In this document: piece by piece, positions 1-64,000 of the stretch
Layout of the letters: every line of letters begins with the position of its first letter
How positions within the stretch are numbered: position 1 is the first letter of the stretch
Translations under genes and position numbers: made by a program
The notes under the pieces: model-generated
Told to the model about the DNA's origin: nothing
Databases searched by the model: none
The model's input: the letters and a program-made list of their open reading frames with translations, nothing else
NCBI GenBank assembly: GCA_001777915.1
Contig: MFFN01000007.1
Span: forward strand, 4,807 to 68,806
Direction: 5' to 3'
DNA length: 64,000 nucleotides
Origin: Candidatus Edwardsbacteria bacterium RifOxyA12_full_54_48
Lineage (GTDB): Bacteria > Edwardsbacteria > AC1 > EtOH8

Positions 1-118
1 CTGGCCTATCATATCGCCTTGCTCCGGGGCTGCAATGTGGACCAGCCAAGAAATCTGGCCAAGAGCGTGACCGTGGAATAGAATGGGTTTGATCTTATAG
101 AATTTAACATAATGGCAG

Positions 119-3013
119 GTGAACATGAAAACAGACAAGAAAGCCTATGGCCGGTATCTGGGAGAGGAGACCTCCGCCAGATTTTTTGCCGGGAAACTTT
201 CCCAAAACGAAAAGGAACAGACATTGCGCCAGCTGTCCGAATTGACCCGGGTCTTTTGGTCCTATCTGCCGGGCGCGGCATTCAGGAGGCATGCCCAAAA
301 GCTCCATAGCGGGGCCAAGGTGGAGCAGGCCCTGCTGCTGGCCGATGTCACCGGCTTCACGGCGCTGTCCGAGAGGCTGTCCCGCATCGGACGGGAGGGG
401 GCCGAGGAGGTTACCGGTATCATCAACAGCTATTTTGCCCCGCTGATAAAGATCGTTCACAACTACGGCGGAGATGTGGTCTACTTCGGCGGCGACGCTT
501 TCAGCGCCGGCTTCGAGTCGGTGGAGGGCGAGCCCTCGCCCAGCCATCTCCGGGCTCTGCAGGCTGCTTTTGAGATGCAGGAGCTGGTCAAGAATTTTAC
601 CGAGATCAAGACCTCGTCCGGGGCCTTCCCCATCAGCCTGCACCTGGCCCTGCATTTCGGTCCCACCGAGATATTCAGCGTGGGCCGGCGCGATCTGGAC
701 CTGGAATATTTCATGGCCGGGCGGGTCACCAACTATGCCTCCCAGCTGGAGGACCTATCCTCCGGGGCAGAACTATTGATCAGCCGGGAACTTTATGATA
801 AGGCCAAGACCAAGATAACCGCCGAACCCGCCCAGGGCAATACTTATAAACTTGTCAAAGTGAACGAAAAAGTTGGCCATCTGGAAGCGGCCGGCCGGGA
901 GGAGACAGAGGATATCGAGCGGTCCATCGAGCATCTGGAAGCGATCCGCCCTTATTTCTCAAGCTGGCTGACACAAAGGATCATGGCCGATCCCAAATCC
1001 GGAGGCGTTGCCGGGGAGCATCGCCGGGTGACCATGCTGTTCCTGAACGTCTGGGGGGTGGATTTCGACGATGATCAACATGCCATTTCCAAGGCCCAGA
1101 ATTATTTCTCGGTCCTGCAGGAGGTGGTGGAGAGATATGGCGGGCTGGTCAACAAGGTGGATTTCAGTTCCCTGGGCCACAAGGTGCTGATTTTATTCGG
1201 GGCCCATATCGCCCACGAGAACGACGAGGAACGCGCCCTGCTGTGCGCTCTGGAGATGCTGGGTCGCGAGGAGTTCGGTTATGGCGGGGTCAAGCAAAAA
1301 TTCGGGGTCAACAGCGGCTATGTCTTCGCCGGAACGGTCGGCTCGGCCCTGCGCCGGGAGTTCACCGTGATGGGCGACGAGGTCAACCTGGCGGCCCGCC
1401 TGATGTCATCGGCCGGGGAGCAGGAACTGCTGGCCACCGCCGCCATCCAGCGGAAGAACTCGGGAAAATTCGGATTCAAAAACCTGGGCGAGAGGGAGTT
1501 CAAGGGCAAGAAGCACCCCATCACCATATATCAGGTAAGTAAAAGGGATGAAACCGGCGAGGATGTCTTTGCCAAGTGGATGACGGAATCCAAGGCCATG
1601 GTGGGCCGCCAGAAGGAAAAGGAACTGTTGAACAGCGCCGTGGAAAAAGGCATCTCCGGGCAGGGCCAGATAATATCGGTGGTGGGCGAGGCCGGCATCG
1701 GAAAATCCAGGCTGTCCCGGGAGCTGATCCAAAACTGGGCCGAGCGGGGGTACTCTTTCTTTGTGGGCAACTGCCAGTCCTACGGCGCGGCCATCTCCTA
1801 CCTGCCCTGGGCCGATCTGCTGAAGAGCTATCTGGGGATAAAGGAGGCCGACCCCATGGAGGCCAAGACATCCCGGATCCACAAAATGCTGGAGATCATC
1901 GACCCGGCTCTCAAGGAGTGGTCCCCGATCATCGGCGAGGTGGTGGGGGTGCCCATGCCGGAGAGCGAGCTGACCAAGTCGCTGGACGCCAAGCTCAGAC
2001 AGCAGAGATTATTCGACCTGGTGCTGGATATCTTCAGCTGGGGGGCGGCCCAGGAGCCGTTGCTGCTGATAATCGAGGACCTGCACTGGGCCGATGGGGC
2101 CTCGTTGGGGCTGCTGAACTACGTGGCCCGCAATATCGGCGACAAGCCCATAGTGCTGTGCCTAGTCTACCGGCCCATCGAGGTCAAGCACGAATTCGCC
2201 GGCAAGGAATACCACAGCCAGATGACCCTCAAGGAGCTGAGCCGGGAGGAGAGCCTGGAACTGGTGAAGACCCTGCTGGATATCCAAGGGATGCCGCCGG
2301 AACTGGAGCAGTTGATCCTGAAAAAATCCCAGGGCAACCCCTTCTTCGTGGAAGAGGTGGTCAAATCTCTGATCGAACAGGAAGTGGTAGCCGAGAAGGA
2401 CGGCCAGTGGCGGGTGGTCGCGACCGATATTGCCAAGATCAACATTCCGGACACCGTTCAGGGGGTGATCATGAGCCGCATCGACCGCCTGCCGGCCGAG
2501 ACCCGGGAGGTGCTTCAGATCTCTTCAGTGATAGGTCGCGAGTTCGACCAACATATTTTGCAGGCGATATATCCCAAGAAGGTCGAGATAAATCCCCACC
2601 TCAAAAGCCTGAGAGGCCTGGACCTGGTGCTGTCGGAGCAGGAGGGCAGCTATTACTTCAAGCACATCATGACCCAGGAGGTGGCCTACGACAGCCTGCC
2701 GTTCAGCCGCCGGCGGGAACTGCACAACAACATCGGCGACCATATAGAGCTTTCCAATGAGGACAAGATAGAAGAGGCTCTGGAACTATTGTCGCACCAT
2801 TACTTCCATGCCCAGAACTGGGAGCCGGCCTTCTTCTATTCGGTGGAGGCCGGGGACAAAGCCAAGAAAGCCTACGCCAACCAGGAGGCCCTGGCCCATT
2901 ACGACCGGGCACTGGAGGTGTTCGACAAGATGGTGGAGGCCGGGATGCTGCCCGAACTGACCCGCCGCATCCAGGAGGAGTTGAAGCAGAAGGAAGCGGA
3001 GGTGGCCAAGTAG
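119..3013 (+). CDS. Adenylate/guanylate cyclase fused to a STAND-type P-loop NTPase (two class III cyclase homology domains, NTPase, helical C-terminus)
   Basis: 964-aa ORF. Cyclase-like segments 'LLADVTGFTALSERL' and 'VTMLFLNVWGVDFDD ... FAGTVGSALRREFTVMGDEVNLAARL'. Walker A 'VVGEAGIGKSRLSRE'. GTG start at 119; ATG at 125 is an alternative. Confidence 0.75.
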   Translation: MNMKTDKKAYGRYLGEETSARFFAGKLSQNEKEQTLRQLSELTRVFWSYLPGAAFRRHAQKLHSGAKVEQALLLADVTGFTALSERLSRIGREGAEEVTGIINSYFAPLIKIVHNYGGDVVYFGGDAFSAGFESVEGEPSPSHLRALQAAFEMQELVKNFTEIKTSSGAFPISLHLALHFGPTEIFSVGRRDLDLEYFMAGRVTNYASQLEDLSSGAELLISRELYDKAKTKITAEPAQGNTYKLVKVNEKVGHLEAAGREETEDIERSIEHLEAIRPYFSSWLTQRIMADPKSGGVAGEHRRVTMLFLNVWGVDFDDDQHAISKAQNYFSVLQEVVERYGGLVNKVDFSSLGHKVLILFGAHIAHENDEERALLCALEMLGREEFGYGGVKQKFGVNSGYVFAGTVGSALRREFTVMGDEVNLAARLMSSAGEQELLATAAIQRKNSGKFGFKNLGEREFKGKKHPITIYQVSKRDETGEDVFAKWMTESKAMVGRQKEKELLNSAVEKGISGQGQIISVVGEAGIGKSRLSRELIQNWAERGYSFFVGNCQSYGAAISYLPWADLLKSYLGIKEADPMEAKTSRIHKMLEIIDPALKEWSPIIGEVVGVPMPESELTKSLDAKLRQQRLFDLVLDIFSWGAAQEPLLLIIEDLHWADGASLGLLNYVARNIGDKPIVLCLVYRPIEVKHEFAGKEYHSQMTLKELSREESLELVKTLLDIQGMPPELEQLILKKSQGNPFFVEEVVKSLIEQEVVAEKDGQWRVVATDIAKINIPDTVQGVIMSRIDRLPAETREVLQISSVIGREFDQHILQAIYPKKVEINPHLKSLRGLDLVLSEQEGSYYFKHIMTQEVAYDSLPFSRRRELHNNIGDHIELSNEDKIEEALELLSHHYFHAQNWEPAFFYSVEAGDKAKKAYANQEALAHYDRALEVFDKMVEAGMLPELTRRIQEELKQKEAEVAK

Positions 3014-3153
3014 GGCAGGCAAAAATATCCATATCCCAGGGCCTCTGGTCTAGCGGCAGGCAAAAAACATTGGTGATGACAATTACTTTGGCCGAACGGA
3101 GGCCCGTTCCCTAATTCGGCGAACCTGGCAAATCAAATTATGGGGCATAACTA

Positions 3154-4236
3154 TTGAAGCAAAAAGCCATTCTGGTCGGCAGTGTGCTGGGTCGGGCTAG
3201 CGTCTTTGAGGAAGAGGAATCTTTAAAGGAGTTGGCCCGTCTGGCGGATACCGCCGGGGCCTCGGTGATAGACCACCTGGTGCAAAGGCGGGTCCGTCCC
3301 GACGCCACCTATTTCATCGGCAAGGGCAAGGTGGAGGAGTTGGCGCTGGCCGTGGCTGACAGCCGGGCTGATCTGGTGATATTCGATCACAGCCTGACCC
3401 CCAGCCAGGCCTCCAATATACAGGCCCAGCTGGATTGCCGGGTGGTGGACCGGGCGGAGCTGATCATGGATATTTTTGCCAGGCAGGCCAAAAGCGCCGA
3501 ATCCAAGATCCAGGTGGAACTGGCCCAGCTGCAATACCGCTTCTCCCGTTTGGTGGGGGCCGGACTGGAGATGACCGACCCCGGGGCCGGGATCGGGACC
3601 AGGGGGCCGGGAGAGAAACAGTTGGAGCTGGACCGGCGAAAGATCAGGCATAGGATAGCCCGGCTCAAGCAGGAGCTTAAAAAGATAGAACAGCAGAGGA
3701 GGACCCAGCGAAAATCCCGGGCCGGTGTTTTCAAGATATCCCTGGTGGGATACACCAATGCCGGCAAATCCACCCTGATGAATCTGCTGTCCCGGGCCGG
3801 GGTCAAAGTGGAGGACCGGCTGTTCGCCACTTTGGATGCCACCACCCGGGCGGTGGTGCTGGCCTCGGGGGAAAAATTCCTGCTGACCGATACGGTGGGC
3901 TTCATCCGGCGCCTGCCCCATCAGCTGGTGGCCTCGTTCAAGGCCACCCTGGAGGAGGTCAACCAGGCCGACCTGGTGCTGCAGGTGGTGGACAGCCCCC
4001 ATCCCCTCTATCTTAAAGAGATCGCCGCGGTGGAGGAGGTGTTAAAGGAGATCAAGGCCGACCGTCCGGAGTTGTTGGTGTTCAACAAGACGGATCTGCT
4101 GGACCCGGATACCCTGGACGGCCTGCGGAGGAATTATCCCGGCGCGGCGTTCCTTTCCGCCCTGACCGGCGAGGGCCGCCGGGAGCTGGAGGACATGATT
4201 CGGCAAAGAATGGAATCTCCGGGATGGGGGGAATAA
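3154..4236 (+). CDS. hflX: GTPase HflX
   Basis: 360 aa. G-domain motifs 'ISLVGYTNAGKSTLMNLL' (G1) and 'LLTDTVGFIRRLPHQLVASFKATLEEV', characteristic of HflX. TTG start. Confidence 0.85.
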   Translation: MKQKAILVGSVLGRASVFEEEESLKELARLADTAGASVIDHLVQRRVRPDATYFIGKGKVEELALAVADSRADLVIFDHSLTPSQASNIQAQLDCRVVDRAELIMDIFARQAKSAESKIQVELAQLQYRFSRLVGAGLEMTDPGAGIGTRGPGEKQLELDRRKIRHRIARLKQELKKIEQQRRTQRKSRAGVFKISLVGYTNAGKSTLMNLLSRAGVKVEDRLFATLDATTRAVVLASGEKFLLTDTVGFIRRLPHQLVASFKATLEEVNQADLVLQVVDSPHPLYLKEIAAVEEVLKEIKADRPELLVFNKTDLLDPDTLDGLRRNYPGAAFLSALTGEGRRELEDMIRQRMESPGWGE

Positions 4237-4278
4237 AGGTTGCCAGGGGCGGGTATATACAGATGAAGGTCTTTTAAG

Positions 4279-5508
4279 ATGAAGGCTGCCGGGTTCTTGG
4301 GTAATTATTTCAAACTGACCGGACGTTTCTCCCGGAATGCCAAGCTGTATCTGCTGGCCACCTTTCTGATATCCGTCGGTTTCTCTTTCTATGGGGTTCT
4401 GTTCAATCTCTATCTGACCGAGGGAGGGCTGCAGGAGGGGATCATCGGCAGCATCCTTTCGCTAAGCGGGTTGGCTCTGGTCATCACCGCCATTCCGGCC
4501 GGTATCCTCTCCGACCGGCTGGGCCGGAAAAAAGCTATGATCATCGGCACCCTGTCCGGGGCCCTGCTGTCGATCTTCCGGGCTCTGACCGTGAACGGCC
4601 CGGGCCTTCTGTCCCTGAGTTTTTTGGGAGGGGTCGCCTCGACGCTCTATGTTCTGTCCGCCGCTCCCTTTATGATGGAGAGCAGCCGCCCGGAGGAGCG
4701 GACCCATCTCTTCTCGGCCTCGTTTGCGGTAATGCTGGCGGCCGGGATTGCCGGCAACCTTTTGGCCGGAGGGCTTCCCGGCTGGGTTAGGAATGTTTTT
4801 GGCGGCAGTACTTTCACGGCTTATCGTTTTTCTCTGCTATTGGGCTCCGGCATATTCCTTACCGCCCTGTGGCCGCTATTTAAAATATCCCAGACCCCAA
4901 TAATCAACGATAAATCTGGTCTGATCAGCCTTAAGCGCCTGGGGCAAGGGTTCAGGGCCGCCGGCGGGTTCGTCTGGTGCAACTTCTGGATCGGGCTGGG
5001 GGCGGGGCTGGTGATACCGTTCTTCAACCTGTATTTTGCCAAAAGATTCGGAGCCTCCAGCAGCCAGATCGGCCTGTATTTTTCGGTGTCCCAGATATTC
5101 ACCCTGGCGGCGGTGCTGGTGGGTCCGGCCCTGGCCAAGCGTTTCGGCAAGGTAAGGACCGTGGTTGTCATGGAGCTGCTATCACTGCCGTTCCTGATAA
5201 GCCTGGGGGCGGAAAAAATTCTTTACATTGCGGTGCTGTCCTTCTGGATGAGGGCCAGCCTGATGCAGATGTCCTCGCCCATCTCCTCGGCTTTTATGAT
5301 GGAGATAGTCCCGGATGATGCCAGGGCTACGGTCAACAGCATAGCTACCATGGCCTGGAACCTGTCCTGGACCTTCTCCACCGCTTTCTCGGGATGGGCC
5401 ATGCAGCGCTATGGCTACGCCATGCCATATTATCTTACGGCCGGCTGTTATGCGGTCTCGGCGGTATCTTTCTACCTGCTGTACAATAAAAAAGAGCCGG
5501 GAAGATAG
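4279..5508 (+). CDS. MFS family transporter
   Basis: 409 aa, about 12 predicted hydrophobic helices, MFS-like loop 'GILSDRLGRKKAM' between the first helices. Confidence 0.7.
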   Translation: MKAAGFLGNYFKLTGRFSRNAKLYLLATFLISVGFSFYGVLFNLYLTEGGLQEGIIGSILSLSGLALVITAIPAGILSDRLGRKKAMIIGTLSGALLSIFRALTVNGPGLLSLSFLGGVASTLYVLSAAPFMMESSRPEERTHLFSASFAVMLAAGIAGNLLAGGLPGWVRNVFGGSTFTAYRFSLLLGSGIFLTALWPLFKISQTPIINDKSGLISLKRLGQGFRAAGGFVWCNFWIGLGAGLVIPFFNLYFAKRFGASSSQIGLYFSVSQIFTLAAVLVGPALAKRFGKVRTVVVMELLSLPFLISLGAEKILYIAVLSFWMRASLMQMSSPISSAFMMEIVPDDARATVNSIATMAWNLSWTFSTAFSGWAMQRYGYAMPYYLTAGCYAVSAVSFYLLYNKKEPGR

Positions 5509-5520
5509 CGCCTTGATAAA

Positions 5521-6408
5521 ATGATACGGAAAGGGATCATGGATAAACCAAGCCTAGCAATAATCGGAGTCGGCAAGCTGGGAAGCACTCTGGCATTGGC
5601 CCTGTGGCAAAAGGGTTATCGCCTAAGCGGCCTGTCCGACATCGATCCGGCCAGGGTGGAGGAAACGGCCCGGGCGGTAAACCCGGCCGTATCAGACAGC
5701 GATCCCTCGGCTGCGACCCGGGGGGCGGAGATCGTGATCCTGGCGGTTCCCGATGACAGCGTAAAGGCCGTCTCCGATCAGCTGGCCTCCCGGCAGGCCC
5801 TGACCAAGGGACAGATACTATGCCACTGTTCGGGCTTTCTGCCGTCATCAGCCCTGGTGGCCAACAAGATGCTGGGGGCCTCCATTGCTTCAATGCATCC
5901 CCTGGCCAGCTTTCCCAGATGCTTGAGCCCCTGGGATCGTTTCAAGGGCATCTATTTCGGGATCGAGGGAGACGCCCTGGCCTTGGCAGGATTGAGGCCC
6001 TTGATAGAATCGCTGGACTGTTCTCCGGTGGATATACTGCCGTCCCGAAAGAATCTGTATCATCTCTCCAGCGTGATGGCTTCGAACTATCTGGTGGCCC
6101 TGATGTATGCCGCGGGCCAGATGATGGAAACGACGGTGGCCGATAAGGGAAAAACCGAAGCCATGCTCCAGAGCCTGGCCAGGACGGTGATTGACAGCCT
6201 GGGTGAGAACGGGTTGGAAAATTCACTAAGCGGGCCCATCGAGCGGGGCGATGTCCAAACGGTGACCGGGCATCTGGAGGCCCTGAAAAAAGATTTTCCC
6301 CAGGGGGCGGAGTTATACAAGGTCCTGGGAAGGTCGCTGCTCCGGATATCAAAACAGCGAAATCCCCAGGGAAGGGAATGGGCCGGCTGGGAGAAATTGC
6401 TGGATTAG
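5521..6408 (+). CDS. Rossmann-fold NAD(P)-binding protein, DUF2520/ProC-like family
   Basis: 295 aa. N-terminal dinucleotide-binding motif 'LAIIGVGKLGSTLALAL'; C-terminal 'SGPIERGD' typical of DUF2520-type proteins. Confidence 0.55.
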   Translation: MIRKGIMDKPSLAIIGVGKLGSTLALALWQKGYRLSGLSDIDPARVEETARAVNPAVSDSDPSAATRGAEIVILAVPDDSVKAVSDQLASRQALTKGQILCHCSGFLPSSALVANKMLGASIASMHPLASFPRCLSPWDRFKGIYFGIEGDALALAGLRPLIESLDCSPVDILPSRKNLYHLSSVMASNYLVALMYAAGQMMETTVADKGKTEAMLQSLARTVIDSLGENGLENSLSGPIERGDVQTVTGHLEALKKDFPQGAELYKVLGRSLLRISKQRNPQGREWAGWEKLLD

Positions 6409-6441
6409 CCAAAGATTATTGAATATTTTTAAGATTTTCTC

Positions 6442-6470
6442 TTGACTTTACATATATATCAATTTATAAT
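6442..6470 (+). promoter_or_regulatory. Consensus sigma-70-type promoter (TTGACT, 17 bp, TATAAT) upstream of the pstS-like gene
   Basis: TTGACT at 6442-6447, 17-nt spacer, TATAAT at 6465-6470, about 20 nt upstream of the ATG at 6491. Confidence 0.6.
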
Positions 6471-6490
6471 TGACATTCTGGTTAATTAAA

Positions 6491-7432
6491 ATGAAATATT
6501 TTATAAAATCGTGGCCTTACCTCGGTTTGGCCTTGTTGTCGCTATTCGGCTGCGGCCCCCAACAAAGCAAATCCGATGAGACCCAGACCGCCGGAAGGAT
6601 AGTGGTCAAGGGGGAGGATCTGGCCATCAGAATGATCAGGCGCGAAGCCCAGTCTTTTATGGCCCTGTACCCCAAATCCAATATCGCGGTTGATGAAGGC
6701 GGCTCCAAGGCGGCGATTGCAGCTCTCAACGAAGGCCGGGCCAGGATCGCGGTGATGAACCGCCCCATAACCCGCACCGAGGATTCCATAATCAAAACCA
6801 ACGGCGGCCTGGCCAAAGAATACAAGATAGCCTACGACGGGCTGGCGGTGATTGTCAATTCCCAAAATAAGATACAGCGGCTGGATTTTGAACAATTATC
6901 GGGGATATTTTCCGGAAGGATCACCAGCTGGCGCCGGTTGGGCGGCAAGATAGAAAACCTGGTCCCGGTGATCCCCGGACCCAATATGGGCCATTACGAA
7001 TACTTTCAGCAGCTGGTCATGGACGGCGGGGGATATGCCGCCAAAACATATCCCTGCACCACCACCGCCCAGATAGTCGAGCTGGTAAAGAATCATTCCA
7101 GCGCCATAGGACTGGTCTCCATGAGCGCCCTTTACCGTGATTGGGACGTATGGCCGCCGGTCAAGGAAACCGGAATAAAAGCCCTGGAGATAGCCCAGGT
7201 CAAGGAAAGCGGGTTTTTTTATCCCAATCAGAAAACGGTCCATGAAGGGAACTATCCTTTAAGCCACCCCCTGTATATGTATGTCAATGATGTTCTGGAG
7301 CAGACCTATTCCCAGGGGATGTCCAGCCTGGCCCACGGATTCATCACCTATATTTCTTCGGCCGAGGGGCAGAAGATAGCGGCCCAGCAGGGCTATGTGC
7401 CGGCCACCATGCCGGTGACCATCAAGAAATGA
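6491..7432 (+). CDS. PstS-family phosphate ABC transporter substrate-binding protein (periplasmic binding protein fold)
   Basis: Signal-peptide/lipobox-like N-terminus 'LALLSLFGCGPQQ'; PBP-like segment 'GGSKAAIAALNEGRARIAVMNRPI'. ATG at 6491 preferred over the TTG at 6470, which overlaps the -10 box. Confidence 0.6.
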   Translation: MKYFIKSWPYLGLALLSLFGCGPQQSKSDETQTAGRIVVKGEDLAIRMIRREAQSFMALYPKSNIAVDEGGSKAAIAALNEGRARIAVMNRPITRTEDSIIKTNGGLAKEYKIAYDGLAVIVNSQNKIQRLDFEQLSGIFSGRITSWRRLGGKIENLVPVIPGPNMGHYEYFQQLVMDGGGYAAKTYPCTTTAQIVELVKNHSSAIGLVSMSALYRDWDVWPPVKETGIKALEIAQVKESGFFYPNQKTVHEGNYPLSHPLYMYVNDVLEQTYSQGMSSLAHGFITYISSAEGQKIAAQQGYVPATMPVTIKK

Positions 7433-7478
7433 TACTATGAAACGGCGGGTATTAAATTAGATACCGGAGGTGGTTAAA

Positions 7479-8153
7479 ATGCACAAGTCTTTTTTGAAAT
7501 ATATTTACGCAATTCTTTCGTTATTATTATTTGTAGAATATATTCCGGCGCAGAATATTGAAAGGGACGAAACAGCAAATGGCGATGATTTATATCAAGA
7601 TACAATAAATATAAAAAAAATAAATAGCAACCTGAATAGTGAACAATATTATTACCCCCCCATGAAACACTTAATGTTGGAAATGGGAGGTAGTACAGTT
7701 GTGGGTACCCTGGGCACGATGGCCATTGGTTCAATAATACACCCTACTGAAAATGCGAATACAAATGGAGAGATATCTGATATTTATCAGCCTTTTGATA
7801 TCCCCATCATATATTGCACGATTTCTTCAATAACAGTGTATGTGGTTGGCAGATCATTAAAAACCAGAGGTTCTCTTGTTTGGTCCGTCGGTATGGCAAA
7901 CGTAATACCTCTGGGGATAATGTCATACGGTTACATAAGTGGTAAACCAGAAGATTATCGGCCAGCTGTTTATGTTTCAAGTATATTTGCACCCTTAATG
8001 GCAACTGTTGCCTATAATATTACAGCTGTGCAACAAAGCAAGAAGGACTTGAAGCATTCGTGTAATTCTACAATAAACACTTGTATTGCATGGAAGTCAA
8101 ATGATATAACAAAGAAAGCTAACCCCTATATAATTATTCAATATAATTTTTAA
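7479..8153 (+). CDS. Hypothetical membrane protein (signal peptide plus about 4 TM segments), AT-rich ORFan
   Basis: GGAGG at 7466-7470, 8 nt upstream of the ATG. N-terminus 'MHKSFLKYIYAILSLLLFVEYIPAQNIE' resembles that of the next ORF. AT-rich codon usage unlike the flanking genes. Confidence 0.5.
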   Translation: MHKSFLKYIYAILSLLLFVEYIPAQNIERDETANGDDLYQDTINIKKINSNLNSEQYYYPPMKHLMLEMGGSTVVGTLGTMAIGSIIHPTENANTNGEISDIYQPFDIPIIYCTISSITVYVVGRSLKTRGSLVWSVGMANVIPLGIMSYGYISGKPEDYRPAVYVSSIFAPLMATVAYNITAVQQSKKDLKHSCNSTINTCIAWKSNDITKKANPYIIIQYNF

Positions 8154-8202
8154 TTAGGATGATAGTTGTGAAAATTAAAAACAAATACAGGGGGAAGAAA
8201 AA

Positions 8203-8562
8203 ATGTGCAAGCCAGTATTAAAATATATGTGCATAGTTCTTTCACTGATATTGTTTGCGGGCTATTTGCCTGCGCAGGTTATTGAAAAAAGTCAAGTTGA
8301 TAGTATTGCTGATGCGCAAGCAGGTTCTGTTAAAATTGATGGAATAAAACAAAGCGATAACACTGCTAAAATGGAAGCCGAAAATGATAGTACTGCCAAG
8401 GCAGATACTATTAGCCAAAAAATAAGCGATAAAGAAAAAGAAGAATTGCGCAAGGAAAAGAAAAAGGCTTTGATTGGGTTGGCAATAGTGGGTGGTATAA
8501 TAGTGACATTTTTATTTCTCGGATATGTGGCCAGCGAGTTGGGTAGTGATGGACCACGCTAA
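8203..8562 (+). CDS. Hypothetical secreted/anchored protein with Lys/Glu-rich middle and C-terminal TM segment, AT-rich ORFan
   Basis: 119 aa. N-terminus 'MCKPVLKYMCIVLSLILFAGYLPAQVIE' is paralogous to the 7479 ORF signal region. C-terminal hydrophobic 'LIGLAIVGGIIVTFLFLGYVA'. Confidence 0.5.
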   Translation: MCKPVLKYMCIVLSLILFAGYLPAQVIEKSQVDSIADAQAGSVKIDGIKQSDNTAKMEAENDSTAKADTISQKISDKEKEELRKEKKKALIGLAIVGGIIVTFLFLGYVASELGSDGPR

Positions 8563-8580
8563 ACGATCAACTGTAACAAG

Positions 8581-11500
8581 GTGATAATTATGTTTCTAAA
8601 GCAAATTTTCATAGCCCTGTTGTTAAGTGCATCAATTTGTTCAGCTGCAGATTCAGATGGTAATGGTGTGCCGGATGAAGTTGAACAGGCATTGGTTGAA
8701 AGGTTTAAACCTTGCGTAGTGCTTCCGTATAGCGATAGAGGTGTTGCCCCGGAGCCGGTTGATATAATGCATGTAAATAGTTATATAACCGGTTATAATA
8801 GCGTTAGGGAATATTATTATAAGGTGCCAAAATTATGGGTTTCGTTTTATGCATTAGCTGGTGGGGACTATTGTGGCACCCGTCCTTTATTTCGGGTCTA
8901 CCAACAATTATATATTGATTATTTAGCAACTTGGGATATGCCTATAACCTTTGCGACGGGTAAATTCTCGAACGTAACTTCGGAAACATACACTTATAGC
9001 GGCTATATACCCGATAGCGACTATAAAAATCAAAAATATGCCATAAGGCTACATGCCGATTATGGCGGTCCTGATAATGGTGGTGGTTATTATGACCAGC
9101 CGGGTGGTTGGTATGATGCATATTTAAACGGACGTACTGTTACCAGCGGCACAGCAAGTTTTACATGGGATAAAGGGTCCAACTATCCTGCAACAACATA
9201 CGCACATCTATTTGTAGAAAGTGGTGAAACAACGATCCAATATTACTTTTTTTACCCATTTAACGATGGCTGGAATAATCATGAGGGAGATTGGGAACAT
9301 ATTAACGTTGTTTTAACTGGCCAAGACCCCGCAACTGCACAAATAAAAAGAATCTATTATTATTTCCATGATCTTTGTACTATTAGCTGGCCAACAGGGA
9401 CAGAACCAAGCGGATACCAGAATTTTTATAATGTACTGGATGGTACACACCCTGTCGTCTTCGTCGGGGGTTCGCTTTCTGCAGCAGGTGGAGCAGGTGA
9501 GGGTAGCCATGGTTCTTATCCGACATTTGGAATTTGGCCCGACATAAAGTATTACCAAGATGAAGCTGTTACCACACATACCGATTATTCTAAATATATA
9601 CATTATAATAGTATTAATGCACAAATAATTAAAGGGCGTGAAGATTATGATTATAATGTAAACCCGGAGATGAGCTGGTTAGGCGCTAACATACGATGGG
9701 GGCATATATGTGTAGCCTCGCCTGGTGATTGGCAGCAGACGTTTGATGTTGGTCAACGTTCACCGAAAGGACCAGCTTGGCAAGAAACGTGGCGAAATAA
9801 TTATGCAGGCTATACTGCTTATTATGGCCCCCCCTACAGTGTGCCTTATTCATGGACCTGGCCAACCGATAACACAGCTCCAACGGTAGCAATAAATTAT
9901 CCCAGTTCTGGCAGCTATTTTATAAAAAGTCGCCAATATAGAATCCAATGGTACGCAACAGATAATATTGGCGGGACAAACGGTATAAAAAATTGCTTTT
10001 TGTATTATTCTATTGACGGCGGTTATAACTGGACGGCAATTTCCGGCGCTAATCCGATATTGAATTACAATTGGTTCAACTGGACAGTGCCGGATGTTGA
10101 ATCAAAAAATTGCAAAATTAAAGTAAGTGCTTATGATGCTATGGGCTATAGCGCTGAAACTATTAGCCCGACTTTTACCATAGGTTCAATTTTTGCTGTG
10201 CCGACAATTTCGGGTAGCGTCGTTTCTTCATCTTCAAAAGCCGAGTTGCCGGATGTTCGTCTTGCATCAAATGTTAACAAACCCTATGCCGACCAAGCTA
10301 AATATAAACCAAGGTATTGTGAATTTTTATGGGCAGGCCGTGTTTATAATAGTAGCATTATTGATTGCGGCACATATTATAGTGCAAATATATTAAATGA
10401 AGCAGTATCATTGCCAAGAACATATACGGCAAAATGGGTCTACAATATTTGGGAAGGCGGTGTTGTGGTTGGCATGGTAGAGGGGCCAATCTCGAGTTCA
10501 ATTACGGTATACCCACCCAATCCCAACGACCCAGTCGTTGCTGAAACCAACACTTCCGAGGCCACGGCCTATTCCAATGGCAAGAAAATAGTGGTGGATA
10601 ATGCCGGCAAAATACATTCTGTTTTTGCTATCAGTGACAGCGTGTATTATTCATCGTCCATAGATGATTGCGAAACTTGGTCAACCCCGACTGCCGTGGG
10701 TATTGGCAAACGCCCGGCCATAGAAATAACGGCCGCGAACATGCCCACTATTTGCTGGAATAACGGCAATCGCCTCTACAGCACAAAAAAGGCAAGCGGC
10801 GCATTTGAAGAACCGCAACTTATTTACACCGGCCCCGAGGGTTCGGAAATATCCTACCTTTCCTACGTTCTGGATCAAAACACCAATAATTCATATCTGG
10901 GCTGGGTAGACGAAGGCGCTACCGGTTCTTCGGTGTTGATCGCTACCTATAATCCCTCAACTTCTGCAAATCTATCTCCAACCCCAATTGATCAGGGCGG
11001 CGCCGACGCTTTCAAATCGCCGTCACTGGCCTTGGATAAAGCCGGAAACTTGAAGATTGCCTGGAGCCATTCCGGCAAGGTTTATTATAAAGACAACAGC
11101 GAATTTTTCGAGATGGGTGATAACGGCATTCACCCCATAGTTGACACTTATGGCGATAAAACCACGGTAGTGTGGCAAGAAGAAATAGCGCCAAATATTT
11201 ATCAAGTAGTTAAAAAGACCAAAGGATTAACGGGGTGGTCGGATAAAGAAATAATATCATACCCCGATTCCTTGAATGCCGACTTCCCGGTTGTGGCGGC
11301 TGCGGGGCAGTATGTATACAGTAAAAATGTAAATGGCAGCGATTATGATTTGATATGGAATGCAGAATATGATAACGGCTGGTCTATTCATACCCAAAAC
11401 CTTTCCGGCGCACAGGGTGGCATTTCCCGTTATCCGTCTATAGCTTTTAAACAGGGCTGGCCCAAGTCCAAGTTGTATGTGCTTTGGACCGAGGAAATGC

Positions 11501-12294
11501 CAGCAAAAGGCTCTAAGGCAATTGCCGCGCCATTAGTAAAAGCCTACCCAATGTCTGTTGATCCGGTGCCATGTTTCTATGTAGACTTGGGAACCGAAGA
11601 AGCGGGCAATTTTACTATCCAGAAAAAAGGCACGTTTTACTATGGATTGCATCCTGGTTTTACTGTAGATTATCACCCATCAATGCTTAAATATAATTTC
11701 CAAAATCTGGATAAAAACAAACGCTACAGAATTAAAGTTACATATTATCATGAATTTGATAAAGCCATTAAACAAACGCTATCAGTAGACAAAACCTTTA
11801 ATGCAAAATCCAATATTGAGCCCAAAACGGTTGTTACCGAAGAACATTGGATTCCCAATAGTTGTATAAAAGATGGGCAGATAGAGGTAACGATAGCCAA
11901 AATTATTGGTGAATATGCGGTTTGTTCGGTTATAGCTCTCTATGAATATGACCGGGATTGCGACGGTAAAACCTCCGAAGACATCGCCGAAAGCACCAGC
12001 AAGACAGTTAATGTATACAGCTATGAGCTGATGCAGAACTACCCCAACCCCAATACCGGCAAAACGGCCATCAAATATCAATTAGCCCAGCCGGGGAAAG
12101 TCAACCTGAAAATCTACAACACCTTGGGGCAAGTGGTAAAAACCTTGGTTTCGCAGGAACAGCAACCAGGATATTATAATGTAGCCTGGGGTGGTAGAGA
12201 TAATACCGGCAAAACAACAGCCAATGGTGTGTATTTCTACAGATTAGAAGCTGGCGATTTTAAAGCCACCAAGAAGATGGTAGTGATCAGGTAA
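8581..12294 (+). CDS. Very large secreted protein with BNR/Asp-box-like repeats and a T9SS (Por) C-terminal sorting domain
   Basis: 1237 aa with signal peptide. Asp-box-like 'YSIDGGYNWTAI' and 'SSSIDDCETWS'. N-terminal 'NHEGDWEHINVV' segment of uncertain family. C-terminal ~85 aa 'NYPNPNTGKTAIKYQL...KIYNTLGQVVKTL...GVYFYRLEAGDFKATKKMVVIR' matches the T9SS CTD pattern. AT-rich 5' half. Confidence 0.7.
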   Translation: MIIMFLKQIFIALLLSASICSAADSDGNGVPDEVEQALVERFKPCVVLPYSDRGVAPEPVDIMHVNSYITGYNSVREYYYKVPKLWVSFYALAGGDYCGTRPLFRVYQQLYIDYLATWDMPITFATGKFSNVTSETYTYSGYIPDSDYKNQKYAIRLHADYGGPDNGGGYYDQPGGWYDAYLNGRTVTSGTASFTWDKGSNYPATTYAHLFVESGETTIQYYFFYPFNDGWNNHEGDWEHINVVLTGQDPATAQIKRIYYYFHDLCTISWPTGTEPSGYQNFYNVLDGTHPVVFVGGSLSAAGGAGEGSHGSYPTFGIWPDIKYYQDEAVTTHTDYSKYIHYNSINAQIIKGREDYDYNVNPEMSWLGANIRWGHICVASPGDWQQTFDVGQRSPKGPAWQETWRNNYAGYTAYYGPPYSVPYSWTWPTDNTAPTVAINYPSSGSYFIKSRQYRIQWYATDNIGGTNGIKNCFLYYSIDGGYNWTAISGANPILNYNWFNWTVPDVESKNCKIKVSAYDAMGYSAETISPTFTIGSIFAVPTISGSVVSSSSKAELPDVRLASNVNKPYADQAKYKPRYCEFLWAGRVYNSSIIDCGTYYSANILNEAVSLPRTYTAKWVYNIWEGGVVVGMVEGPISSSITVYPPNPNDPVVAETNTSEATAYSNGKKIVVDNAGKIHSVFAISDSVYYSSSIDDCETWSTPTAVGIGKRPAIEITAANMPTICWNNGNRLYSTKKASGAFEEPQLIYTGPEGSEISYLSYVLDQNTNNSYLGWVDEGATGSSVLIATYNPSTSANLSPTPIDQGGADAFKSPSLALDKAGNLKIAWSHSGKVYYKDNSEFFEMGDNGIHPIVDTYGDKTTVVWQEEIAPNIYQVVKKTKGLTGWSDKEIISYPDSLNADFPVVAAAGQYVYSKNVNGSDYDLIWNAEYDNGWSIHTQNLSGAQGGISRYPSIAFKQGWPKSKLYVLWTEEMPAKGSKAIAAPLVKAYPMSVDPVPCFYVDLGTEEAGNFTIQKKGTFYYGLHPGFTVDYHPSMLKYNFQNLDKNKRYRIKVTYYHEFDKAIKQTLSVDKTFNAKSNIEPKTVVTEEHWIPNSCIKDGQIEVTIAKIIGEYAVCSVIALYEYDRDCDGKTSEDIAESTSKTVNVYSYELMQNYPNPNTGKTAIKYQLAQPGKVNLKIYNTLGQVVKTLVSQEQQPGYYNVAWGGRDNTGKTTANGVYFYRLEAGDFKATKKMVVIR

Positions 12295-12343
12295 ATAATT
12301 CCCAACAGCCACATTTTTAATTATGTAATGAGGAAATTCTGAT

Positions 12344-13846
12344 ATGAAGTTATTGAAGATCACCGATTTTGTTCTGATAGCTTTGGTGCTGTGCCTAATC
12401 GGCTGCGCCACCACCTCCCAGGCGGGAAAGCCCAAGGCTGAGGATCTCCTGAAGCAGGGAATCACTGCAGACGATCAGGGCGATTTCGACCAGGCCATCG
12501 ACCTATACCGTCAGGCCATCCAGCGGAAATTCAAGCTCAAAGAAGCCCACTACCGCCTGGGACAGATCTATGTCGAACGGAAGATGTTCGATGAGGCCAT
12601 CGCCGAGTTCAAAACGGCCCGGGATCTGAAATACCCCCAGGCGGTGACCGAGCTGGCCGTTACCTACCATAAGGCCGGGAAGCTGGACGAGGCCGAGGCC
12701 CTGATCAAGGAACTGCTGGTCAAGAAGCCCAATGACGTGGACCTCAAATACCGGCTGGGCAAGGTTTATCTGGACAAGGGGCAGCTGAACGAGGCCGGGG
12801 AGGTCTTCCGCCAGGTGCTGCAGATGGATCCCAACAATGCCAGCGCTCATAACGGTCTGGCCAACCTCTATTTCCGCCAGCGAAACTACAACCAGGCCAT
12901 GGCCGAGTATCTGCTGGCCATCAAACTCAACCCCGATTTCACCGACGTCAATCTGGACCTGGGCAGCGCCTACTTTCAGAGCGGCAAATATGCCGAGGCC
13001 TCCAGATATTTTAAAAAATACACCGAGCTGTCGCCCAAGGACGCCGCCGGCCACTATATGCTGGCCAAGGCTTATCAGATGCAGAAGGACACCGCCCTGA
13101 TCCAGCCGGCCATCATCGAGGCCCAAAAGGTCACCAAGATGGACCCTGAGAACGACGGAGTCTGGTATCTTCTGGGATCTTTGCAGTATGAGGTCAAGAA
13201 TTATATTGAATCGGCCCGGTCCTTCAGTAAATCACTGGAGCTGTCGCCGGGGGATCCCACCCGCTGGTACGAGGCCGCCAGGGTCTATATCCGGGCCGGC
13301 AGCGCTTATTCGGCCAACAAGGATACCGCAAATTCCAAGCTGATGTTCGATGCGGCGATCAACGCCTACCAAAAAAGGATGGAGTTGGACCCCTCCAAGG
13401 TGGAGGACACCTATTACGATATGGGCAATGCTTATTACTATGCCGGATATTATGATGAGGCCATACAGTGGTACCTGAAACGAATCGAAAAGAACCCGGC
13501 AACTGCTTTTGGCGCTTTGATGAACATGGGCTACAGCTATTCATTGAAGGGTCAGGCCAGCAAGGCTTCCAAGGCCGAGGTCCGGGTCATTTACGAAAAG
13601 GCCATCAACGCCTTCCTGCAGGCCAGGGCCCTGAAGATGGGAAATAATACCAAACCCGTCAAAGAGGCCATTCCGGCCATGGAAGCCCTGTCCCAGCATT
13701 ATCTGTATATTTTCAACAAATTTAACGAGAAGGCCTTTAAAAACAAGGCTTCGGCCGAAGCCAATGCCATTCTAAAGATAGATCCGGCCAATAAAATCGC
13801 CAAGGAGGTTCTGGCCGCCCTTAAACCCAAGGTGGAGGTCTGGTAG
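12344..13846 (+). CDS. TPR-repeat lipoprotein
   Basis: 500 aa. Lipobox 'LCLIGCATT'. Multiple TPR-like repeats (e.g. 'AHYRLGQIYVERKMFDEAIAEFKTA', 'AHNGLANLYFRQRNYNQAMAEYLLAIKLNP'). Confidence 0.7.
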   Translation: MKLLKITDFVLIALVLCLIGCATTSQAGKPKAEDLLKQGITADDQGDFDQAIDLYRQAIQRKFKLKEAHYRLGQIYVERKMFDEAIAEFKTARDLKYPQAVTELAVTYHKAGKLDEAEALIKELLVKKPNDVDLKYRLGKVYLDKGQLNEAGEVFRQVLQMDPNNASAHNGLANLYFRQRNYNQAMAEYLLAIKLNPDFTDVNLDLGSAYFQSGKYAEASRYFKKYTELSPKDAAGHYMLAKAYQMQKDTALIQPAIIEAQKVTKMDPENDGVWYLLGSLQYEVKNYIESARSFSKSLELSPGDPTRWYEAARVYIRAGSAYSANKDTANSKLMFDAAINAYQKRMELDPSKVEDTYYDMGNAYYYAGYYDEAIQWYLKRIEKNPATAFGALMNMGYSYSLKGQASKASKAEVRVIYEKAINAFLQARALKMGNNTKPVKEAIPAMEALSQHYLYIFNKFNEKAFKNKASAEANAILKIDPANKIAKEVLAALKPKVEVW

Positions 13847-13968
13847 ATATAGCGGCCTTAATATTTATTACGGCTTTGAATATTAGGAAACGGGTAAATT
13901 CAATTAACCGGCTCTCAATTTTGAGAAGCCCAATAAAAACCAAAAAGCACAGGAGGTAGTTTAAAACA

Positions 13969-14790
13969 ATGTTGAACGGACTGATGAATGCTCCGATGAT
14001 CGTCAAAATTTTGATCATGGGAGTCGTCCCGGCTATCGTAGCCGCTGGGTTGGGCATCGCCCTGGCCCGCACCAAGAAGATCGGATTGGTGACCCTGATA
14101 CTTTACGTCATCGGGCTGGCAGTATCATTTGTGATCTATAAGACCCTTCCGGAGTATATACAGGCCGGAGGCCCGGTGGTGATCATCCTGGTATTCCTGC
14201 TGGTGCTGTTGTTCACCTATATCATCGAGCGCAGCCTGACCATCGGCCGGGCCCGCGGTGCCAAGAACCTGACGGTCTTCATGGAGGAATTCCGGGAACT
14301 GCTGAGGGCCGGCAACGTCACCGGGGCCATCGCCGCCTGCAACGCCCAAAGAGGCTCCACCGCCAACGTTCTGAGGGCCGGACTGGAGAAATATCTGGCC
14401 CTGCAGAATGAGAACCTCACGCCCGACAAGAAAAGCGCCGAGTTGCTCCGGGCCATCGAAGAGGCCAACATGCTGGAGACCCCGCTGTTGGAGCGCAACC
14501 TGATAATGCTGACCACCATCGCCTCCATCGGGACCATGGTGGGCCTGCTGGGCACCACCCTCGGCATGATCCGCGCCTTCCAGGCCATGGCCCATGCCGG
14601 CGCCCCGGATGCCTCCGAGCTGGCCCGCGGCATCTCCGAGGCCCTGATCAACACCGCCGGCGGGTTGTTCAACGGCATCGGCGGCATCGTGGCCAACAAC
14701 TATTTCATGAACAAGGTCTCCCTGTTCCAGTTCGGCACCGACGAGGCCATTTACGAGATGCAGCAACTTTTGACGATAGGAGAAAAATAA
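13969..14790 (+). CDS. exbB: MotA/TolQ/ExbB proton-channel family protein
   Basis: 273 aa. Signature 'LTTIASIGTMVGLLGTTLGMIRAFQAM ... EALINTAGGLFNGIGGIVANNYF'. Confidence 0.8.
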   Translation: MLNGLMNAPMIVKILIMGVVPAIVAAGLGIALARTKKIGLVTLILYVIGLAVSFVIYKTLPEYIQAGGPVVIILVFLLVLLFTYIIERSLTIGRARGAKNLTVFMEEFRELLRAGNVTGAIAACNAQRGSTANVLRAGLEKYLALQNENLTPDKKSAELLRAIEEANMLETPLLERNLIMLTTIASIGTMVGLLGTTLGMIRAFQAMAHAGAPDASELARGISEALINTAGGLFNGIGGIVANNYFMNKVSLFQFGTDEAIYEMQQLLTIGEK

Positions 14791-14791
14791 G

Positions 14792-15565
14792 ATGTCAGCA
14801 AAGATGAAACGTCGGGCCAGGATCGTCCTGGATATGACCCCGATGGTTGACATCGCCTTTCTGCTGGTCATCTTCTTCATGTCCACCTATCATGCCCGTC
14901 CCCCGGTGACGGTGGAGGTCATGCTGCCAGATTCGCGTTCGCCCCTAAAGGTTCCCGAGGCCAATGTCATGGTCATCAACGTGCTGGCTCCGGAGAAGGC
15001 CGCGGCCCTGGCCGACAGCGTCGGGCCGACCAACCTGCTGGCCCTGATCGCCAATATCAAGGAGGCTACGGCCGATCCCAATGTGACCGTGGCGGCTCTG
15101 AGGGGCATGGGCGGGACCTTGCTGCCATCGGCTTCGGAGGATCTGCTCAAGGAGATCGCCTCCGCTCCCGGCAAACCCCTGACCAGGGGCCGGGCGGCCG
15201 AATTGGCCATTCGCGAGGTGCAGAGGAAGGATAATTTCATCAACCAGTGGGCCAGACAGGAGATAGCTTCTTTGACTCCGGAGCAGTATACCGCCCGGGT
15301 TGACAGCATGATGATATGGTATGCCACCGGCAAGGACGCGGCTCAGCCGCTGCTGTTGGGAAATGTCGCCATGACGGTGGTCGAGGAGCGCATGCGCAAC
15401 CCCAAACTGATGATGGTCCTGATGGTGGACAAGAATTGCCTGTCGGGAAAGATGCTTGACCTGACCAGCATCCTGCAGAAAAAAGACGTCAACATGTTAA
15501 GGTTTTCCCTGGTGACCAACCTTAAAGCGGATGCCAAACCGATGTTTGGCGAAGAAGGGAGGTGA
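14792..15565 (+). CDS. exbD: ExbD/TolR biopolymer transport protein (elongated, 257 aa)
   Basis: N-terminal 'RARIVLDMTPMVDIAFLLVIFFM' ExbD/TolR anchor signature, followed by a long periplasmic extension. Confidence 0.7.
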   Translation: MSAKMKRRARIVLDMTPMVDIAFLLVIFFMSTYHARPPVTVEVMLPDSRSPLKVPEANVMVINVLAPEKAAALADSVGPTNLLALIANIKEATADPNVTVAALRGMGGTLLPSASEDLLKEIASAPGKPLTRGRAAELAIREVQRKDNFINQWARQEIASLTPEQYTARVDSMMIWYATGKDAAQPLLLGNVAMTVVEERMRNPKLMMVLMVDKNCLSGKMLDLTSILQKKDVNMLRFSLVTNLKADAKPMFGEEGR

Positions 15566-15569
15566 TGGC

Positions 15570-16268
15570 ATGGGCGCAGTAGATATGGGGCCCCAAGAAA
15601 GCGGCAAGAAAAAAGGCGGATTACGCAAACGCAAAGGCCGGCCCAATATAGTCCTGGACATGACCCCGATGGTGGACATCGGCTTCCTGCTGGTGATATT
15701 CTTCATGACCACCACCCGGTTCAAGGAACCCCAGGCCATCGAGATAACCCTGCCGCCGGAGACTGCGAAAGAGGAAAGCATGGACGTGGCTCAATCCAAT
15801 GTGCTTTCGGTGAATATCATGAAGGACGGCACCATTTTGCAGAATATCGGTTTTGATGTTCCGGCCTTGGTGGCGGTGGAATCGCTGGATTCCCTGATGC
15901 TGAACAGCAAACTGGCCAATATCAAGAAGATGCCGGCCCACATCGACGGCCGCACCCAGGTCTATTACGAATCGGGCCCGGATTTCCTGGACAAGTACGG
16001 CAAATTCATGGCCGATAACAAGGGTAAAAGGATACCCCGGGAGATCCGCGACAGCCTGGATATGGTCCGGGACGAGAAGATCTGCCGCCTGACGGTGCTG
16101 GTGCAGGTGAATCGGGAGAGCAGCTACGACAAGGTGGTGGCGGTGATGGATGCCATCCAGCAGAACCAGATCGCCCGTTTTGCCATCGTGGAGCAGACCG
16201 AGGATCATCTGAAGGCCATCGAGGAAGCCAAGAAAAAGGCCGCCGCAACCGCGAAAGGGGGAAAGTAG
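15570..16268 (+). CDS. exbD: ExbD/TolR biopolymer transport protein (second paralog)
   Basis: 'NIVLDMTPMVDIGFLLVIFFM'. ATG at 15570 with GGGAGG 8 nt upstream is preferred over the overlapping upstream start in the ORF track. Confidence 0.7.
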   Translation: MGAVDMGPQESGKKKGGLRKRKGRPNIVLDMTPMVDIGFLLVIFFMTTTRFKEPQAIEITLPPETAKEESMDVAQSNVLSVNIMKDGTILQNIGFDVPALVAVESLDSLMLNSKLANIKKMPAHIDGRTQVYYESGPDFLDKYGKFMADNKGKRIPREIRDSLDMVRDEKICRLTVLVQVNRESSYDKVVAVMDAIQQNQIARFAIVEQTEDHLKAIEEAKKKAAATAKGGK

Positions 16269-16271
16269 AAC

Positions 16272-17087
16272 ATGAACAGTAACATCAATATCTTCTTTCC
16301 GGTGGCCGGCACTTTGGTAGGGCTGATCCTAGCCTGGTTGGTGTTAACCGTCCAGTCCCGGGAATACTCATCCCTGGGTTTTGGTGTCAAACAATCCAAG
16401 GTATTGATCCCCCTGCACCTCAAAAAGGGCATGCTGATATCGCTGTCCTTTATGCTGTTGCTGGTGCTGGGAGGGCTCTCTTATTTTGCGGTCAATGCAT
16501 ATATAGAGGCCCACCGGCCGATACCGGAGGCCCCGATGGTCAGGATCACCTACAGCCAGCTGGGCGCGCCGCCCTCTTTAAGCAGTTCCACCGTGGAGCA
16601 GGTGCAGGTGGCATCGGCCGCGGTGGCCGCAGCCCCCACCATGGGCGTTCCCAAACCGGTGGCCGACGACAAGGCGGTGGACGAAGCCGCCTATACCCAG
16701 TCCGAACTGGGAGCCATGTCGGCCGGTATGGCCACTAGCGAAGGAGCATCCGGCGCCAGCAATCTGCAGGTGGAGGACGTGATCCCCGATCAGGCGGCAT
16801 ATGTGGCAGTGGACAGGGCCCCCGAGATTGTGAAGGCCGGCAAAGCGGAATATCCGGATATCGTCAAAAAAGCCGGCATCGAAGGAAAGGTATACCTGCA
16901 GCTTCTGATCGATTTCGACGGGCACGTCAAAATGGCCGTGGTGGCCAAAAGCTCCGGAAACGTGTCGTTGGACGAAGCGGCCGTGGAAGCCGGGAAACAA
17001 TGTATCTTCACTCCGGCCGTGGCCCCGGGCGGCAAACCGGTCCGGGTCTGGGTGATGTGGCCGGTTACCTTTAAGATCAACCAGTAA
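16272..17087 (+). CDS. tonB: TonB-family energy transducer (C-terminal TonB domain)
   Basis: N-terminal TM helix, Ala/Pro-rich linker, C-terminal 'YPDIVKKAGIEGKVYLQLLIDFDGHV ... GKPVRVWVMWPVTFKI', typical of the TonB C-terminal domain. Confidence 0.7.
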   Translation: MNSNINIFFPVAGTLVGLILAWLVLTVQSREYSSLGFGVKQSKVLIPLHLKKGMLISLSFMLLLVLGGLSYFAVNAYIEAHRPIPEAPMVRITYSQLGAPPSLSSSTVEQVQVASAAVAAAPTMGVPKPVADDKAVDEAAYTQSELGAMSAGMATSEGASGASNLQVEDVIPDQAAYVAVDRAPEIVKAGKAEYPDIVKKAGIEGKVYLQLLIDFDGHVKMAVVAKSSGNVSLDEAAVEAGKQCIFTPAVAPGGKPVRVWVMWPVTFKINQ

Positions 17088-17104
17088 ATACCAGTTTACC
17101 ATAT

Positions 17105-17134
17105 TGCCCCGAACTGAAATTTTGGTTCGGGGCA
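17105..17134 (+). terminator. Stem-loop terminator candidate after tonB
   Basis: Inverted repeat 'tgccccgaac' ... 'gttcggggca'. Confidence 0.4.
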
Positions 17135-17158
17135 TCTTAATATTAAACGGAGGATATT

Positions 17159-17788
17159 ATGAAAAAAATATTGACCATCATGGTAGGTCTTTCGCTGGCA
17201 GCTTTCATCTCCTGCAAAAAGGAGGAGATGGAAAGCCTGCAGAGCCAAGTTCCGGCTGAATCCCAGGCCCAGCCCGACGTCAAGAGGATCATGGAGAAAT
17301 CGGTGGTGGTTCTGGATACCGATTTCGGCCAGATAGAGATAGAGCTGTTTCCCAAGGACGCCCCCCAGACCGTTCTGAATTTCGTCAGCAAGACTTTGGC
17401 CCGGTCGTTCGACGGGACCACCTTCCACCGGCTGGTCCCCGGTTTTGTGATCCAGGGCGGAGATCCCTTATCAAAGGACGGCGATCCCAATAACGACGGC
17501 TATGGCGGGGAGCAGATGTCGGCCGAGCCGCGCCAGAAGTCCAACCTTCGCGGAACCATCTCCATGGCTTCCTCCTCGCGGGTCCAGCCGATAGACTCCC
17601 AGTCCGACGCCCAGTTTTTCATCAATCTGGACGACCAATGCGCCCGGCTGGACCAGATGGGCTTCATCCCCTTCGGCAAGGTGGTCAAGGGCCTGGAGGT
17701 GGTGGATCTCATCGCCAAACAGCCCCGCGATATGCGGGACCGTCCCACCAAGAATATCACCATCAAGAGCATCAGCATAAAACAATAG
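17159..17788 (+). CDS. Peptidyl-prolyl cis-trans isomerase, cyclophilin type (lipoprotein)
   Basis: 'FHRLVPGFVIQGGDPLSKDG' cyclophilin signature; lipobox 'AAFISCKK'. Confidence 0.85.
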   Translation: MKKILTIMVGLSLAAFISCKKEEMESLQSQVPAESQAQPDVKRIMEKSVVVLDTDFGQIEIELFPKDAPQTVLNFVSKTLARSFDGTTFHRLVPGFVIQGGDPLSKDGDPNNDGYGGEQMSAEPRQKSNLRGTISMASSSRVQPIDSQSDAQFFINLDDQCARLDQMGFIPFGKVVKGLEVVDLIAKQPRDMRDRPTKNITIKSISIKQ

Positions 17789-17797
17789 TTGGATCTA

Positions 17798-17840
17798 AAA
17801 GAACGGGGGCCGAGCCAAAAGCTCGAGCCCCCGTTCTTTA
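17798..17840. terminator. Bidirectional stem-loop terminator between the convergent PPIase and sigma-54 activator genes
   Basis: 'aaagaacgggggccgagc-caaaa-gctcgagcccccgttcttt', a near-perfect 15-16 bp GC-rich stem with A/T flanks. Confidence 0.6.
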
Positions 17841-19499
17841 TTGATCTTTGCCGTCTGGCTTATTTTCGCCGGGCGGTTTCATTTTATAACGTCCTATCAG
17901 CCGATATACCTGCTGGCGGGTGATGCCCAACTGCCTGGCTGAAGAGGTGATATCCCACCGGTTGGCTGCCAGGGCCTGGGAAAGATGCTGTCTTTCCAGT
18001 TTCCTTTTAGCCTCCTTCAGGTTGCCGGGTTCCGTTTCTGCCTGGGGAGAGGCCAGCAATCCCAAATGGTCCGGCTCGATCAGCCGGTCGTCACACATGA
18101 TCACCGCCCGCTCGATCTTGTGCTCCAGCTCCCGAATGTTTCCCGGCCACTGATATCCCATAAGAGAGAATTTGGCTTCAGGGCTGAAGCGGGCTGCTTC
18201 TTTTTTATGTTTGAGGGAGAATTTTTTCAGAGAGGATTCGGCCAGCAGTAAAATATCGCTGCCCCGGTCCCTTAGGGGGGGGAGCTCCAGGGTGATGATG
18301 TTAAGCCGATAGTAGAGATCCTTGCGGAATATTCCCTTGGCTACCTCCTGCTCCAGGTCGTGGTTGGTGGCGGCAATGATCCGGACATCCACCCGGATCT
18401 GCTCCCGGCCCCCCAGGTGCTCGATCACCCCCTCCTGGATGGCCCGTAGCAGCTTGATCTGCAGGGGCAGGGCCATCTCCCCGATCTCATCCAGAAAAAC
18501 GGTTCCGCCGTTGGCCATCTCAAATTTCCCCATCTTGCGGGCAAAGGCTCCGGTAAAGGCCCCCTTCTCATAGCCGAACAATTCCGATTCCAGAAGATTT
18601 TCCGGAATGGAGCCGCAGTCGATAACGATGAAGGGTTTTTCCTTGCGCTGGCTTAAGTCATGGATCTCCCTGGCCACCAGGGTCTTTCCGGTGCCCGACT
18701 CCCCCAACAGCAGCAGATTGACCTCGGAGCCGGCCACCCGCCGGATGATGGAGAAGACACCATCCATGGCCGGGCACTGCCCCAGCAGGTCGCTCCGACC
18801 GTCCAACAGTTGCTGCAGGGACAGGTTTTCCCTCTCCAGCCGCAGCCGCTTCTCCTCCTCCAGGGTTTTGATGCCCTCCACCAGCCGGGCATTTTCTATG
18901 GATATGGCCGCCTGGGCGGCCAGGGCGGCCAGCAGGTCCAGATCGTGATGGCTGAAGGTCTCCTGGATCCGCTGGCTGTCCACATAGATGACGCCTATGG
19001 CTTTGCGTTGCTGGGCCTGCCCGGCTAACAGGGGAACGCACATCGATGAACGGAGCTGGAGGTCGGCCACCGAGGCGGCCTGGTTGAACTCCGGATCCTG
19101 GCTGATGTCCTTAAGCCACAGGGGCTGTCCGGTGGTGATGACCTTTTCGGTTATGGTGCGGCTGAAGCGAAGGTCGTCCTTGTCCCAGGCCTGGTTGGGG
19201 CCGGCCCGGGTGACCGTAATGTTCAATTTCCCGCTCTGGTCATACAGCATCAAAAAGCCCCGCGAGGCCCCGGTCAGCTCCATCACCGAATCCATGATGG
19301 TGTCCAGCAGCTGGTCCTGGTTCAACACCCGGCTGATCTTGCGGGAGACCTCCAACAACAGGCTCAGGGCGGCTGCATCCTGTCCCAGACTGCCGGTCCG
19401 GCCCTGCATCTCCTCCAGGGCCTGGGCCGCGGCAGCCAGGTCCAGCTCGGCTTCGGCCACCAAATTTTCGACATTATTGATTCTGCGATTATCCTGCAA
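17838..19499 (-). CDS. Sigma-54-dependent transcriptional activator (GAF sensor domain, AAA+ sigma-54 interaction domain, Fis-type HTH)
   Basis: '[18 protein letters not shown]' (Walker A), 'GAFTGA' motif, C-terminal '[19 protein letters not shown]' HTH. Overlaps the upstream kinase gene by 11 nt. Confidence 0.85.
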
Positions 19500-22400
19500 T
19501 GGACAGTACCTCCTGCTTCAGACGCTTGATCTCCTTGAACAGCCTGCGCCGGACAGGGGATAGGACATAGGCGGTCTTGAGGTCCGGCTGGCTGATGTTG
19601 GCCAGGGCCTGTTTTATCAGCTGCAGGGCCTTTTGGTAGTTCTCCAGGGCCGGGCGGTATCTCTTCTGCCTGGCCCAGTAGCGGGCGATGGCCGACAGGA
19701 TGGGCCAGGTGGTTTCGGCGATGTTGACCCGCCCGGCGATCTCCAGTGCCCACTCTAGGTATTTTAGGCCCTCCAGCCCCTTCAGCTCCAGCAGCTCCCC
19801 CTTCAGCAGCATCGCCTCGGCTGCCAGCTGCTGTTCCTCCACCCGCTGGGCCAGGCTTAGCGATTTATCGGCCAGGGCGGAGGATTCCTCCAACTGGCCC
19901 AGCTCCCGATGCAGGTCGGCCAGGTTCTTTAAAATGTAAGCCTCGCCGGCCTTGATGTCCAGTTCGGAGAATATCTCCCGGGCCTTGCTCAGGTCATCCT
20001 TGGCCTTTGCCCACTGATGGCGCATATGGGCAATCCGGCCCGACAGATTGACCGCCCGGCCGGTCTCCAGCCGACCCAACTCCCGGGCCAGGTCCAGCGA
20101 TTTCTGGCAGAAGAGATCGGCGTCCTTTAAACTGCCCAGCGATAGGTAGAACTCGGCCTTGCGGATGAAGGCATCCTGCATCACATCCCGGGCCCCGATG
20201 TTGACCGCCAGCTGGATGGCTCGGTTGTAGTTCCAGAGGGCCTGGTCCCACTCTCCCCGGGCTTTGTGTATCAGTCCTATGTTTATCAGAGAGACGGCGG
20301 TCTCGAAGCTGGCTCCAATGCGCTCCATGGTCTGCAGGCACTTGCCGTGGTAATCCAGGGCCTTCTCCCAGTCGTATAGGTGGCGGTAGATCAGGGCCAG
20401 GTTGTTGTAGGAACGGGCCAATCCGCTGATATCGCCTATCTTTTCCCTGATGGCAAAGCTCTTCTGGTGGCATTCGGCCGAGCGGTCCCAGTCGTACATC
20501 CTGTAATATACCAAACCCAGATTGTTGTAGCTGGCGGCAATACCGTAGAGGCTGCCCTCCCGCTCCTTGATTGCCAGGCTTTGTCTATGGGCCGAGAGGG
20601 CCTGGCCCCACTCGGCCAGATGCCAGTAGGCCTGCCCCAGGGTGTTGTACAGCCCGGCCTCCACTGCTCCCCGTCCCCCCTCGGGGAGTATCTTCAACGC
20701 ATCAAGGCAGGTCCGTTCCGCGGTGCGGTATTCCCCCCGGCTTAGGCAGGTGACGGCCATGGCTCCCATCAGGCGGGCGGTGGCCTCCGGGTTGTTGCCG
20801 GCAACGGCCAGGCCCTGTCGGAAATACTCCATAGAGTCATCGTAGTTCCCCAGTCTCTCTTGGCAGCGTCCCAGCTTGTAGAACAGGTCGGGCGAGGGCC
20901 CTCTCTGTTCGAATAACTCCCGGGCCAGCTTGAGGGCCCGAGAATACTCTCCGGAGAGGTAGTAGAGCTTTTGCAGCCTCTCCATGGATGCCGCATCGTT
21001 GGGGCCCTGAGTCAGGGCCTTCTCGAAATGGAAGATGGCCTGGCCCTTGGAATACTCGAACAGGGTCTCCCCGGCCCTAAGATGGTATTCTCTAGACTTC
21101 TTCGGGCGGCCAGCCATCTCCCAGTGCCGGGCCAGGGAAGATAGGTCCTGCAAAGAGCTCCGGCCTTCCTGCTCCATCATTTCGGCGGCCCGCCGGTGAA
21201 GGGTTTTGGCGGCCTGGGGAGAAAGCGATTGATACACCATCTTGGCTATGGCCGAGTGATTAAGACCGTATAGCTGGCGGCCATCCGGACCATGGATTGC
21301 GGCCAGCAGGCTCCGGTTGATGAGGTCTGTCAGATCCAGGGAGACTTGGGGTGTTGCCGCGCCTGACAAGGCGGCAATTTCATCCAGGGACGACGGCCGT
21401 TCCATCACCGACATGGCCTGGACCATTGCCAGTTGGGAGGCGCTCAGGTTGTTCAGCTTGGACTCCATGGCTTTGGAGAGGCTGCCGGGCAGGTTGATCC
21501 TCTCCAGATCGCGGATGGCCGGCTGCCACTGCCCCCGGCGCTTGACCACCAGCCCCTGGTCCAGCAGTTGCTGCACCGATTCCTCTATCAGCAGGGGATT
21601 GCCCTCGGCCTGGGCGGCTATTCTGTCCAGCAACGGCCGGTAGCTTTGAATTCCGGGGAGGACATTGGCCAGAAGCTCGGCGGCCTCACCCTGCCCCAGC
21701 CTCTTGAGGAAGATCTGCTCCGCCAGGTTCTCGACGGTCAGGCTTTCGATGGCCTGGAGCAGATGATGGCCGGGGGGAAGGTCATCGCTGCGGGAGCTGC
21801 CCACCAGCAGTACCCTATATTTAGGGACATTGCGTACCAGGTAACAAATCGCCTCCAGGCTTTCCCGGTCGATCCATTGAATGCTCTCCAGGAGCAGGGC
21901 GGCAGCGGCGGAGGGCGAAGATTCCAAGGTTCGGATGATGAACTGGGAGATGGCATCCAGCCGGCGCAGGTGTTTCTCACCGGCCGGCAGCAGTGGGGCG
22001 GGTGGCAGGTCACGGATCTCGGGGAGAGCGGCCAGGGCCGGACAGATCTCGGCCAGCAGGGGCCCGTATTCGGTTAAGGCCTGGTGGCAGCAGCCCTGGG
22101 CCAGTGGCAGCAGCTGCCGGATGATCTGGAGAATTATGTCAAAAGCTGCGCTTTGTTCCTCATAACAGCGGGCCCATATCACCTGGCATTCGGAGATCTG
22201 GGCCTGGAGGGCGAATTCGTTTAGCAGCTTGGTCCGGCCGATGCCGGTCTCCCCCGAGACAAAAAGGCAGCCGCCCTGTCCCCCCACTGCGTTGTTCAGG
22301 GCCTGGCGGAGCTCACTCAGCTCCTTGTCCCTGCCCACCATCTTGCTTTTGAAGATGAAGCTGGTTCTGCCCGTCACCGCCCGCCCGGGCTGTGCCCCCG

Positions 22401-23187
22401 CTAGCAATGATAACTGTTCCGACACCTCGCCGGCCGATAAGGGGCGCAGGGCGGGGTCCTTGTTCAACAGCCGGAGGATCAGGGAATCTATGGGTTTGGG
22501 GAGCGAGCGGTTGAAAGACGAGGGGAGAGGAGGCGGCTGGGATAGGTGCTTGCGGGCCAGTTCCTTGGCACCACTGGACTCGAAGGGGAGGCGTCCGGCG
22601 AACATCTGGAACATCAGGACACCTAGAGAGTAAAGGTCGGACCGTCCGTCGGCGGCCTGCCCGGCTATCACCTCGGGGGATATGTAGGCCGGGGTGCCGG
22701 TTCTGCGCGAAGTCGCGTTGGCGGCATAGCTGGCCTGCCCGAAGTCAAGCAGTTTTACCGATCCGTTCCCGTCGGTAAGTATATTGCTGGGCTTGACGTC
22801 CAGGTGGATTATCCTGCGGCTGTGTATATACTCCAGGGCATCGCACAGCTGGGCCGTCAGCAGGCATCGTTCCTCGATGGCCAGCCCCTGGCAGGCTGCC
22901 AGGATGTCCGGCCCCGGGATGAATTCCATCACCAGACAACAGTTGCCCTGGTATGACTCATAGCTGTAGACCCGGGCTAGGTTGGGATGGGCCAACTCGG
23001 ACAGGACCTGAAACTCATGGCTGGCGGCATTTATATCTACCAGATTGCCGGGAAATATTTTGACGGCATATATTTTATCATCAGTCAGGTCCTTTGCCTT
23101 GTAGACCTGACTGAAGGATCCCTGCCCCAACAGCTCCAGGGTCAGATACTTATTGGCGATGATATGTCCCGAAGGCAATATATTCAT
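19489..23187 (-). CDS. Ser/Thr protein kinase fused to a STAND-type P-loop NTPase and TPR repeats
   Basis: Kinase motifs 'LGQGSFSQVYKAKD' and 'HRRIIHLDVKPSNIL'; Walker A 'FVSGETGIGRTKLL'; multiple C-terminal TPR-like repeats. ATG at 23187 ('MNILPSG') preferred over the TTG at 23244. Confidence 0.8.
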   Translation of the reverse strand: MNILPSGHIIANKYLTLELLGQGSFSQVYKAKDLTDDKIYAVKIFPGNLVDINAASHEFQVLSELAHPNLARVYSYESYQGNCCLVMEFIPGPDILAACQGLAIEERCLLTAQLCDALEYIHSRRIIHLDVKPSNILTDGNGSVKLLDFGQASYAANATSRRTGTPAYISPEVIAGQAADGRSDLYSLGVLMFQMFAGRLPFESSGAKELARKHLSQPPPLPSSFNRSLPKPIDSLILRLLNKDPALRPLSAGEVSEQLSLLAGAQPGRAVTGRTSFIFKSKMVGRDKELSELRQALNNAVGGQGGCLFVSGETGIGRTKLLNEFALQAQISECQVIWARCYEEQSAAFDIILQIIRQLLPLAQGCCHQALTEYGPLLAEICPALAALPEIRDLPPAPLLPAGEKHLRRLDAISQFIIRTLESSPSAAAALLLESIQWIDRESLEAICYLVRNVPKYRVLLVGSSRSDDLPPGHHLLQAIESLTVENLAEQIFLKRLGQGEAAELLANVLPGIQSYRPLLDRIAAQAEGNPLLIEESVQQLLDQGLVVKRRGQWQPAIRDLERINLPGSLSKAMESKLNNLSASQLAMVQAMSVMERPSSLDEIAALSGAATPQVSLDLTDLINRSLLAAIHGPDGRQLYGLNHSAIAKMVYQSLSPQAAKTLHRRAAEMMEQEGRSSLQDLSSLARHWEMAGRPKKSREYHLRAGETLFEYSKGQAIFHFEKALTQGPNDAASMERLQKLYYLSGEYSRALKLARELFEQRGPSPDLFYKLGRCQERLGNYDDSMEYFRQGLAVAGNNPEATARLMGAMAVTCLSRGEYRTAERTCLDALKILPEGGRGAVEAGLYNTLGQAYWHLAEWGQALSAHRQSLAIKEREGSLYGIAASYNNLGLVYYRMYDWDRSAECHQKSFAIREKIGDISGLARSYNNLALIYRHLYDWEKALDYHGKCLQTMERIGASFETAVSLINIGLIHKARGEWDQALWNYNRAIQLAVNIGARDVMQDAFIRKAEFYLSLGSLKDADLFCQKSLDLARELGRLETGRAVNLSGRIAHMRHQWAKAKDDLSKAREIFSELDIKAGEAYILKNLADLHRELGQLEESSALADKSLSLAQRVEEQQLAAEAMLLKGELLELKGLEGLKYLEWALEIAGRVNIAETTWPILSAIARYWARQKRYRPALENYQKALQLIKQALANISQPDLKTAYVLSPVRRRLFKEIKRLKQEVLSIAG

Positions 23188-23605
23188 TGTAACAAAAAGA
23201 TACGATTCGATTTTCAGTTTATCATAAAAACTTGGCAAATGCAATAATTATTTTAAGTAAACTTTACTATTTCAGTTTTATCGAATTTGTTTTCATTTTA
23301 AATTTAAAATATCAATACCAAGTAATTTATATGCGTAACAAAATGATGCATATAAATTATTGTTAATACATTGTAATACAATAAAATAGAATTATACTTT
23401 GATTGAAATCCAAATTGTACGATATCATTAATATGAAAAATGAAACAAAATGATACATATTATGGTGGCGACAGAATCAATCGTCAATATATCATAATAT
23501 TCAAGCTATTGTTATATAATAAGTTAAAAAAGTAAAATTAATTCTGGTATGAAAAATGCTTATATTCTGACATAACAATAATAACATCAAAAAGGGGTAG
23601 TACAA

Positions 23606-26600
23606 ATGAAAAAGGTAGGTTTACTGGTAGCGGCCGTCATTATTCTGGCCGGATTGGCATCAGCCCAGACCACCATCTTCTCAGACAACATGACCGGCTT
23701 CCCCACGGGTTGGACGCTTTCGCCCACCACCGGTGGCTGGACCAAGACCTCCACCAAGTATTACAGTTCATCCTACAGCGCCATGTGCGACAATGTCAGT
23801 CCTTACGGGGCCAACCAGAACAATTATATAACCAAAACGGTCAGCCTATCGGGATATAGCAACGTCGCCCTGAAATTCTACATCTGGCAGTACAGCGAGA
23901 GCGGCTACGACTATATCCGGGTGCAGTACCTGGTGGGCAGCACCTGGACCACCGCCTGGCAGAGGGCCGGCAGCTATCAGTCTTGGGCCCAGCAGTCGGT
24001 CAGCATTCCCAACACCGCCACCCAGGTCCGATTTTATTTCAACTCCGACGGCAGCGTCCAGAACACCGGGGTGTACATCGATGACGTGGTCCTTACCGGG
24101 ACAGCGGCCACCGTTACCCAGAATGATGCCGGGACTGGCACCGATGCCGGCAACACCATAGCCACCGCTACCACGGTAAATCCGGGTTCGTGGACCGGCT
24201 GTTATTTGGATGCCACTGATCGAAACGACTATTACAAGTTTAACGTTACCGCGGGCCAGGTAATCAAACTAAAAGTAACCCCGCCCTCAACGGCCGACTA
24301 CGACCTCTATCTGCATAACACATCGCAGACCCAGGTTGGCGCCAGCACCCAGGGAACCGGCTTGGTTGACTCCATTGTCTACACCGCCACCACTACCGGC
24401 TACTGGTATTGCCGGGCCTACGAATACAGCGGCACCGGCAACTACTCATTGCTGATCTCGGTGAGCGGCGGGACCACCCCGACAACGATTCTGGCGATCA
24501 ACACGACCTCGTGGGCGCCGGTGGCGGCGGGCGGGACCAGCTCGGCAGTCAGCGTGACCAACAGCGGCACGAGCGGCAGCGTGATCGCCTACACGGTGTC
24601 CGACAACGCCACTTGGCTGACCACCTCGGCCGCCAGCGGCAATACCCCGGGCAGCTTCACCATGACGGCCTCGGCCAACACCGGTGCGGCGCGAAGCGCC
24701 ACGGTCACTGTGGCCGCGACCGGCCAGACCTCCAAGACCATCACCGTCAACCAGGCGGCAGCCAGCACCGGCGGAGCTGAATGGACCGTCATGATCTACC
24801 TGAACGCCGACAACAACCTGGAGACCGACGGGATCAACGATTTTCTGGAGATGGCCGCCGCCTCATACAGTTCGGGCAAGATCAACGTCATCGTTCAGAT
24901 GGACCGGGCCTCGGGCTACGCCACCACCTATGAGAATTGGACCGGCTGCAAGCGTTTCAAGATCGCCAGCGGGATGACCCCCACTGCGGCCTACCAGATA
25001 TCGGACCTGGGCGAGGTGGACATGGGCAGTCCCACCACCCTGGTCAACTTTGCCACCTGGGCCATCCAGAACTACCCGGCCAACCGCTATTCCCTGGTTA
25101 TGTGGGATCACGGCGACGGCTGGTACAAGACCGATGCCAGCCCCATCAAGGGCTTCTCCAACGACGACTCTCACGGTTCGGTGATCGGCATAGCCAACGG
25201 CGAATTCGCCAGCGCCATGGCCCAGATCAAGACCGCCCTGGGCCGGAACCTGGACCATATCGGCTGGGATGCCTGCCTGATGGGCATGTGGGAGGTGCTG
25301 GACATATCCCGCAATTACGCCAACGTGGCCAACGTCTCCGAGGAGACCGAGGGGGCCGCCGGCTGGTATTACACCACCTGGCTGAACGTCATGAACACCA
25401 CCCCCACCACCAGCGCCATTGACATGGGCAAAGCCATCATCAACGGCACCACTCAATCGACCCTGTCGGTGGTGGACCTGACCCTGATCTCCAATCTGAC
25501 CACCAAGGTCAACACCCTGGCCACCGAGCTGATGGCGACCCGGGGGGCCGGCCTGGGCGCCAGCATCAGCACGGCGCTTAACAATACCCTCAAGTTCTCC
25601 ACCAGCTATTTTTCATATCACATAGATCTGTCCGACTTCGCCGCCAAGGTCAAGGCCGCCATCACCACCCGGCCCACCCTGACCACCGCCTGCGACAACG
25701 TCATCAGCGCGGTGACCTCGGCGGTCAAACTGTACAAGAACTCCTCCACCTACGCCAATGCCCGGGGCATCGCGGTCTATCACTGCAAGATCGACGGCTC
25801 CAATTACGATACCGCCTACAACAGCCTGCCCATCGCCTCCAGCACGGTGTGGGATGAGTACATCAAGGGCGGCTCCAGCGGCGGAACCACCGCAAATTAC
25901 ACCAAGAGCACCGCCACCTACAGCTGGGATGCCTCGGCCACCACGGCCACCGGCCTGACCGGGGACGACCAGAGCGTCAGCAAGTCCATCGGTTTTGCCT
26001 TCAACTTCTACGGCACCAGCTATACCACCGTCAACATCTGTTCCAACGGGTTCCTCAATTTCGGCACCAGCTCCACCGCCTACACTCCGGCCGCCATCCC
26101 CAACACTGCGGCCCCCAACGCCCTGATCGCCGGCTTGTGGAGGGACCTTAACGTATCGGGCGGCGGAACCATCACCTACTACTCTTCGGCCACCAAATTC
26201 GTGGTGTCATTCAACGCCGTCAAGAACTACTCCAACACCAGCCTGCAAACCTTCCAGATGATCCTGACCCCCGACGGCAAGATCAAGATCCAGTGGGGTG
26301 GCATCACCACCGAGACCTATGCTTCGGGGGTGGAGAACCAGGGCGGCACGCTGGGCGTGGCGGCCACCGCCGCGGCCAATTCGGCGGCGCTGTTCACCCC
26401 GCCGGCGGCCTGGAGCAGCCCGATCAATGAGAATGAATTGGAGACCAGGCTCAATCCGCAGGGGATGCCGCTATCCAACCAGCTGTTCCAGAACGCCCCC
26501 AATCCGGTCAGATATAAAACCCTGATCGCCTTCCAATTGGAGAAGCCGGGCGCTGTTTCCCTGAAGATCTACAATCTCAACGGACAGCTGGTCAGAACCC

Positions 26601-26749
26601 TGGCCTCGGGGCAGCATAATTCCGGATATCATCAGGCCATGTGGGACGCCAAGGATGATGCCGGAAGGAAGGTGGCTGACGGAGTATATATCTATAAGCT
26701 GGCCTGCGGCGAGTTCAACCACGCCAAAAAAATGGTGCTGGTCAAATAA
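23606..26749 (+). CDS. Secreted clostripain-like (peptidase C11-type) cysteine peptidase with pre-peptidase domain and T9SS C-terminal sorting domain
   Basis: 1047 aa with signal peptide. 'EWTVMIYLNADNNLE', 'LVMWDHGDGWY' (putative catalytic His) and 'IGWDACLMGMWE' (putative catalytic Cys) resemble C11-family signatures. C-terminal 'NAPNPVRYKTLIAFQL...KIYNLNGQLVRTL...GVYIYKLACGEFNHAKKMVLVK' T9SS CTD. Confidence 0.7.
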   Translation: MKKVGLLVAAVIILAGLASAQTTIFSDNMTGFPTGWTLSPTTGGWTKTSTKYYSSSYSAMCDNVSPYGANQNNYITKTVSLSGYSNVALKFYIWQYSESGYDYIRVQYLVGSTWTTAWQRAGSYQSWAQQSVSIPNTATQVRFYFNSDGSVQNTGVYIDDVVLTGTAATVTQNDAGTGTDAGNTIATATTVNPGSWTGCYLDATDRNDYYKFNVTAGQVIKLKVTPPSTADYDLYLHNTSQTQVGASTQGTGLVDSIVYTATTTGYWYCRAYEYSGTGNYSLLISVSGGTTPTTILAINTTSWAPVAAGGTSSAVSVTNSGTSGSVIAYTVSDNATWLTTSAASGNTPGSFTMTASANTGAARSATVTVAATGQTSKTITVNQAAASTGGAEWTVMIYLNADNNLETDGINDFLEMAAASYSSGKINVIVQMDRASGYATTYENWTGCKRFKIASGMTPTAAYQISDLGEVDMGSPTTLVNFATWAIQNYPANRYSLVMWDHGDGWYKTDASPIKGFSNDDSHGSVIGIANGEFASAMAQIKTALGRNLDHIGWDACLMGMWEVLDISRNYANVANVSEETEGAAGWYYTTWLNVMNTTPTTSAIDMGKAIINGTTQSTLSVVDLTLISNLTTKVNTLATELMATRGAGLGASISTALNNTLKFSTSYFSYHIDLSDFAAKVKAAITTRPTLTTACDNVISAVTSAVKLYKNSSTYANARGIAVYHCKIDGSNYDTAYNSLPIASSTVWDEYIKGGSSGGTTANYTKSTATYSWDASATTATGLTGDDQSVSKSIGFAFNFYGTSYTTVNICSNGFLNFGTSSTAYTPAAIPNTAAPNALIAGLWRDLNVSGGGTITYYSSATKFVVSFNAVKNYSNTSLQTFQMILTPDGKIKIQWGGITTETYASGVENQGGTLGVAATAAANSAALFTPPAAWSSPINENELETRLNPQGMPLSNQLFQNAPNPVRYKTLIAFQLEKPGAVSLKIYNLNGQLVRTLASGQHNSGYHQAMWDAKDDAGRKVADGVYIYKLACGEFNHAKKMVLVK

Positions 26750-26773
26750 AATAACCTCCTGAAGTTAAGAACA

Positions 26774-26803
26774 AAAGGGCCGTTAGTTGCGGCCCTTTTT
26801 AAT
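26774..26803 (+). terminator. Rho-independent terminator
   Basis: 'aaaagggccg-ttagtt-gcggccctttttaatttt'. Confidence 0.65.
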
Positions 26804-26873
26804 TTTCCCAAGTTTGACCCGGAAATTTCAACTTTCGCTTTATTAAAATTAATTTCTATGCTATAATTTCCTT

Positions 26874-28052
26874 ATGAGAATACTTCACATAGTCACCGCT
26901 TTCCCCCGGGACGAAAAGGACATCATCACCCCCTGGCTGATAGAGATGCTGCGGCATTACCCGGCGCACGGCCTGGAGGCGGAGATATTCACTTCGTCCT
27001 ACCAGGGCCTGGGCGAACAGATGGTCCACGGGCTGCCGGTGCACCGCTTCCGTTATTTCTTCAAACGCTGGGAGAACCTGACCCACGAGGAGACCACCCC
27101 GGACCGCATGAAAAGATCCCTGCTGTACAAGATCATGCCGGCTTTCTACATCATTGGCGGAATGATCGGGATCGTTAAACTGTTAAGAAAAAGCCAATAC
27201 GATGCGGTCCATGTCCACTGGCCGCTGCCGCATGCCGTGTTCGGCTGGGCGGCCAAAACATTCTTCGGACTGCCGGTGGTCACCACCTTCTACGGGGTGG
27301 AGCTGCGCTGGGTGAAGCGCTCCATGCCTCTGCTGAAAGGTTTTCTGGCCTGGTCGGCCCGGATGTCGGATAAAGTTGTGGCCATCTCCAACTATACCGC
27401 CGGCGAGGTCAGGGAGCTGGCCGATGTGCCGGTGGAGGTGATCCCCTATACCATCAGCCTGCCGGAGAACCAGGAATTTTCACAGCCTCCGGCCGGTCCC
27501 AAGATCATCCTTTCGGTCAGCAGATTGGTGGAACGCAAGGGCATCATCTATCTGATAGACGCCCTTAAATATCTGCCGCAGGAATTGGAGGTCCATCTGG
27601 CCATCATCGGCGACGGCCCGGAGAGGGAACGTTTGAAGGAGAGGGCCCTGTCACAGAATCTGGGGCGAAAGATAAGCCTGCCCGGCTGGGTCAGCGAGGC
27701 GGAACTGGAGAGCGCCTACCGCAATGCTTCGGTGTTCGTTCTGCCGGCCATCATAGATTCCAAGGGCGATACCGAGGGTCTGGGGGTGGTCATCCTGGAG
27801 GCCATGAATTACAAGGTGCCGGCCATCGGCAGCGATCTGGGCGGGATCACTGACATTATAATAGATGAAGAAACAGGTTTGTTAGTGCCGGAGAAGGATC
27901 CCCAGGCTCTGGCCAGGGCAATTACCAGGATATTGACAGATGAGGACCTAAGAACTAAAGTTGTCGAGGGAGCCTATCAACATTTAAAGCGTAACTTTAG
28001 TTGGGATAACATATTAGAGAAATGGGTGAGAATCTATAAAGGTCTTGAGTAG
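26874..28052 (+). CDS. Glycosyltransferase family 4 (GT-B fold, group 1)
   Basis: 'LEAMNYKVPAIGSDLGGITDIIIDEETGLLVPEKD' (E-x7-E-type motif region); 'LAIIGDGPERERL'. Confidence 0.8.
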   Translation: MRILHIVTAFPRDEKDIITPWLIEMLRHYPAHGLEAEIFTSSYQGLGEQMVHGLPVHRFRYFFKRWENLTHEETTPDRMKRSLLYKIMPAFYIIGGMIGIVKLLRKSQYDAVHVHWPLPHAVFGWAAKTFFGLPVVTTFYGVELRWVKRSMPLLKGFLAWSARMSDKVVAISNYTAGEVRELADVPVEVIPYTISLPENQEFSQPPAGPKIILSVSRLVERKGIIYLIDALKYLPQELEVHLAIIGDGPERERLKERALSQNLGRKISLPGWVSEAELESAYRNASVFVLPAIIDSKGDTEGLGVVILEAMNYKVPAIGSDLGGITDIIIDEETGLLVPEKDPQALARAITRILTDEDLRTKVVEGAYQHLKRNFSWDNILEKWVRIYKGLE

Positions 28053-28083
28053 CTGTTTGTTAAAAACAGGTATAAAATTCACT

Positions 28084-28112
28084 AAAAACGACAGTTTTTT
28101 ACTGTCGTTTTT
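28084..28112 (+). terminator. Rho-independent terminator after the GT4 gene
   Basis: 'aaaaacgacagt-tttttt-actgtcgttttt' followed by a T-tract. Confidence 0.7.
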
Positions 28113-28214
28113 ATATTATTGTCATACAATATGTTATAAATCTGTTTATGCAAAAGGGATACCAAAAAGAATAAAAAAAGTCATTAAATATCACCTCCAG
28201 GGCTGATTTTAGGC

Positions 28215-28243
28215 TTGACATCAGGCCATATATGGTGCATAAT
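28215..28243 (+). promoter_or_regulatory. Sigma-70-type promoter of the nrd operon, with a candidate NrdR-box-like palindrome in the spacer
   Basis: TTGACA at 28215-28220, 17-nt spacer, CATAAT at 28238-28243. Spacer contains the palindrome 'CCATATATGG' at 28226-28235. Confidence 0.55.
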
Positions 28244-28275
28244 TACCCCCTTGCCACAAAATAAAGGGGTACGTC

Positions 28276-28749
28276 ATGAAATGTCCAGCCTGTTCTTTCC
28301 CCAAGGACAAGGTGATCGACTCCCGCTTATGTAAGGATGGCCAGGCCATTCGCCGCCGCAGGGAATGCCTGCAGTGCCATCGCCGTTACACCACCTACGA
28401 GTACATAGAATCAGCCCTGATGGTCGTAAAAAAGGACGGCCGGCGGGAGGCTTTTGACCACCAGAAGCTTATTTCCGGCATCCGCCGGGCGGTGGAGAAG
28501 AGGCCCATCAGCATCGACGCCCTGGAGAGGATGGTTGAGACCATCGAGAACGAACTCCAGGCGGGGGGTCATAACGAGGTACCGGCCGACGTCATCGGGG
28601 AACATGTGATGAAGCATCTCCAGGAGCTGGACGGGGTGGCCTACGTGCGTTTTGCCTCGGTCTACCGTTCCTTCCGCGAGGTGTCCGAATTCGCCGATGC
28701 GGCCAAGTCATTCGCCGAAAAAACCCAGCAAAAAAATATAAAAAAGTGA
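28276..28749 (+). CDS. nrdR: Transcriptional repressor NrdR
   Basis: N-terminal Zn-ribbon 'MKCPACSFPKDKVIDSR ... RRRRECLQCHRRYTTYE' followed by an ATP-cone. Confidence 0.9.
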   Translation: MKCPACSFPKDKVIDSRLCKDGQAIRRRRECLQCHRRYTTYEYIESALMVVKKDGRREAFDHQKLISGIRRAVEKRPISIDALERMVETIENELQAGGHNEVPADVIGEHVMKHLQELDGVAYVRFASVYRSFREVSEFADAAKSFAEKTQQKNIKK

Positions 28750-28756
28750 GGGAGCA

Positions 28757-31186
28757 ATGCCAGATAAAAACCGTGAGCTACTAGCCAGCCCGTCCACCCC
28801 CGAAACCCAGGAGCCTCCCCGCTTTTTATTTGCCGGAGAGAAGATCAAAGACCTGCACAGCTCTCTGGCCAACAAGATGTTCCATTTGGTCCAGAAGCGC
28901 AACGGCAATATAGTCAATTTCGACAAACGCAAGATCACCGAGGCCATCTTCAAGGCCGCCCAGGCGGTGGGCGGCACGGACAGCAGCGTCTCCGGGAACC
29001 TGGCCGACGAGGTGGTGCTCTTTTTGTATTCCTCCAAGGGCGATCATCTGCCCAACGTGGAACAGGTTCAGGATGCCGTGGAAAAAATCCTGATAGAACG
29101 CGGCCATGCCAAGACCGCCAAGGCCTATATTCTTTACCGCGACCAGCGGTCCAAGATCCGCCAGCAGAAGATCGTTGCCAGGCCCGATTCGGCAGAAGCC
29201 GGAAAGGAACAGGACGCCACCGATCTGGCGCTGTTCGTCCGGGTGTCGGACGACAACATCGTCCAGTGGGACCGGGAGAGGATCATCAGCGCCCTTAAAA
29301 AGGAGGCCGGGGTGGCCGAGGATATAGCCCACAAGATCGCCCGGGAGGTGGAGGACCAGATCATCAGCGCCAAGGTCAAGCGCCTGACCTCGTCCCTGGT
29401 CCGGGAACTGGTGGATGCCAAACTGGTGGAGCATGGCCTGGAGGAGGCCCGCAAGAAGCACTCCCGGCTGGGGCTTCCCCTGTTCGACGTGGAGAAGATC
29501 CTGACCGACCGCAACCGGGAGAACGCCAACATCCCCCACAATCCCGAGGCCACCAACATGTCGCTGGCCGAGACCATCAACAAGCAGTATGCCCTGGCCA
29601 AGGTCTTCTCCCAGGAGGTGGCCGATGCCCACTCCCGGGGCGATATTCACCTGCACGACCTGGGATTCATCAACCGGCCCTACTGTTCCGGGCAGAGCCT
29701 GGAATATGTCAAAAAATTCGGCCTGTCCCTGCCCAATGCCCTGTCCATCGCCAAGCCTGCCCGGCATGCCGACACCCTGCTGGCCCACATGGTAAAGTTC
29801 TCGGCCGCCCTGCAGGGGCATTTTGCCGGGGCCATCGGCTGGGATGCCGTCAATGTCTTCTTCGCCCCGTATCTGGTGGGCATGTCCGACCGCGACATGC
29901 AGCAGCTGGCCCAGATGATGATCTTTGAATACAGCCAGCAGTCGGTGGCCCGGGGCGGCCAGGCCATCTTCTCCGACCTGAACATCTACTGGGAGACCCC
30001 AAAGCATTTCGAGAACGTCCCGGCCATAGGCCCGGGCGGCGAGTATACCGGAAAGAAATACGGCGATTATCTAAAGGAGTCCCAGCGCTTCGCCTGGGCC
30101 CTGTTCGATGTCTACAAGGGGGGAGACGGCACCGGGCGTCCCTTCTTCTTTCCCAAGCCCCAGGTCCACATCACCGAAAAATTCTACCTGACGCCCGGCC
30201 ATCTGGATTTCCTCAACCATATCTCCCAGGTGGCGGCCGAGAAGGGCAACACCTATTTCGTGTTCGACCGGGGCGAGACCGCCAAGATATCCGAATGCTG
30301 CCGGCTGGCCTTCAAGCTGGAGGAGTCCGATCTGCAGGACGCCCACTTCCCCTGGAAGATGAGATATTCCGCCCTGCAGAACATCACTTTGAACCTGCCG
30401 CGCATCGCCTACCTGGCCAAGGGCGACACCAGCGCCCTGTTCAAAAAGATGGATGACTTCCTGCACCTCTCCGCCAAGGGCCACATTCAAAAGCGCAAGT
30501 TCATCGAAAAGCTGATGTCCCTGAAAGACCAGGGTCCGCTGGCACTGCTGGCCATGGAGAAGGACGGGGAGTCCTATCTGCGCCTGCCCCGGGTGTCGTT
30601 CCTTATAGGCATGCTGGGCCTGAACGAGATGGTCCAGATCCACACCGGCCAGGAGATGCACCAATCAACCGAGGCCTTCAAGTTCGGGTTGAAGGTCATC
30701 GCCTACCTGCATCTAAAGACCAAGGAGCTGGCCAAGGAATACAACATGAAGTTCGTACTGGAGCAGACCCCGGCCGAGAGCACCGCCTTCCGCTTTGCCA
30801 AGCTGGACCTGGAGCAATTCCCCAAGGAGGCCGAGAAGGTGGTCAAGGGCAACCTCAAGGATAATTCGGTCTATTACACCAACTCCACCTATCTGAACGT
30901 CTCTCATGCGGTCAACCCCATCGACCGGGTCAAGCAGGAGGGCAAGTTCCACGACATGATCGAGGCCGGGGCCCTGACCCATATCTGGATCGCCGATTCC
31001 CATCCTTCCCCGGAATCCATCGCCAATTTTGTCACCAAGACCTTCCGCCACACCCGCAATGCCCAGATCGCCTTCTCGCCGGAGTTCACCACCTGCAACG
31101 TCTGCAGCAAGGTCTACCGGGGCCTGATGGACGAGTGCCCGCACTGCAGCGGGAAGAGGGTCAGCGGGATTGAACGGATAAAGTAG
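28757..31186 (+). CDS. nrdD: Anaerobic ribonucleoside-triphosphate reductase large ORF (class III NrdD-like): ATP-cone(s), catalytic domain and Zn-ribbon, but no glycyl-radical motif
   Basis: 809 aa. ATP-cone 'VNFDKRKITEAIFKA'; 'NITLNLPRIAYLAKGD' reminiscent of NrdD; C-terminal Zn-ribbon 'TTCNVCSKVYRGLMDECPHCSG', then stop after 'KRVSGIERIK' with no R-x-x-G-Y motif. Operon context nrdR upstream, nrdG downstream. Confidence 0.7.
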   Translation: MPDKNRELLASPSTPETQEPPRFLFAGEKIKDLHSSLANKMFHLVQKRNGNIVNFDKRKITEAIFKAAQAVGGTDSSVSGNLADEVVLFLYSSKGDHLPNVEQVQDAVEKILIERGHAKTAKAYILYRDQRSKIRQQKIVARPDSAEAGKEQDATDLALFVRVSDDNIVQWDRERIISALKKEAGVAEDIAHKIAREVEDQIISAKVKRLTSSLVRELVDAKLVEHGLEEARKKHSRLGLPLFDVEKILTDRNRENANIPHNPEATNMSLAETINKQYALAKVFSQEVADAHSRGDIHLHDLGFINRPYCSGQSLEYVKKFGLSLPNALSIAKPARHADTLLAHMVKFSAALQGHFAGAIGWDAVNVFFAPYLVGMSDRDMQQLAQMMIFEYSQQSVARGGQAIFSDLNIYWETPKHFENVPAIGPGGEYTGKKYGDYLKESQRFAWALFDVYKGGDGTGRPFFFPKPQVHITEKFYLTPGHLDFLNHISQVAAEKGNTYFVFDRGETAKISECCRLAFKLEESDLQDAHFPWKMRYSALQNITLNLPRIAYLAKGDTSALFKKMDDFLHLSAKGHIQKRKFIEKLMSLKDQGPLALLAMEKDGESYLRLPRVSFLIGMLGLNEMVQIHTGQEMHQSTEAFKFGLKVIAYLHLKTKELAKEYNMKFVLEQTPAESTAFRFAKLDLEQFPKEAEKVVKGNLKDNSVYYTNSTYLNVSHAVNPIDRVKQEGKFHDMIEAGALTHIWIADSHPSPESIANFVTKTFRHTRNAQIAFSPEFTTCNVCSKVYRGLMDECPHCSGKRVSGIERIK

Positions 31187-31209
31187 GTCCGGCAGAAGTA
31201 TTCAGTATA

Positions 31210-31293
31210 CAGGAGACAGTATACTGTAGGGGCGAAGTCTCTTCGCCCCGGGCCTAATCCAGATAATAGTGCGAAGTCCCTTCGCCCGGACCC
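31210..31293 (+). repeat. Direct repeat copy A (~80 bp, twin hairpins) flanking the CreD-like gene
   Basis: 'caggagacagta...ggggcgaagtctcttcgccccgggcctaatccagataatagtgcgaagtcccttcgcccggaccc'; contains hairpins GGGGCGAAG/CTTCGCCCC and GCGAAG/CTTCGC. Confidence 0.7.
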
Positions 31294-31321
31294 AAATGAT
31301 GCAGTTCAGCAAGGAGTGATC

Positions 31322-32575
31322 ATGGCCAAAAAGATAGCCGCCATCGTCTTCGTTTTCTTCTGCACCGCCATGGCCTGGGTGATCCTGGGCGGGGTGACGG
31401 TGGACCGCACCAACTCCCAGGACAGCAAGCTCAAGCGGGCGGTGGGCCAGCTGTGGGGCACCACCCAGCGCCAGAGCGCGCCGCTGGTGTTCTACCAGGT
31501 CAGGCAGGAGCAGAAGGTGGTCAAGGCCACCGAGGGGGGCAGGACCGTCACCGAGACCAGGACCAGCCTGTCCGATTACTACCTGAACCTGGAATCCAGC
31601 GACATCAGGGCCGACCTGAGGCTGACCCACCGCAAAAAGGGCCTGCTGTGGTATTCCACCTATCAGGTGGATTTCGACGGCACCTACGGTTTGATCAACA
31701 GCACCTCGGATGAACGCCAGATCTGCTTCCAGTATTCCTTCCCCTCCCGGGACGGCATCTACGACGATTTCGCCATCTCGGTCAACGGCCTGCCGGAGAA
31801 GGAGCTGGTGCCCACCGACGGCAAGATCTGCAAATGGATCCGGCTGAAGCCCGGCCAGACCGCCCAGGTGCGGGTGGCCTACCACTCCCAGGGGCTGGAC
31901 CAGTGGTGGTACGTCTTCGGGGACAATATCTCGCAGATCCGCAATTTTAAGCTGGCCATGACCACCGATTTCGGGCGGATAGATTTCCCGGAGAACGCCA
32001 TCTCGCCCACCGCCAAGCATGCCCTGAGTAATATCGGAGGGACCAAGAAGGGCGGGGGATGGGAGCTAATCTGGCAGTACACCAACCTGATCTCCGGGAT
32101 CCAGATCGGCATGGATATGCCCAAGAAAATAAACCCCGGTCCCTTCGTCAGCAAGATCAGCTTCTTCGCGCCGGTGTCTTTATTCCTGTTCTTCTTCCTG
32201 GTGTTCATCATCACCGCCCTGCGCGGCATAAAACTGCACCCCATGCATTACTTCTTCCTGGCGGCGTCGTTCTTTGCCTTCCACCTGCTGATGGCCTACC
32301 TGGCGGACCACGCCGACATCTACCTGGCGTTCTTCATCAGCGCGGCGGTGTCGGTGTTCCTGGCGGTGTCCTATATGCGGATCGTGGCCGGGGCCCGCTT
32401 TGCCCTGGTGGAGACGGCCCTGGCCCAGCTGGTTTACCTGGTGTTCTTTTCCTACGCCTTCTTCTGGGAGGGATACACCGGGCTGGCCATCACCATCTGC
32501 TGTATTGCCACGCTGTTCGTGGTGATGCAGTTCACGGCCAGGATAGATTGGGATAAGCAGTTTTCGGGGAAATGA
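31322..32575 (+). CDS. CreD-like inner membrane protein (N-terminal TM, large periplasmic domain, C-terminal multi-TM region)
   Basis: Topology and length resemble CreD-family envelope proteins. AAGGAG 5 nt upstream of the ATG at 31322. Family assignment is by architecture only. Confidence 0.45.
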   Translation: MAKKIAAIVFVFFCTAMAWVILGGVTVDRTNSQDSKLKRAVGQLWGTTQRQSAPLVFYQVRQEQKVVKATEGGRTVTETRTSLSDYYLNLESSDIRADLRLTHRKKGLLWYSTYQVDFDGTYGLINSTSDERQICFQYSFPSRDGIYDDFAISVNGLPEKELVPTDGKICKWIRLKPGQTAQVRVAYHSQGLDQWWYVFGDNISQIRNFKLAMTTDFGRIDFPENAISPTAKHALSNIGGTKKGGGWELIWQYTNLISGIQIGMDMPKKINPGPFVSKISFFAPVSLFLFFFLVFIITALRGIKLHPMHYFFLAASFFAFHLLMAYLADHADIYLAFFISAAVSVFLAVSYMRIVAGARFALVETALAQLVYLVFFSYAFFWEGYTGLAITICCIATLFVVMQFTARIDWDKQFSGK

Positions 32576-32608
32576 GGGGCAAGTAGGCGGGTATGGGTAT
32601 TCAGGAGA

Positions 32609-32684
32609 CAGGAGACAGTAGGGGCGAAGTCTCTTCGCTCTGGGCCTAATCAAGAAGATAGTGATGAAGGGCCTTCGCCCGACC
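32609..32684 (+). repeat. Direct repeat copy B (~76 bp) flanking the CreD-like gene
   Basis: 'caggagacagtaggggcgaagtctcttcgctctgggcctaatcaagaagatagtgatgaagggccttcgcccgacccc'; by eye roughly 85-90% identical to copy A apart from a 6-nt indel. Confidence 0.7.
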
Positions 32685-32850
32685 CCTCCCTGGCCCTCCC
32701 CGCAGCGGAGAGGGAATGGACATTGCGAAGAGGCGAGTTAATGTAAGAAAAAGCCAAGCGTTTAATGCTGTGAGTGTACTGAAATGAATTTTACTAAAGG
32801 TGCGTATTCAAATAACTATTACTAAGATTGTAGAAAAAATAGGGGGTTTT

Positions 32851-33093
32851 ATGGAAATTGTGAGAAAAGCACCTGCAGCCTTGAATCTTTTATGGAAAGA
32901 AGGTTTTTTTAAGAAGGATAAAAGTATAGCTGAAGTAGAAACTGTGTTGCACGAGAAAGGTTATAATTTTGGTTCTGCCACACGTAAGGCACTAGAGCGT
33001 ACAAAGTTTCTTATGCAAAAAGGTGAAAGGGGTAATAGGAGGTTCATACAGAAGCACCCATATGTGGAGATAAAAAATGAAAAACACAAGTAA
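32851..33093 (+). CDS. Hypothetical small basic protein (AT-rich island, paralog 1)
   Basis: ATG at 32851 with AGGGGG 5-10 nt upstream. Shares a 'KEGFFKKDKSIAEVETVLHEKGY...RKALER' region with the next ORF. Confidence 0.45.
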   Translation: MEIVRKAPAALNLLWKEGFFKKDKSIAEVETVLHEKGYNFGSATRKALERTKFLMQKGERGNRRFIQKHPYVEIKNEKHK

Positions 33094-33400
33094 GGATTTA
33101 TTGAAAGTATTAGTAGATCACGAAAAACGTATATCGAGGTTAGAAAGTTCGGGCGCAAAAATTAAACCACCAAGAGTAAAGAAAAATATCTCTCTGCCAG
33201 ATCATATTCTTGCATTAAGAGACAAGGGTTTCTTTGCCAAACCTAAAACAGTAGAAGATACACAGAATAGGTTATCAGATTTCTATTCATGTGATAAGAA
33301 CCGTGTAGCAGTGGCACTATTAAGGTTATCTACCAAAAAGCAATTACGAAGAACTTCAACAAAGAAAAACGATAAAAATAATATTGCGTTTACATGGTGA
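33077..33400 (+). CDS. Hypothetical small basic protein (AT-rich island, paralog 2)
   Basis: 107 aa. 'DKGFFAKPKTVEDTQNRLSDFY...RVAVALLRL' aligns with the previous ORF. Lys-rich C-terminus. Confidence 0.45.
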   Translation: MKNTSKDLLKVLVDHEKRISRLESSGAKIKPPRVKKNISLPDHILALRDKGFFAKPKTVEDTQNRLSDFYSCDKNRVAVALLRLSTKKQLRRTSTKKNDKNNIAFTW

Positions 33401-34182
33401 GCAACATGAATAAACCCGATATAATAAAAAAAATAAAACTTATACAAATTAAAAAGAATACAATCCAGTATTATATTATACAATTATTAATTAAGGGAAT
33501 ACTAAACGACATAGTTGATTCGGCGGGTTTGGCTCATCTTATTAATGAAGAGTATCAAAGGAAGATTAAACCCTCAGATATTGTGGCATGCATTAAGCCC
33601 ATTGTTAGTAACGATATATTACGTAGTCTTATTATCAAAAAGGGTAAACGGTCATATAGGTATTGGTATCCAGCTTGGATAGCAAAGGATGTCGCTATTT
33701 CTAGGGTCAATAAAACAAAAGAAAAGGTATTGTTTATTACTGGACATGAAGCATGGTCAGACCAAAATAAAAGATTAAAAAGTATTTTCGATATTTTGGA
33801 AGGCGAAATAGATATCATCGATCCTTATTATGGATATAATACCCTGCATGCGCTATCATTATTTGGGAAAACAAGAAAGGTCCGTTTTCTAACTTGCAAT
33901 ACTGGTAATAGTGAAAAACGAGATATTACAAATTTTAATTTGCAGTTTGCAAGATTTAAAAAAGAATTTCGTAATATATTATTCAAACAATTTGCGTTAC
34001 CTGAAATACACGATAGGTATATTTTGTCTAAAAATGCAATTGTTATCATCGGTCATGGGATAAAAGATATTGGCAACAAAGAGTCCTTTGTCATTTATCT
34101 AGAGAAAGAATTGGTTTCCAAAATATTGCCAACACTGCGAAAACTATTCAATCTTAAATGGAGCAATTCAATAAATATATAA
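33394..34182 (+). CDS. Hypothetical protein (AT-rich island) with a C-terminal segment resembling a degenerate PLD-like (H-x-K-type) motif
   Basis: 262 aa. 'IHDRYILSKNAIVIIGHGIKDIG' resembles the PLD/Nuc 'HxK(x)4D(x)6G' signature but with Arg in place of Lys. No confident family assignment. Confidence 0.4.
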   Translation: MVSNMNKPDIIKKIKLIQIKKNTIQYYIIQLLIKGILNDIVDSAGLAHLINEEYQRKIKPSDIVACIKPIVSNDILRSLIIKKGKRSYRYWYPAWIAKDVAISRVNKTKEKVLFITGHEAWSDQNKRLKSIFDILEGEIDIIDPYYGYNTLHALSLFGKTRKVRFLTCNTGNSEKRDITNFNLQFARFKKEFRNILFKQFALPEIHDRYILSKNAIVIIGHGIKDIGNKESFVIYLEKELVSKILPTLRKLFNLKWSNSINI

Positions 34183-34313
34183 TAAAGTGCTATGTGGTTG
34201 TAGGCATTGTAGTTGCGATAGTTAGTATTTAATAAATTGTCTTCGTTTTTTTTTCTGCACCACGGGCTTGGATCATCTTGAGTGGGTGGTAAACAACTCT
34301 TGGCAATAAGTAA

Positions 34314-34333
34314 GGACACGGCATGCCGTGTCC
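34314..34333 (+). promoter_or_regulatory. Perfect 20-bp palindrome upstream of the glycyl-radical ORF (candidate operator or stem-loop)
   Basis: 'GGACACGGCATGCCGTGTCC'; arms 'acaC...Gtgt' resemble the outer positions of NrdR-box palindromes; lies about 45 nt upstream of the ATG at 34376. Confidence 0.45.
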
Positions 34334-34375
34334 CAACAGATAGATAAAATCAAAATAATATAAACGGAGGTCATC

Positions 34376-34663
34376 ATGGAACTGCAGGAACTGAAGGACA
34401 AACTGAGCGCCGAGAAGCACATCTACGACTTCACCGAAGAGGGCGGGGACGTCATCATCCGCAACAAGAAGCACGGGGTCAAGATCCGCTGCAGCGCCGA
34501 GGCCGTCGCCAAGCACGACTGGGCCACCATCAAGTCCCAGACCGTGGGCGGCCGGGACGTCAACCACATCACCCGGGTCACCGGCTATTTCACCATCGTG
34601 GAGGGCTGGAACAAGGGCAAGCTGGGCGAGCTCAAGGACCGCTACCACTCCCAGATCGCCTGA
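34376..34663 (+). CDS. Standalone glycyl-radical domain protein with NrdD-type C-terminal motif
   Basis: 95 aa. 'ITRVTGYFTIVEGWNKGKLGELKDR' matches the class III RNR C-terminal glycyl-radical region (E. coli NrdD 'RVCGYLGSPDARPFNAGKQEEVKRR' as recalled from memory). Own RBS (GGAGG) and ATG. Confidence 0.6.
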   Translation: MELQELKDKLSAEKHIYDFTEEGGDVIIRNKKHGVKIRCSAEAVAKHDWATIKSQTVGGRDVNHITRVTGYFTIVEGWNKGKLGELKDRYHSQIA

Positions 34664-34799
34664 TAGGGTTCGTCATTCCCTTGGAAGCTTGTCCTCGCGA
34701 AAGCGGGGAAGGGGATCCGGGGATATCAGAGTGGATTCCAGCCTTGCGCTGGAATGACTATCCTATAATAATTAAATCTACAAGGATAAGGCATATACT

Positions 34800-35075
34800 A
34801 TGGAACTGAAAGTTTTCGGCCGGCCCACCTGCCAGGTCTGCAAGCAGGCCATGGAAAAGATCAACTATTTCCTGGACAAGTGGGAATTCCAGGGCAAGGT
34901 GCCGCTCACCTATTTCGACATGGACACGGTGGACGGCCTGGCCGAGGGTGCCTTTTACGAGGTGTCGGACATCCCCACCGTGGTCCTGCTGAACAACCAG
35001 GACGAGATGGACCGCTGGGTCAAGCGGCCCCCGCTGTCCAAGGAACTGAAGCCTTACCTGGATCCGGCGGTTTAA
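34800..35075 (+). CDS. Thioredoxin/glutaredoxin-like small redoxin (NrdH-like context)
   Basis: 91 aa. Single CxxC 'GRPTCQVCKQA' near the N-terminus; thioredoxin-fold length; lies between the glycyl-radical ORF and nrdG. Confidence 0.55.
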   Translation: MELKVFGRPTCQVCKQAMEKINYFLDKWEFQGKVPLTYFDMDTVDGLAEGAFYEVSDIPTVVLLNNQDEMDRWVKRPPLSKELKPYLDPAV

Positions 35076-35259
35076 TCGTCTTTTAAAGCTTTTTGCCATC
35101 AAGACACCAAGGCACTAAACAGAATTTACCCTTTAATTAGGAATTTTAATAATCTTTGTGTCTTTGTGCCTTTGTGGTTAAGGGTATCTGTTCTTTAATA
35201 CCCTGATTAGCCTACAGTGTGGATATTGGGGTTTCTATGACATCACAATTGTAATTATC

Positions 35260-35958
35260 ATGGAAATAAAAGGCTTCATCGAAACATCGCTGATCGACTG
35301 GGACGGAAAGATCGTCTCGGTCCTTTTTCTTCCCGGCTGCAACTTCCGCTGTCCGTTCTGCCACAATCATGTTTTGGTCAAGCACCCGGAGCAGATCGCC
35401 GACGTCCCCTGGAAACGCATAGAAACGTTTTTAAAGGGCAAGAAGGGCTGGATAGACGGGGTGGTGATCACCGGGGGTGAGCCCACCATCCACCAGGATC
35501 TGATGCCCCTGCTGACGAAACTGAAGGAAATGGGCCTGCCGGCCAAATTAGACACCAACGGCAGCAACCCGGCCCTGTTAAGGGAGATAATAGACCTGGG
35601 CCTGGTAAAATTCATCGCCATGGACATCAAGGCCTCTTTCGACGGATCCTATGACCGGGCCTGCGGGGTTGCCGTAAACAAAGAGAATATCAGGGAAAGC
35701 ATCGGCCTGATCATGTCCTCCGGCCTGGAGTATGAGTTCCGCACCACCATTGTTCCGCAATATCACGATCTGGATTCGGTTGAAAATATGGCAAAAGAGA
35801 TAAAAGGGGCAAAAAAGTGGGTTTTACAGCAGTTTGTCCAAACCAATGCCGACGACGAGGGGCTACGTAGTCTGCCGCCATATGATGAGGAATACCTGGA
35901 GGAGATGAAAAAGAGGGCGAAAGGATTGGTGGAAAGGGTGGTTTTAAGGGGAATATAA
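35260..35958 (+). CDS. nrdG: Anaerobic ribonucleotide reductase activating protein-like radical SAM enzyme
   Basis: 232 aa. Radical-SAM cluster motif 'PGCNFRCPFCHN'; 'GVVITGGEPT'. Confidence 0.75.
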   Translation: MEIKGFIETSLIDWDGKIVSVLFLPGCNFRCPFCHNHVLVKHPEQIADVPWKRIETFLKGKKGWIDGVVITGGEPTIHQDLMPLLTKLKEMGLPAKLDTNGSNPALLREIIDLGLVKFIAMDIKASFDGSYDRACGVAVNKENIRESIGLIMSSGLEYEFRTTIVPQYHDLDSVENMAKEIKGAKKWVLQQFVQTNADDEGLRSLPPYDEEYLEEMKKRAKGLVERVVLRGI

Positions 35959-35982
35959 GCAATAATATCATATATAATGAAT

Positions 35983-36010
35983 AAACGCCCCGGCAGGAGC
36001 CGGGGCGTTT
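35983..36010. terminator. Bidirectional terminator between nrdG and the convergent lipoprotein gene
   Basis: 'aaacgccccggc-agga-gccggggcgttt' flanked by A/T runs. Confidence 0.65.
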
Positions 36011-36023
36011 ATTGTTTTGAAGA

Positions 36024-36425
36024 TCAATACCAGATCTTTGGGGTGGTTACGGTGAAGGTCTTATTGTAACCGTAGGCATCGGTCCCGGTAAAAGTGACCT
36101 GAACCGAGGCGCCTGCCCCCATGGCCGGATAAGTGGGGGTGAAGGTATATGAATAGACGCCGCCGCCCGGAACATAACCGGCGATATTATAGCTTTCAAC
36201 GATCGGGGTTGTTCCGACTGTATCAGTAAAGGTGGTGGTCCGCTTGTTAAGGACGGCATCAACGTAATTCATGTTCTCAAAAGACACGGTTAATATCCCG
36301 CCGCCGCCCGGAGGGTCAACATCGGTGATTATCAATTCCGGCGCCGGGGTCACAGAACTGCAACCCACAATGGTCAGCAGGGCTATGAAAATCAGGGAAA
36401 TTAACTTTTTCATGGTAACCTCCAA
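36024..36425 (-). CDS. Hypothetical small lipoprotein
   Basis: 133 aa. Lipobox 'LTIVGCSS'; Thr/Gly-rich beta-like sequence. Confidence 0.5.
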   Translation of the reverse strand: MEVTMKKLISLIFIALLTIVGCSSVTPAPELIITDVDPPGGGGILTVSFENMNYVDAVLNKRTTTFTDTVGTTPIVESYNIAGYVPGGGVYSYTFTPTYPAMGAGASVQVTFTGTDAYGYNKTFTVTTPKIWY

Positions 36426-36543
36426 AATATTTTGGTTTGTTGAATTATCCCTTTAAGTGTCCCTATCAATTGGATAGTATAGTGTAACTTAGTGATTATG
36501 TCAAGAGAAAAAATAAAAAAAAATAAAAAAATAAAAAAAGTTC

Positions 36544-36572
36544 TTGACAAATATGGACAAAATGAATAAAAT
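36544..36572 (+). promoter_or_regulatory. Sigma-70-type promoter (TTGACA, 17 bp, TAAAAT) preceded by an A-tract, upstream of the HTH gene and pil operon
   Basis: TTGACA at 36544-36549, 17-nt spacer, TAAAAT at 36567-36572. A-rich tract 'gagaaaaaataaaaaaaaataaaaaaataaaaaaag' at 36505-36540 is UP-element-like. Confidence 0.55.
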
Positions 36573-36638
36573 GTCTAAAGGTAGCTTTGTCTATAGTTAT
36601 ATATACTTACCGATACTTCATTCTTGAGCGAGGTAAAT

Positions 36639-36833
36639 ATGCCTGTATCCCCAAAAGAAATAGATTCCGGGAAATTATACACCGTCTCGGAGACTGCCAA
36701 GATCCTGGCGGTCACCGACCAGACGGTGCGCAAACATTTGGGCGTAAAAAATCTCCCGGGCAAAAAGGTCGGCCGGCGATGGCTGGTCAAGGGAAGCGAG
36801 ATCCAGAAATTTATTGGCGAATTGGGCTGGTAG
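36639..36833 (+). CDS. Excisionase/MerR-like helix-turn-helix DNA-binding protein
   Basis: 64 aa from the ATG at 36639. 'LYTVSETAKILAVTDQTVRKHL...GRRWLV' HTH pattern. Confidence 0.55.
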   Translation: MPVSPKEIDSGKLYTVSETAKILAVTDQTVRKHLGVKNLPGKKVGRRWLVKGSEIQKFIGELGW

Positions 36834-36892
36834 ATCGGTCTGATGAAAAATCAATTGGTTGATAATAACCGATAAAGTGAGGTAACCTCAAA

Positions 36893-37942
36893 ATGCTTTT
36901 TGGAAAAAAACCAGCCACCATAGGTTTGGACATAGGCAGCAGCCAGATAAAGATCGTCGAGATCCAGAAGACCGGCAAGGGGCTGTCGCTGGTCAATTAC
37001 GGGATCGCTCCGCTGCTGCCGGAGGCCATCGTCGAGGGCGAGATCATGGACCGGACCCTGGTGATAGACACCATCAGGACCCTTTTGGAGACCAGGCAGA
37101 TAAAAAGCAATAATGTGATAACTGCCGTCTCCGGCCGGGGCGTCATCGTCAAGCGGATCAATATGGACAAGATGAAGGAGCAGGAGGCCCGGGAGAGGAT
37201 CAAGTGGGAGGCCGAACAGCATGTGCCGTTCGAGATCTCCGATGTGGTGCTGGATTTCCAGATCATCAACCCCGATTCGGGCAACAACCAGATGGAAGTG
37301 CTGCTGGTGGCGGCCAGGAACGAGACGGTGAACGTCCATCTGGACCTGCTGTCCGGGGCCGGCTTGAACCCGATCCTGCTGGATTACGGGGCCTTTGCCG
37401 TGCAGAATGCCTTCGAGGCCAGTTACGAAATGCCGGCCGACGAGATCATAGCCCTGGTCAATATCGGGGCCGATAACACCAACATCAATTTTGTCAAGAA
37501 CGGCGTGCCCTATTTCACCCGGGACCTCCCCATGGCCAGCAACTCCTGCCTGCAACTGATGCAGAAGAACCTGGGGATCTCCTACGAGCAGGCCTCCGAG
37601 TTGATCAAGGGCGAGACGGTGTCCGACGTCAGCCAGGAATCGGCGGCCTCGGTGTTCCAGTCCTTCTCCGACGATTTTGCCTCCTCCATAGAGCGAACCC
37701 TCTCCTTCCTGGCCATGTCCGGCGGGGGAGAGAGGATGAGCCGGATATATATGTCGGGCGGCGGGGCCCTGATCCCGTCACTTCAGGATCATCTTAAGGA
37801 GAGGTTCGGGATCCCGGTGGAGATCATAAACCCGTTACAAAAGATCAGCTATGATCCGGGCCTGTTCGGAGCCGTAGCCAGCGAAAAGGTTTCCCCCATC
37901 TTGACCCTGGCCATCGGCCTGGGGCTTAGGGAGGTAAAATAA
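36893..37942 (+). CDS. pilM: Type IV pilus assembly ATPase-like protein PilM
   Basis: 'IGLDIGSSQIKIVEI' actin-like N-terminus; 349 aa. Confidence 0.85.
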   Translation: MLFGKKPATIGLDIGSSQIKIVEIQKTGKGLSLVNYGIAPLLPEAIVEGEIMDRTLVIDTIRTLLETRQIKSNNVITAVSGRGVIVKRINMDKMKEQEARERIKWEAEQHVPFEISDVVLDFQIINPDSGNNQMEVLLVAARNETVNVHLDLLSGAGLNPILLDYGAFAVQNAFEASYEMPADEIIALVNIGADNTNINFVKNGVPYFTRDLPMASNSCLQLMQKNLGISYEQASELIKGETVSDVSQESAASVFQSFSDDFASSIERTLSFLAMSGGGERMSRIYMSGGGALIPSLQDHLKERFGIPVEIINPLQKISYDPGLFGAVASEKVSPILTLAIGLGLREVK

Positions 37943-38592
37943 TGATACAGATTAATTTAATCCGGGATCGCAAGGTAGAGAGAGTGGCCGGTGCCAAACC
38001 GGCCGGAGCCGGACGCAGCTTTTCATTACCCAAGCTTCCTTTCAATGTCGGCATCTTGGCCAGCGTTCTGGGGGTGGTCATTGTGCTGGTGGTCATGGTT
38101 TTGACCATGATCTCGCAGAAGGCCAAGATAGCCAACCTGGAATCCAAGATCAAGGGTTATAATGAAGAACTTGCAAAGCTGGCCGGTCCCAAGCGGCTGG
38201 TGGATGATTATCTTAAAAAGCAGGCCGAGGTGAACACCAAGCTTAACGAAATAGCCTCCATCGACAAAACCCGGTTCTATACCGTCACTTTGTTGGATCA
38301 ATTGAGCCAGGCCCTGCCGGATTATCTCTGGCTTACCAGCATGAAGGATGACAAGGATTTGATCTCCATGGAAGGAATGACCTTCTCCAACCTTATCGTG
38401 GCTGATTTCATGGACCGCCTCAAGGGTTCGGGATATTTTTCAAATGTTGAATTAACCCAAACCACCAAAGCCACCAGCGAGGGGCGCGATCTGGTGAAAT
38501 TCTCCATCACTTCAAGATACACCGAGAACCCGAGCAAACCCGTCAGCCCTGGGGAAACGACTGGCCAAACAGCCGGAAAGGGGTCAAAATGA
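37942..38592 (+). CDS. pilN: Type IV pilus assembly protein PilN
   Basis: 'MIQINLI' N-terminus, single TM helix, coiled-coil; adjacent to pilM. Confidence 0.75.
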   Translation: MIQINLIRDRKVERVAGAKPAGAGRSFSLPKLPFNVGILASVLGVVIVLVVMVLTMISQKAKIANLESKIKGYNEELAKLAGPKRLVDDYLKKQAEVNTKLNEIASIDKTRFYTVTLLDQLSQALPDYLWLTSMKDDKDLISMEGMTFSNLIVADFMDRLKGSGYFSNVELTQTTKATSEGRDLVKFSITSRYTENPSKPVSPGETTGQTAGKGSK

Positions 38593-39188
38593 GCCTAGAT
38601 ATCAAAGATCCCAAGATACAAATAACCATCGGCTTGATACTCTTCGGGCTGATTCTAGCCGGGTTATTCTTCAAGTTCAGCTATCAGCCTTCTCAAAAAA
38701 GAATTCAAGGGCTTTCTGTCGAGGAGGCCAAGCAGCGTCAGGAGCTTGAGCAGGTCCGGGCCGCCGTGGCCAGGCTCCCCGAATTGGAGGAGCAGTACAA
38801 GGCCCTGGAGAAAAAATGGGGAAAGGCTCAGGAGTTGCTGCCCACCGATAGCGAAATTCCCAGCCTGCTTAAAAAGATCACCAATGCCGGGATCGAATCA
38901 GGGGTAAGGTTCCTGGTTTTCAAGCCGGGGAAACTGGCCTCAGCCACCCAGCTTTCAGCGGCCATCCCGGTCACCATGTCGGTAATCGGCAATTTTGATC
39001 AGATAACCACCTTTATGGCCAAGCTGGGTAATTTGTCAAGAATTATAATTTCGTCAAATATAAAAATCAATCCTAATAATGATCCGATACGTACCATTAA
39101 AGCCGATTTCACGGCCAATGCTTACGTATTCAAATCAGGAGGAGATCAAGCCAGTGCAAAAGCTAAAACTTCTCGCAAACCCAGGTAG
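38589..39188 (+). CDS. pilO: Type IV pilus assembly protein PilO
   Basis: Single N-terminal TM helix plus coiled-coil; operon position between pilN and pilP. Confidence 0.65.
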   Translation: MSLDIKDPKIQITIGLILFGLILAGLFFKFSYQPSQKRIQGLSVEEAKQRQELEQVRAAVARLPELEEQYKALEKKWGKAQELLPTDSEIPSLLKKITNAGIESGVRFLVFKPGKLASATQLSAAIPVTMSVIGNFDQITTFMAKLGNLSRIIISSNIKINPNNDPIRTIKADFTANAYVFKSGGDQASAKAKTSRKPR

Positions 39189-39636
39189 CCTTTTAATTAT
39201 CGTTTTGGCCCTGGCGTCTGTCGGCTATGCCGCAGACCCTCCAGCGGCTACCGGGACGATAGACCTGAAGGCGGCCGGTGAGGATACTCTTTTTAGAGCC
39301 CAGAACTATGTTTATGAACCAGCCGGACGAAGGGATCCTTTTAAATCCCTGGTCCAGAAAAAGGGCGAGGGTTCGGGGGTTACGGATGTCAGCACTCTGG
39401 ATGTGAGCAACATGACCCTCACCGGCATCATCTGGGGGCCTTCGGGAAGACTGGCTTTGATTAATGACACACAAGGCGTAGGTTATATAATCAAACCCGG
39501 GGACCAGGTGATCGGCGGAAAGGTTTTTGCCATAACCGACTCTTCGGTGGTCTTCGAACAGGGCGATCCAGGAAGCACGGTAAAGTTTGTTGTTCCGTTA
39601 ACTGAAAGTAAAAGCAAAGGGAGCAAAAGAAAATGA
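39154..39636 (+). CDS. pilP: Type IV pilus assembly lipoprotein PilP (start uncertain)
   Basis: GTG at 39154 with AGGAGGA 10 nt upstream; signal peptide 'LLIIVLALASVGYA'; operon position before pilQ. Confidence 0.5.
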   Translation: MQKLKLLANPGSLLIIVLALASVGYAADPPAATGTIDLKAAGEDTLFRAQNYVYEPAGRRDPFKSLVQKKGEGSGVTDVSTLDVSNMTLTGIIWGPSGRLALINDTQGVGYIIKPGDQVIGGKVFAITDSSVVFEQGDPGSTVKFVVPLTESKSKGSKRK

Positions 39637-41585
39637 GCTATCATAGAAGCAACAAAATGCTGCCGTTGGCCGTTGCGGCTCTGCTGTCAGTATTTTCCCT
39701 GGCCAATGCAGCCAAAGTGCTGGATATTGCGGTCAAGAAATCCGAAGGGGTCACCCAGGTGGTGATCACCGGGGACGATATCCTTGATTCCAAGGATTTC
39801 ACCCTCAGCAATCCCGACCGGCTGGTGGTTGACATCAAGGGAGCCAGCATTGCCTTCGGCAATAAGACCATGACCGTCAACAAGGGCGGCATCACCACCA
39901 TCAGCACCAGCCAGTTCGACCGGGAGGGAGGGATCGCCAGGATCGTGATAGAGATGGGCATAAAGCCCAACTATCTGCTGATGACCGAAGAGAATGACAT
40001 CATTGTTGCCCTGACCACCAAAGACACCTCTCCCTTTGCCGAATGGAAGGCTAGCGCCGCTCCATCAGAGATGGCTGCAACGACTGCCCCCCAGACCATG
40101 GTGCCGCCCAGCATGCCGGCTCCGCCGCCTCCGATGGTTGAGGAAACACCCGCCGCTCCGGTGGTGCCGGTGACCTCCACGCCGGCTCCCTCAACGCCCA
40201 CTCTGGTGATGGAAGAACAGCCGGCGGCCCCGGTGGTGCCGATGACTTCTACGCCGTCCGCACCCAGCACCCCTCCTCCGGTTATAGAGGAAGTGCCGGC
40301 TGCTCCGATCTACGCGGCAGCGCCCACCCCTCCGGAGAAAATGGCCCTTCCTGCAACGCCGATTCAGCCCAAGGCCGCCTATGTCGAACCGCAAAAGCCA
40401 AGATACCGTTCGGCCTCCTCCGGCGGCTTGTCGGGCGGCAGGTCTGTCTCCATGGAATTGGAGAATGCTGACGTTATAACTGTTTTAAGGGCCATGGCCG
40501 AATACAGCGGCAAAAACCTGATCGTGGGCAACGATGTCAAGGGTTCGGTCAGCATGAGGCTGCATAACGTTCCCTGGGCCCGGGCCTTTGAGGAGATAGT
40601 CAAGGCTGCGGGGTTGGTGGTCGAGGAATCGGGCGGCATCATCAGGGTAATGAGCCCCAAACAGGCTACCGAAAACATGCGAATGAGAGAGCAGGGGCAG
40701 GAACTGGTCACTGTGGTATATCCCATAGAGTTTGCGGTAGCAAATGAGATCACCGGGTCCTTAAACAAGATCCTAAGCTCCCGGGGTTCCATCCAGGTTG
40801 ACAAGCGCACCAATTCTCTGGTGATCAACGAAGTGTCCTTCAAGCAGACCGAGATAGCCGAACTGATCAGATTGTTGGATACTGCCACCCAGCAGGTGGA
40901 GATCATGGCCCGGATCGTGGATGTGGATATGGACGTGACCAAGGATCTGGGGATCAACTGGAACGTCTCCAATATCGCCAGCTATGATGCCAATGCCGAG
41001 TTGCAGAACGCCAGCGTTCCCCAGCTACTGCCGGCTGGCACCAGGCCATCGATGACAGTGGGGACCATCCGCTCCTTCGCCCAGATATCGGCCACCCTGT
41101 CGGTACTGGAGGCCAAGCGCAAAGCCAACACCATCTCCAATCCCCGGATCACCACGGTCAATAATAAAGAGGCCAAGATAGTGGGCGGTAAGAAGATACC
41201 GATCTCCCTAAGGGACGAAAGCGGCAACACCGTCACCCAGATGTACACCATCGGCATGGTGCTGACCACCACCCCCCATATCAATTCCTCGGAAAATGTG
41301 ACCCTGGATGTCAAGACCGAGATCAGCGACCTGGATCCCACGGCCACCATCTTGGGCGGTGTGGTGATACTGACCAACGAGGCCAGCACCCAGATAGTGC
41401 TGAACGACGGGGAGACGGCAGTGATCGGCGGATTGTTGCAGACCAAGGCCGGCAAATCCCAGAGCGGCATTCCCATTCTGATGGATATCCCGTTCATCGG
41501 CGCCCTGTTCAGATCTACCACCACCTCAACCGCCAAGCGTGAGATCCTGATATTCCTGACGCCCCATATTATAAAATCAAAATAA
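39633..41585 (+). CDS. pilQ: Type IV pilus secretin PilQ (AMIN-like N-terminus, Pro-rich linker, secretin domain)
   Basis: C-terminal secretin signature 'GETAVIGGLLQTKAGKSQSGIPILMDIPFIGALF...REILIFLTPHII'. Confidence 0.85.
   Translation: MSYHRSNKMLPLAVAALLSVFSLANAAKVLDIAVKKSEGVTQVVITGDDILDSKDFTLSNPDRLVVDIKGASIAFGNKTMTVNKGGITTISTSQFDREGGIARIVIEMGIKPNYLLMTEENDIIVALTTKDTSPFAEWKASAAPSEMAATTAPQTMVPPSMPAPPPPMVEETPAAPVVPVTSTPAPSTPTLVMEEQPAAPVVPMTSTPSAPSTPPPVIEEVPAAPIYAAAPTPPEKMALPATPIQPKAAYVEPQKPRYRSASSGGLSGGRSVSMELENADVITVLRAMAEYSGKNLIVGNDVKGSVSMRLHNVPWARAFEEIVKAAGLVVEESGGIIRVMSPKQATENMRMREQGQELVTVVYPIEFAVANEITGSLNKILSSRGSIQVDKRTNSLVINEVSFKQTEIAELIRLLDTATQQVEIMARIVDVDMDVTKDLGINWNVSNIASYDANAELQNASVPQLLPAGTRPSMTVGTIRSFAQISATLSVLEAKRKANTISNPRITTVNNKEAKIVGGKKIPISLRDESGNTVTQMYTIGMVLTTTPHINSSENVTLDVKTEISDLDPTATILGGVVILTNEASTQIVLNDGETAVIGGLLQTKAGKSQSGIPILMDIPFIGALFRSTTTSTAKREILIFLTPHIIKSK
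40132..40310 (+). repeat. Tandem ~75-bp repeats encoding the Pro/Ala/Thr-rich linker of PilQ
   Basis: Units translate to 'MVEETPAAPVVPVTSTPAPSTPTLV' / 'MEEQPAAPVVPMTSTPSAPSTPPPV' / 'IEEVPAAPI'. Confidence 0.7.
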
Positions 41586-41599
41586 CAGCCCAGAGCCTA

Positions 41600-41637
41600 A
41601 AAAAGAATCGTCCCGAACTGCTTCGGGACGATTCTTT
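41600..41637. terminator. Bidirectional terminator between pilQ and rpsT
   Basis: Perfect 17-bp stem 'aaaagaatcgtcccgaa-ctg-cttcgggacgattctttt'. Confidence 0.7.
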
Positions 41638-41655
41638 TATGAAATATAGATATGT

Positions 41656-41931
41656 TTATTCGGGCTGCTTTTTATTTACGGTCTTGGCCAAACGCGATTT
41701 CTGGCGGGCGGCGGTTCTTTTATGGATGGTGCCTTTCTTGGCGGCCAGATCTATCTCTGAATAGGCCGTTGACAGCAATTCGGGGGTTTTTCCCTCAACC
41801 TTGAATTTCTTGACCACCTTGCGCATCTTGGATTTTACGGCCGAGTTGCTTTTTCTGCGGGCCAAAGCCTGGCGGGCTCTTTTTGTAACCGAACTTTTTT
41901 TCTTCTTAACCACCTTTTTGATCTCTGCCAC
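41656..41931 (-). CDS. rpsT: 30S ribosomal protein S20
   Basis: 91 aa, basic. 'KSAVKRARQALARR'-like N-terminus ('SVTKRARQALARRKSNSAVKSKMRK'). Confidence 0.9.
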   Translation of the reverse strand: MAEIKKVVKKKKSSVTKRARQALARRKSNSAVKSKMRKVVKKFKVEGKTPELLSTAYSEIDLAAKKGTIHKRTAARQKSRLAKTVNKKQPE

Positions 41932-42066
41932 TTTAATTCCTCCAAATTTTATATGTTGTTGATAATTTTATGCTTTACAAACATATAAAAATATCATATC
42001 ATTCATATAAAAGTCAAGCATTATATTTAAAATACAACCGGAAGCGAAAATTAAAGGACATGCTTA

Positions 42067-42780
42067 ATGGATAGAAATGAAGCCAAAAGGGTGATTGAGG
42101 CCCTGCTATTCGCCACCGATACGCCGATAGCTCCGTCAAAATTAAAGTCCCTGCTGGGGGAGTTGGACCAAAAAATACTTCGGCAGCTGATGACCGAGCT
42201 TAAGGTTGAATACGAGCGCGACGGCCATAGCTTTTCCCTGGTGGAGGTGGCCGGCGGATTTCAGATATATACCCGCCCGGAATACGCCAAATGGGTTCAG
42301 GAACTTTTCCGGGGCAAAAGGGCCTCCCGGCTGACGGCGGCGGCTCTGGAGACGCTGGCCATCATAGCCTACAAACAACCCATTATCAGGGGGGATATAG
42401 AGGCTATCCGCGGGGTCAATGTCGACGGGGTGATGTCCACCCTGGCCGAGCGCAATTTGGTGGCGGTGGTGGGCCGTGACGAGCGTCCCGGGAAGCCGAT
42501 ATTGTACGGCACCACCCCGGAGTTCCTGCGGTATTTCGGCCTGGCCACCCTCTCGGACCTGCCAAAAATAGAGGAATTGGAAGAATATCTGAAGGAAAAA
42601 GAAGAGGAGCGGGAAAAGATAGATCAGGAGATAGACGCCGAACTGAGGAAGGACCAGATCCCGAACCACGGGGTGCAGGAGGAAGTGGCCTTCGATAAGA
42701 CGGAAGGGGGTCAGGAGCCGGTGCCGGATGAACCCATCCAGCAGGATACTATTCCCGGCCCGGCCGACCCCGTTGAATAG
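42067..42780 (+). CDS. scpB: Segregation and condensation protein B
   Basis: 'IEALLFATDTPIAPSKLKSLL' and winged-helix repeats; acidic C-terminus. Confidence 0.85.
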   Translation: MDRNEAKRVIEALLFATDTPIAPSKLKSLLGELDQKILRQLMTELKVEYERDGHSFSLVEVAGGFQIYTRPEYAKWVQELFRGKRASRLTAAALETLAIIAYKQPIIRGDIEAIRGVNVDGVMSTLAERNLVAVVGRDERPGKPILYGTTPEFLRYFGLATLSDLPKIEELEEYLKEKEEEREKIDQEIDAELRKDQIPNHGVQEEVAFDKTEGGQEPVPDEPIQQDTIPGPADPVE

Positions 42781-42805
42781 CTGCCCAAGGGGGCTAGATC
42801 ACCAG

Positions 42806-43612
42806 TTAGGTCCGTTTGTCGAGGATAGCCAGTTTCTTTAGTTTTGACGGGGAGCCCTCTTCCACGGCGCAGTCCAAATCATGAATGCGGAATTTTTCCC
42901 CGGGCAGGGGTATCCGTTGCAGTTTTTCCAGAATATATCCCGCTAGCGTATGGGCCTGGCTTTCCATGTTTAGTTTGAACAACTCCTGAAATTTGTCCAA
43001 AGGGATACCGGCGTCCACCAGGTAATGGCCATTCTCCATCAGCCGGTATTGTCGGAGCTCCACATTATACTCGTCATAAAGCTCCCCGACTATTTGTTCC
43101 ACCAGGTCCTCGGTGGTTATCATCCCCGACGGGATGCCGTACTCATCTATGGTGATGGCGATCGAGATATTGCGTTTTTGGAATTCCGACAGGGCCTGGG
43201 CCACTTTCATAGTCTGGGGAAAATAATTGGGCAGACGAATGAATTCCACGGCCCTTATATTTTTGGCCGAACGATGCCAGAAACGCAACAACTCTTTTAC
43301 GTGTATGATCCCGATGATATTATCCTGATCGGTGTCATATACCGGAAGGCGCGAGAAACCCCATTGTAAAAACGCGTCCACGATCTGGCCCATGGTGGCC
43401 GAGGCTTCCAGGCACACCATCTGCGATTTTGGTATCATGATAGAGGATATCGGGGTATCGGCCAGGTTCAGTATCCTCCGCATCATGGACCCCTCCTCCT
43501 TGGAGAGGACCTGATGCTGCATGGCGCGGGTCAGCAGGGCCTGCAGTTGATGGTGGGACAGCTCCGGCTGGCGCTTGAAATATTTATGTATGATCTTTAG
43601 AATATCAGACAT
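42806..43612 (-). CDS. CBS-pair protein with CorC/HlyC transporter-associated C-terminal domain
   Basis: Two CBS-like segments; 'TTEDLVEQIVGELYDE' typical of the CorC/HlyC family. Confidence 0.75.
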   Translation of the reverse strand: MSDILKIIHKYFKRQPELSHHQLQALLTRAMQHQVLSKEEGSMMRRILNLADTPISSIMIPKSQMVCLEASATMGQIVDAFLQWGFSRLPVYDTDQDNIIGIIHVKELLRFWHRSAKNIRAVEFIRLPNYFPQTMKVAQALSEFQKRNISIAITIDEYGIPSGMITTEDLVEQIVGELYDEYNVELRQYRLMENGHYLVDAGIPLDKFQELFKLNMESQAHTLAGYILEKLQRIPLPGEKFRIHDLDCAVEEGSPSKLKKLAILDKRT

Positions 43613-44261
43613 CTTGGTCCAGGGAGGTTAGTATTTTCAGCCCCTGAGGCGAGACCATGCCCCCCGAAACTATTAATTTTATGGCTTCCTCCACGGTAAG
43701 GCTTACCCGGAACAGCCGCTTCAGGGGAACGACCATCACCCGGCCTCCGGTGGGATTGGGGGTGTTGGGCAGGTAAACCGAGTAACCCTTTTGATCCTGC
43801 TGCATATCCCACAGGACCTCCGAGGTGAGAAAGCCCAAGGCATAGGTGCCGGGGCGGGGGTACTCCACCGCCACCACTTCACGGAAGGCATATTTGTTGG
43901 TGAAGAAATTATCGGTGAACTGCCGGGTGGTGCCGTAGATTATTCTGACCAGGGGGATCCTGGTCAGAATATTCTCCCAGAACCTCAATAGGCGCCTTCC
44001 CAGCAGGTGCGAGGCCAGCAGGCCCACCAGGTAGATCAGGCCGACCAATAAAATAAAACCGATGCCCCAGCGGGCGATCTGGGGAAGGGTCTGGAGATAG
44101 GGGATGTAGATCAGCAGTTCGCCGAACAACCGCCCGCTCCATTTGAACAGCTGCCAGCAGAGATAGGCGGTCAGCCCCACCGGCAGTATGGCCACCAGGC
44201 CGGCCAGGAAGTTGTTCTTGAAACGGCCCTGGGCCGTTTTGGGCGGTGATAAAATATCCAT
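43605..44261 (-). CDS. DUF502-family membrane protein
   Basis: 'FLAGLVAILPVGLTAYLCWQLF' N-terminal membrane anchor pattern typical of DUF502 proteins. Confidence 0.6.
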   Translation of the reverse strand: MDILSPPKTAQGRFKNNFLAGLVAILPVGLTAYLCWQLFKWSGRLFGELLIYIPYLQTLPQIARWGIGFILLVGLIYLVGLLASHLLGRRLLRFWENILTRIPLVRIIYGTTRQFTDNFFTNKYAFREVVAVEYPRPGTYALGFLTSEVLWDMQQDQKGYSVYLPNTPNPTGGRVMVVPLKRLFRVSLTVEEAIKLIVSGGMVSPQGLKILTSLDQDV

Positions 44262-44304
44262 ATCTCAAAAATATCATAAAAAATCAATAAGGTCAAGAAA
44301 TATT

Positions 44305-46170
44305 ATGCGTCTTTATCTGCGGTTGTTGAGCTACCTGGGGCCCTACAAAAAACAGTTCGCCCTGTCCATTGTCTGCATGATGTTCCTGGCCCTGTTCTCG
44401 GGGGCTTCGCTGGGGGTGATCGCCCCGTTCATGAAGGTGCTGTTCCTCCAGCCGGAGCAGGCCGCCCAGCAGACGGCAAAGATAGGCTTTCCCTCGGGCT
44501 TTAGCGGTTCATTGGAGCAGATCAAGAACTGGTTCCTGTGGTGGCTGACCAGCGGGGGCCGGATCTCCGGGATAGCCAAGCTGTGCTGGATAATACTGGC
44601 GGTGTTCTTTGTCAAGAACCTGTTCAACTACCTGCAGCGCCTGCTGACGGTGCATATCGAGCAGCACATCACCATGGACATCCGCAACCAGATGTACGGC
44701 CACCTCCAGCAGCTGTCGCTGGGCTATTTCCAGCGCAACAAGGTGGGGCAGGTGGTCTCCCGGCTGACCAACGACGTCAACATGGTGCGGGGAGCCATCA
44801 CCGAGGGGTCGCTGTCCATCGTCAGGCAGTCTCTCCAGGTGCTGGTCTATCTGGCCATCGTGATTATCGCGGCCTGGAAACTGTCGCTGATCGCCATGCT
44901 GGTGCTGCCCGGCTGCCTGCTGCTGATCACCCTCATCGGACGGCGCCTGAGGAAAAGGGGCCGGCAGCTGCAGGAGAGGATAGCCGACCTGACCGCGGTG
45001 GTGACCGAGACCATCGCCGGGATCCGCCTGGTGAAGACCTTTGCCGCCGAGGAATACGAGAAGCAGAAATTCACCAGATACAACCGGGATTATTACCGGA
45101 CTATCTTCCGTTTCGAGACCATGTCCGCCCTGTCCTCTCCCCTGACCGAATATCTGGGGGCGGCGGTGGGGGTGCTGATCATCTGGGTGGCCAAGGATTA
45201 CATCGCCGGAGCCGACGCCCTCAGTCCCGAAAGGTTCTTCGTGTTCCTGGCGGCGGCCTTCTCCATGATCCAGCCGCTCAACGGGCTGGCCAGCGTCAAC
45301 TCCACGGTGCAGCAGGGCCTGGCGGCCTCGGAGAGGATCTTCGGCCTGCTGGACCAGGCCCCGGAGGTCATCGATCAGCCCGGAGCCGCCGTGGTGGATG
45401 AATTCCGCCAATCCATAAAATTCAGGCAGATGGATTTTGCCTACAGCCCCCATCCGGCCATCGCCCCGGAAACAGCCGGGCAGTCCCCGGAGCTGGTCCT
45501 CAGGGGCATCGACCTGGAGATCATGCGGGGGGAGATGCTGGCCCTGGTGGGGCCGTCGGGGGCCGGCAAATCCACCCTGGTGGATCTGATCCCGCGGTTC
45601 TACGATCCGGTCAAAGGGGCGATCTACCTGGATGGAAAGAATCTGCGGGAGCTGGACTCGAAATCGCTGCGCCAGCTGATGGGCATCGTGGGCCAGGAGA
45701 CCATTCTGTTCCACGACACCATATTCAACAATATCGCCTACGGCAAGCGGGATGCCACCCAGCAGCAGGTGGAGGAGGCCGCCAAGGCCGCCAACGCCCA
45801 TGAATTTGTATCCCAGATGCCGGAGGGCTACCAGACCGTCATCGGGGAGCGGGGGGTCAGGCTCTCGGGCGGGGAACGCCAGCGGATATCCATCGCCCGG
45901 GCCATCCTGAAGAACCCGCCCATCCTGATATTCGACGAGGCCACCTCGGCCCTGGACGCCCATTCGGAGGTGCTGGTGCAGCAGGCCATCGACCGTCTGA
46001 TGTCCAACCGCACCGCCATAGTGATAGCCCACCGGCTGTCCACCGTCCAGCGGGCCGACCGGATAGTGGTGCTGGACCAGGGGCGGATCATGGAGATGGG
46101 GAAACACCAGAAATTGCTGGAAAAACGGGGCCTGTACTGGAAACTTTACAATATCCAATTCAACAAATAG
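44305..46170 (+). CDS. ABC transporter permease/ATP-binding protein, MsbA-like exporter
   Basis: Six TM helices, then an ABC domain with 'GPSGAGKSTL' (Walker A), 'LSGGERQRISIARAIL' (signature) and 'ILIFDEATSALD' (Walker B). ATG at 44305 chosen to avoid overlap with the convergent gene. Confidence 0.85.
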   Translation: MRLYLRLLSYLGPYKKQFALSIVCMMFLALFSGASLGVIAPFMKVLFLQPEQAAQQTAKIGFPSGFSGSLEQIKNWFLWWLTSGGRISGIAKLCWIILAVFFVKNLFNYLQRLLTVHIEQHITMDIRNQMYGHLQQLSLGYFQRNKVGQVVSRLTNDVNMVRGAITEGSLSIVRQSLQVLVYLAIVIIAAWKLSLIAMLVLPGCLLLITLIGRRLRKRGRQLQERIADLTAVVTETIAGIRLVKTFAAEEYEKQKFTRYNRDYYRTIFRFETMSALSSPLTEYLGAAVGVLIIWVAKDYIAGADALSPERFFVFLAAAFSMIQPLNGLASVNSTVQQGLAASERIFGLLDQAPEVIDQPGAAVVDEFRQSIKFRQMDFAYSPHPAIAPETAGQSPELVLRGIDLEIMRGEMLALVGPSGAGKSTLVDLIPRFYDPVKGAIYLDGKNLRELDSKSLRQLMGIVGQETILFHDTIFNNIAYGKRDATQQQVEEAAKAANAHEFVSQMPEGYQTVIGERGVRLSGGERQRISIARAILKNPPILIFDEATSALDAHSEVLVQQAIDRLMSNRTAIVIAHRLSTVQRADRIVVLDQGRIMEMGKHQKLLEKRGLYWKLYNIQFNK

Positions 46171-46189
46171 GAGGCCAGCCAATAGCGAT

Positions 46190-47296
46190 ATGAGGCTGCC
46201 GGCAGTGGAGAAATATTTTAAGGCCGCCCTGCTTAAGGCCCTGGGGCTGCTGCTGCCTGACCGGCGTCACCAAGCCCGGGAGGTGGACCTTTCCCTGATC
46301 AGGCGGGTGATAGTGATCCGCCAGCATGACCAGCTGGGGGACCTGCTGCTTTCCACCCCGGCCTTCCGGGCCCTCCGGCAGGCCCTGCCCCAGGCCCAGA
46401 TCACCGTGGTGGCCCGGCAGTACACCTATCGGGTGCTGGAGCACAATCCCGACATCGATCGGATCCTGGTCTTTCCGGAAAAATTATATCAGGCCACCCC
46501 GGCCAAGCTGTGGAGGCTGTGGCAGGGCCTGAGGCAGGGTTGCGACCTGGCGGTGGTGCTCAACACCATCTCCCATTCTCTGTCCAGCGATATTTTGGCC
46601 CGTCTTACCGGGGCCAGATATATTTTGGGCTCGGCCGAAAACCCCTTCCCGGGGGCCCGGCCAAATTTGTTTTACAACCTGCTGGCTCCCGGCTTTGGGG
46701 AGCGGGTTCACGAGACCCGCCGCAACCTGAGGATCCTGGAATACCTGAACATCAGAACCAAAGATATGGGAGAGAGCTGTGCCCTATCGCCCCAGGAGGA
46801 GGAACAGGGCCGGGACATCCTTTACAAGAATCACATCATGCCGGAGCGGACGGTGGGCATCCATCTGGGGGCCTATAATGTCTGCAACCGCTGGCCTTAT
46901 CAGAACTACGCCGCCCTGGCCGACTGGCTGGTCAAGGATTTCGGGTTTCAGGTGGCGGTCTTCTGGGGGCCGGGGGAGGATGAGCTGGGGGAGAGGTTCC
47001 TGGGGCTGGTGAAGGGCGATGTCAAGGTACTGTCCGGGCTGGACATCCGCCAGCTGGCCTCGGTGATGAAACCGCTGAGGCTGATGGTCTGCAACGACAC
47101 CGGGGTGATGCACCTTTCCGCGGCGCTGGGCACCCCCACCTTCGCCATCTTCGGGCGCAGCGAGCCGGAGTTCTGGCGGCCCTTGAACAGGAATTTCTAC
47201 GGGGTCCGGGGGCTGGACAAAACCTGCGCTTCGGCCGAGCTGGAGGTGGTCCAGTCGGGCATAAAAAGGATGCTGTCCCGCAGGGATCTCTTCTAA
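46190..47296 (+). CDS. Glycosyltransferase family 9 (heptosyltransferase-like)
   Basis: 'RVIVIRQHDQLGDLLLSTPAFRALR' N-terminal GT9 signature; 'CNDTGVMHLSAALGTPTFAIFG'. Confidence 0.8.
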   Translation: MRLPAVEKYFKAALLKALGLLLPDRRHQAREVDLSLIRRVIVIRQHDQLGDLLLSTPAFRALRQALPQAQITVVARQYTYRVLEHNPDIDRILVFPEKLYQATPAKLWRLWQGLRQGCDLAVVLNTISHSLSSDILARLTGARYILGSAENPFPGARPNLFYNLLAPGFGERVHETRRNLRILEYLNIRTKDMGESCALSPQEEEQGRDILYKNHIMPERTVGIHLGAYNVCNRWPYQNYAALADWLVKDFGFQVAVFWGPGEDELGERFLGLVKGDVKVLSGLDIRQLASVMKPLRLMVCNDTGVMHLSAALGTPTFAIFGRSEPEFWRPLNRNFYGVRGLDKTCASAELEVVQSGIKRMLSRRDLF

Positions 47297-47314
47297 ATTG
47301 AACAGATACAAACG

Positions 47315-47340
47315 AAAAGGGCCGGAAAACCGGCCCTTTT
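47315..47340. terminator. Bidirectional terminator
   Basis: 'aaaagggccgg-aaaa-ccggccctttt'. Confidence 0.7.
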
Positions 47341-47341
47341 G

Positions 47342-48442
47342 TCATTTCAGCATTACCATTCTCTTCAAGTCAACCGTCCCCTCCTTAACCGAGAGCCGGT
47401 AAAAATATATTCCCGGCGGGAGCAGCCTGCCTGCCTGATCGGTGCCGTTCCATTCCACTCTGTGACTGCCCGAAGCGTTTTCATTCAGATCAATGGTCCT
47501 GACAGCCTGCCCCAGCAGGTTGAAGATCTCGATCCGGGCCCGGCCCGGCGAAGCCAGGGAATAACTTATGGCGGTCTTATCCTTAAAGGGGTTAGGGTTG
47601 TTCTGGTACAATCTGTTTCTACCGGCCATGGTAAGCGGAGGCTCGCCCTCTGCTCCCAAGGCCGGGAAATAGGCCCGGCGGATAAGGGTGCTGTCCAGGA
47701 CGTAGGGATTGACCTTGCCCTGCTGGTAGGCGGCGATCTTCTTGGTGCGAGCTATCTCCCGGGCATCGGCCGGATCGCTGACATGCCAGGCATACAAAAT
47801 ATCCCGCTGGCCGGTCCACCAGGAATCACTGGTGTCGCCCAGCTGCCAGAAGGTCAGGATGTAATACATAGCCCGGGCGGTGTTGCCCTTCTGAATTTCC
47901 CGGGTCTCAAACCTGACATTGGTTAAAAGCTCCGCATACTGATCAATAACAGAAGATGGAATGGTCGTGGTAATTACATTATTGCGATACCATTTATTTG
48001 TCTGGTTATCAGGAATATCTCCAAAAGGAAGAGTTCCCCGGTCCCCGTTCACCTGGACCTCGGTGGGAAACAGGTGGTGCAGGTCGGAGACGGCGGTGCT
48101 GGACGACAGCATACTTTGGGGCCAGGTATGCTCGCAGTTGATGTCATGATCATAGGCCCAGGTGCTGGGATCCTGGCCGGGATCCATATATATCTTATAT
48201 CCGCTGTAGACGCACTCCAGGCTGTCGTTTAGCTTATCTATCTCCCCATACATAACATCCCTACCAGCATCGTAGCCCAGATTGGCGGTGGATTTATATG
48301 ACGAGATCAACGAATTCCGCAGGGTGGCGCCGGTCTGCCCGGGGAAAATGGTGGAGTCCGGCGGGACGGTCCCGGCGGAAACAGATCCGGCCGAAAATAG
48401 TTGCGCCGAAATCAGCAACAGGGAGATCTTAAAATATTTCAT
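47342..48442 (-). CDS. Secreted endonuclease I family nuclease with T9SS C-terminal sorting domain
   Basis: 'NCEHTWPQS', 'DLHHLFPTEVQVNGDRGT' and 'KVNPYV' match endonuclease I (EndA/Vvn) signatures ('EWEHVVPAW', 'DMHNLQPSVGEVNGDRGN', 'GNHNPYV' as recalled). C-terminal 'NNPNPFKDKTAISYSL...EIFNLLGQAVRTI...GIYFYRLSVKEGTVDLKRMVMLK' CTD. Signal peptide. Confidence 0.8.
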   Translation of the reverse strand: MKYFKISLLLISAQLFSAGSVSAGTVPPDSTIFPGQTGATLRNSLISSYKSTANLGYDAGRDVMYGEIDKLNDSLECVYSGYKIYMDPGQDPSTWAYDHDINCEHTWPQSMLSSSTAVSDLHHLFPTEVQVNGDRGTLPFGDIPDNQTNKWYRNNVITTTIPSSVIDQYAELLTNVRFETREIQKGNTARAMYYILTFWQLGDTSDSWWTGQRDILYAWHVSDPADAREIARTKKIAAYQQGKVNPYVLDSTLIRRAYFPALGAEGEPPLTMAGRNRLYQNNPNPFKDKTAISYSLASPGRARIEIFNLLGQAVRTIDLNENASGSHRVEWNGTDQAGRLLPPGIYFYRLSVKEGTVDLKRMVMLK

Positions 48443-48538
48443 GTCCATTCCTTTGATCATCAACCCAATTATCCCCCCGGAACGTCAAAAAGTCAAGCCC
48501 TTTGCAATCGCCGGGTATTTTATGGTAAACTTAAGGCC

Positions 48539-50479
48539 ATGATCCAGCTTTCCAACATAAACGTGTCCTTTGGCGACAAGGCCCTGTTCAAGAACCTGGG
48601 ATGGAATATCGGCCTTAACGAGAGGATCGCCCTGGTCGGCCCCAACGGGGCCGGCAAGACCACCCTGTTCAAGGTGGCCCTGGGGCTGATGGTTCCCACC
48701 CAGGGGCAGCGGTCCTGTTCCAACGGCATGCGCACCGGATATCTGCCCCAGGAGGAAGTGGTGCTGGCCGGCCGGTCCGTTCTGGAGGAGGCGATGTCGG
48801 TCTTTGCCGACCAGCGTTCCATCCAGGAGGAGATAGACCAGCTCTCCAGTCTGATGTCCACCATGGATCAGGATGATCCCGAACTGGCCCCGGTGGTGGA
48901 ACGCTACGGCGAACTGCATCATATGTTCGAAGGCTTCGACGGCTACCTGCTGGAGACCCGGGCCCGATCGGTGCTGCAGGGGCTGGGGTTCTCCCCGGCC
49001 GACCTGGATCAGCCGGTGGAGAATTTCTCCGGCGGCTGGCAGATGCGCCTGGCCCTGGCCAAGCTTTTATTGGAGGAGCCCTCCTACCTGTTCCTGGACG
49101 AGCCCACCAACCATCTGGACATCGAGTCCATGGACTTCCTGGAGGGCTATTTGAAAGGCTTCAGGGGCTCGATGGTGGTGATCTCGCACGACCGCTATTT
49201 CATCGACCGGACCATAAAAAAGATATACGAGCTGGACCTGGGGCGCTTTTCGCTCTATCACACCAATTATTCCGGCTACCTGGAGGAAAAGGAGAAGCGC
49301 CGGGAACTGCTGGTCAAGCAGAAGGAGGAGCAGGCCAAGGAGATCGAGCATATCCGGGAGTTCATCGCCCGCTGGAGGGGCAACTTCATCAAGCGGGCCA
49401 TGGTCCACAGCCGGGAGAAGATGCTGGAGCGCCTGCTGGCGGAGCGGATAGAGATACCCCAGAGCCGGCGCAGCTTCCGGCTGGGGCTGCCGGAGGCGCC
49501 ACACTGCGGGCGGCGGATGCTGGAGCTGTCCCACGTCACCAAAGGCTACGGCGACAAGGTGGTGCTCAAGGACATCGATTTCCTGGTGGAGAAGGGCCAC
49601 AAGATAGGCCTGTTGGGGGTCAACGGGGCGGGCAAGACCACCCTGCTGAAGATGATGGCCGGGGTGGAGGAGGTGACCTCCGGGGAGAAGACGCTTTATC
49701 CCAACGTCAGCCTGGCTTATTTCGCCCAGCACACCGCCGAGATGCTGGACCCCGCCAAGACGGTGATGGAGCAGGTGGAGTCGGTGATCCCCACCGAGAC
49801 CCCCGGCCGGGTGCGGACCATCCTGGGCGCATTTCTGTTTTCCGGGGATGATGTCTTCAAGCCGGTCAAAGTGCTGTCCGGCGGGGAGAAGTCCCGGCTG
49901 GCCCTGTGCTGCACTTTGCTGCTGCCGGCCAATCTGCTGATCATGGACGAGCCCACCAATCATCTGGACCTCAAGGGCAAGGAGGTACTGGAGCAGGCCT
50001 TAAAAGAGTTCAAGGGGACGGTGGTGCTGGTGACCCACGACCGCTATATCATCGACCAGGTGGTGGACACCATCGTCGAGGTGGCCGACCAGGCGCTAAA
50101 GATCTATCCCGGCAACTATTCCGAATATCTGTATAAAAAGGAGCTGGACCGCCAGTCCTCCCAGGCAGCCAGCAATGCCCCCAGATCCGAACCGGCCAGC
50201 GAGGAAAAGTCGGACTGGGAGGAGGCCAAACGGCGCAAGGCCCGGGAGGCGGCCGAGGAGCGCAAGCGGCTAAGGCTGATCTCCGAGCTGGAGCACCGCA
50301 TCGCAACACTGGAGGCCCGGCAGAGGCAGTTGGAGTCGCCCTCCGGCGGCCTGGCCGATCCCGAGGTCTACCGGAACGGCGATCGGATGAAGGGGCTGAT
50401 GAACCAGTTCGACTCCAACAAGCAGGAGCTGCAGCGGCTGCTGGACCGCTGGGAACATTATCATGCGAAAGGCGAATAG
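48539..50479 (+). CDS. ABC-F family ATPase (two tandem ABC domains, no TM domain)
   Basis: Two Walker A motifs ('GPNGAGKTTL', 'GVNGAGKTTL') and two signature motifs ('FSGGWQMRLALA', 'LSGGEKSRLAL'); coiled-coil C-terminus. Confidence 0.85.
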   Translation: MIQLSNINVSFGDKALFKNLGWNIGLNERIALVGPNGAGKTTLFKVALGLMVPTQGQRSCSNGMRTGYLPQEEVVLAGRSVLEEAMSVFADQRSIQEEIDQLSSLMSTMDQDDPELAPVVERYGELHHMFEGFDGYLLETRARSVLQGLGFSPADLDQPVENFSGGWQMRLALAKLLLEEPSYLFLDEPTNHLDIESMDFLEGYLKGFRGSMVVISHDRYFIDRTIKKIYELDLGRFSLYHTNYSGYLEEKEKRRELLVKQKEEQAKEIEHIREFIARWRGNFIKRAMVHSREKMLERLLAERIEIPQSRRSFRLGLPEAPHCGRRMLELSHVTKGYGDKVVLKDIDFLVEKGHKIGLLGVNGAGKTTLLKMMAGVEEVTSGEKTLYPNVSLAYFAQHTAEMLDPAKTVMEQVESVIPTETPGRVRTILGAFLFSGDDVFKPVKVLSGGEKSRLALCCTLLLPANLLIMDEPTNHLDLKGKEVLEQALKEFKGTVVLVTHDRYIIDQVVDTIVEVADQALKIYPGNYSEYLYKKELDRQSSQAASNAPRSEPASEEKSDWEEAKRRKAREAAEERKRLRLISELEHRIATLEARQRQLESPSGGLADPEVYRNGDRMKGLMNQFDSNKQELQRLLDRWEHYHAKGE

Positions 50480-52054
50480 ATGAAGAATTCCATCACTGTT
50501 ATCATCAACGCCGATATATACACCATGAAGGGGCGGCAGAGGGCCAAAGCCCTGGCCTGCGATGCCGGGGGCGGAACGATCCTGGATGTGGGCGGGAACA
50601 GCCAGATACTGGGCAGATACAAGGCCCTGAAGCCCGAGGTCATCGACCTGAAGGGGAAGGTGGTCCTGCCGGGCTTCACCGACTGCCACACCCATTTCTG
50701 CAATTACTGCCTGCTGGCCTCCCGGCCGGACCTGGACGGCATCCGGTTCATCAAGGAATGCCTGCAGGCGGTGGCCAGGTATGTCACCGGGAAAGCGCCC
50801 GGCCAGTGGGTCTTGGGCGGGGGCTGGAACAAGAACCTCTGGAGCGACGGCCGTCTGCCGGCAGCCCAGGACCTGGACACGGTGTCCATCAACAATCCGG
50901 TGATGCTGTGGAGCAAGGACTGGCACACCATCTGGCTGAACTCGGCGGCCATGGTGGCGCTGGACATCCACTCCCAGACCCCGGAGGTCCCCGGCGGAAC
51001 AATCGAGCGCGACGCCAGGGGCAGGCCCAGCGGCATCCTGCGGGAGGAAGCGGCCAATCACTACTATCGCCTGGCTCCCAAGGCATCGATCGAGGAATAT
51101 TCCCAGGCCGTGATCCAGGGCCAGAAGAGATTCGCCCAAATGGGCCTGAGCGGGTTCCATACCATGGAGGGGGTGGAGGAATTCAATGTTCTGCAGTCTT
51201 TGTCGATCCAGAACAAATTATTCTTAAGAGGAACGCTTTACCATAACATCAAGGCCCTGGACGGGCTGGCCTCGGCCGGGATAAAAAGCGGTTTCGGCGG
51301 TCGGAATTTGAAGATCGGAGGGGTAAAACTCTTTGTCGACGGGTCGCTGGGCTCCCAGACGGCATTGATGCTGGAGCCATACCGCAACAGCGCCTCATTG
51401 GGCATGAACACCATGCCGCCCGGGGAACTGCTGGCCCTGATAAGCCGGGCCTCGCAGAACGGCCTGGCCTGCGCCATTCATGCCATCGGCGATGCCGCCA
51501 ACCGCCTGGCGCTGGATACTTTTCAGAAGGCCAAGGATCTCAATAAAGATCTGCGGCACCGGATAGAGCACTGCCAACTGGTCCATCCCGAAGATATTGC
51601 CAGGTTCAAGGAGCTGGGCATCATCGCCTCGGTGCAGCCCATCCATTGCCCGTCCGACCTGGACATCATCGAAAAATACTGGGGAGAGCGGGGGGCCTAT
51701 GCTTACCCGTTCGGCGATCTGTCCAGGAAAAAGGCCAGGGTGGTCTTCGGCTCGGATTGTCCCATCGAAACGCCGGATCCGTTCCGGGCCATTCAGGCGG
51801 CCGTCGCCCGGCAGAGGATCCCGCCGGACCGTCCGCCGTTCCATCCGGAGCAGAAGATGTCGGTCTGGAACTGCATCAAGGCCTATACTGCCGATGCCGC
51901 CTATGCCTCGGGGGATGAGGGCTGGAAGGGGACTTTGGAGCCCGGCAAGGCGGCGGACTTTATCTGCCTTTCGGAGGATATTTTCCAGGCAAACCCGGAG
52001 GAGATACATAAGATAAAGGTGGAGAGGACATTCATCGGCGGGAGAGAGATTTAA
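50480..52054 (+). CDS. Amidohydrolase-family metal-dependent hydrolase
   Basis: 'VLPGFTDCHTHF' metal-binding motif; 'HAIGDAA'; 524 aa. Confidence 0.8.
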   Translation: MKNSITVIINADIYTMKGRQRAKALACDAGGGTILDVGGNSQILGRYKALKPEVIDLKGKVVLPGFTDCHTHFCNYCLLASRPDLDGIRFIKECLQAVARYVTGKAPGQWVLGGGWNKNLWSDGRLPAAQDLDTVSINNPVMLWSKDWHTIWLNSAAMVALDIHSQTPEVPGGTIERDARGRPSGILREEAANHYYRLAPKASIEEYSQAVIQGQKRFAQMGLSGFHTMEGVEEFNVLQSLSIQNKLFLRGTLYHNIKALDGLASAGIKSGFGGRNLKIGGVKLFVDGSLGSQTALMLEPYRNSASLGMNTMPPGELLALISRASQNGLACAIHAIGDAANRLALDTFQKAKDLNKDLRHRIEHCQLVHPEDIARFKELGIIASVQPIHCPSDLDIIEKYWGERGAYAYPFGDLSRKKARVVFGSDCPIETPDPFRAIQAAVARQRIPPDRPPFHPEQKMSVWNCIKAYTADAAYASGDEGWKGTLEPGKAADFICLSEDIFQANPEEIHKIKVERTFIGGREI

Positions 52055-52076
52055 AATATTAATTATTGGGGGTTAT

Positions 52077-52688
52077 ATGAGAAATACAATAATATTCGTA
52101 ATCATCGCAACAATATTTTATTCGTGCGATAAAATAGAAGAAAATAATAATACAAAAGTGGATATTAAAAGGAATACGCAAACTATACAAGATTCAACAA
52201 TATATTGTGCTTTAAAATACAATCTTGAAATTTTTACAATGGCACACAGTACATCAAATAATATTGATTCTATTATAAAGTATTATGAATTAAATGAAAA
52301 TAATAAAATTGAAAGCAAAGCAAAGTCATTTCCGGAAACGCAAGAAGATGAACATCTTTTAAATACATTCATTGGTATAATTATGAAAGGGAAATTAAAT
52401 GTTACATATATAATAAAAATGACGCTGATTAATAAAAACAATGCTGAACTAGGGGAGGTGTTTATTGATGTTCTTGCAAAACATTGGCAAAACCCAGAGA
52501 AAGATTTCATTAAGGCCGTTATCAGCTTGCCAGATTCAGAGTGTGCAAGAATTATTTATAGCACAATTCCGGAAGAGCCAAAAGAAGTAAAAGAAATTAT
52601 AAAAAAGGTAGATAAATTATCGGAAATAAAAAATCTAAAAGGCTATGATTTATTAAAGAAAATATTAATTGAATTAGCTAATAGATAA
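52077..52688 (+). CDS. Hypothetical lipoprotein (AT-rich ORFan)
   Basis: 203 aa. Lipobox 'IFYSCDK'; Lys/Asn/Ile-rich; strongly AT-rich relative to neighbours. Confidence 0.5.
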   Translation: MRNTIIFVIIATIFYSCDKIEENNNTKVDIKRNTQTIQDSTIYCALKYNLEIFTMAHSTSNNIDSIIKYYELNENNKIESKAKSFPETQEDEHLLNTFIGIIMKGKLNVTYIIKMTLINKNNAELGEVFIDVLAKHWQNPEKDFIKAVISLPDSECARIIYSTIPEEPKEVKEIIKKVDKLSEIKNLKGYDLLKKILIELANR

Positions 52689-52800
52689 TATATTACCCCG
52701 GCGACGGCTGATCCGCAGCATCCTTGGCCACGGCCTGCAATTCCTTCCTGCATTTTATATTCACTTTGCTCATCAACGCCAATCAGCACTTTATGTGGGT

Positions 52801-53645
52801 GTCGCATTAGCTCTGCTGCTGAATAAAGAAGGCCGTTAGGAATTTGGCATTGTCTGAGCAAAGCGAGTTTGTCAAATTTAGGCCTTCGGTCTTAAGGCTT
52901 CCGGGCAGAGGTATAGCGACAGGTTCTCTTTGCCACTTTCTCTTCAAAGAGAAAGTGGGGAACCATGGACCCTCTTACTTTTCTGCAGGCCAGAAAAGTA
53001 ACAAAAGAACCTTGTCCGCCCGGCAATTTCCGGCAGGAATGATACTCACGGACTAAATTCCTTGACCGGGGCGGGGAGATAAGCTCTGCAATGAATTTTT
53101 CACGCCCGTTTTGCTGGGGCAAAATTGCCGAAGGCGGGGAACCGAGTACCTAGGTCGCATCAGCTCTGCTGCTGACGAGCTTTTGACCTCATCCTTCCCT
53201 CTCCTAATGCTTTATGAGAGGGGTAGGGGAGAGGTGCGGGACAAAAAAGAAAAAGAACAGCATAATTCCCCAAAACGTGCCTTACTTTCTCTTGTGACCA
53301 AGAGAAAGTAACAAAGAGAAGTCTTGCCCGCCCGACAATTTCCGGCAGGAATGATATCCCCGGGCTAAATTCCTTGACCAGGGCTGGGTGCTATGCTCTG
53401 CAATGAATTTTCACGCCCGCTCCCGCCATAGCAAAATTGCCGAAGGCGGGGGAACGGGTAATGTCCGGTCGCATTAGCTCTGCTGCTGAATAAAGAAGGC
53501 ACTTAGGAATTTGGCATTGTTTGAGCGAAGCGAGTTTGTCAAATTTAGGCCGACGTCATAGGACTGCCAAGCAGAGGTTTAGCGACGAGCTGTTGACCTC
53601 ACCCTTCCCTCTCCTAATGCTTTAGGAGAGGGGCAGGGGAGAGGT
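52801..53645. repeat. Mosaic array of nested ~60-150 bp direct repeats (non-coding)
   Basis: R1 'gtcgcattagctctgctgctgaataaagaagg...gtttgtcaaatttaggcc' at 52801-52884 and 53469-53552; R3 (~150 bp, 'ccgcccggcaatttccggcaggaatgata...gcaaaattgccgaaggcgggg') at 53003-53153 and 53318-53468; R2 ('...gacctcatccttccctctcctaatgctttatgagaggggtaggggagaggtg') at 53154-53237 and 53583-53645; common 22-nt head 'gtcgcatYagctctgctgctga' three times. Confidence 0.8.
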
Positions 53646-53766
53646 GTTATAAGAGAAAGCGGAGGCTGGTTTTGAAAGAAAATAACAAAGGGACGATCAA
53701 ATGATCGTCCCTTAAATATTCCTGGCGCCCGCTCAAGGCGGACTACTGCCCAGCGAGAAGTCAAAC

Positions 53767-53842
<76 letters not shown>

Positions 53843-53984
53843 ACAAAGTGCGGTAATGATAACATATCGATAGAGGGTTAGTCAATATCTTTAATGCCCG
53901 CAATGCGGCAGATCCTGGCTTGACATGCCGCGCCGGGGTTGTTATAATCATATGAAATTTAATGAATAACATTGATATCCAGAT

Positions 53985-55073
53985 ATGAAAAAGAACATTT
54001 TAATTTCGGCTTTCCTTGCCGGGCTTGTCTCCCTGGCCCTGGCCGGCTCATTCGGGAAACAGCCCAAACCAGCCATCCAGAAAGGCCCCTACCTGTCCTG
54101 GGACGACGATCTCCGGACCACCATGACCGTCAGCTGGGAGACCAATACTCCTGTTCCCGGGAAACTGGCCTACGGACCCCGGGGTAAAATGAACTACATC
54201 CTGCGGGACGACCAAGCCGGGACCCTGCACCACTTGAGGATAAAAGATCTCAAGCCCGACACCCGCTACTATTACCAGTTGCTGAACCTGTCGGCCCCGG
54301 TCTGCAGTTTTAAGACCGCACCCCGGGAGATGCGGGATTTCAAATTCGTCATCTACGGCGACACCCGGACCTTTCCGGAGCAGCACAAAAAGGTGATCGC
54401 GGCCATAACCCAATACAACCCGGAGTTCCTGATCCACACCGGGGATTACATCCAGGACGGGCGGGTATGGGGCATGTGGCAGGAGTTCTTCGACGCCAGC
54501 CGGCCGTTCTCCTCCTTTATCCCTCTGATGACGGTGATCGGCAACCACGAACGGACCTGCGACAACTATGTGAAGCTGTTCGCCCTGCCCGGCAATGAAA
54601 GGTGGTATGCCTTCGATTATCTGAATGTTCACTTCATCATATTGAACAACGAAGAAAACTACCAGAAAGATTCCCAGCAATACCGGTGGTTCGAGGCCGA
54701 GATAAAACGATCCCGGCCGCTCTATAAATGGCTGTTCGTCCTCCAGCACCGCCAGACCTACTCCTCTGGCAAGCGGGGCAGCGACCAGGATATCCTGGAG
54801 AACCTGGAGCCGCTGTTCAGGAAATACCGGCCGGATGTGGTGTTCTGCGGGCACGAGCATTTTTACGAAAGGCAGCGGCGGGGCGGCGTCAACTATATCA
54901 TCACCGGCGGGGGCGGGGCCCCGCTGTACGACGTCAATCCAGGGGATTCCACCTTCCATGCCGAATCCAGCCTGCACTACTGCCAGGTCGAGGTCAGCGA
55001 CAGCGCCGCCAAGGTGCGGATGGTCCGGGTGGACGGCAGTTCGCCGGACAGTTTGGTGCTGAAGGCCAGATAG
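53985..55073 (+). CDS. Metallophosphoesterase (purple acid phosphatase-like) with N-terminal fibronectin-like domain
   Basis: 'FVIYGDTRT', 'IHTGDYIQDG', 'VIGNHE', 'CGHEHFYER' calcineurin-like phosphoesterase motifs; signal peptide. Confidence 0.8.
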   Translation: MKKNILISAFLAGLVSLALAGSFGKQPKPAIQKGPYLSWDDDLRTTMTVSWETNTPVPGKLAYGPRGKMNYILRDDQAGTLHHLRIKDLKPDTRYYYQLLNLSAPVCSFKTAPREMRDFKFVIYGDTRTFPEQHKKVIAAITQYNPEFLIHTGDYIQDGRVWGMWQEFFDASRPFSSFIPLMTVIGNHERTCDNYVKLFALPGNERWYAFDYLNVHFIILNNEENYQKDSQQYRWFEAEIKRSRPLYKWLFVLQHRQTYSSGKRGSDQDILENLEPLFRKYRPDVVFCGHEHFYERQRRGGVNYIITGGGGAPLYDVNPGDSTFHAESSLHYCQVEVSDSAAKVRMVRVDGSSPDSLVLKAR

Positions 55074-55240
55074 TGAAACAGGGTATTGCAAATGACTCAA
55101 GAAAAACCTGATTCCCAGGTAAATAGAATCGGACTGATAGCTGAATTTTGCTCAAATGCCAGCCGCGGTCAAGTATTTGTCTATTGATAGGGGCTTGTTA
55201 ATGTCGAAAAATATCGCTGTTCAAATCTGAAACGGAGAAT

Positions 55241-55819
55241 TTGATGAGAACATTTATTTCAATTATACTCTTATCGGCAGGGCTGCTTATCACGGCCACC
55301 TCTGCCGCCGGGGTGCTTAACTTCAAGCTAAAACCGCTGGAGGGGAAAAAGAAGGTCGAGCTGGCCAGGGTGCTGGAAACCGGCCCGGCCCTGATAGCCT
55401 TCTGGGCCACCTGGTGTCACCCCTGCCAGGAGGAGCTGATCCACATCCAAAAGCTTTACCAGATGTACGCCGACAGCGGGATGTCATTCTACGCCGTCTC
55501 CATCGACGACGCCAAGACCGCCGGCAGGGTCAAGGCGGTGGCCAAAGGGAAGCGGTTCACCCTGCCGATACTGCTGGACCCCGAGCAGGAGGCGATGAGG
55601 TCCTTCAGCCTGATCAACGTTCCCGGGGTCTATATCCTGGGCCGGGACGGGAAGCTGCTTTATCAGCATACCGGCTATAAGCCGGGAGACGAGGCGGCCT
55701 TGGAGGAGAACGTCAGGACGATCCTCAAACTCGCTCCGGGACCGACCGCTCCGGCCGCCGGTGATTCGACAGCCTGCGGGGTGGATTCTTCCTGCTGCCC
55801 GGTCAAGGAGGAAAAATGA
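55241..55819 (+). CDS. TlpA-like thiol:disulfide oxidoreductase (thioredoxin fold, secreted)
   Basis: 'ALIAFWATWCHPCQEEL' CxxC motif; signal peptide; Cys-rich C-terminal tail 'DSTACGVDSSCCPV'. Confidence 0.75.
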   Translation: MMRTFISIILLSAGLLITATSAAGVLNFKLKPLEGKKKVELARVLETGPALIAFWATWCHPCQEELIHIQKLYQMYADSGMSFYAVSIDDAKTAGRVKAVAKGKRFTLPILLDPEQEAMRSFSLINVPGVYILGRDGKLLYQHTGYKPGDEAALEENVRTILKLAPGPTAPAAGDSTACGVDSSCCPVKEEK

Positions 55820-57888
55820 GATTTAAAAAGGCCCTGGCGACGGTGGTGCTGCCCATCTGCTTGGCGTTGTCCCTGACCAGTTGCGGCAAGAAACTTCCCA
55901 CCGCGGTGATTTCAGACCAGGGGTATCCCCGCACAGTGCTGGTGGAGCTATTCACCTCCGAATTCTGCACCAACTGCCCGACGGCCGATCGGGCCGCCGA
56001 ACGCCTGGCCGCCGAGATGGGTGATTCCCTATGTCTGGTCGAAATGCATCCCAATAATTTCCTGTCGCTGGGTGACAGCCTGGGGACTGCGGCGGCCGAC
56101 ACCCTGGCCGGTGACTACCAATCCGGCCTATCGGTGACAGGACTTCCCTTCTTCTCCTGCGACGGGCTGGAGAATATGCTGGGAACCTCGGTCGACGACG
56201 AGGCCACCTATCAAAGCTACCGCCAGCTGGCGGATATCCGCAAGATCATCAAAAGCCCATTGAAACTGAACCTCGCCGCCCAGCTGGACCAGGATGCCAT
56301 AATCTACTCCGCCCAGATAACCGCCGGCGGTTCTGTGCCGCAAAACGGCGATCTGGGGCTGGTCCTGCTGGTGGTGGAGGATTCGGTCAGCGCCTACGGC
56401 AAGGTGTTCCGTTATGTGGCGCGTTCGCTGGCCCCCAATACTGAAGGCGACCGGCTAGATATTCTGCCGGCATCGACAGTTTCCCGAGCGGGCAGCATCA
56501 TAAAGAATTCCGGGTGGCTGCCCTGGCGGCTGTCCCTTATTGCTTACGTACGCAACAATGACACCAGGGAGATCGTCCAGGCGGCCAGGGTCCGCATCTA
56601 TGCCGCCACCACCGCCCCGGCAGCGCCCGCCTTGAATCTGCCGGTTGATGATGCGGTAAATCTGGCCCTGAGCCCGACCCTGAGCTGGCTGGCCAGCAGC
56701 GGCGCGGCCAGCTACACCCTGCAGTACGACACCGACAGCCTGTTCGGCGGGGCGGTATCCCAGAGCGGACTGACCGGGACCAGCCTGCAGATAAAAGGCC
56801 TCGGTAACGCCACCACCTATTACTGGCGGGTAAACGCCAGCAACAATGCCGGAGTATCCGGGTGGTCGGCGATCCGTTGCTTTACCACCACCGCCACTGC
56901 TTTGCCGGTTAAGCCGGTTCTGAATGCGCCGGCGAACGGCGACACCGGCGTCAGCAAAAGTCCCACTTTGATCTGGACTGCCAGCAGCGGGGCTTCAAAC
57001 TACGGACTGCAGGTGGCTACCAACAATTCTTTCCATCCCGCCAGCATGATCTATTCCCAATCAGGACTGACCGGCACCGGCCAGTCGATCCTGGGGCTTG
57101 ATCCCGGGATCGACTATTACTGGCGGGTCAATGCCTCCAATATCGCCGGGACATCAGCCTGGTCGGAGACCTGGTCCTTCACCACCACTACCAATCCGGC
57201 CCCCGAACCTCCGGTCTTGGTCTGGCCGGCCAACGGCGAGCTGAACTCCGGCACCAGTCCGGCGCTAAGCTGGAGTTCCAGCTACGGGGCCTACAGCTAT
57301 GCCCTGCAGGTCTCGCCCAGCAGCGACTTTCGGAGCCTGGTATACTATCAAAGCGGATTGCCCGATACCAGCCGCTCCGTTGCCGGCCTTGACTCCCTGA
57401 CCACCTATCACTGGAGAGCCAACGCCTCCAACGTTTACGGAGCCTCCGGCTGGTCCGATGCCTGGACCTTCACCGATGCCAGGGGGTACGGCTTCTCCCG
57501 GCTGATCTCGCCGGACTCGGCCACCAGGCTGCCGGACACCATCATCAGCTACAGCCTGTCCGACCCGGAAACCCCGGAGCTGGGGTTCCATATCTATCTT
57601 GCCAATCTCTCTTCCAAGATGAACATCTATGCCCAGGCCCCCACTTCGCTGAACTCCGATCCCCTTTTGTTCTGGGGATTCCTATGCACCGAAACCGGCT
57701 GCCAGGGGCCCAACGGGATCGCCACTGCAGTATTCAATGCCGGGACCACCCAGCACTGGACGGTGCATTTTAACTTCAACACCTTGCCGCCTCCGGAAGG
57801 ACTGCATTCCTTGATATTAAAGTTATGGGCCGCCGACAATCCGTCGCATATCATGACCCGTCGGCTGTATCTGGAGGTGCTGCCGTGA
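55816..57888 (+). CDS. Lipoprotein with N-terminal CxxC (thioredoxin-like) region and three fibronectin type III-like repeats
   Basis: Lipobox 'LTSCGKK'; 'ELFTSEFCTNCP'; three ~85-aa repeats each ending 'YYWRVNASN..G.SGWS' (e.g. 'TTYYWRVNASNNAGVSGWS', 'IDYYWRVNASNIAGTSAWS', 'TTYHWRANASNVYGASGWS'). Confidence 0.55.
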   Translation: MRFKKALATVVLPICLALSLTSCGKKLPTAVISDQGYPRTVLVELFTSEFCTNCPTADRAAERLAAEMGDSLCLVEMHPNNFLSLGDSLGTAAADTLAGDYQSGLSVTGLPFFSCDGLENMLGTSVDDEATYQSYRQLADIRKIIKSPLKLNLAAQLDQDAIIYSAQITAGGSVPQNGDLGLVLLVVEDSVSAYGKVFRYVARSLAPNTEGDRLDILPASTVSRAGSIIKNSGWLPWRLSLIAYVRNNDTREIVQAARVRIYAATTAPAAPALNLPVDDAVNLALSPTLSWLASSGAASYTLQYDTDSLFGGAVSQSGLTGTSLQIKGLGNATTYYWRVNASNNAGVSGWSAIRCFTTTATALPVKPVLNAPANGDTGVSKSPTLIWTASSGASNYGLQVATNNSFHPASMIYSQSGLTGTGQSILGLDPGIDYYWRVNASNIAGTSAWSETWSFTTTTNPAPEPPVLVWPANGELNSGTSPALSWSSSYGAYSYALQVSPSSDFRSLVYYQSGLPDTSRSVAGLDSLTTYHWRANASNVYGASGWSDAWTFTDARGYGFSRLISPDSATRLPDTIISYSLSDPETPELGFHIYLANLSSKMNIYAQAPTSLNSDPLLFWGFLCTETGCQGPNGIATAVFNAGTTQHWTVHFNFNTLPPPEGLHSLILKLWAADNPSHIMTRRLYLEVLP

Positions 57889-59399
57889 GATATTTTGTTT
57901 TAACTGTTTGTCTTATGGCCTTGGCCGGCGAAGCCGCGGCCTGGGACCTTTCCGGCGGCAACCAGGCGGCCATCTGGGTCTCCCAGGCCGATACCGACAG
58001 CCTCTACAATGTGCTGCATTACCGGGAAGGGTGCGACCTGCGGCTGTCCGGCGATCTCAAGGATCACATCAAGCTTGACGCCGGGCTGAAGTTTTTATAC
58101 GACCAGGAGCGCTGGGACGACCAGCCGGTGTTCTCCGGGATCTCCCGGCGGTATCTTCAGCTGAAGACCGAAAATCTATCGGCCAGGGCCGGGACCTATT
58201 ACGCCACTTTGGGGCGGGGCCTGGTGCTGAACTGCGTCAACCAGCAGGCGGCCAAGGTCGACCGGTATCTGGACGGCGGCCTGGCCTCGGCTTCCTGGGA
58301 AGACCTGGGCGATGCCCGGCTGCTGTTCGGCCGGATCATGGAAAACACCGTGGAGCTGGACACGGCCAAGACCTATTTCGGGACCGAGATAAAGCTGACC
58401 AGGTTATCTTCAGCAACAGTAGGATTGGCCTATCTGAGGTCAAATGCTGCCGGGCCGGCTTTGGACCCTTCCTTCGGCAAGCCGGCCGACGAGCAATACA
58501 GCGGAAGCCTGGGCGGAACGCTCGGCCCGGTGGACCTTTACGGGGAGTACGCCGGCCGGCGCACCTACGGGCGGCTGTCCCCTTCGGCCGGCTGGGTGGG
58601 GATAGAGGATGTCAACGGCCACGCCTTTTACGGCAGCCTGACGGCCGCCTATGCCGGGCTGGGAGCAATGATGGATTTTAAAAAATATCGGGACTTCGAC
58701 GCCGCCATAAATGCGCCGCCGCCCTGCAACCGGGAGGGCCGGCTATTGAACAACGGGCAGGACGAGTATGGCTTTCAAACCGACCTGACGGCCACCCCCT
58801 GGGCTTGGCTGGAATTGCACGGTAATGCATCCTGGGCAAGGACCAGGGACCAGAGGGAGGATATAATGTCAATTGAAGGCCTGTCGTATTCCGGCAGCCA
58901 AAAATGGCAGGATGTTTTTGTGGAGGGCCGGTGGGAGGTCCGGGAGAACCTTCTCCTCAATGCCGAGGGACGGCTGAGACGGGAGGACAACCTGCAGCCC
59001 GATATCATCAGAAAAAAATATATGGGGGCCTCGGCCGGGATGGTATGGAAATACCATGGCTTCCGTACCCTGTCGGTCAAAGCCGGAGGCAACCGCTACA
59101 GGAATATCTATGATATGAGAAGGCTTTATTATGACGAGGTCCTGGCCGAGCTGGGCTGGGTTCCTTTTGCCTGGCTGAATGTCTTTGCCAATGCCGATCT
59201 GGCCGACAAGCCCGTTGCCGAGTACGACGGCAAGAAAAGCTGGGGCGAGGCCGGATGCGCCATAGATTTCGACCAGGGCCGCCAGCAGCTGAAAGTATCG
59301 GCCGGCCGGACCAAGGGCGGATTGGTCTGCTCCGGCGGGTTCTGCCGGTGGGAGCCGGCCTTTAAGGGATTCAAGGCCGCTTGGGAATGGAGTTTCTGA
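57885..59399 (+). CDS. Putative outer-membrane beta-barrel protein
   Basis: GTG at 57885 overlapping the upstream stop; signal peptide 'VLTVCLMALAGEAAA'; alternating amphipathic strands; C-terminal aromatic residue ('...AAWEWSF'). Confidence 0.45.
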   Translation: MRYFVLTVCLMALAGEAAAWDLSGGNQAAIWVSQADTDSLYNVLHYREGCDLRLSGDLKDHIKLDAGLKFLYDQERWDDQPVFSGISRRYLQLKTENLSARAGTYYATLGRGLVLNCVNQQAAKVDRYLDGGLASASWEDLGDARLLFGRIMENTVELDTAKTYFGTEIKLTRLSSATVGLAYLRSNAAGPALDPSFGKPADEQYSGSLGGTLGPVDLYGEYAGRRTYGRLSPSAGWVGIEDVNGHAFYGSLTAAYAGLGAMMDFKKYRDFDAAINAPPPCNREGRLLNNGQDEYGFQTDLTATPWAWLELHGNASWARTRDQREDIMSIEGLSYSGSQKWQDVFVEGRWEVRENLLLNAEGRLRREDNLQPDIIRKKYMGASAGMVWKYHGFRTLSVKAGGNRYRNIYDMRRLYYDEVLAELGWVPFAWLNVFANADLADKPVAEYDGKKSWGEAGCAIDFDQGRQQLKVSAGRTKGGLVCSGGFCRWEPAFKGFKAAWEWSF

Positions 59400-59436
59400 G
59401 GGAAATTTAGCAGGTAAAATCGCGAAATAGTCATAG

Positions 59437-59466
59437 CCAAAGGCCCGGTTTTAACCGGGCCTTTGG
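59437..59466 (+). terminator. Rho-independent terminator
   Basis: 'ccaaaggcccggtt-ttaa-ccgggcctttgg' followed by 'cttt'. Confidence 0.7.
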
Positions 59467-59505
59467 CTTTCCCTTCGAACCATTTTTGCTAGGCTCCTTC
59501 TTTTC

Positions 59506-59534
59506 TTGACAACCCAAGGGCCCGCTGATATAAT
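59506..59534 (+). promoter_or_regulatory. Consensus sigma-70-type promoter (TTGACA, 17 bp, TATAAT) upstream of the UbiA-family gene
   Basis: TTGACA at 59506-59511, 17-nt spacer, TATAAT at 59529-59534. Confidence 0.6.
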
Positions 59535-59576
59535 CCTACTATCAGTTTCCGATCAATTGTTTTACAGTTTAAATCT

Positions 59577-60515
59577 ATGGATCGCAAAAATCCGCATCTT
59601 TTGGACTATCTGTTCGTTCTGAGGCCCATCCTGCTGGTCCCGGCCTGGACCATGCTGTTGGTGGGCTATTTTCGGGCGCAGGGACATCTTGCTGTTTCCT
59701 TGAAGCTGCCCGGGGAATTCTGGCTGGCCATGCTGATATATAGTGGTCTGATGGGGGCGGTCTATATAATCAATCAGATATTCGACGTGGAGACCGACCG
59801 GCTCAACAAAAAACTATTCCTGGTGGCCGAGGGCTATGTCAATAAAACGGCCATCATCATAGAATCCATAATCCTTTTCCTGACAGCCATATTCATCGGC
59901 TTCTGGAAATTCTCCATTTTGTTCGGGGTCATTATTACGCTCTCCGGTATTTTGGGACTACTGTATTCAGTGCCGCCCTTCAAGTTCAAGGCAAAACCTT
60001 TCCTGGACATGCTGGCCAACGGCCTGGGGTACGGCCTGCTGGCATTTGCCGCCGGCTGGCTATCGGCCGGTCGTGACAATGCCAATCTGTGGTTGTTCTC
60101 CATGCCATATGTGCTGGCGGTCTCCGCAGTTTACCTGAACACCACCATTCCGGATCATAACTCGGATAAGGCCACCGGCAACATCACCACCGGGGTCTTT
60201 ATAGGGATAAAAGTCACCCGCTGGCTGGCCCTGGCCCTGATGCTGGGCAGCCTGTTGCTGTCGATCCACTTTAAAGACCATCTCTGCCTGGCGGCTTCAG
60301 GCGCGGCCCTGCCGCTGTTCGTGATGGCCGTGATATCGGGCAATATGAAATGGACCATGCTGTCCTACCAGGCCGGCTCGCTTATGCTGGTGGTTCTTTC
60401 CGGCATGCTGTTCCCGATATATATTCCGATACTGATAGCCACCTTTCTGGCCCTCAAGTTCTATCACAAATGGCGGTTCGGAATGGATTATCCCAAGTTT
60501 GCCGATAGGGCATAA
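59577..60515 (+). CDS. UbiA-family prenyltransferase (integral membrane)
   Basis: 'NQIFDVETDRLN' (NDxxDxxxD-type motif); about 8 TM helices. Confidence 0.7.
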   Translation: MDRKNPHLLDYLFVLRPILLVPAWTMLLVGYFRAQGHLAVSLKLPGEFWLAMLIYSGLMGAVYIINQIFDVETDRLNKKLFLVAEGYVNKTAIIIESIILFLTAIFIGFWKFSILFGVIITLSGILGLLYSVPPFKFKAKPFLDMLANGLGYGLLAFAAGWLSAGRDNANLWLFSMPYVLAVSAVYLNTTIPDHNSDKATGNITTGVFIGIKVTRWLALALMLGSLLLSIHFKDHLCLAASGAALPLFVMAVISGNMKWTMLSYQAGSLMLVVLSGMLFPIYIPILIATFLALKFYHKWRFGMDYPKFADRA

Positions 60516-60664
60516 TTGCACACGGATGACACTGATCGTGGGATATTTCCACGGATATTTTACCCATGTTTCTTTGGGTTATGAATTATATACACCTGTT
60601 CCTGATGCTGAATCTTTTATGGCTGAGTGTTTGCAGCGCCCAGCCGGAAAAGGAGGGACAAGCT

Positions 60665-62092
60665 ATGAATATAAGAAGGTCCATCATTGCCGGAAGCTGG
60701 TATCCGGGAGAAGCCGATAAGCTATCGGCTCAGATAAATAAATATCTTGATGCGGCAAAGAAGGCCGAAAGCGATGGCGTGTTGACGGGCATCATCGTCC
60801 CCCATGCCGGGTACCTGTACTCCGGACCGACCGCGGCCTATGCCTACAAGAACATCAATCCTGAAAACATCTCCACCGTTATCATGGTGGGTCCCAGCCA
60901 CAGCGCCTATTTTGAGGGGACGGCGGTCTATGGCTTCGGTGCCTGGGAGACGCCGCTGGGTAAGACCGAGATCGACTCCAAGTTGGCCGAAGAGATAATT
61001 TCCCAGGACCAGAAATACATCAATGACAACCCCGGGGCCCATGCCAAAGAACATTCACTGGAGATACAGCTCCCGTTCCTGCAGTCCGTGATGCACTCTG
61101 GATTTAAGATAGTGCCGATAATGCTCTACGATCAGTCACTGGCCTCCTGCGATCGCCTGGCTCAGACCATAGCCGGGGCGGTCAAGGGACGGGACGATGT
61201 CCTGCTGCTGGCCTCCAGCGACCTGTCGCACTACCATTCCCAGGCCGAGGCGAAAAGGCTGGATAAATTGGTGATGGATGCCGTGGGTAAATTTGATCCC
61301 GAAAAATTAGCCGGTGACCTGGCCTTTGAAAAATGCGAGGCCTGCGGAGGCGGTCCGATGGTGACGGTGATGCTGGCCTGCCGCTATCTGGGGGCGGACA
61401 GGTCCGTGGTCTATGACTACCGGACCTCCGGCGATGTGACCGGGGACAAGGGCCAGGTGGTGGGATATCTGGCAGCGGGGCTCTATAATACAAAAAACAA
61501 AAAAGAAAAAATCAAAAAACAAATAATAGAAGACGATAAATTAACACTGGAGGAGAAAAGAGAACTTTTCCGGATAGCGCACCAGTCGATCGAGGCTGAG
61601 GTCAGAGGACTGCCCAAGCCGAAGTTCACACCGCTGACCCCCAGGCTGGCCGAACTACGGGGCGTCTTCGTCACCCTGAAGGAAAGCGGCAATCTGCGGG
61701 GCTGCATCGGATATATAGAGGGCATAAGGCCGCTGTACCAGGCGGTGGCGGAGATGGCGGTGGCGGCGGCCACCGGGGACCCCCGTTTCCCTCCGGTGAC
61801 AACAAGAGAATTACCGGAATTGGAGTATGAGATATCGGTATTGACCCCCAAGAGGCAGATAGATTCGCCGGAAGAGTTCATTGTGGGCAGGCATGGTATA
61901 ATAGTCCAGCGGGGCGGGCGCTCCGGGGTGTTTTTGCCGCAGGTGGCGGCCGAGGAAGGATGGACCCGCGAGGAAACGTTGTCGTATTTATGCCTGCACA
62001 AAGCCGGCCTGCCGGCCGGGGCCTGGAAGGATAAGGAGACGAAATTGTTCGTGTTCGAGGCCGAGGTGATAGAAGGAAAGGATATAAAATGA
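60665..62092 (+). CDS. Fusion protein: MEMO1-like domain (AmmeMemoRadiSam protein B-like) plus AMMECR1 domain (protein A-like)
   Basis: N-terminal 'GIIVPHAGYLYSG' (Memo family); C-terminal 'LRGCIGYIEG' and 'GRHGIIVQRGGRSGVFLPQVA' (AMMECR1). Lys-rich linker 'KNKKEKIKKQIIEDDK'. ATG at 60665 with GGAGGG upstream. Confidence 0.75.
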   Translation: MNIRRSIIAGSWYPGEADKLSAQINKYLDAAKKAESDGVLTGIIVPHAGYLYSGPTAAYAYKNINPENISTVIMVGPSHSAYFEGTAVYGFGAWETPLGKTEIDSKLAEEIISQDQKYINDNPGAHAKEHSLEIQLPFLQSVMHSGFKIVPIMLYDQSLASCDRLAQTIAGAVKGRDDVLLLASSDLSHYHSQAEAKRLDKLVMDAVGKFDPEKLAGDLAFEKCEACGGGPMVTVMLACRYLGADRSVVYDYRTSGDVTGDKGQVVGYLAAGLYNTKNKKEKIKKQIIEDDKLTLEEKRELFRIAHQSIEAEVRGLPKPKFTPLTPRLAELRGVFVTLKESGNLRGCIGYIEGIRPLYQAVAEMAVAAATGDPRFPPVTTRELPELEYEISVLTPKRQIDSPEEFIVGRHGIIVQRGGRSGVFLPQVAAEEGWTREETLSYLCLHKAGLPAGAWKDKETKLFVFEAEVIEGKDIK

Positions 62093-63048
62093 AAAAAACA
62101 CCATACAGGGTAATTTTTGTCTTAACTTTGATTTGCAGTTTTAACGCTGTTGCCAACGATACGCATATGGGTAGTGTTGGCGGAAATATTTATCCCAGTA
62201 AGAGTAATTCCATCCAAATGGTAAAAGAAAGAATAAATGCAGTAATGTATCATGACAGTTTTACTGTTAGCTGTAAGTTTTGGTTTTATAACCTTGAAAA
62301 ACCCGAATATATTAACGTGGGGTTCCCAGATGCGGTAAATAATAGTGATAGTCCGGCGGCAGATACTTTGCGCAATTTTAAAGTCATTATTAATGGTAAG
62401 CCTGAAGAGATTACACGAGTAAAACAGATTTCAACCGGTTATAACCACGAAACACTCACGAACACGGAGTATTGGTTTACTTGGAAAATGCATTTCCCGT
62501 CAAAAGAGACAGTGTTTGTTGAAAATTATTATACTGGTAGCTACAGCCATAACGCCGGTGGTTTATATTTTGTTAGTTATATAATCGGAACCGGTAGCAC
62601 TTGGCAGGGTTCGATAAAAGATGGGCGAGTCGTTTTCAATCACTCAAATTTGGCAACTAATTATTTTATAAATGATACTTTCCCAGGATATACAAATATT
62701 AAACCCGCATATTATCAAGATAGCGTTGTATATGCTTTTACTAAATATAGACCAAAGGAAAGTGAAATATTGATCGTAGAACTTTATCCGTATTGGGCTA
62801 ACTCAAATATATACGAATTTAAAAAGTATTTAGAGAAAAATAATTATACAAAAAAAGAATTACGTTTAATTCGCAATGAAATATTCGCAAGGCGTGGGTA
62901 TGTTTTTAACGATAAAAGTTTAAATAAATATTTTACCAGTAAAAAATGGTACAAACCAAATAATAATTTCAAAGCATCCATGTTGAATGAGTATGAACAA
63001 AACATGATAAATTATTTATCTCAATTAGAAAAAGAAGCCAATATATAA
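62089..63048 (+). CDS. Secreted YARHG-domain protein (AT-rich gene)
   Basis: Signal peptide; C-terminal 'LRLIRNEIFARRGYVFNDKSLNKYFTSKKWYKP' matches the YARHG domain pattern. Confidence 0.6.
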   Translation: MKKTPYRVIFVLTLICSFNAVANDTHMGSVGGNIYPSKSNSIQMVKERINAVMYHDSFTVSCKFWFYNLEKPEYINVGFPDAVNNSDSPAADTLRNFKVIINGKPEEITRVKQISTGYNHETLTNTEYWFTWKMHFPSKETVFVENYYTGSYSHNAGGLYFVSYIIGTGSTWQGSIKDGRVVFNHSNLATNYFINDTFPGYTNIKPAYYQDSVVYAFTKYRPKESEILIVELYPYWANSNIYEFKKYLEKNNYTKKELRLIRNEIFARRGYVFNDKSLNKYFTSKKWYKPNNNFKASMLNEYEQNMINYLSQLEKEANI

Positions 63049-63057
63049 CATTTAATT

Positions 63058-63372
63058 ATGCGACAAAAACAGATCATCGAAGAAATGGCCCTGCTGGCCG
63101 AAAAACTGGGCCTCAACATCAAATTCGACGAATTCGACGGGCGAGGCGGCTGGTGCCGGGTCAAGGACAGCCAGCGGATAATCATCAACAAACGGCTGGG
63201 GCCGCAGGAGCAGATTAGAATATTGTCCCAGATCCTGGCCGGTTATCAGATCGAGGAGCAGTCCATGGCCCCCAAGGTCCGCCAGCTCATCGAGGAGGCC
63301 CGGGAGGAGCTGCAGCCGGCCTTGGATATCTCGGATAAAACTTCTTCAGTCGATACCAAACCGGAGAAATAG
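63058..63372 (+). CDS. Hypothetical protein
   Basis: 104-aa ORF in host-like GC context; no recognisable motif. Confidence 0.4.
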   Translation: MRQKQIIEEMALLAEKLGLNIKFDEFDGRGGWCRVKDSQRIIINKRLGPQEQIRILSQILAGYQIEEQSMAPKVRQLIEEAREELQPALDISDKTSSVDTKPEK

Positions 63373-63375
63373 GGC

Positions 63376-63906
63376 ATGGACCAGACCACGATCAATTTAA
63401 TCAATTGCCGGGAGTGCCAAAAGACGGTCAGCCCCAACGCCCGGAGCTGCCCCCACTGCGGGGCGCCCCAGCCGGCCAACCAAACCTGGAACGGGTGGGG
63501 GTTCGACTGGAGGTCCAAAACCTCCTACTACGGCTGGCCTCTGGTCCACATCTCGGTGGGCAAGGACCGCCACGGCAAGCTTCGGGTGGCCAGGGGCTGG
63601 ATCGCCATCGGGCAGTTCGGCATCGGCCTGATCACCATCGCCCAGTTCGGGGTGGGAATCCTTTTCGGTCTGGGACAGTTCATCTTCGGCATAACGGCGG
63701 TGGCCCAGTTCGCCATCGGCCTGCTGTTCGGGCTGGGACAGTTCGCCACCGGTTACGTGGCCATCGGCCAGATGGCCCTGGGATACTATGCCTATGCCCA
63801 GATCGGCCTGGCCAAATATCTCTGGACAAAAAATTGCCAGGACCCCGAAGCGATCAGGTTCTTTCTGGACCTTAAAGGACGGGCCCTGGCGTTAATCGGA
63901 AAATAA
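63376..63906 (+). CDS. Zinc-ribbon protein with six tandem 11-residue hydrophobic 'G-Q-F-x-x-G' repeats
   Basis: 'CRECQKTVSPNARSCPHCGAP' zinc ribbon; repeats 'IAIGQFGIGLIT / IAQFGVGILFG / LGQFIFGITAV / AQFAIGLLFG / LGQFATGYVAI / GQMALGYYAYA'. Confidence 0.5.
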   Translation: MDQTTINLINCRECQKTVSPNARSCPHCGAPQPANQTWNGWGFDWRSKTSYYGWPLVHISVGKDRHGKLRVARGWIAIGQFGIGLITIAQFGVGILFGLGQFIFGITAVAQFAIGLLFGLGQFATGYVAIGQMALGYYAYAQIGLAKYLWTKNCQDPEAIRFFLDLKGRALALIGK

Positions 63907-63925
63907 CAAGATCGGAGGATGAGTA

Positions 63926-64000
63926 TGGCTATCACCGGAAAATCGCTGGCGGTTTATATCATAGCCGGAGTATTGATATTCTTCGGAATATTGTTCCTGA
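63926..64000 (+). CDS. Partial CDS (5' end only) of a membrane protein, truncated by the window edge
   Basis: ATG at 63926 with GGAGGA 6 nt upstream; hydrophobic N-terminus 'MAITGKSLAVYIIAGVLIFFGILFL'. Confidence 0.35.

Follow-up and report, generated by a model that had tools for sequence, protein, structure and literature searches.

A predicted secreted nuclease of the endonuclease I family with a T9SS type A sorting domain in Candidatus Edwardsbacteria

The gene analyzed here encodes a protein in which a nuclease domain with the fold and the conserved active site of the endonuclease I family is joined to a C-terminal tail that is also found on unrelated proteins encoded nearby. The gene is located in a 64,000-nucleotide stretch of DNA from Candidatus Edwardsbacteria bacterium RifOxyA12_full_54_48 (GCA_001777915.1, MFFN01000007.1:4807-68806), hereafter called the window. 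We consider it probable, at about 0.8 for the mechanism in full, that the product belongs to the endonuclease I (EndA/Vvn/NucM) family, is a sugar-non-specific and Mg2+-dependent nuclease, and is exported via the T9SS. For the export step in itself, we infer from the sequence, with good support, that the nuclease would be a T9SS cargo. An earlier note on this DNA had proposed an endonuclease I-family DNase fused to a T9SS sorting domain. The open reading frame that it described is real, encodes 366 aa on the minus strand, and both of the domains that it named were recovered in profile searches with scores above the respective cut-offs. The interpretation given in the note is supported, apart from small corrections that are described below. 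The features of the gene, and of the two related tails in the window, are summarized in Table 1.

Table 1. Features of the nuclease gene and of related C-terminal domains, with positions counted from the first nucleotide of the window.
Feature	Position	Strand	Remarks
Sigma-70-like promoter candidate, TTGACT-17 nt-GATAAT	48468..48496	minus	Consensus scan, 10/12 positions
Shine-Dalgarno-like AAAGGA	48449..48454	minus	6 nt upstream of ATG 48442; read from the sequence
CDS of the 366-aa precursor	47342..48442	minus	ATG 48442-48440, stop TGA 47342-47344; ORF list and sequence
Predicted Sec (type I) signal peptide, residues 1-23, MKYFKISLLLISAQLFSAGSVSA	48374..48442	minus	Read from the sequence
Endonuclease I catalytic domain	47699..48265	minus	Pfam match, residues 60-248
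Codons Glu104-His105 (GAG CAT)	48128..48133	minus	Counterpart of Vvn Glu79-His80
Codon Asn132 (AAC), VNGDR motif	48047..48049	minus	Counterpart of Vvn Asn127, Mg2+ ligand
Flexible linker, approximately residues 262-279	47606..47657	minus	pLDDT below 50 at residues 265-273; length and sequence vary in the alignment
C-terminal Ig-like beta-sandwich, residues 280-366 (~85 aa)	47345..47605	minus	Assigned as T9SS type A sorting domain (CTD)
Intrinsic terminator, AAAAGGGCCGG-TTTT-CCGGCCCTTTT	47315..47340	minus	Directly 3' of the stop codon; terminator scan
CTD of 1237-aa protein (ORF 8581-12294)	12025..12291	plus	CTD HMM 95 bits; no recognised passenger domain
CTD of 1047-aa clostripain-family C11 peptidase (ORF 23606-26749)	26480..26746	plus	CTD HMM 82.5 bits

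A nuclease domain with the fold and active site of the endonuclease I family

The Pfam profile Endonuclease_1 (PF04231) matched the protein with 81.2 bits (E 1.2e-22, cut-off 25), and the match covered HMM positions 42-231 of 235. An AlphaFold2 model, built on 45 homologues and with a mean pLDDT of 87.8, displayed two well-defined domains with a disordered linker between them. The folded nuclease domain extends over approximately residues 30-260 in the model and has the endonuclease I fold with a beta-beta-alpha-metal core. Residues E104 and H105 are located at the end of strand 101-105 and Asn132 within helix 129-135, so that the strand ending in His105 and the following helix with Asn132 form the classic beta-beta-alpha-metal arrangement. 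Six residues, E104, H105, D120, H123, N132 and R135, are invariant in the 45 homologues, which are 38-83% identical to the protein. The possibility that the domain is an inactive pseudo-enzyme was rejected because the catalytic residues are invariant.

The active site was also compared with that of the Vibrio enzyme Vvn. The segment I-N-C-E-H-T-W-P parallels I-E-W-E-H-V-V-P in Vvn, both conforming to the motif I-x-x-E-H-x-x-P, and it is in the IEWEHVVP segment of Vvn that His80, the general base of the beta-beta-alpha-metal site, is located. In the phmmer alignment, residues 119-135 of the query, SDLHHLFPTEVQVNGDR, are paired with ADLHNLTPAIGEVNGDR in Vvn, which places N132 opposite Asn127. 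This alignment obtained 20.9 bits (E 1.3e-3), and the Foldseek matches included Vvn and the endonuclease I of V. salmonicida, in addition to the CTD of NucA (8glk_D). The identity is only 17-22% to Vvn (1OUO/1OUP), V. cholerae Dns/EndA (2G7E, 2VND), the V. salmonicida enzyme (2PU3) and E. coli EndA. With the equivalog model for E. coli EndA (NF011716), the score was 24.2 bits against a cut-off of 372, indicating that the protein is a member of the family but not an EndA orthologue. The strong similarity to EndA and Vvn that had been claimed for the catalytic core is thus significant at the level of profile and fold, whereas it does not hold pairwise, where identity is weak, the EndA model is not matched at its cut-off and the Arg99 loop of Vvn is absent.

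The differences from Vvn are concentrated in this loop. The Cys-rich stretch of about 20 residues that carries Arg99 in Vvn is lacking in the window protein, and the EH and DLH motifs are separated by 15 residues with no Arg between them, as compared to 34 residues in Vvn. The mature protein contains two cysteines, C77 and C103, whereas Vvn has eight, which form four disulfides. The Arg99 loop and the eight cysteines characterize the branch of the Vibrio and E. coli enzymes rather than the entire Pfam family. By its sequence, the protein is assigned to a divergent, compact subfamily of endonuclease I. Nuclease activity appears likely from the conserved residues but is not guaranteed, given that the Arg99 and Cys-rich loop of Vvn is absent and only two cysteines are left.

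The label DNase used in the earlier note proved too narrow: the endonuclease I family was correctly recognized, but characterized members of the family cut RNA as well. Bacillus subtilis Bsn is an extracellular RNase of the endonuclease I family, and we considered whether the window protein could likewise be mainly an extracellular RNase instead of a DNase. The family includes a characterized RNase precursor, and the loop with Arg99, which in Vvn contacts the DNA backbone, is absent here, so that the substrate preference could differ. A homologue from Riemerella anatipestifer cleaves both RNA and DNA, according to a review on this species (PMC12398890). On the other hand, the beta-beta-alpha-metal core and the VNGDR motif are as in the DNA-cutting Vibrio enzymes, and the sequence does not discriminate in favor of either substrate. 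We consider a predominant RNase function unlikely, and it would refine rather than replace the explanation of the protein as a secreted, sugar-non-specific nuclease.

A C-terminal tail shared with unrelated proteins

The predicted signal peptide has its hydrophobic core at residues 3-10 (mean Kyte-Doolittle value 1.8 to 2.2, from inspection and the hydrophobicity profile), and cleavage is predicted after VSA, between MKYFKISLLLISAQLFSAGSVSA and GT, with no lipobox cysteine at the site. In the model, the N-terminus consists of a helix at residues 2-20, followed by a low-confidence linker at residues 20-29. The protein thus carries an N-terminal Sec signal peptide and, at its extreme C-terminus, the assigned CTD. 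This second domain is a compact seven-stranded Ig-like beta-sandwich that resembles solved CTDs. The NCBIfam model for the T9SS type A sorting domain (TIGR04183) matched residues 283-360 with 34.3 bits, as compared to a cut-off of 23, and the C-terminal end of the NCBIfam PorU sortase model also matched the tail. Among the Pfam profiles, FlgD_ig gave 43.5 bits (cut-off 27), whereas Por_Secre_tail (PF18962, 25.5 bits) and CHU_C (25.9 bits) were slightly below their cut-off of 27.

The tail was also compared with CTDs of known structure. The CTD of NucA from Flavobacterium johnsoniae (Fjoh_4723), which is predicted to be a nuclease and is a type A T9SS cargo that was solved bound to SprA/PorV (PDB 8GLK; PMC10994853), superposes on the tail with a Foldseek E-value of 3.9e-4, a target TM-score of 0.61 and 20% identity. 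Both proteins are predicted nucleases with a type A CTD, but NucA comes from a cultured species of Bacteroidota in which the T9SS is proven, and the likeness concerns the CTD, which is all that the structure shows. The identity is 14-22% to the solved CTDs of Tannerella forsythia mirolase (8QB1) and of P. gingivalis PorU (6ZA2) and PorZ (5M11). According to mutagenesis in P. gingivalis, secretion requires two residues of the CTD, namely a Gly of the beta3-beta4 loop and a Lys of the final strand (PMC11285876). In the window protein, G311 in the beta3-beta4 loop is invariant in the 45 sequences; K360 in the last strand is invariant in the three CTDs of the window and is mostly K or R across the homologues. 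T9SS CTDs are partly species-specific and not always interchangeable (PMC11285876).

A profile of the CTD, constructed from the nuclease homologues, gave exactly three matches in the six-frame translation of the window, all of which were at the extreme C-termini of large exported proteins. The three tails are 41-42% identical to each other, whereas the remainder of the proteins are unrelated. The tail of the 1237-aa protein, 42% identical to the nuclease CTD, matched Por_Secre_tail with 30.4 bits, which is over the cut-off, and FlgD_ig with 41.1 bits. The C11 peptidase (Peptidase_C11, 121.8 bits) has a tail that is 41% identical to the nuclease CTD and that matched FlgD_ig with 41.4 bits. A 704-aa peptidase of the M6 family, encoded 1.2 kb past the right edge of the window (L088 11185-13299 in our numbering of the public loci), also has Pfam matches to FlgD_ig and Por_Secre_tail. 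Tail-bearing proteins are thus frequent, with three confirmed in the window in addition to the M6 peptidase, within about 79 kb in total. Since the tail is modular, terminal and homogeneous within the lineage, it behaves as a secretion tag, unlike the hook-cap domain of FlgD.

These data bear on a periplasmic reading of the protein, namely as a nuclease for housekeeping or defence, as in the case of E. coli EndA or Vvn, with the tail serving as a binding or oligomerisation fold of the FlgD type and with no functional T9SS in Edwardsbacteria. The higher score of FlgD_ig than of Por_Secre_tail agrees with such a role, as does the presence of FlgD structures among the top matches in both the sequence and the Foldseek searches. 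Moreover, no T9SS component was found in the approximately 79 kb, and a T9SS is not documented for Edwardsbacteria. However, the domain is always located at the C-terminal extreme, on at least three unrelated proteins of the window with 41-42% identity, and the same Pfam tail matches on the M6 peptidase beyond the window are what is expected of a sorting tag. The score for TIGR04183 is above the cut-off, the Gly and Lys needed for secretion are conserved, PGAP gives such proteins the name of T9SS type A sorting domain-containing proteins, and flagellar genes are absent nearby. In our view, the periplasmic reading is decidedly unlikely, and the tail of the nuclease is better explained as a T9SS sorting domain.

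Two further observations concern proteins with such tails. The N-terminal parts of the C11 peptidase (23606-26749) are BACON/MAM-like. Edwardsbacteria-type genomes also encode a larger endonuclease I paralogue of 750-910 aa (L007 9959-12466, L013 9956-12679 and L042 7969-10227), which ends in a T9SS-like tail and is located directly downstream of dnaG and rpoD; the genomes of this type therefore contain at least two nuclease paralogues each.

T9SS machinery and distribution of the architecture

No T9SS machinery genes were found in the 64-kb window and its flanks of about 15 kb, as searched with Pfam on 30 further proteins of the window and with precomputed Pfam matches for the flanking genes on related contigs. 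Nor were any open reading frames of the size of SprA (at least 1800 aa), or quartets with sizes like those of gldKLMN, observed in 84 loci covering 1.27 Mb. The open reading frames listed for six Edwardsbacteria-type loci included no recognizable T9SS machinery. A search with a profile of the three CTDs of the window against a set of 5.8 billion proteins gave 36 matches, all of them short open reading frames with only a CTD and none a PorU or PorZ homologue; these matches say nothing about the machinery.

The NCBI taxonomy lists Edwardsbacteria among the unplaced candidate phyla, outside the FCB group. The phylum is absent from those given as possibly having a T9SS (PMC11285876), and our literature searches on the distribution of the T9SS in candidate phyla gave no statement on Edwardsbacteria. 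PGAP names the Edwardsbacteria proteins of this kind "T9SS type A sorting domain-containing protein". In principle, Edwardsbacteria might be without the canonical T9SS core, and the tail might be read by a different, undescribed route for outer-membrane export or surface anchoring, which we regard as highly improbable. In a milder version, Edwardsbacteria has a T9SS; if this is true, the known range of the system would grow by one candidate phylum.

The combination of this nuclease with a T9SS tail is already known; it is common in related bacteria and has been exemplified experimentally. Of the 120 best homologues, 91 contain PF04231 together with a T9SS- or FlgD-type tail in the precomputed Pfam matches, and the alignment revealed a tail in several of the others. 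The best 80 of 585 confirmed matches in species-representative genomes were from Edwardsbacteria/UBP2, Calditrichia, Bacteroidota, Gemmatimonadota, Marinimicrobia, Cloacimonadota and WOR-3. The Bacteroidota among these best 80 of 585 were represented by Saprospiraceae, Lewinellaceae, Rhodothermales and Balneolaceae, and a single cultured strain, Flavilitoribacter nigricans DSM 23189 (L039), with a homologue of 40% identity, was included among the 80. The architecture is also present in Zixibacteria, and most of the lineages with the nuclease and the tail belong to or cluster with the FCB group.

The closest experimental parallel is the T9SS cargo AS87_RS02625 of R. anatipestifer (Shen et al. 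2023), which is described in the review as a functional endonuclease I with an Mg2+-dependent DNase activity, an additional RNase activity and a role in adhesion, invasion and virulence (PMC12398890). The likeness lies in an endonuclease I that is carried by the T9SS, as is proposed for the window protein. This comparison is made by description; a separate homologue from Bacteroidota (P0117) is 38% identical to the window protein. The settings also differ, as R. anatipestifer is a cultured animal pathogen of the Bacteroidota whereas the window protein is from an uncultured candidate phylum of groundwater and sediment, with no host context. The Vibrio and E. coli enzymes, in contrast, lack a CTD and are periplasmic or exported by other routes.

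The product of the gene is identical to two proteins, of 366 aa (P0122) and 372 aa (P0121), from Candidatus Edwardsbacteria metagenome-assembled genomes. The identical deposits OGF17897.1, HAD82031.1 and OGF04843.1 are named "hypothetical protein", and relatives with 80-83% identity carry the name "endonuclease". The window matches parts of both GCA_036747415.1 and an ENA metagenome contig with 100% identity.

The gene, its surroundings and its proposed role

In-frame alternatives to the start codon in Table 1 are located upstream, at ATG 48448, ATG 48460 and TTG 48463, and forms of both 366 aa and 372 aa are used in public records. The mature protein is unchanged whether the start is at 48442 or at 48460. 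We favor 48442 over 48460, which is the choice of some gene callers, because of the position of the AAAGGA motif; the former start is the more plausible, provided that the promoter call holds. This call is a match to the sigma-70 consensus only, and the promoter type of the host phylum may differ. The promoter candidate is located inside a divergent intergenic region of 75 bp that is common to the nuclease gene and an ABC-F ATPase gene. At the other end, the terminator, a strong hairpin followed by a T-tract, has a stem of 11 pairs, 7 of which are G-C, and separates the nuclease gene from a convergent gene for a GT9 glycosyltransferase. From these signals, the nuclease gene looks like a self-contained unit with its own promoter-like site, ribosome-binding site and terminator.

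The nuclease gene is antiparallel to its neighbours, convergent with the GT9 gene and divergent from the ABC-F gene. The flanking genes encode the ABC-F ATPase, an amidohydrolase, the GT9 glycosyltransferase and an MsbA-like exporter, none of which provides a pointer to the biological role of the nuclease. An operon link with the neighbours was rejected because of the opposite orientation of the nuclease gene, its separate promoter-like site and its own terminator. The divergent pairing of the nuclease and ABC-F genes is kept in relatives that are 48-66% identical, and we therefore consider the nuclease gene to be a stable core gene of the lineage. Its GC content is 0.54, as compared to about 0.61 in the neighbouring genes; despite this lower value, a recent horizontal acquisition was rejected because the ABC-F pairing is kept down to 48% identity.

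The same conservation argues against a secreted DNase toxin directed at competing bacteria, a role that is barely credible: the nuclease is predicted to be exported, and the R. anatipestifer review (PMC12398890) considers secreted nucleases as factors in competition, but there is no adjacent small gene of the immunity type, the neighbouring genes, which are on the other strand, have housekeeping functions, the adjacency to ABC-F in relatives of 48-66% identity indicates a vertically inherited core gene rather than a mobile toxin cassette, and the T9SS delivers its cargo to the medium or the cell surface without injection into target cells.

Several other features of the window were recorded. 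The nuclease gene is 6 kb away from a cluster for type IV pilus assembly (36893-41585), which consists of pilM, pilN, pilO, a small open reading frame and the secretin gene pilQ. In Vibrio cholerae, natural transformation is under the joint control of an extracellular endonuclease I and a DNA-uptake pilus. The tailed 1237-aa protein is encoded in a low-GC island at 7470-12294, where the GC content is about 0.40-0.43 as compared to about 0.60 in the surroundings. Also encoded in this island are two small proteins with signal peptides, at 7470-8153 and 8203-8562, neither of which has a Pfam match. In the annotation of a public contig of identical sequence (L085), the 1237-aa protein is reduced to its last 609 aa, which leaves 1.9 kb of open frame uncalled.

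Three further segments of the window contain low-GC genes or open reading frames. At 52077-53985, the single tRNA gene in the window, tRNA-Met(CAT) (53767-53842, minus strand), is adjoined by a low-GC open reading frame without a Pfam match (52077-52688, GC3 0.22) and by a stretch of non-coding DNA. Contig L001, which is otherwise 99% identical, differs in this segment, and the segment looks like a small strain-variable insertion beside the tRNA gene. Three low-GC open reading frames with a GC3 of about 0.3 are located at 32800-34182, the longest of which (33394-34182) has no Pfam match. They are flanked on one side by nrdD (anaerobic ribonucleotide reductase) and a CreD-like gene, at 28757-32575, and on the other by a radical-SAM activase-like gene (35260-35958), and look like an insertion that splits a functional pair. 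Finally, high-GC genes surround a low-GC gene (62089-63048, GC3 0.30) for a YARHG-domain protein that matches DUF4424 weakly; this gene is conserved in the public genomes identical to the window and diverges in L001, where the surrounding DNA is 85-89% identical.

A three-gene cassette at 55241-59399 encodes an AhpC/TlpA-like thiol-disulfide oxidoreductase, a 690-aa lipoprotein with fn3 and a DUF6029 protein. Here and in GCA_036747415.1, it is located between a purple-acid-phosphatase-like gene and ubiA, whereas the close relatives L001 and L002 lack it and have these two genes side by side. Large signalling proteins are encoded at 119-3013 and 17838-23244. They include a 964-aa protein in which an adenylate/guanylate cyclase is fused to an AAA_16 ATPase and a 1251-aa Ser/Thr kinase with AAA_16 and TPR parts, the gene of which is directly upstream of a gene for a GAF-containing sigma-54 activator on the minus strand.

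For the nuclease, the most probable reading would imply the following course of events. The signal peptide of 23 residues would take the precursor via Sec to the periplasm, where it would fold. The Ig-like CTD of 85 residues would be recognized by a T9SS translocon of the SprA/PorV type, by which the outer membrane would be crossed, and a sortase of the PorU type would then remove the tail, so that the enzyme is released or attached to the cell surface. Outside the cell, His105 would activate water while Asn132 and Glu104 hold the Mg2+ of the beta-beta-alpha-metal site, and DNA, probably also RNA, would be cut into oligonucleotides. The most likely use would be to obtain phosphorus, nitrogen and carbon in sediment or groundwater by scavenging nucleic acid outside the cell; remodelling of the biofilm matrix is a secondary possibility. 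The preference between DNA and RNA and the biological role, be it scavenging or matrix remodelling, we infer solely from the behaviour of the family.

The significance of the finding is small beyond annotation. The records now named "hypothetical protein" (OGF17897.1, OGF04843.1 and others) could be renamed "secreted endonuclease I with a T9SS type A sorting domain", and the compact, disulfide-poor form of the enzyme is of possible minor interest as a small secreted nuclease. The frequent tails in the genome make the question of the T9SS machinery in Edwardsbacteria worthwhile at the genome-wide level. For the organism, the degradation of extracellular nucleic acids would join the predicted lifestyle of this uncultured phylum of groundwater and sediment.

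Follow-up and report, generated by a model that had tools for sequence, protein, structure and literature searches.

An intact single-chain Memo-AMMECR1 (AmmeMemoRadiSam B-A) protein of Candidatus Edwardsbacteria, encoded next to a UbiA-family gene

The three components of the AmmeMemoRadiSam system (TIGR04335, TIGR04336 and TIGR04337) are encoded by separate genes. In contrast, the 64,000-nucleotide stretch of Candidatus Edwardsbacteria DNA analysed here (the window) has both of the components that are not radical SAM proteins, each above its curated cut-off, in one open reading frame, and the radical SAM component (AmrS) is encoded neither in the window nor in the next 10 kb. This raises the questions of whether the fused gene is real, how unusual it is and with what its product might work. 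The gene is, with a probability of about 0.85, an intact and ordinary member of a widespread group in which AmmeMemoRadiSam protein B (Memo) and protein A (AMMECR1) form a single chain. The features of the locus are collected in Table 1.

Table 1. Coordinates of the fused gene, its parts and other features (window positions)
Feature	Position	Strand	Basis
NrdG2, anaerobic ribonucleotide reductase activase; sole radical SAM gene in the window	35260..35958	+	CX3CX2C, TIGR02495
Sigma-70-type promoter-like site (TTGACA, 17 nt, TATAAT, with TG)	59506..59534	+	12/12 consensus matches
UbiA-family prenyltransferase, 312 aa	59577..60515	+	Pfam PF01040
In-frame N-terminal extension, ATGs at 60566 and 60581	60566..60664	+	MFLWVMNYIHLFLMLNLLWLSVCSAQPEKEGQA
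Shine-Dalgarno AAGGAGG, 8 nt ahead of ATG 60665	60650..60656	+	Sequence match
Fused AmmeMemoRadiSam B-A gene, short form, 475 aa	60665..62092	+	Domain profiles
Memo domain, aa 8-270	60686..61474	+	Pfam/NCBIfam profiles
Linker, Lys-rich and A-rich; modelled as disordered	61475..61570	+	AlphaFold; sister-genome comparison
AMMECR1 domain, aa 303-468, LRGCIG motif (R345-G349)	61571..62068	+	Pfam/NCBIfam profiles
YARHG-domain gene	62089..63048	+	Pfam PF13308
Two small genes, 104 aa and 176 aa	63058..63906	+	Order kept in relatives

A reading made from the sequence alone had placed a MEMO1-like and an AMMECR1 domain on one polypeptide and had proposed a check of this architecture with HMMs, which bears the claim out. 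The open reading frame is uninterrupted from 60566 to 62092 on the forward strand, and its ATG at 60665 gives the short form. Its N-terminal part matched Pfam Memo (PF01875) with 224 bits (cut-off 27, E = 2e-66) and TIGR04336 with 283.7 bits (cut-off 26), covering positions 1-268 of the 270 in the latter profile. The C-terminal part scored 186.5 bits with Pfam AMMECR1 (PF01871; cut-off 25, E = 3e-55) and 175.6 bits with TIGR04335 (cut-off 99).

Each domain is complete, and the residues expected of each family are present. H47, H79, D186, H189 and C227 of the Memo domain, which are metal-binding and active-site positions of the Memo/LigB-type fold, were invariant when 68 homologues were aligned, and correspond in the alignment to H49, H81, D189, H192 and C244 of human MEMO1 (3bcz), in which a His/His/Cys triad supplies the iron ligands (PMC11081632). 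The predicted iron-binding residues His47, His79 and Cys227 are thus retained, together with Asp186 and His189. Human MEMO1 (PDB 3BCZ, 7KQ8) has the same fold as the Memo domain (Foldseek target-normalised TM-score 0.83) at about 25% identity, but is a stand-alone, cytosolic protein. In the AMMECR1 domain the LRGCIG motif is invariant from R345 to G349 in the homologue alignment. This domain can be aligned along its whole length with the archaeal homologues PH0010 (1VAJ), MM0484 (1ZQ7) and ST0229 (1WSC) (E = 1e-33 to 2e-23), with which it shares the LRGCIG motif, and PH0010 superimposes on it with a Foldseek target-normalised TM-score of 0.79 and an rmsd of 1.5 Å. Unlike the product of the fused gene, these archaeal proteins are stand-alone. 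Eukaryotic AMMECR1 is likewise encoded by a gene separate from that for MEMO1.

The two domains are joined by NTKNKKEKIKKQIIEDDK, a Lys-rich linker as the sequence-only reading had described it. In the AlphaFold model (overall pLDDT 91) residues 279-289 of the linker are the sole low-confidence stretch (pLDDT 34). Each domain was modelled with confidence, although the pTM of 0.62 gives no confident fixed interface between them and for that reason none is claimed. As modelled, a flexible Lys-rich tether connects the Memo and AMMECR1 domains.

The linker DNA contains four A6 runs, and a frameshift or assembly error in so homopolymer-rich a segment might have merged two genes into an artefactual single one. 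In two sister Edwardsbacteria (L003, from isolate DeMMO3_1, and P0030) Memo and AMMECR1 are indeed encoded by separate genes, with the break at the position of the linker. However, an identical 503-aa protein is present on six contigs, fused relatives at 90, 85, 78 and 64% identity all come from independent assemblies, and fused relatives from many further independent assemblies extend down to 35% identity. Nor do the split genes differ by a one-base indel, as a stop codon, an unrelated spacer of about 60 nt and a new ATG stand in place of the Lys-rich linker. The agreement between independent assemblies, and the true stop, spacer and start in the split relatives, effectively refute an artefact, the probability of which is negligible. 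The split genes are 89-91% identical to the fused gene in the domains and have the same UbiA neighbour family (P0122 and P0030 are both on contigs of 322489 bp). The split in these sister genomes is a secondary fission. Since fusion and secondary fission are found inside one genus-level clade, the two states are interchangeable.

The rarity of the fusion that the sequence-only reading had implied was not supported. Both Pfam domains, and hence the same fusion, were carried by 119 of the 120 best database matches; JGI labels such proteins 'AmmeMemoRadiSam system protein B/AmmeMemoRadiSam system protein A'. A metagenome scan kept 80 loci, all of which matched across both domains or to the end of the contig. 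Fused B/A proteins listed by JGI and NCBI from Deltaproteobacteria, Cloacimonadota, WOR-3 and other groups have the same domain order, belong to the same class of about 470-510 aa, share the conserved residues described above and have a linker that is likewise variable and of low complexity. Within the Edwardsbacteria clade, fused proteins reach 90% identity to the one encoded here; those from other groups have 35-56%. Being widespread and annotated as such in public databases, the fusion is an ordinary finding; as a standard, automatically annotated architecture it is of little import in itself. A functional link between the two domains, also proposed earlier, is supported by the fusion and by the secondary split in the two sister genomes, but this link is already the premise on which the families are defined.

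As had been claimed, AmrS is not encoded beside the fused gene, and the closest gene for a radical SAM protein, about 25 kb away, is nrdG-like. Only one open reading frame in the window has the CX3CX2C motif, that of NrdG2, which ends 24.7 kb upstream of 60665 and scored 192 bits with TIGR02495 (cut-off 131). An AmrS profile built in this analysis was run on the six-frame translation of the window, and nothing beyond the NrdG region was matched in the 64 kb or in the next 10 kb (in L020). The NrdG region itself gave 30 bits with this profile, whereas true AmrS of nearly full length exceeds 430 bits. The NrdG-like gene is ruled out as the missing partner by its TIGR02495 and AmrS-profile scores and by its position 4 kb downstream of the genes for NrdR and an 809-aa protein of the size of NrdD. 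The AmrS-free span covers about 60 kb upstream and 12 kb downstream of the fused gene.

Such non-adjacency is common, being seen in roughly half of the fused loci elsewhere. Among the 29 fused metagenome loci flanked on each side by 4 kb or more of sequence, AmrS was encoded near 15 and 14 were without it; where present it is the gene directly upstream, on the same strand. True AmrS (TIGR04337, 362-408 bits) adjoins fused genes in Deltaproteobacteria and Cloacimonadota. In contrast, no AmrS is encoded near the gene analysed here or in any of the 11 loci of the clade closest to it, and the upstream slot is held by a UbiA gene instead. A homologue search with AmrS of Cloacimonadota gave, among the best 120 matches, proteins of Cloacimonadota and Omnitrophota only, with no Edwardsbacteria protein listed, and so is uninformative on that group.

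Eukaryotes possess MEMO1 and AMMECR1. It may be suggested, tentatively, that the radical SAM step is provided by an unlinked amrS or is dispensable as in eukaryotes. A stronger proposal, that the genome is devoid of AmrS and the two domains form a radical-SAM-independent pair, with the fused protein serving mainly as an iron- or copper-binding redox or metal-handling protein, is rather improbable. The lack of AmrS in all 11 loci of the closest clade agrees with it, as does the conservation of the His/His/Cys triad by which MEMO1 binds iron (PMC11081632), and genes for MgtE and Nramp metal transporters are found a few genes from the fused gene in L023, L027 and L030. However, AmrS is encoded next to some fused genes of 44-49% identity (L036, L042, L043 and L044), and its absence here was established over about 74 kb.

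The UbiA gene in the upstream slot had been named as a neighbour by the sequence-only reading, together with the YARHG gene, and both are where it placed them. The UbiA product scored 70.2 bits with PF01040 (cut-off 34.2) and its translation contains the Asp-rich motifs NQIFDVETD and DHNSD. The named subfamilies that were considered are 4-hydroxybenzoate polyprenyltransferase, DGGGP synthase, chlorophyll synthase and MenA. All 19 matches to NCBIfam equivalogs were far under their cut-offs (the best, PRK12875, had 59.5 bits against 205), so the JGI label '4-hydroxybenzoate polyprenyltransferase' is unsupported.

Of the two neighbours UbiA alone is conserved, lying upstream of the fusion across the Edwardsbacteria/TA06 clade. 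The two genes are adjacent in L001, L020, L021/L022 and L030, and the pair is retained down to 61-64% identity, with outer neighbours that vary. None of the 80 metagenome loci has a UbiA of this family, more distant UbiA homologues being located elsewhere, and outside this clade the data do not support a general role for UbiA as partner of the fusion. The adjacency could also be inherited gene order with no functional meaning. The pairing gives a concrete and testable candidate for a substrate pathway in a family that includes the human disease-linked MEMO1 and AMMECR1. The promoter-like site ahead of the UbiA gene is predicted from its match to the consensus, and the fused gene may possibly be co-transcribed with UbiA from it.

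Position 60665 is perhaps not the only start of the fused gene, as the reading frame is open to 60566; NCBI places the start at 60581, giving 503 aa. The extension is ATG-led, free of stops and hydrophobic, with one Cys common to the close clade. An extension with the first three properties should arise by chance in 0.3-2.7% of shuffles at any one locus but was observed in nine loci out of nine. Among long annotated forms 73 of 77 have a hydrophobic extension, and a signal-like extension is present at 48 of 77 metagenome loci. It has no positive n-region and, at -1, a Val that is atypical for a lipobox, and several close relatives (L030 and L008) are without a signal-like extension. As a tentative proposal, the long form, begun at 60566 or 60581, might carry a lipoprotein-type signal peptide, in which case the tethered domains would act jointly at or beyond the membrane.

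There is no Shine-Dalgarno sequence before either upstream ATG but a perfect one before the internal ATG, so the protein may stay in the cytoplasm or exist as two products. A comparable GGAGG is located ahead of the internal ATG in L001, L002, L003, L004, L023, L025, L027 and L028, and gene callers chose the equivalent of Met 60665 as the start in 40 of 117 matches. Both observations are in keeping with a cytoplasmic protein, translated from 60665, that would act with an unlinked AmrS as a classical three-component system on a nucleotide base or RNA, its adjacency to UbiA being incidental. Memo systems have reportedly been linked to nucleotide base modification, which was counted in favour of this alternative. 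So were the translation-related genes that surround the fused gene in other lineages (a ribosomal protein operon with the gene for the queuosine-precursor transporter QueT, EF-G with Dtd, and TrpRS with SpoU). On the other hand, the signal-like in-frame extension is retained despite saturating nucleotide divergence, amrS is missing from the roughly 74 kb examined here as well as from all 11 closest-clade loci, and the adjacency to UbiA persists over the range of identity given above. A cytoplasmic three-component system is less likely than not.

Elsewhere, many AmrS genes that adjoin a fused gene encode a twin-arginine motif (xRRxFLK). Pfam TAT_signal matched deltaproteobacterial AmrS below threshold (14.3 bits against 22.7), so it is the motif, and the fact that it recurs, that underlie the twin-arginine call. 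Fused B-A proteins could be an exported version of AmmeMemoRadiSam. The long form encoded here would be a lipoprotein at the external membrane face that might act on the UbiA product, the internal Shine-Dalgarno sequence and ATG might give a cytoplasmic short form, and AmrS elsewhere would be exported by Tat. Such export is short of an even chance. If the signal-peptide and twin-arginine leaders are real, they would locate a radical SAM system beyond the cytoplasm, an unexpected setting.

To our knowledge, no bacterial member of these families has a known biochemical function. A search of the literature on AmmeMemoRadiSam, on AMMECR1 with Memo and on periplasmic or Tat-exported radical SAM proteins found no functional study. 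For the gene of Candidatus Edwardsbacteria we infer a possible mechanism in which the two tethered domains would jointly form a metal-dependent tailoring enzyme at or beyond the membrane. Its substrate would be small and membrane-associated, and the isoprenoid made by UbiA is a plausible candidate. Binding or activation of this substrate would fall to AMMECR1 and a redox step to the iron centre of Memo, with the radical SAM step contributed by an unlinked amrS or, as in eukaryotes, unneeded.

The genes downstream differ in how they relate to the fusion. The start of the YARHG gene overlaps the stop of the fused gene by 4 nt. Its GC content is 0.324, against 0.53-0.61 in its neighbours, and in L001, L003 and L030 the fusion and the gene for the 104-aa protein have no YARHG gene between them. 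It is a strain-specific foreign insertion and probably outside the system; as a partner of the fused gene it is rejected because of its 32% GC and its absence in relatives. The two small genes that follow are downstream of the fusion in relatives too (L001, L003, L016 and L030). The 104-aa product belongs to no known family, and the 176-aa product has a zinc ribbon and hydrophobic repeats.

Memo (protein B) and AMMECR1 (protein A) of the AmmeMemoRadiSam system are encoded by one gene as a single chain. As the sequence-only reading had proposed, both domains are supported by Pfam (Memo at residues 8-270, E 2e-66; AMMECR1 at residues 303-468, E 3e-55, in the 475-aa form) and by NCBIfam, with TIGR04336 (protein B) at 283.7 bits against a cut-off of 26 and TIGR04335 (protein A) at 175.6 bits against a cut-off of 99. 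They are joined by the Lys-rich linker NTKNKKEKIKKQIIEDDK, whose coding DNA contains four A6 runs. The product matches, at 100% identity, a hypothetical protein from Candidatus Edwardsbacteria bacterium RIFOXYD12_FULL_50_11 (GCA_001777945.1), for which NCBI places the start at 60581, giving 503 aa. A frameshift or chimeric join, named as what might undo the observation, is excluded because the identical protein is present on six contigs and independently assembled relatives with 90, 85, 78, 64 and 56% identity are fused as well.

Features of the fused gene, its neighbours and the radical SAM gene of the window
Feature	Position	Strand	Remarks
NrdD-sized ORF	28757-31186		809 aa
NrdG2 gene (nrdG)	35260-35958		CX3CX2C motif
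Putative sigma-70-type promoter (consensus match) before UbiA gene	59506-59534	+	12/12 matches with TG
UbiA-family gene	59577-60515	+	Pfam; upstream neighbour of fused gene
Terminator-like hairpin	60536-60554		8 pairs
ORF open without interruption	60566-62092	+	
Fused Memo-AMMECR1 gene	60665-62092	+	475 aa from ATG 60665, the start of the sequence-only reading
YARHG/DUF4424-like gene	62089-63048	+	Pfam; downstream neighbour of fused gene

The AlphaFold model, made with 68 homologues as input, has a mean pLDDT of 91, low only at linker residues 279-289 (pLDDT 34), and a pTM of 0.62. The fused protein is thus predicted to consist of two well-folded domains linked by a flexible tether, without a confident fixed interface. 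Superposition gives a TM-score of 0.83 between the N-terminal domain and human MEMO1, and of 0.79 between the C-terminal domain and PH0010, an archaeal AMMECR1 homologue; no chain in the solved structures compared spans both. Iron in human MEMO1 is bound by H49, H81 and C244 (PMC11081632). These residues, together with D189 and H192, align with H47, H79, C227, D186 and H189 of the fused protein. Since all five, and the LRGCIG motif of AMMECR1, are invariant in the 68-sequence alignment, both domains look functional.

The fusion is not the rarity that had been implied but a common, already annotated architecture: 119 of the 120 best database matches carry both Pfam domains, and many of these are labelled AmmeMemoRadiSam system protein B/protein A by JGI. 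A metagenome scan gave at least 600 pattern matches, and the best 80 loci, which were retained, all align over both domains or to the contig end. The linker differs little in length, with a spacing of 56 to 75 residues between two conserved motifs in 113 homologues. In two different sister Edwardsbacteria (locus L003, 413-1962, and database protein P0030) the gene is split exactly at the linker, in place of which there is a stop codon, then an unrelated spacer of about 60 nt and a fresh start codon (ATG); their Memo parts are 90.6% identical to each other and their C-termini differ. As all more distant relatives are fused, the split is a secondary fission. Evidently, the fused and split forms can substitute for one another, which supports functional coupling of the two domains, as had been argued from the fusion; this coupling is already assumed by the family definitions, to which the finding adds nothing new.

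The extent of the gene stands as first read, except for its start codon, as the reading frame is open upstream to 60566. A canonical Shine-Dalgarno sequence (AAGGAGG) lies 8 nt before ATG 60665, and eight related loci have an equivalent GGAGG ahead of their matching ATG; no Shine-Dalgarno-type site precedes either of the upstream ATGs (60566, 60581). The in-frame stretch 60566-60664 (MNYIHLFLMLNLLWLSVCSAQPEKEGQA) is hydrophobic. Its equivalent opens with an ATG, contains no stop and resembles a signal peptide in almost all fused homologues examined, across phyla; in the close clade it also has a Cys at a shared alignment position. A hydrophobic core is found in 73 of 77 database proteins annotated in the long form and in 48 of 77 metagenome loci (from the best 80 of at least 600 matches). 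Deltaproteobacterial and most Cloacimonadota loci lack the internal Met, so there the leader must be translated. Among close relatives the leader DNA has diverged almost completely and the hydrophobic property is retained. Such an extension was expected in 0.3 to 2.7% per locus in a shuffle test and was observed in 9/9 loci. The long form is therefore probably real, judging from these sequence comparisons, and its product may be exported or anchored by a lipid; a second, cytoplasmic form starting at 60665 is possible. The leader-like extension with the shared Cys, followed closely by Shine-Dalgarno and ATG, was seen in the window and in L001, L002, L003, L004, L023, L025, L027 and L028.

AmrS (TIGR04337), the radical SAM partner, is not adjacent, as had been noted. 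A single ORF of the window has a CX3CX2C motif. It is NrdG2, a class III ribonucleotide reductase activase, and tblastn with six AmrS proteins plus a custom AmrS profile found nothing besides it in the window and 10 kb beyond. Elsewhere, four deltaproteobacterial loci encode AmrS (362 to 408 bits) about 100 bp upstream of their fused gene, and three Cloacimonadota loci encode it 2.5 to 5 kb away. Among the best 80 of at least 600 metagenome matches it is present in 38/80 loci, usually upstream on the same strand, in 27 of the 49 flanked on each side by 1.5 kb or more and in 15 of the 29 flanked by 4 kb or more; thus, about half of fused genes have no adjacent AmrS. In the closest clade it was found in none of 11 distinct loci (window, L001, L004, L021, L023, L025, L027, L028, L030, L034 and L035), and some fused loci at 44 to 49% identity do have it.

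The 35 distinct near-full-length AmrS encoded beside fused genes were surveyed for leaders. In about 20 the N-terminus opens with a twin-arginine motif (MNRRDFLK and LDRRSFLKCALASGAALG among others), following the pattern xRRxFLK plus a hydrophobic stretch; five have another hydrophobic N-terminus and eight have none. The Pfam TAT_signal model gave only a sub-threshold match. A homologue search seeded with Cloacimonadota AmrS returned, among the matches listed, only Cloacimonadota and Omnitrophota proteins, and 109 of 111 AmrS homologues from these phyla have an N-terminal hydrophobic segment. These leaders suggest that the radical SAM enzyme is exported or bound to the membrane. Tat export of such an enzyme, if true, would be unexpected; a literature search found no paper on it, the most relevant paper being outside its reach. 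Twin-arginine survey loci include L005 8775-9884, L010 8787-9893, L011 969-2087 and AmrS genes in L036-L112.

The UbiA-family gene and the fused gene are likely to be co-transcribed, because only 50 to 150 nt separate them. The intervening hairpin is weak, with a poor T-run, and could modulate read-through. The pair is retained in L001 (89% identity), L021/L022 (64%) and L030, a TA06-labelled genome (UbiA 61% identical), with differing outer neighbours. The UbiA family is small (149 matches). Its protein is above the Pfam cut-off and below every NCBIfam equivalog cut-off, leaving the JGI label '4-hydroxybenzoate polyprenyltransferase' unsupported. Distant members follow UppS and CdsA genes (L031 3213-6903, Zixibacteria) or directly precede a geranylgeranyl-reductase-like gene (L032 245-2428), contexts that point tentatively to isoprenoid lipid synthesis. 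Since these members do not adjoin Memo-AMMECR1 and the family is found in none of the 80 metagenome loci (best 80 of at least 600 matches), the pairing is clade-specific. It may be a functional link to isoprenoid chemistry, or equally inherited gene order. An isoprenoid link would fit what Burroughs et al. are said to have reported in a 2019 abstract.

Translation-related neighbours in other lineages suggest, as a rival reading, a cytoplasmic, AmrS-dependent base-modifying role. The fused gene ends a ribosomal protein operon and precedes a QueT queuosine-precursor transporter gene in L028/L029 (9618-12386), follows EF-G and D-Tyr-tRNA deacylase genes in L034 (4931-9515) and follows TrpRS and SpoU methylase genes in L035 (5141-9530). 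A second rival, a metal-handling role, is suggested by the MgtE-like and Nramp transporter genes that lie a few genes downstream of the fused gene in relatives of the Edwardsbacteria-like clade (L023, L027 and L030 11173-12951). In the mechanism proposed here, both tethered domains would instead work on one common small substrate, possibly the UbiA product, at the membrane or beyond: AMMECR1 would bind or activate it and the Memo iron centre would carry out a redox step, with the radical SAM step provided in trans or dispensable. What the analysis itself establishes is the two intact domains, the conserved iron-site triad and Cys motif, the flexible tether, the want of a nearby AmrS and the conserved UbiA gene preceded by a promoter consensus. 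Possible export of the system, including the twin-arginine AmrS leaders, and the clade-specific UbiA operon are leads worth keeping.

The other neighbour, YARHG, was also found as described. Its ATG overlaps the fused-gene stop by 4 nt. Its GC is 32%, against 53 to 61% around it, and L001, L003 and L030 lack it at this site; it is rejected as a partner and is a recent foreign insertion. Other low-GC blocks (8000-12000, 32000-34200 and 52000-54000; GC 0.40-0.43, compared with about 0.58 in the rest) may likewise be inserted DNA. One of them, with three small ORFs (32800-34182), lies between the NrdD-sized ORF and nrdG.
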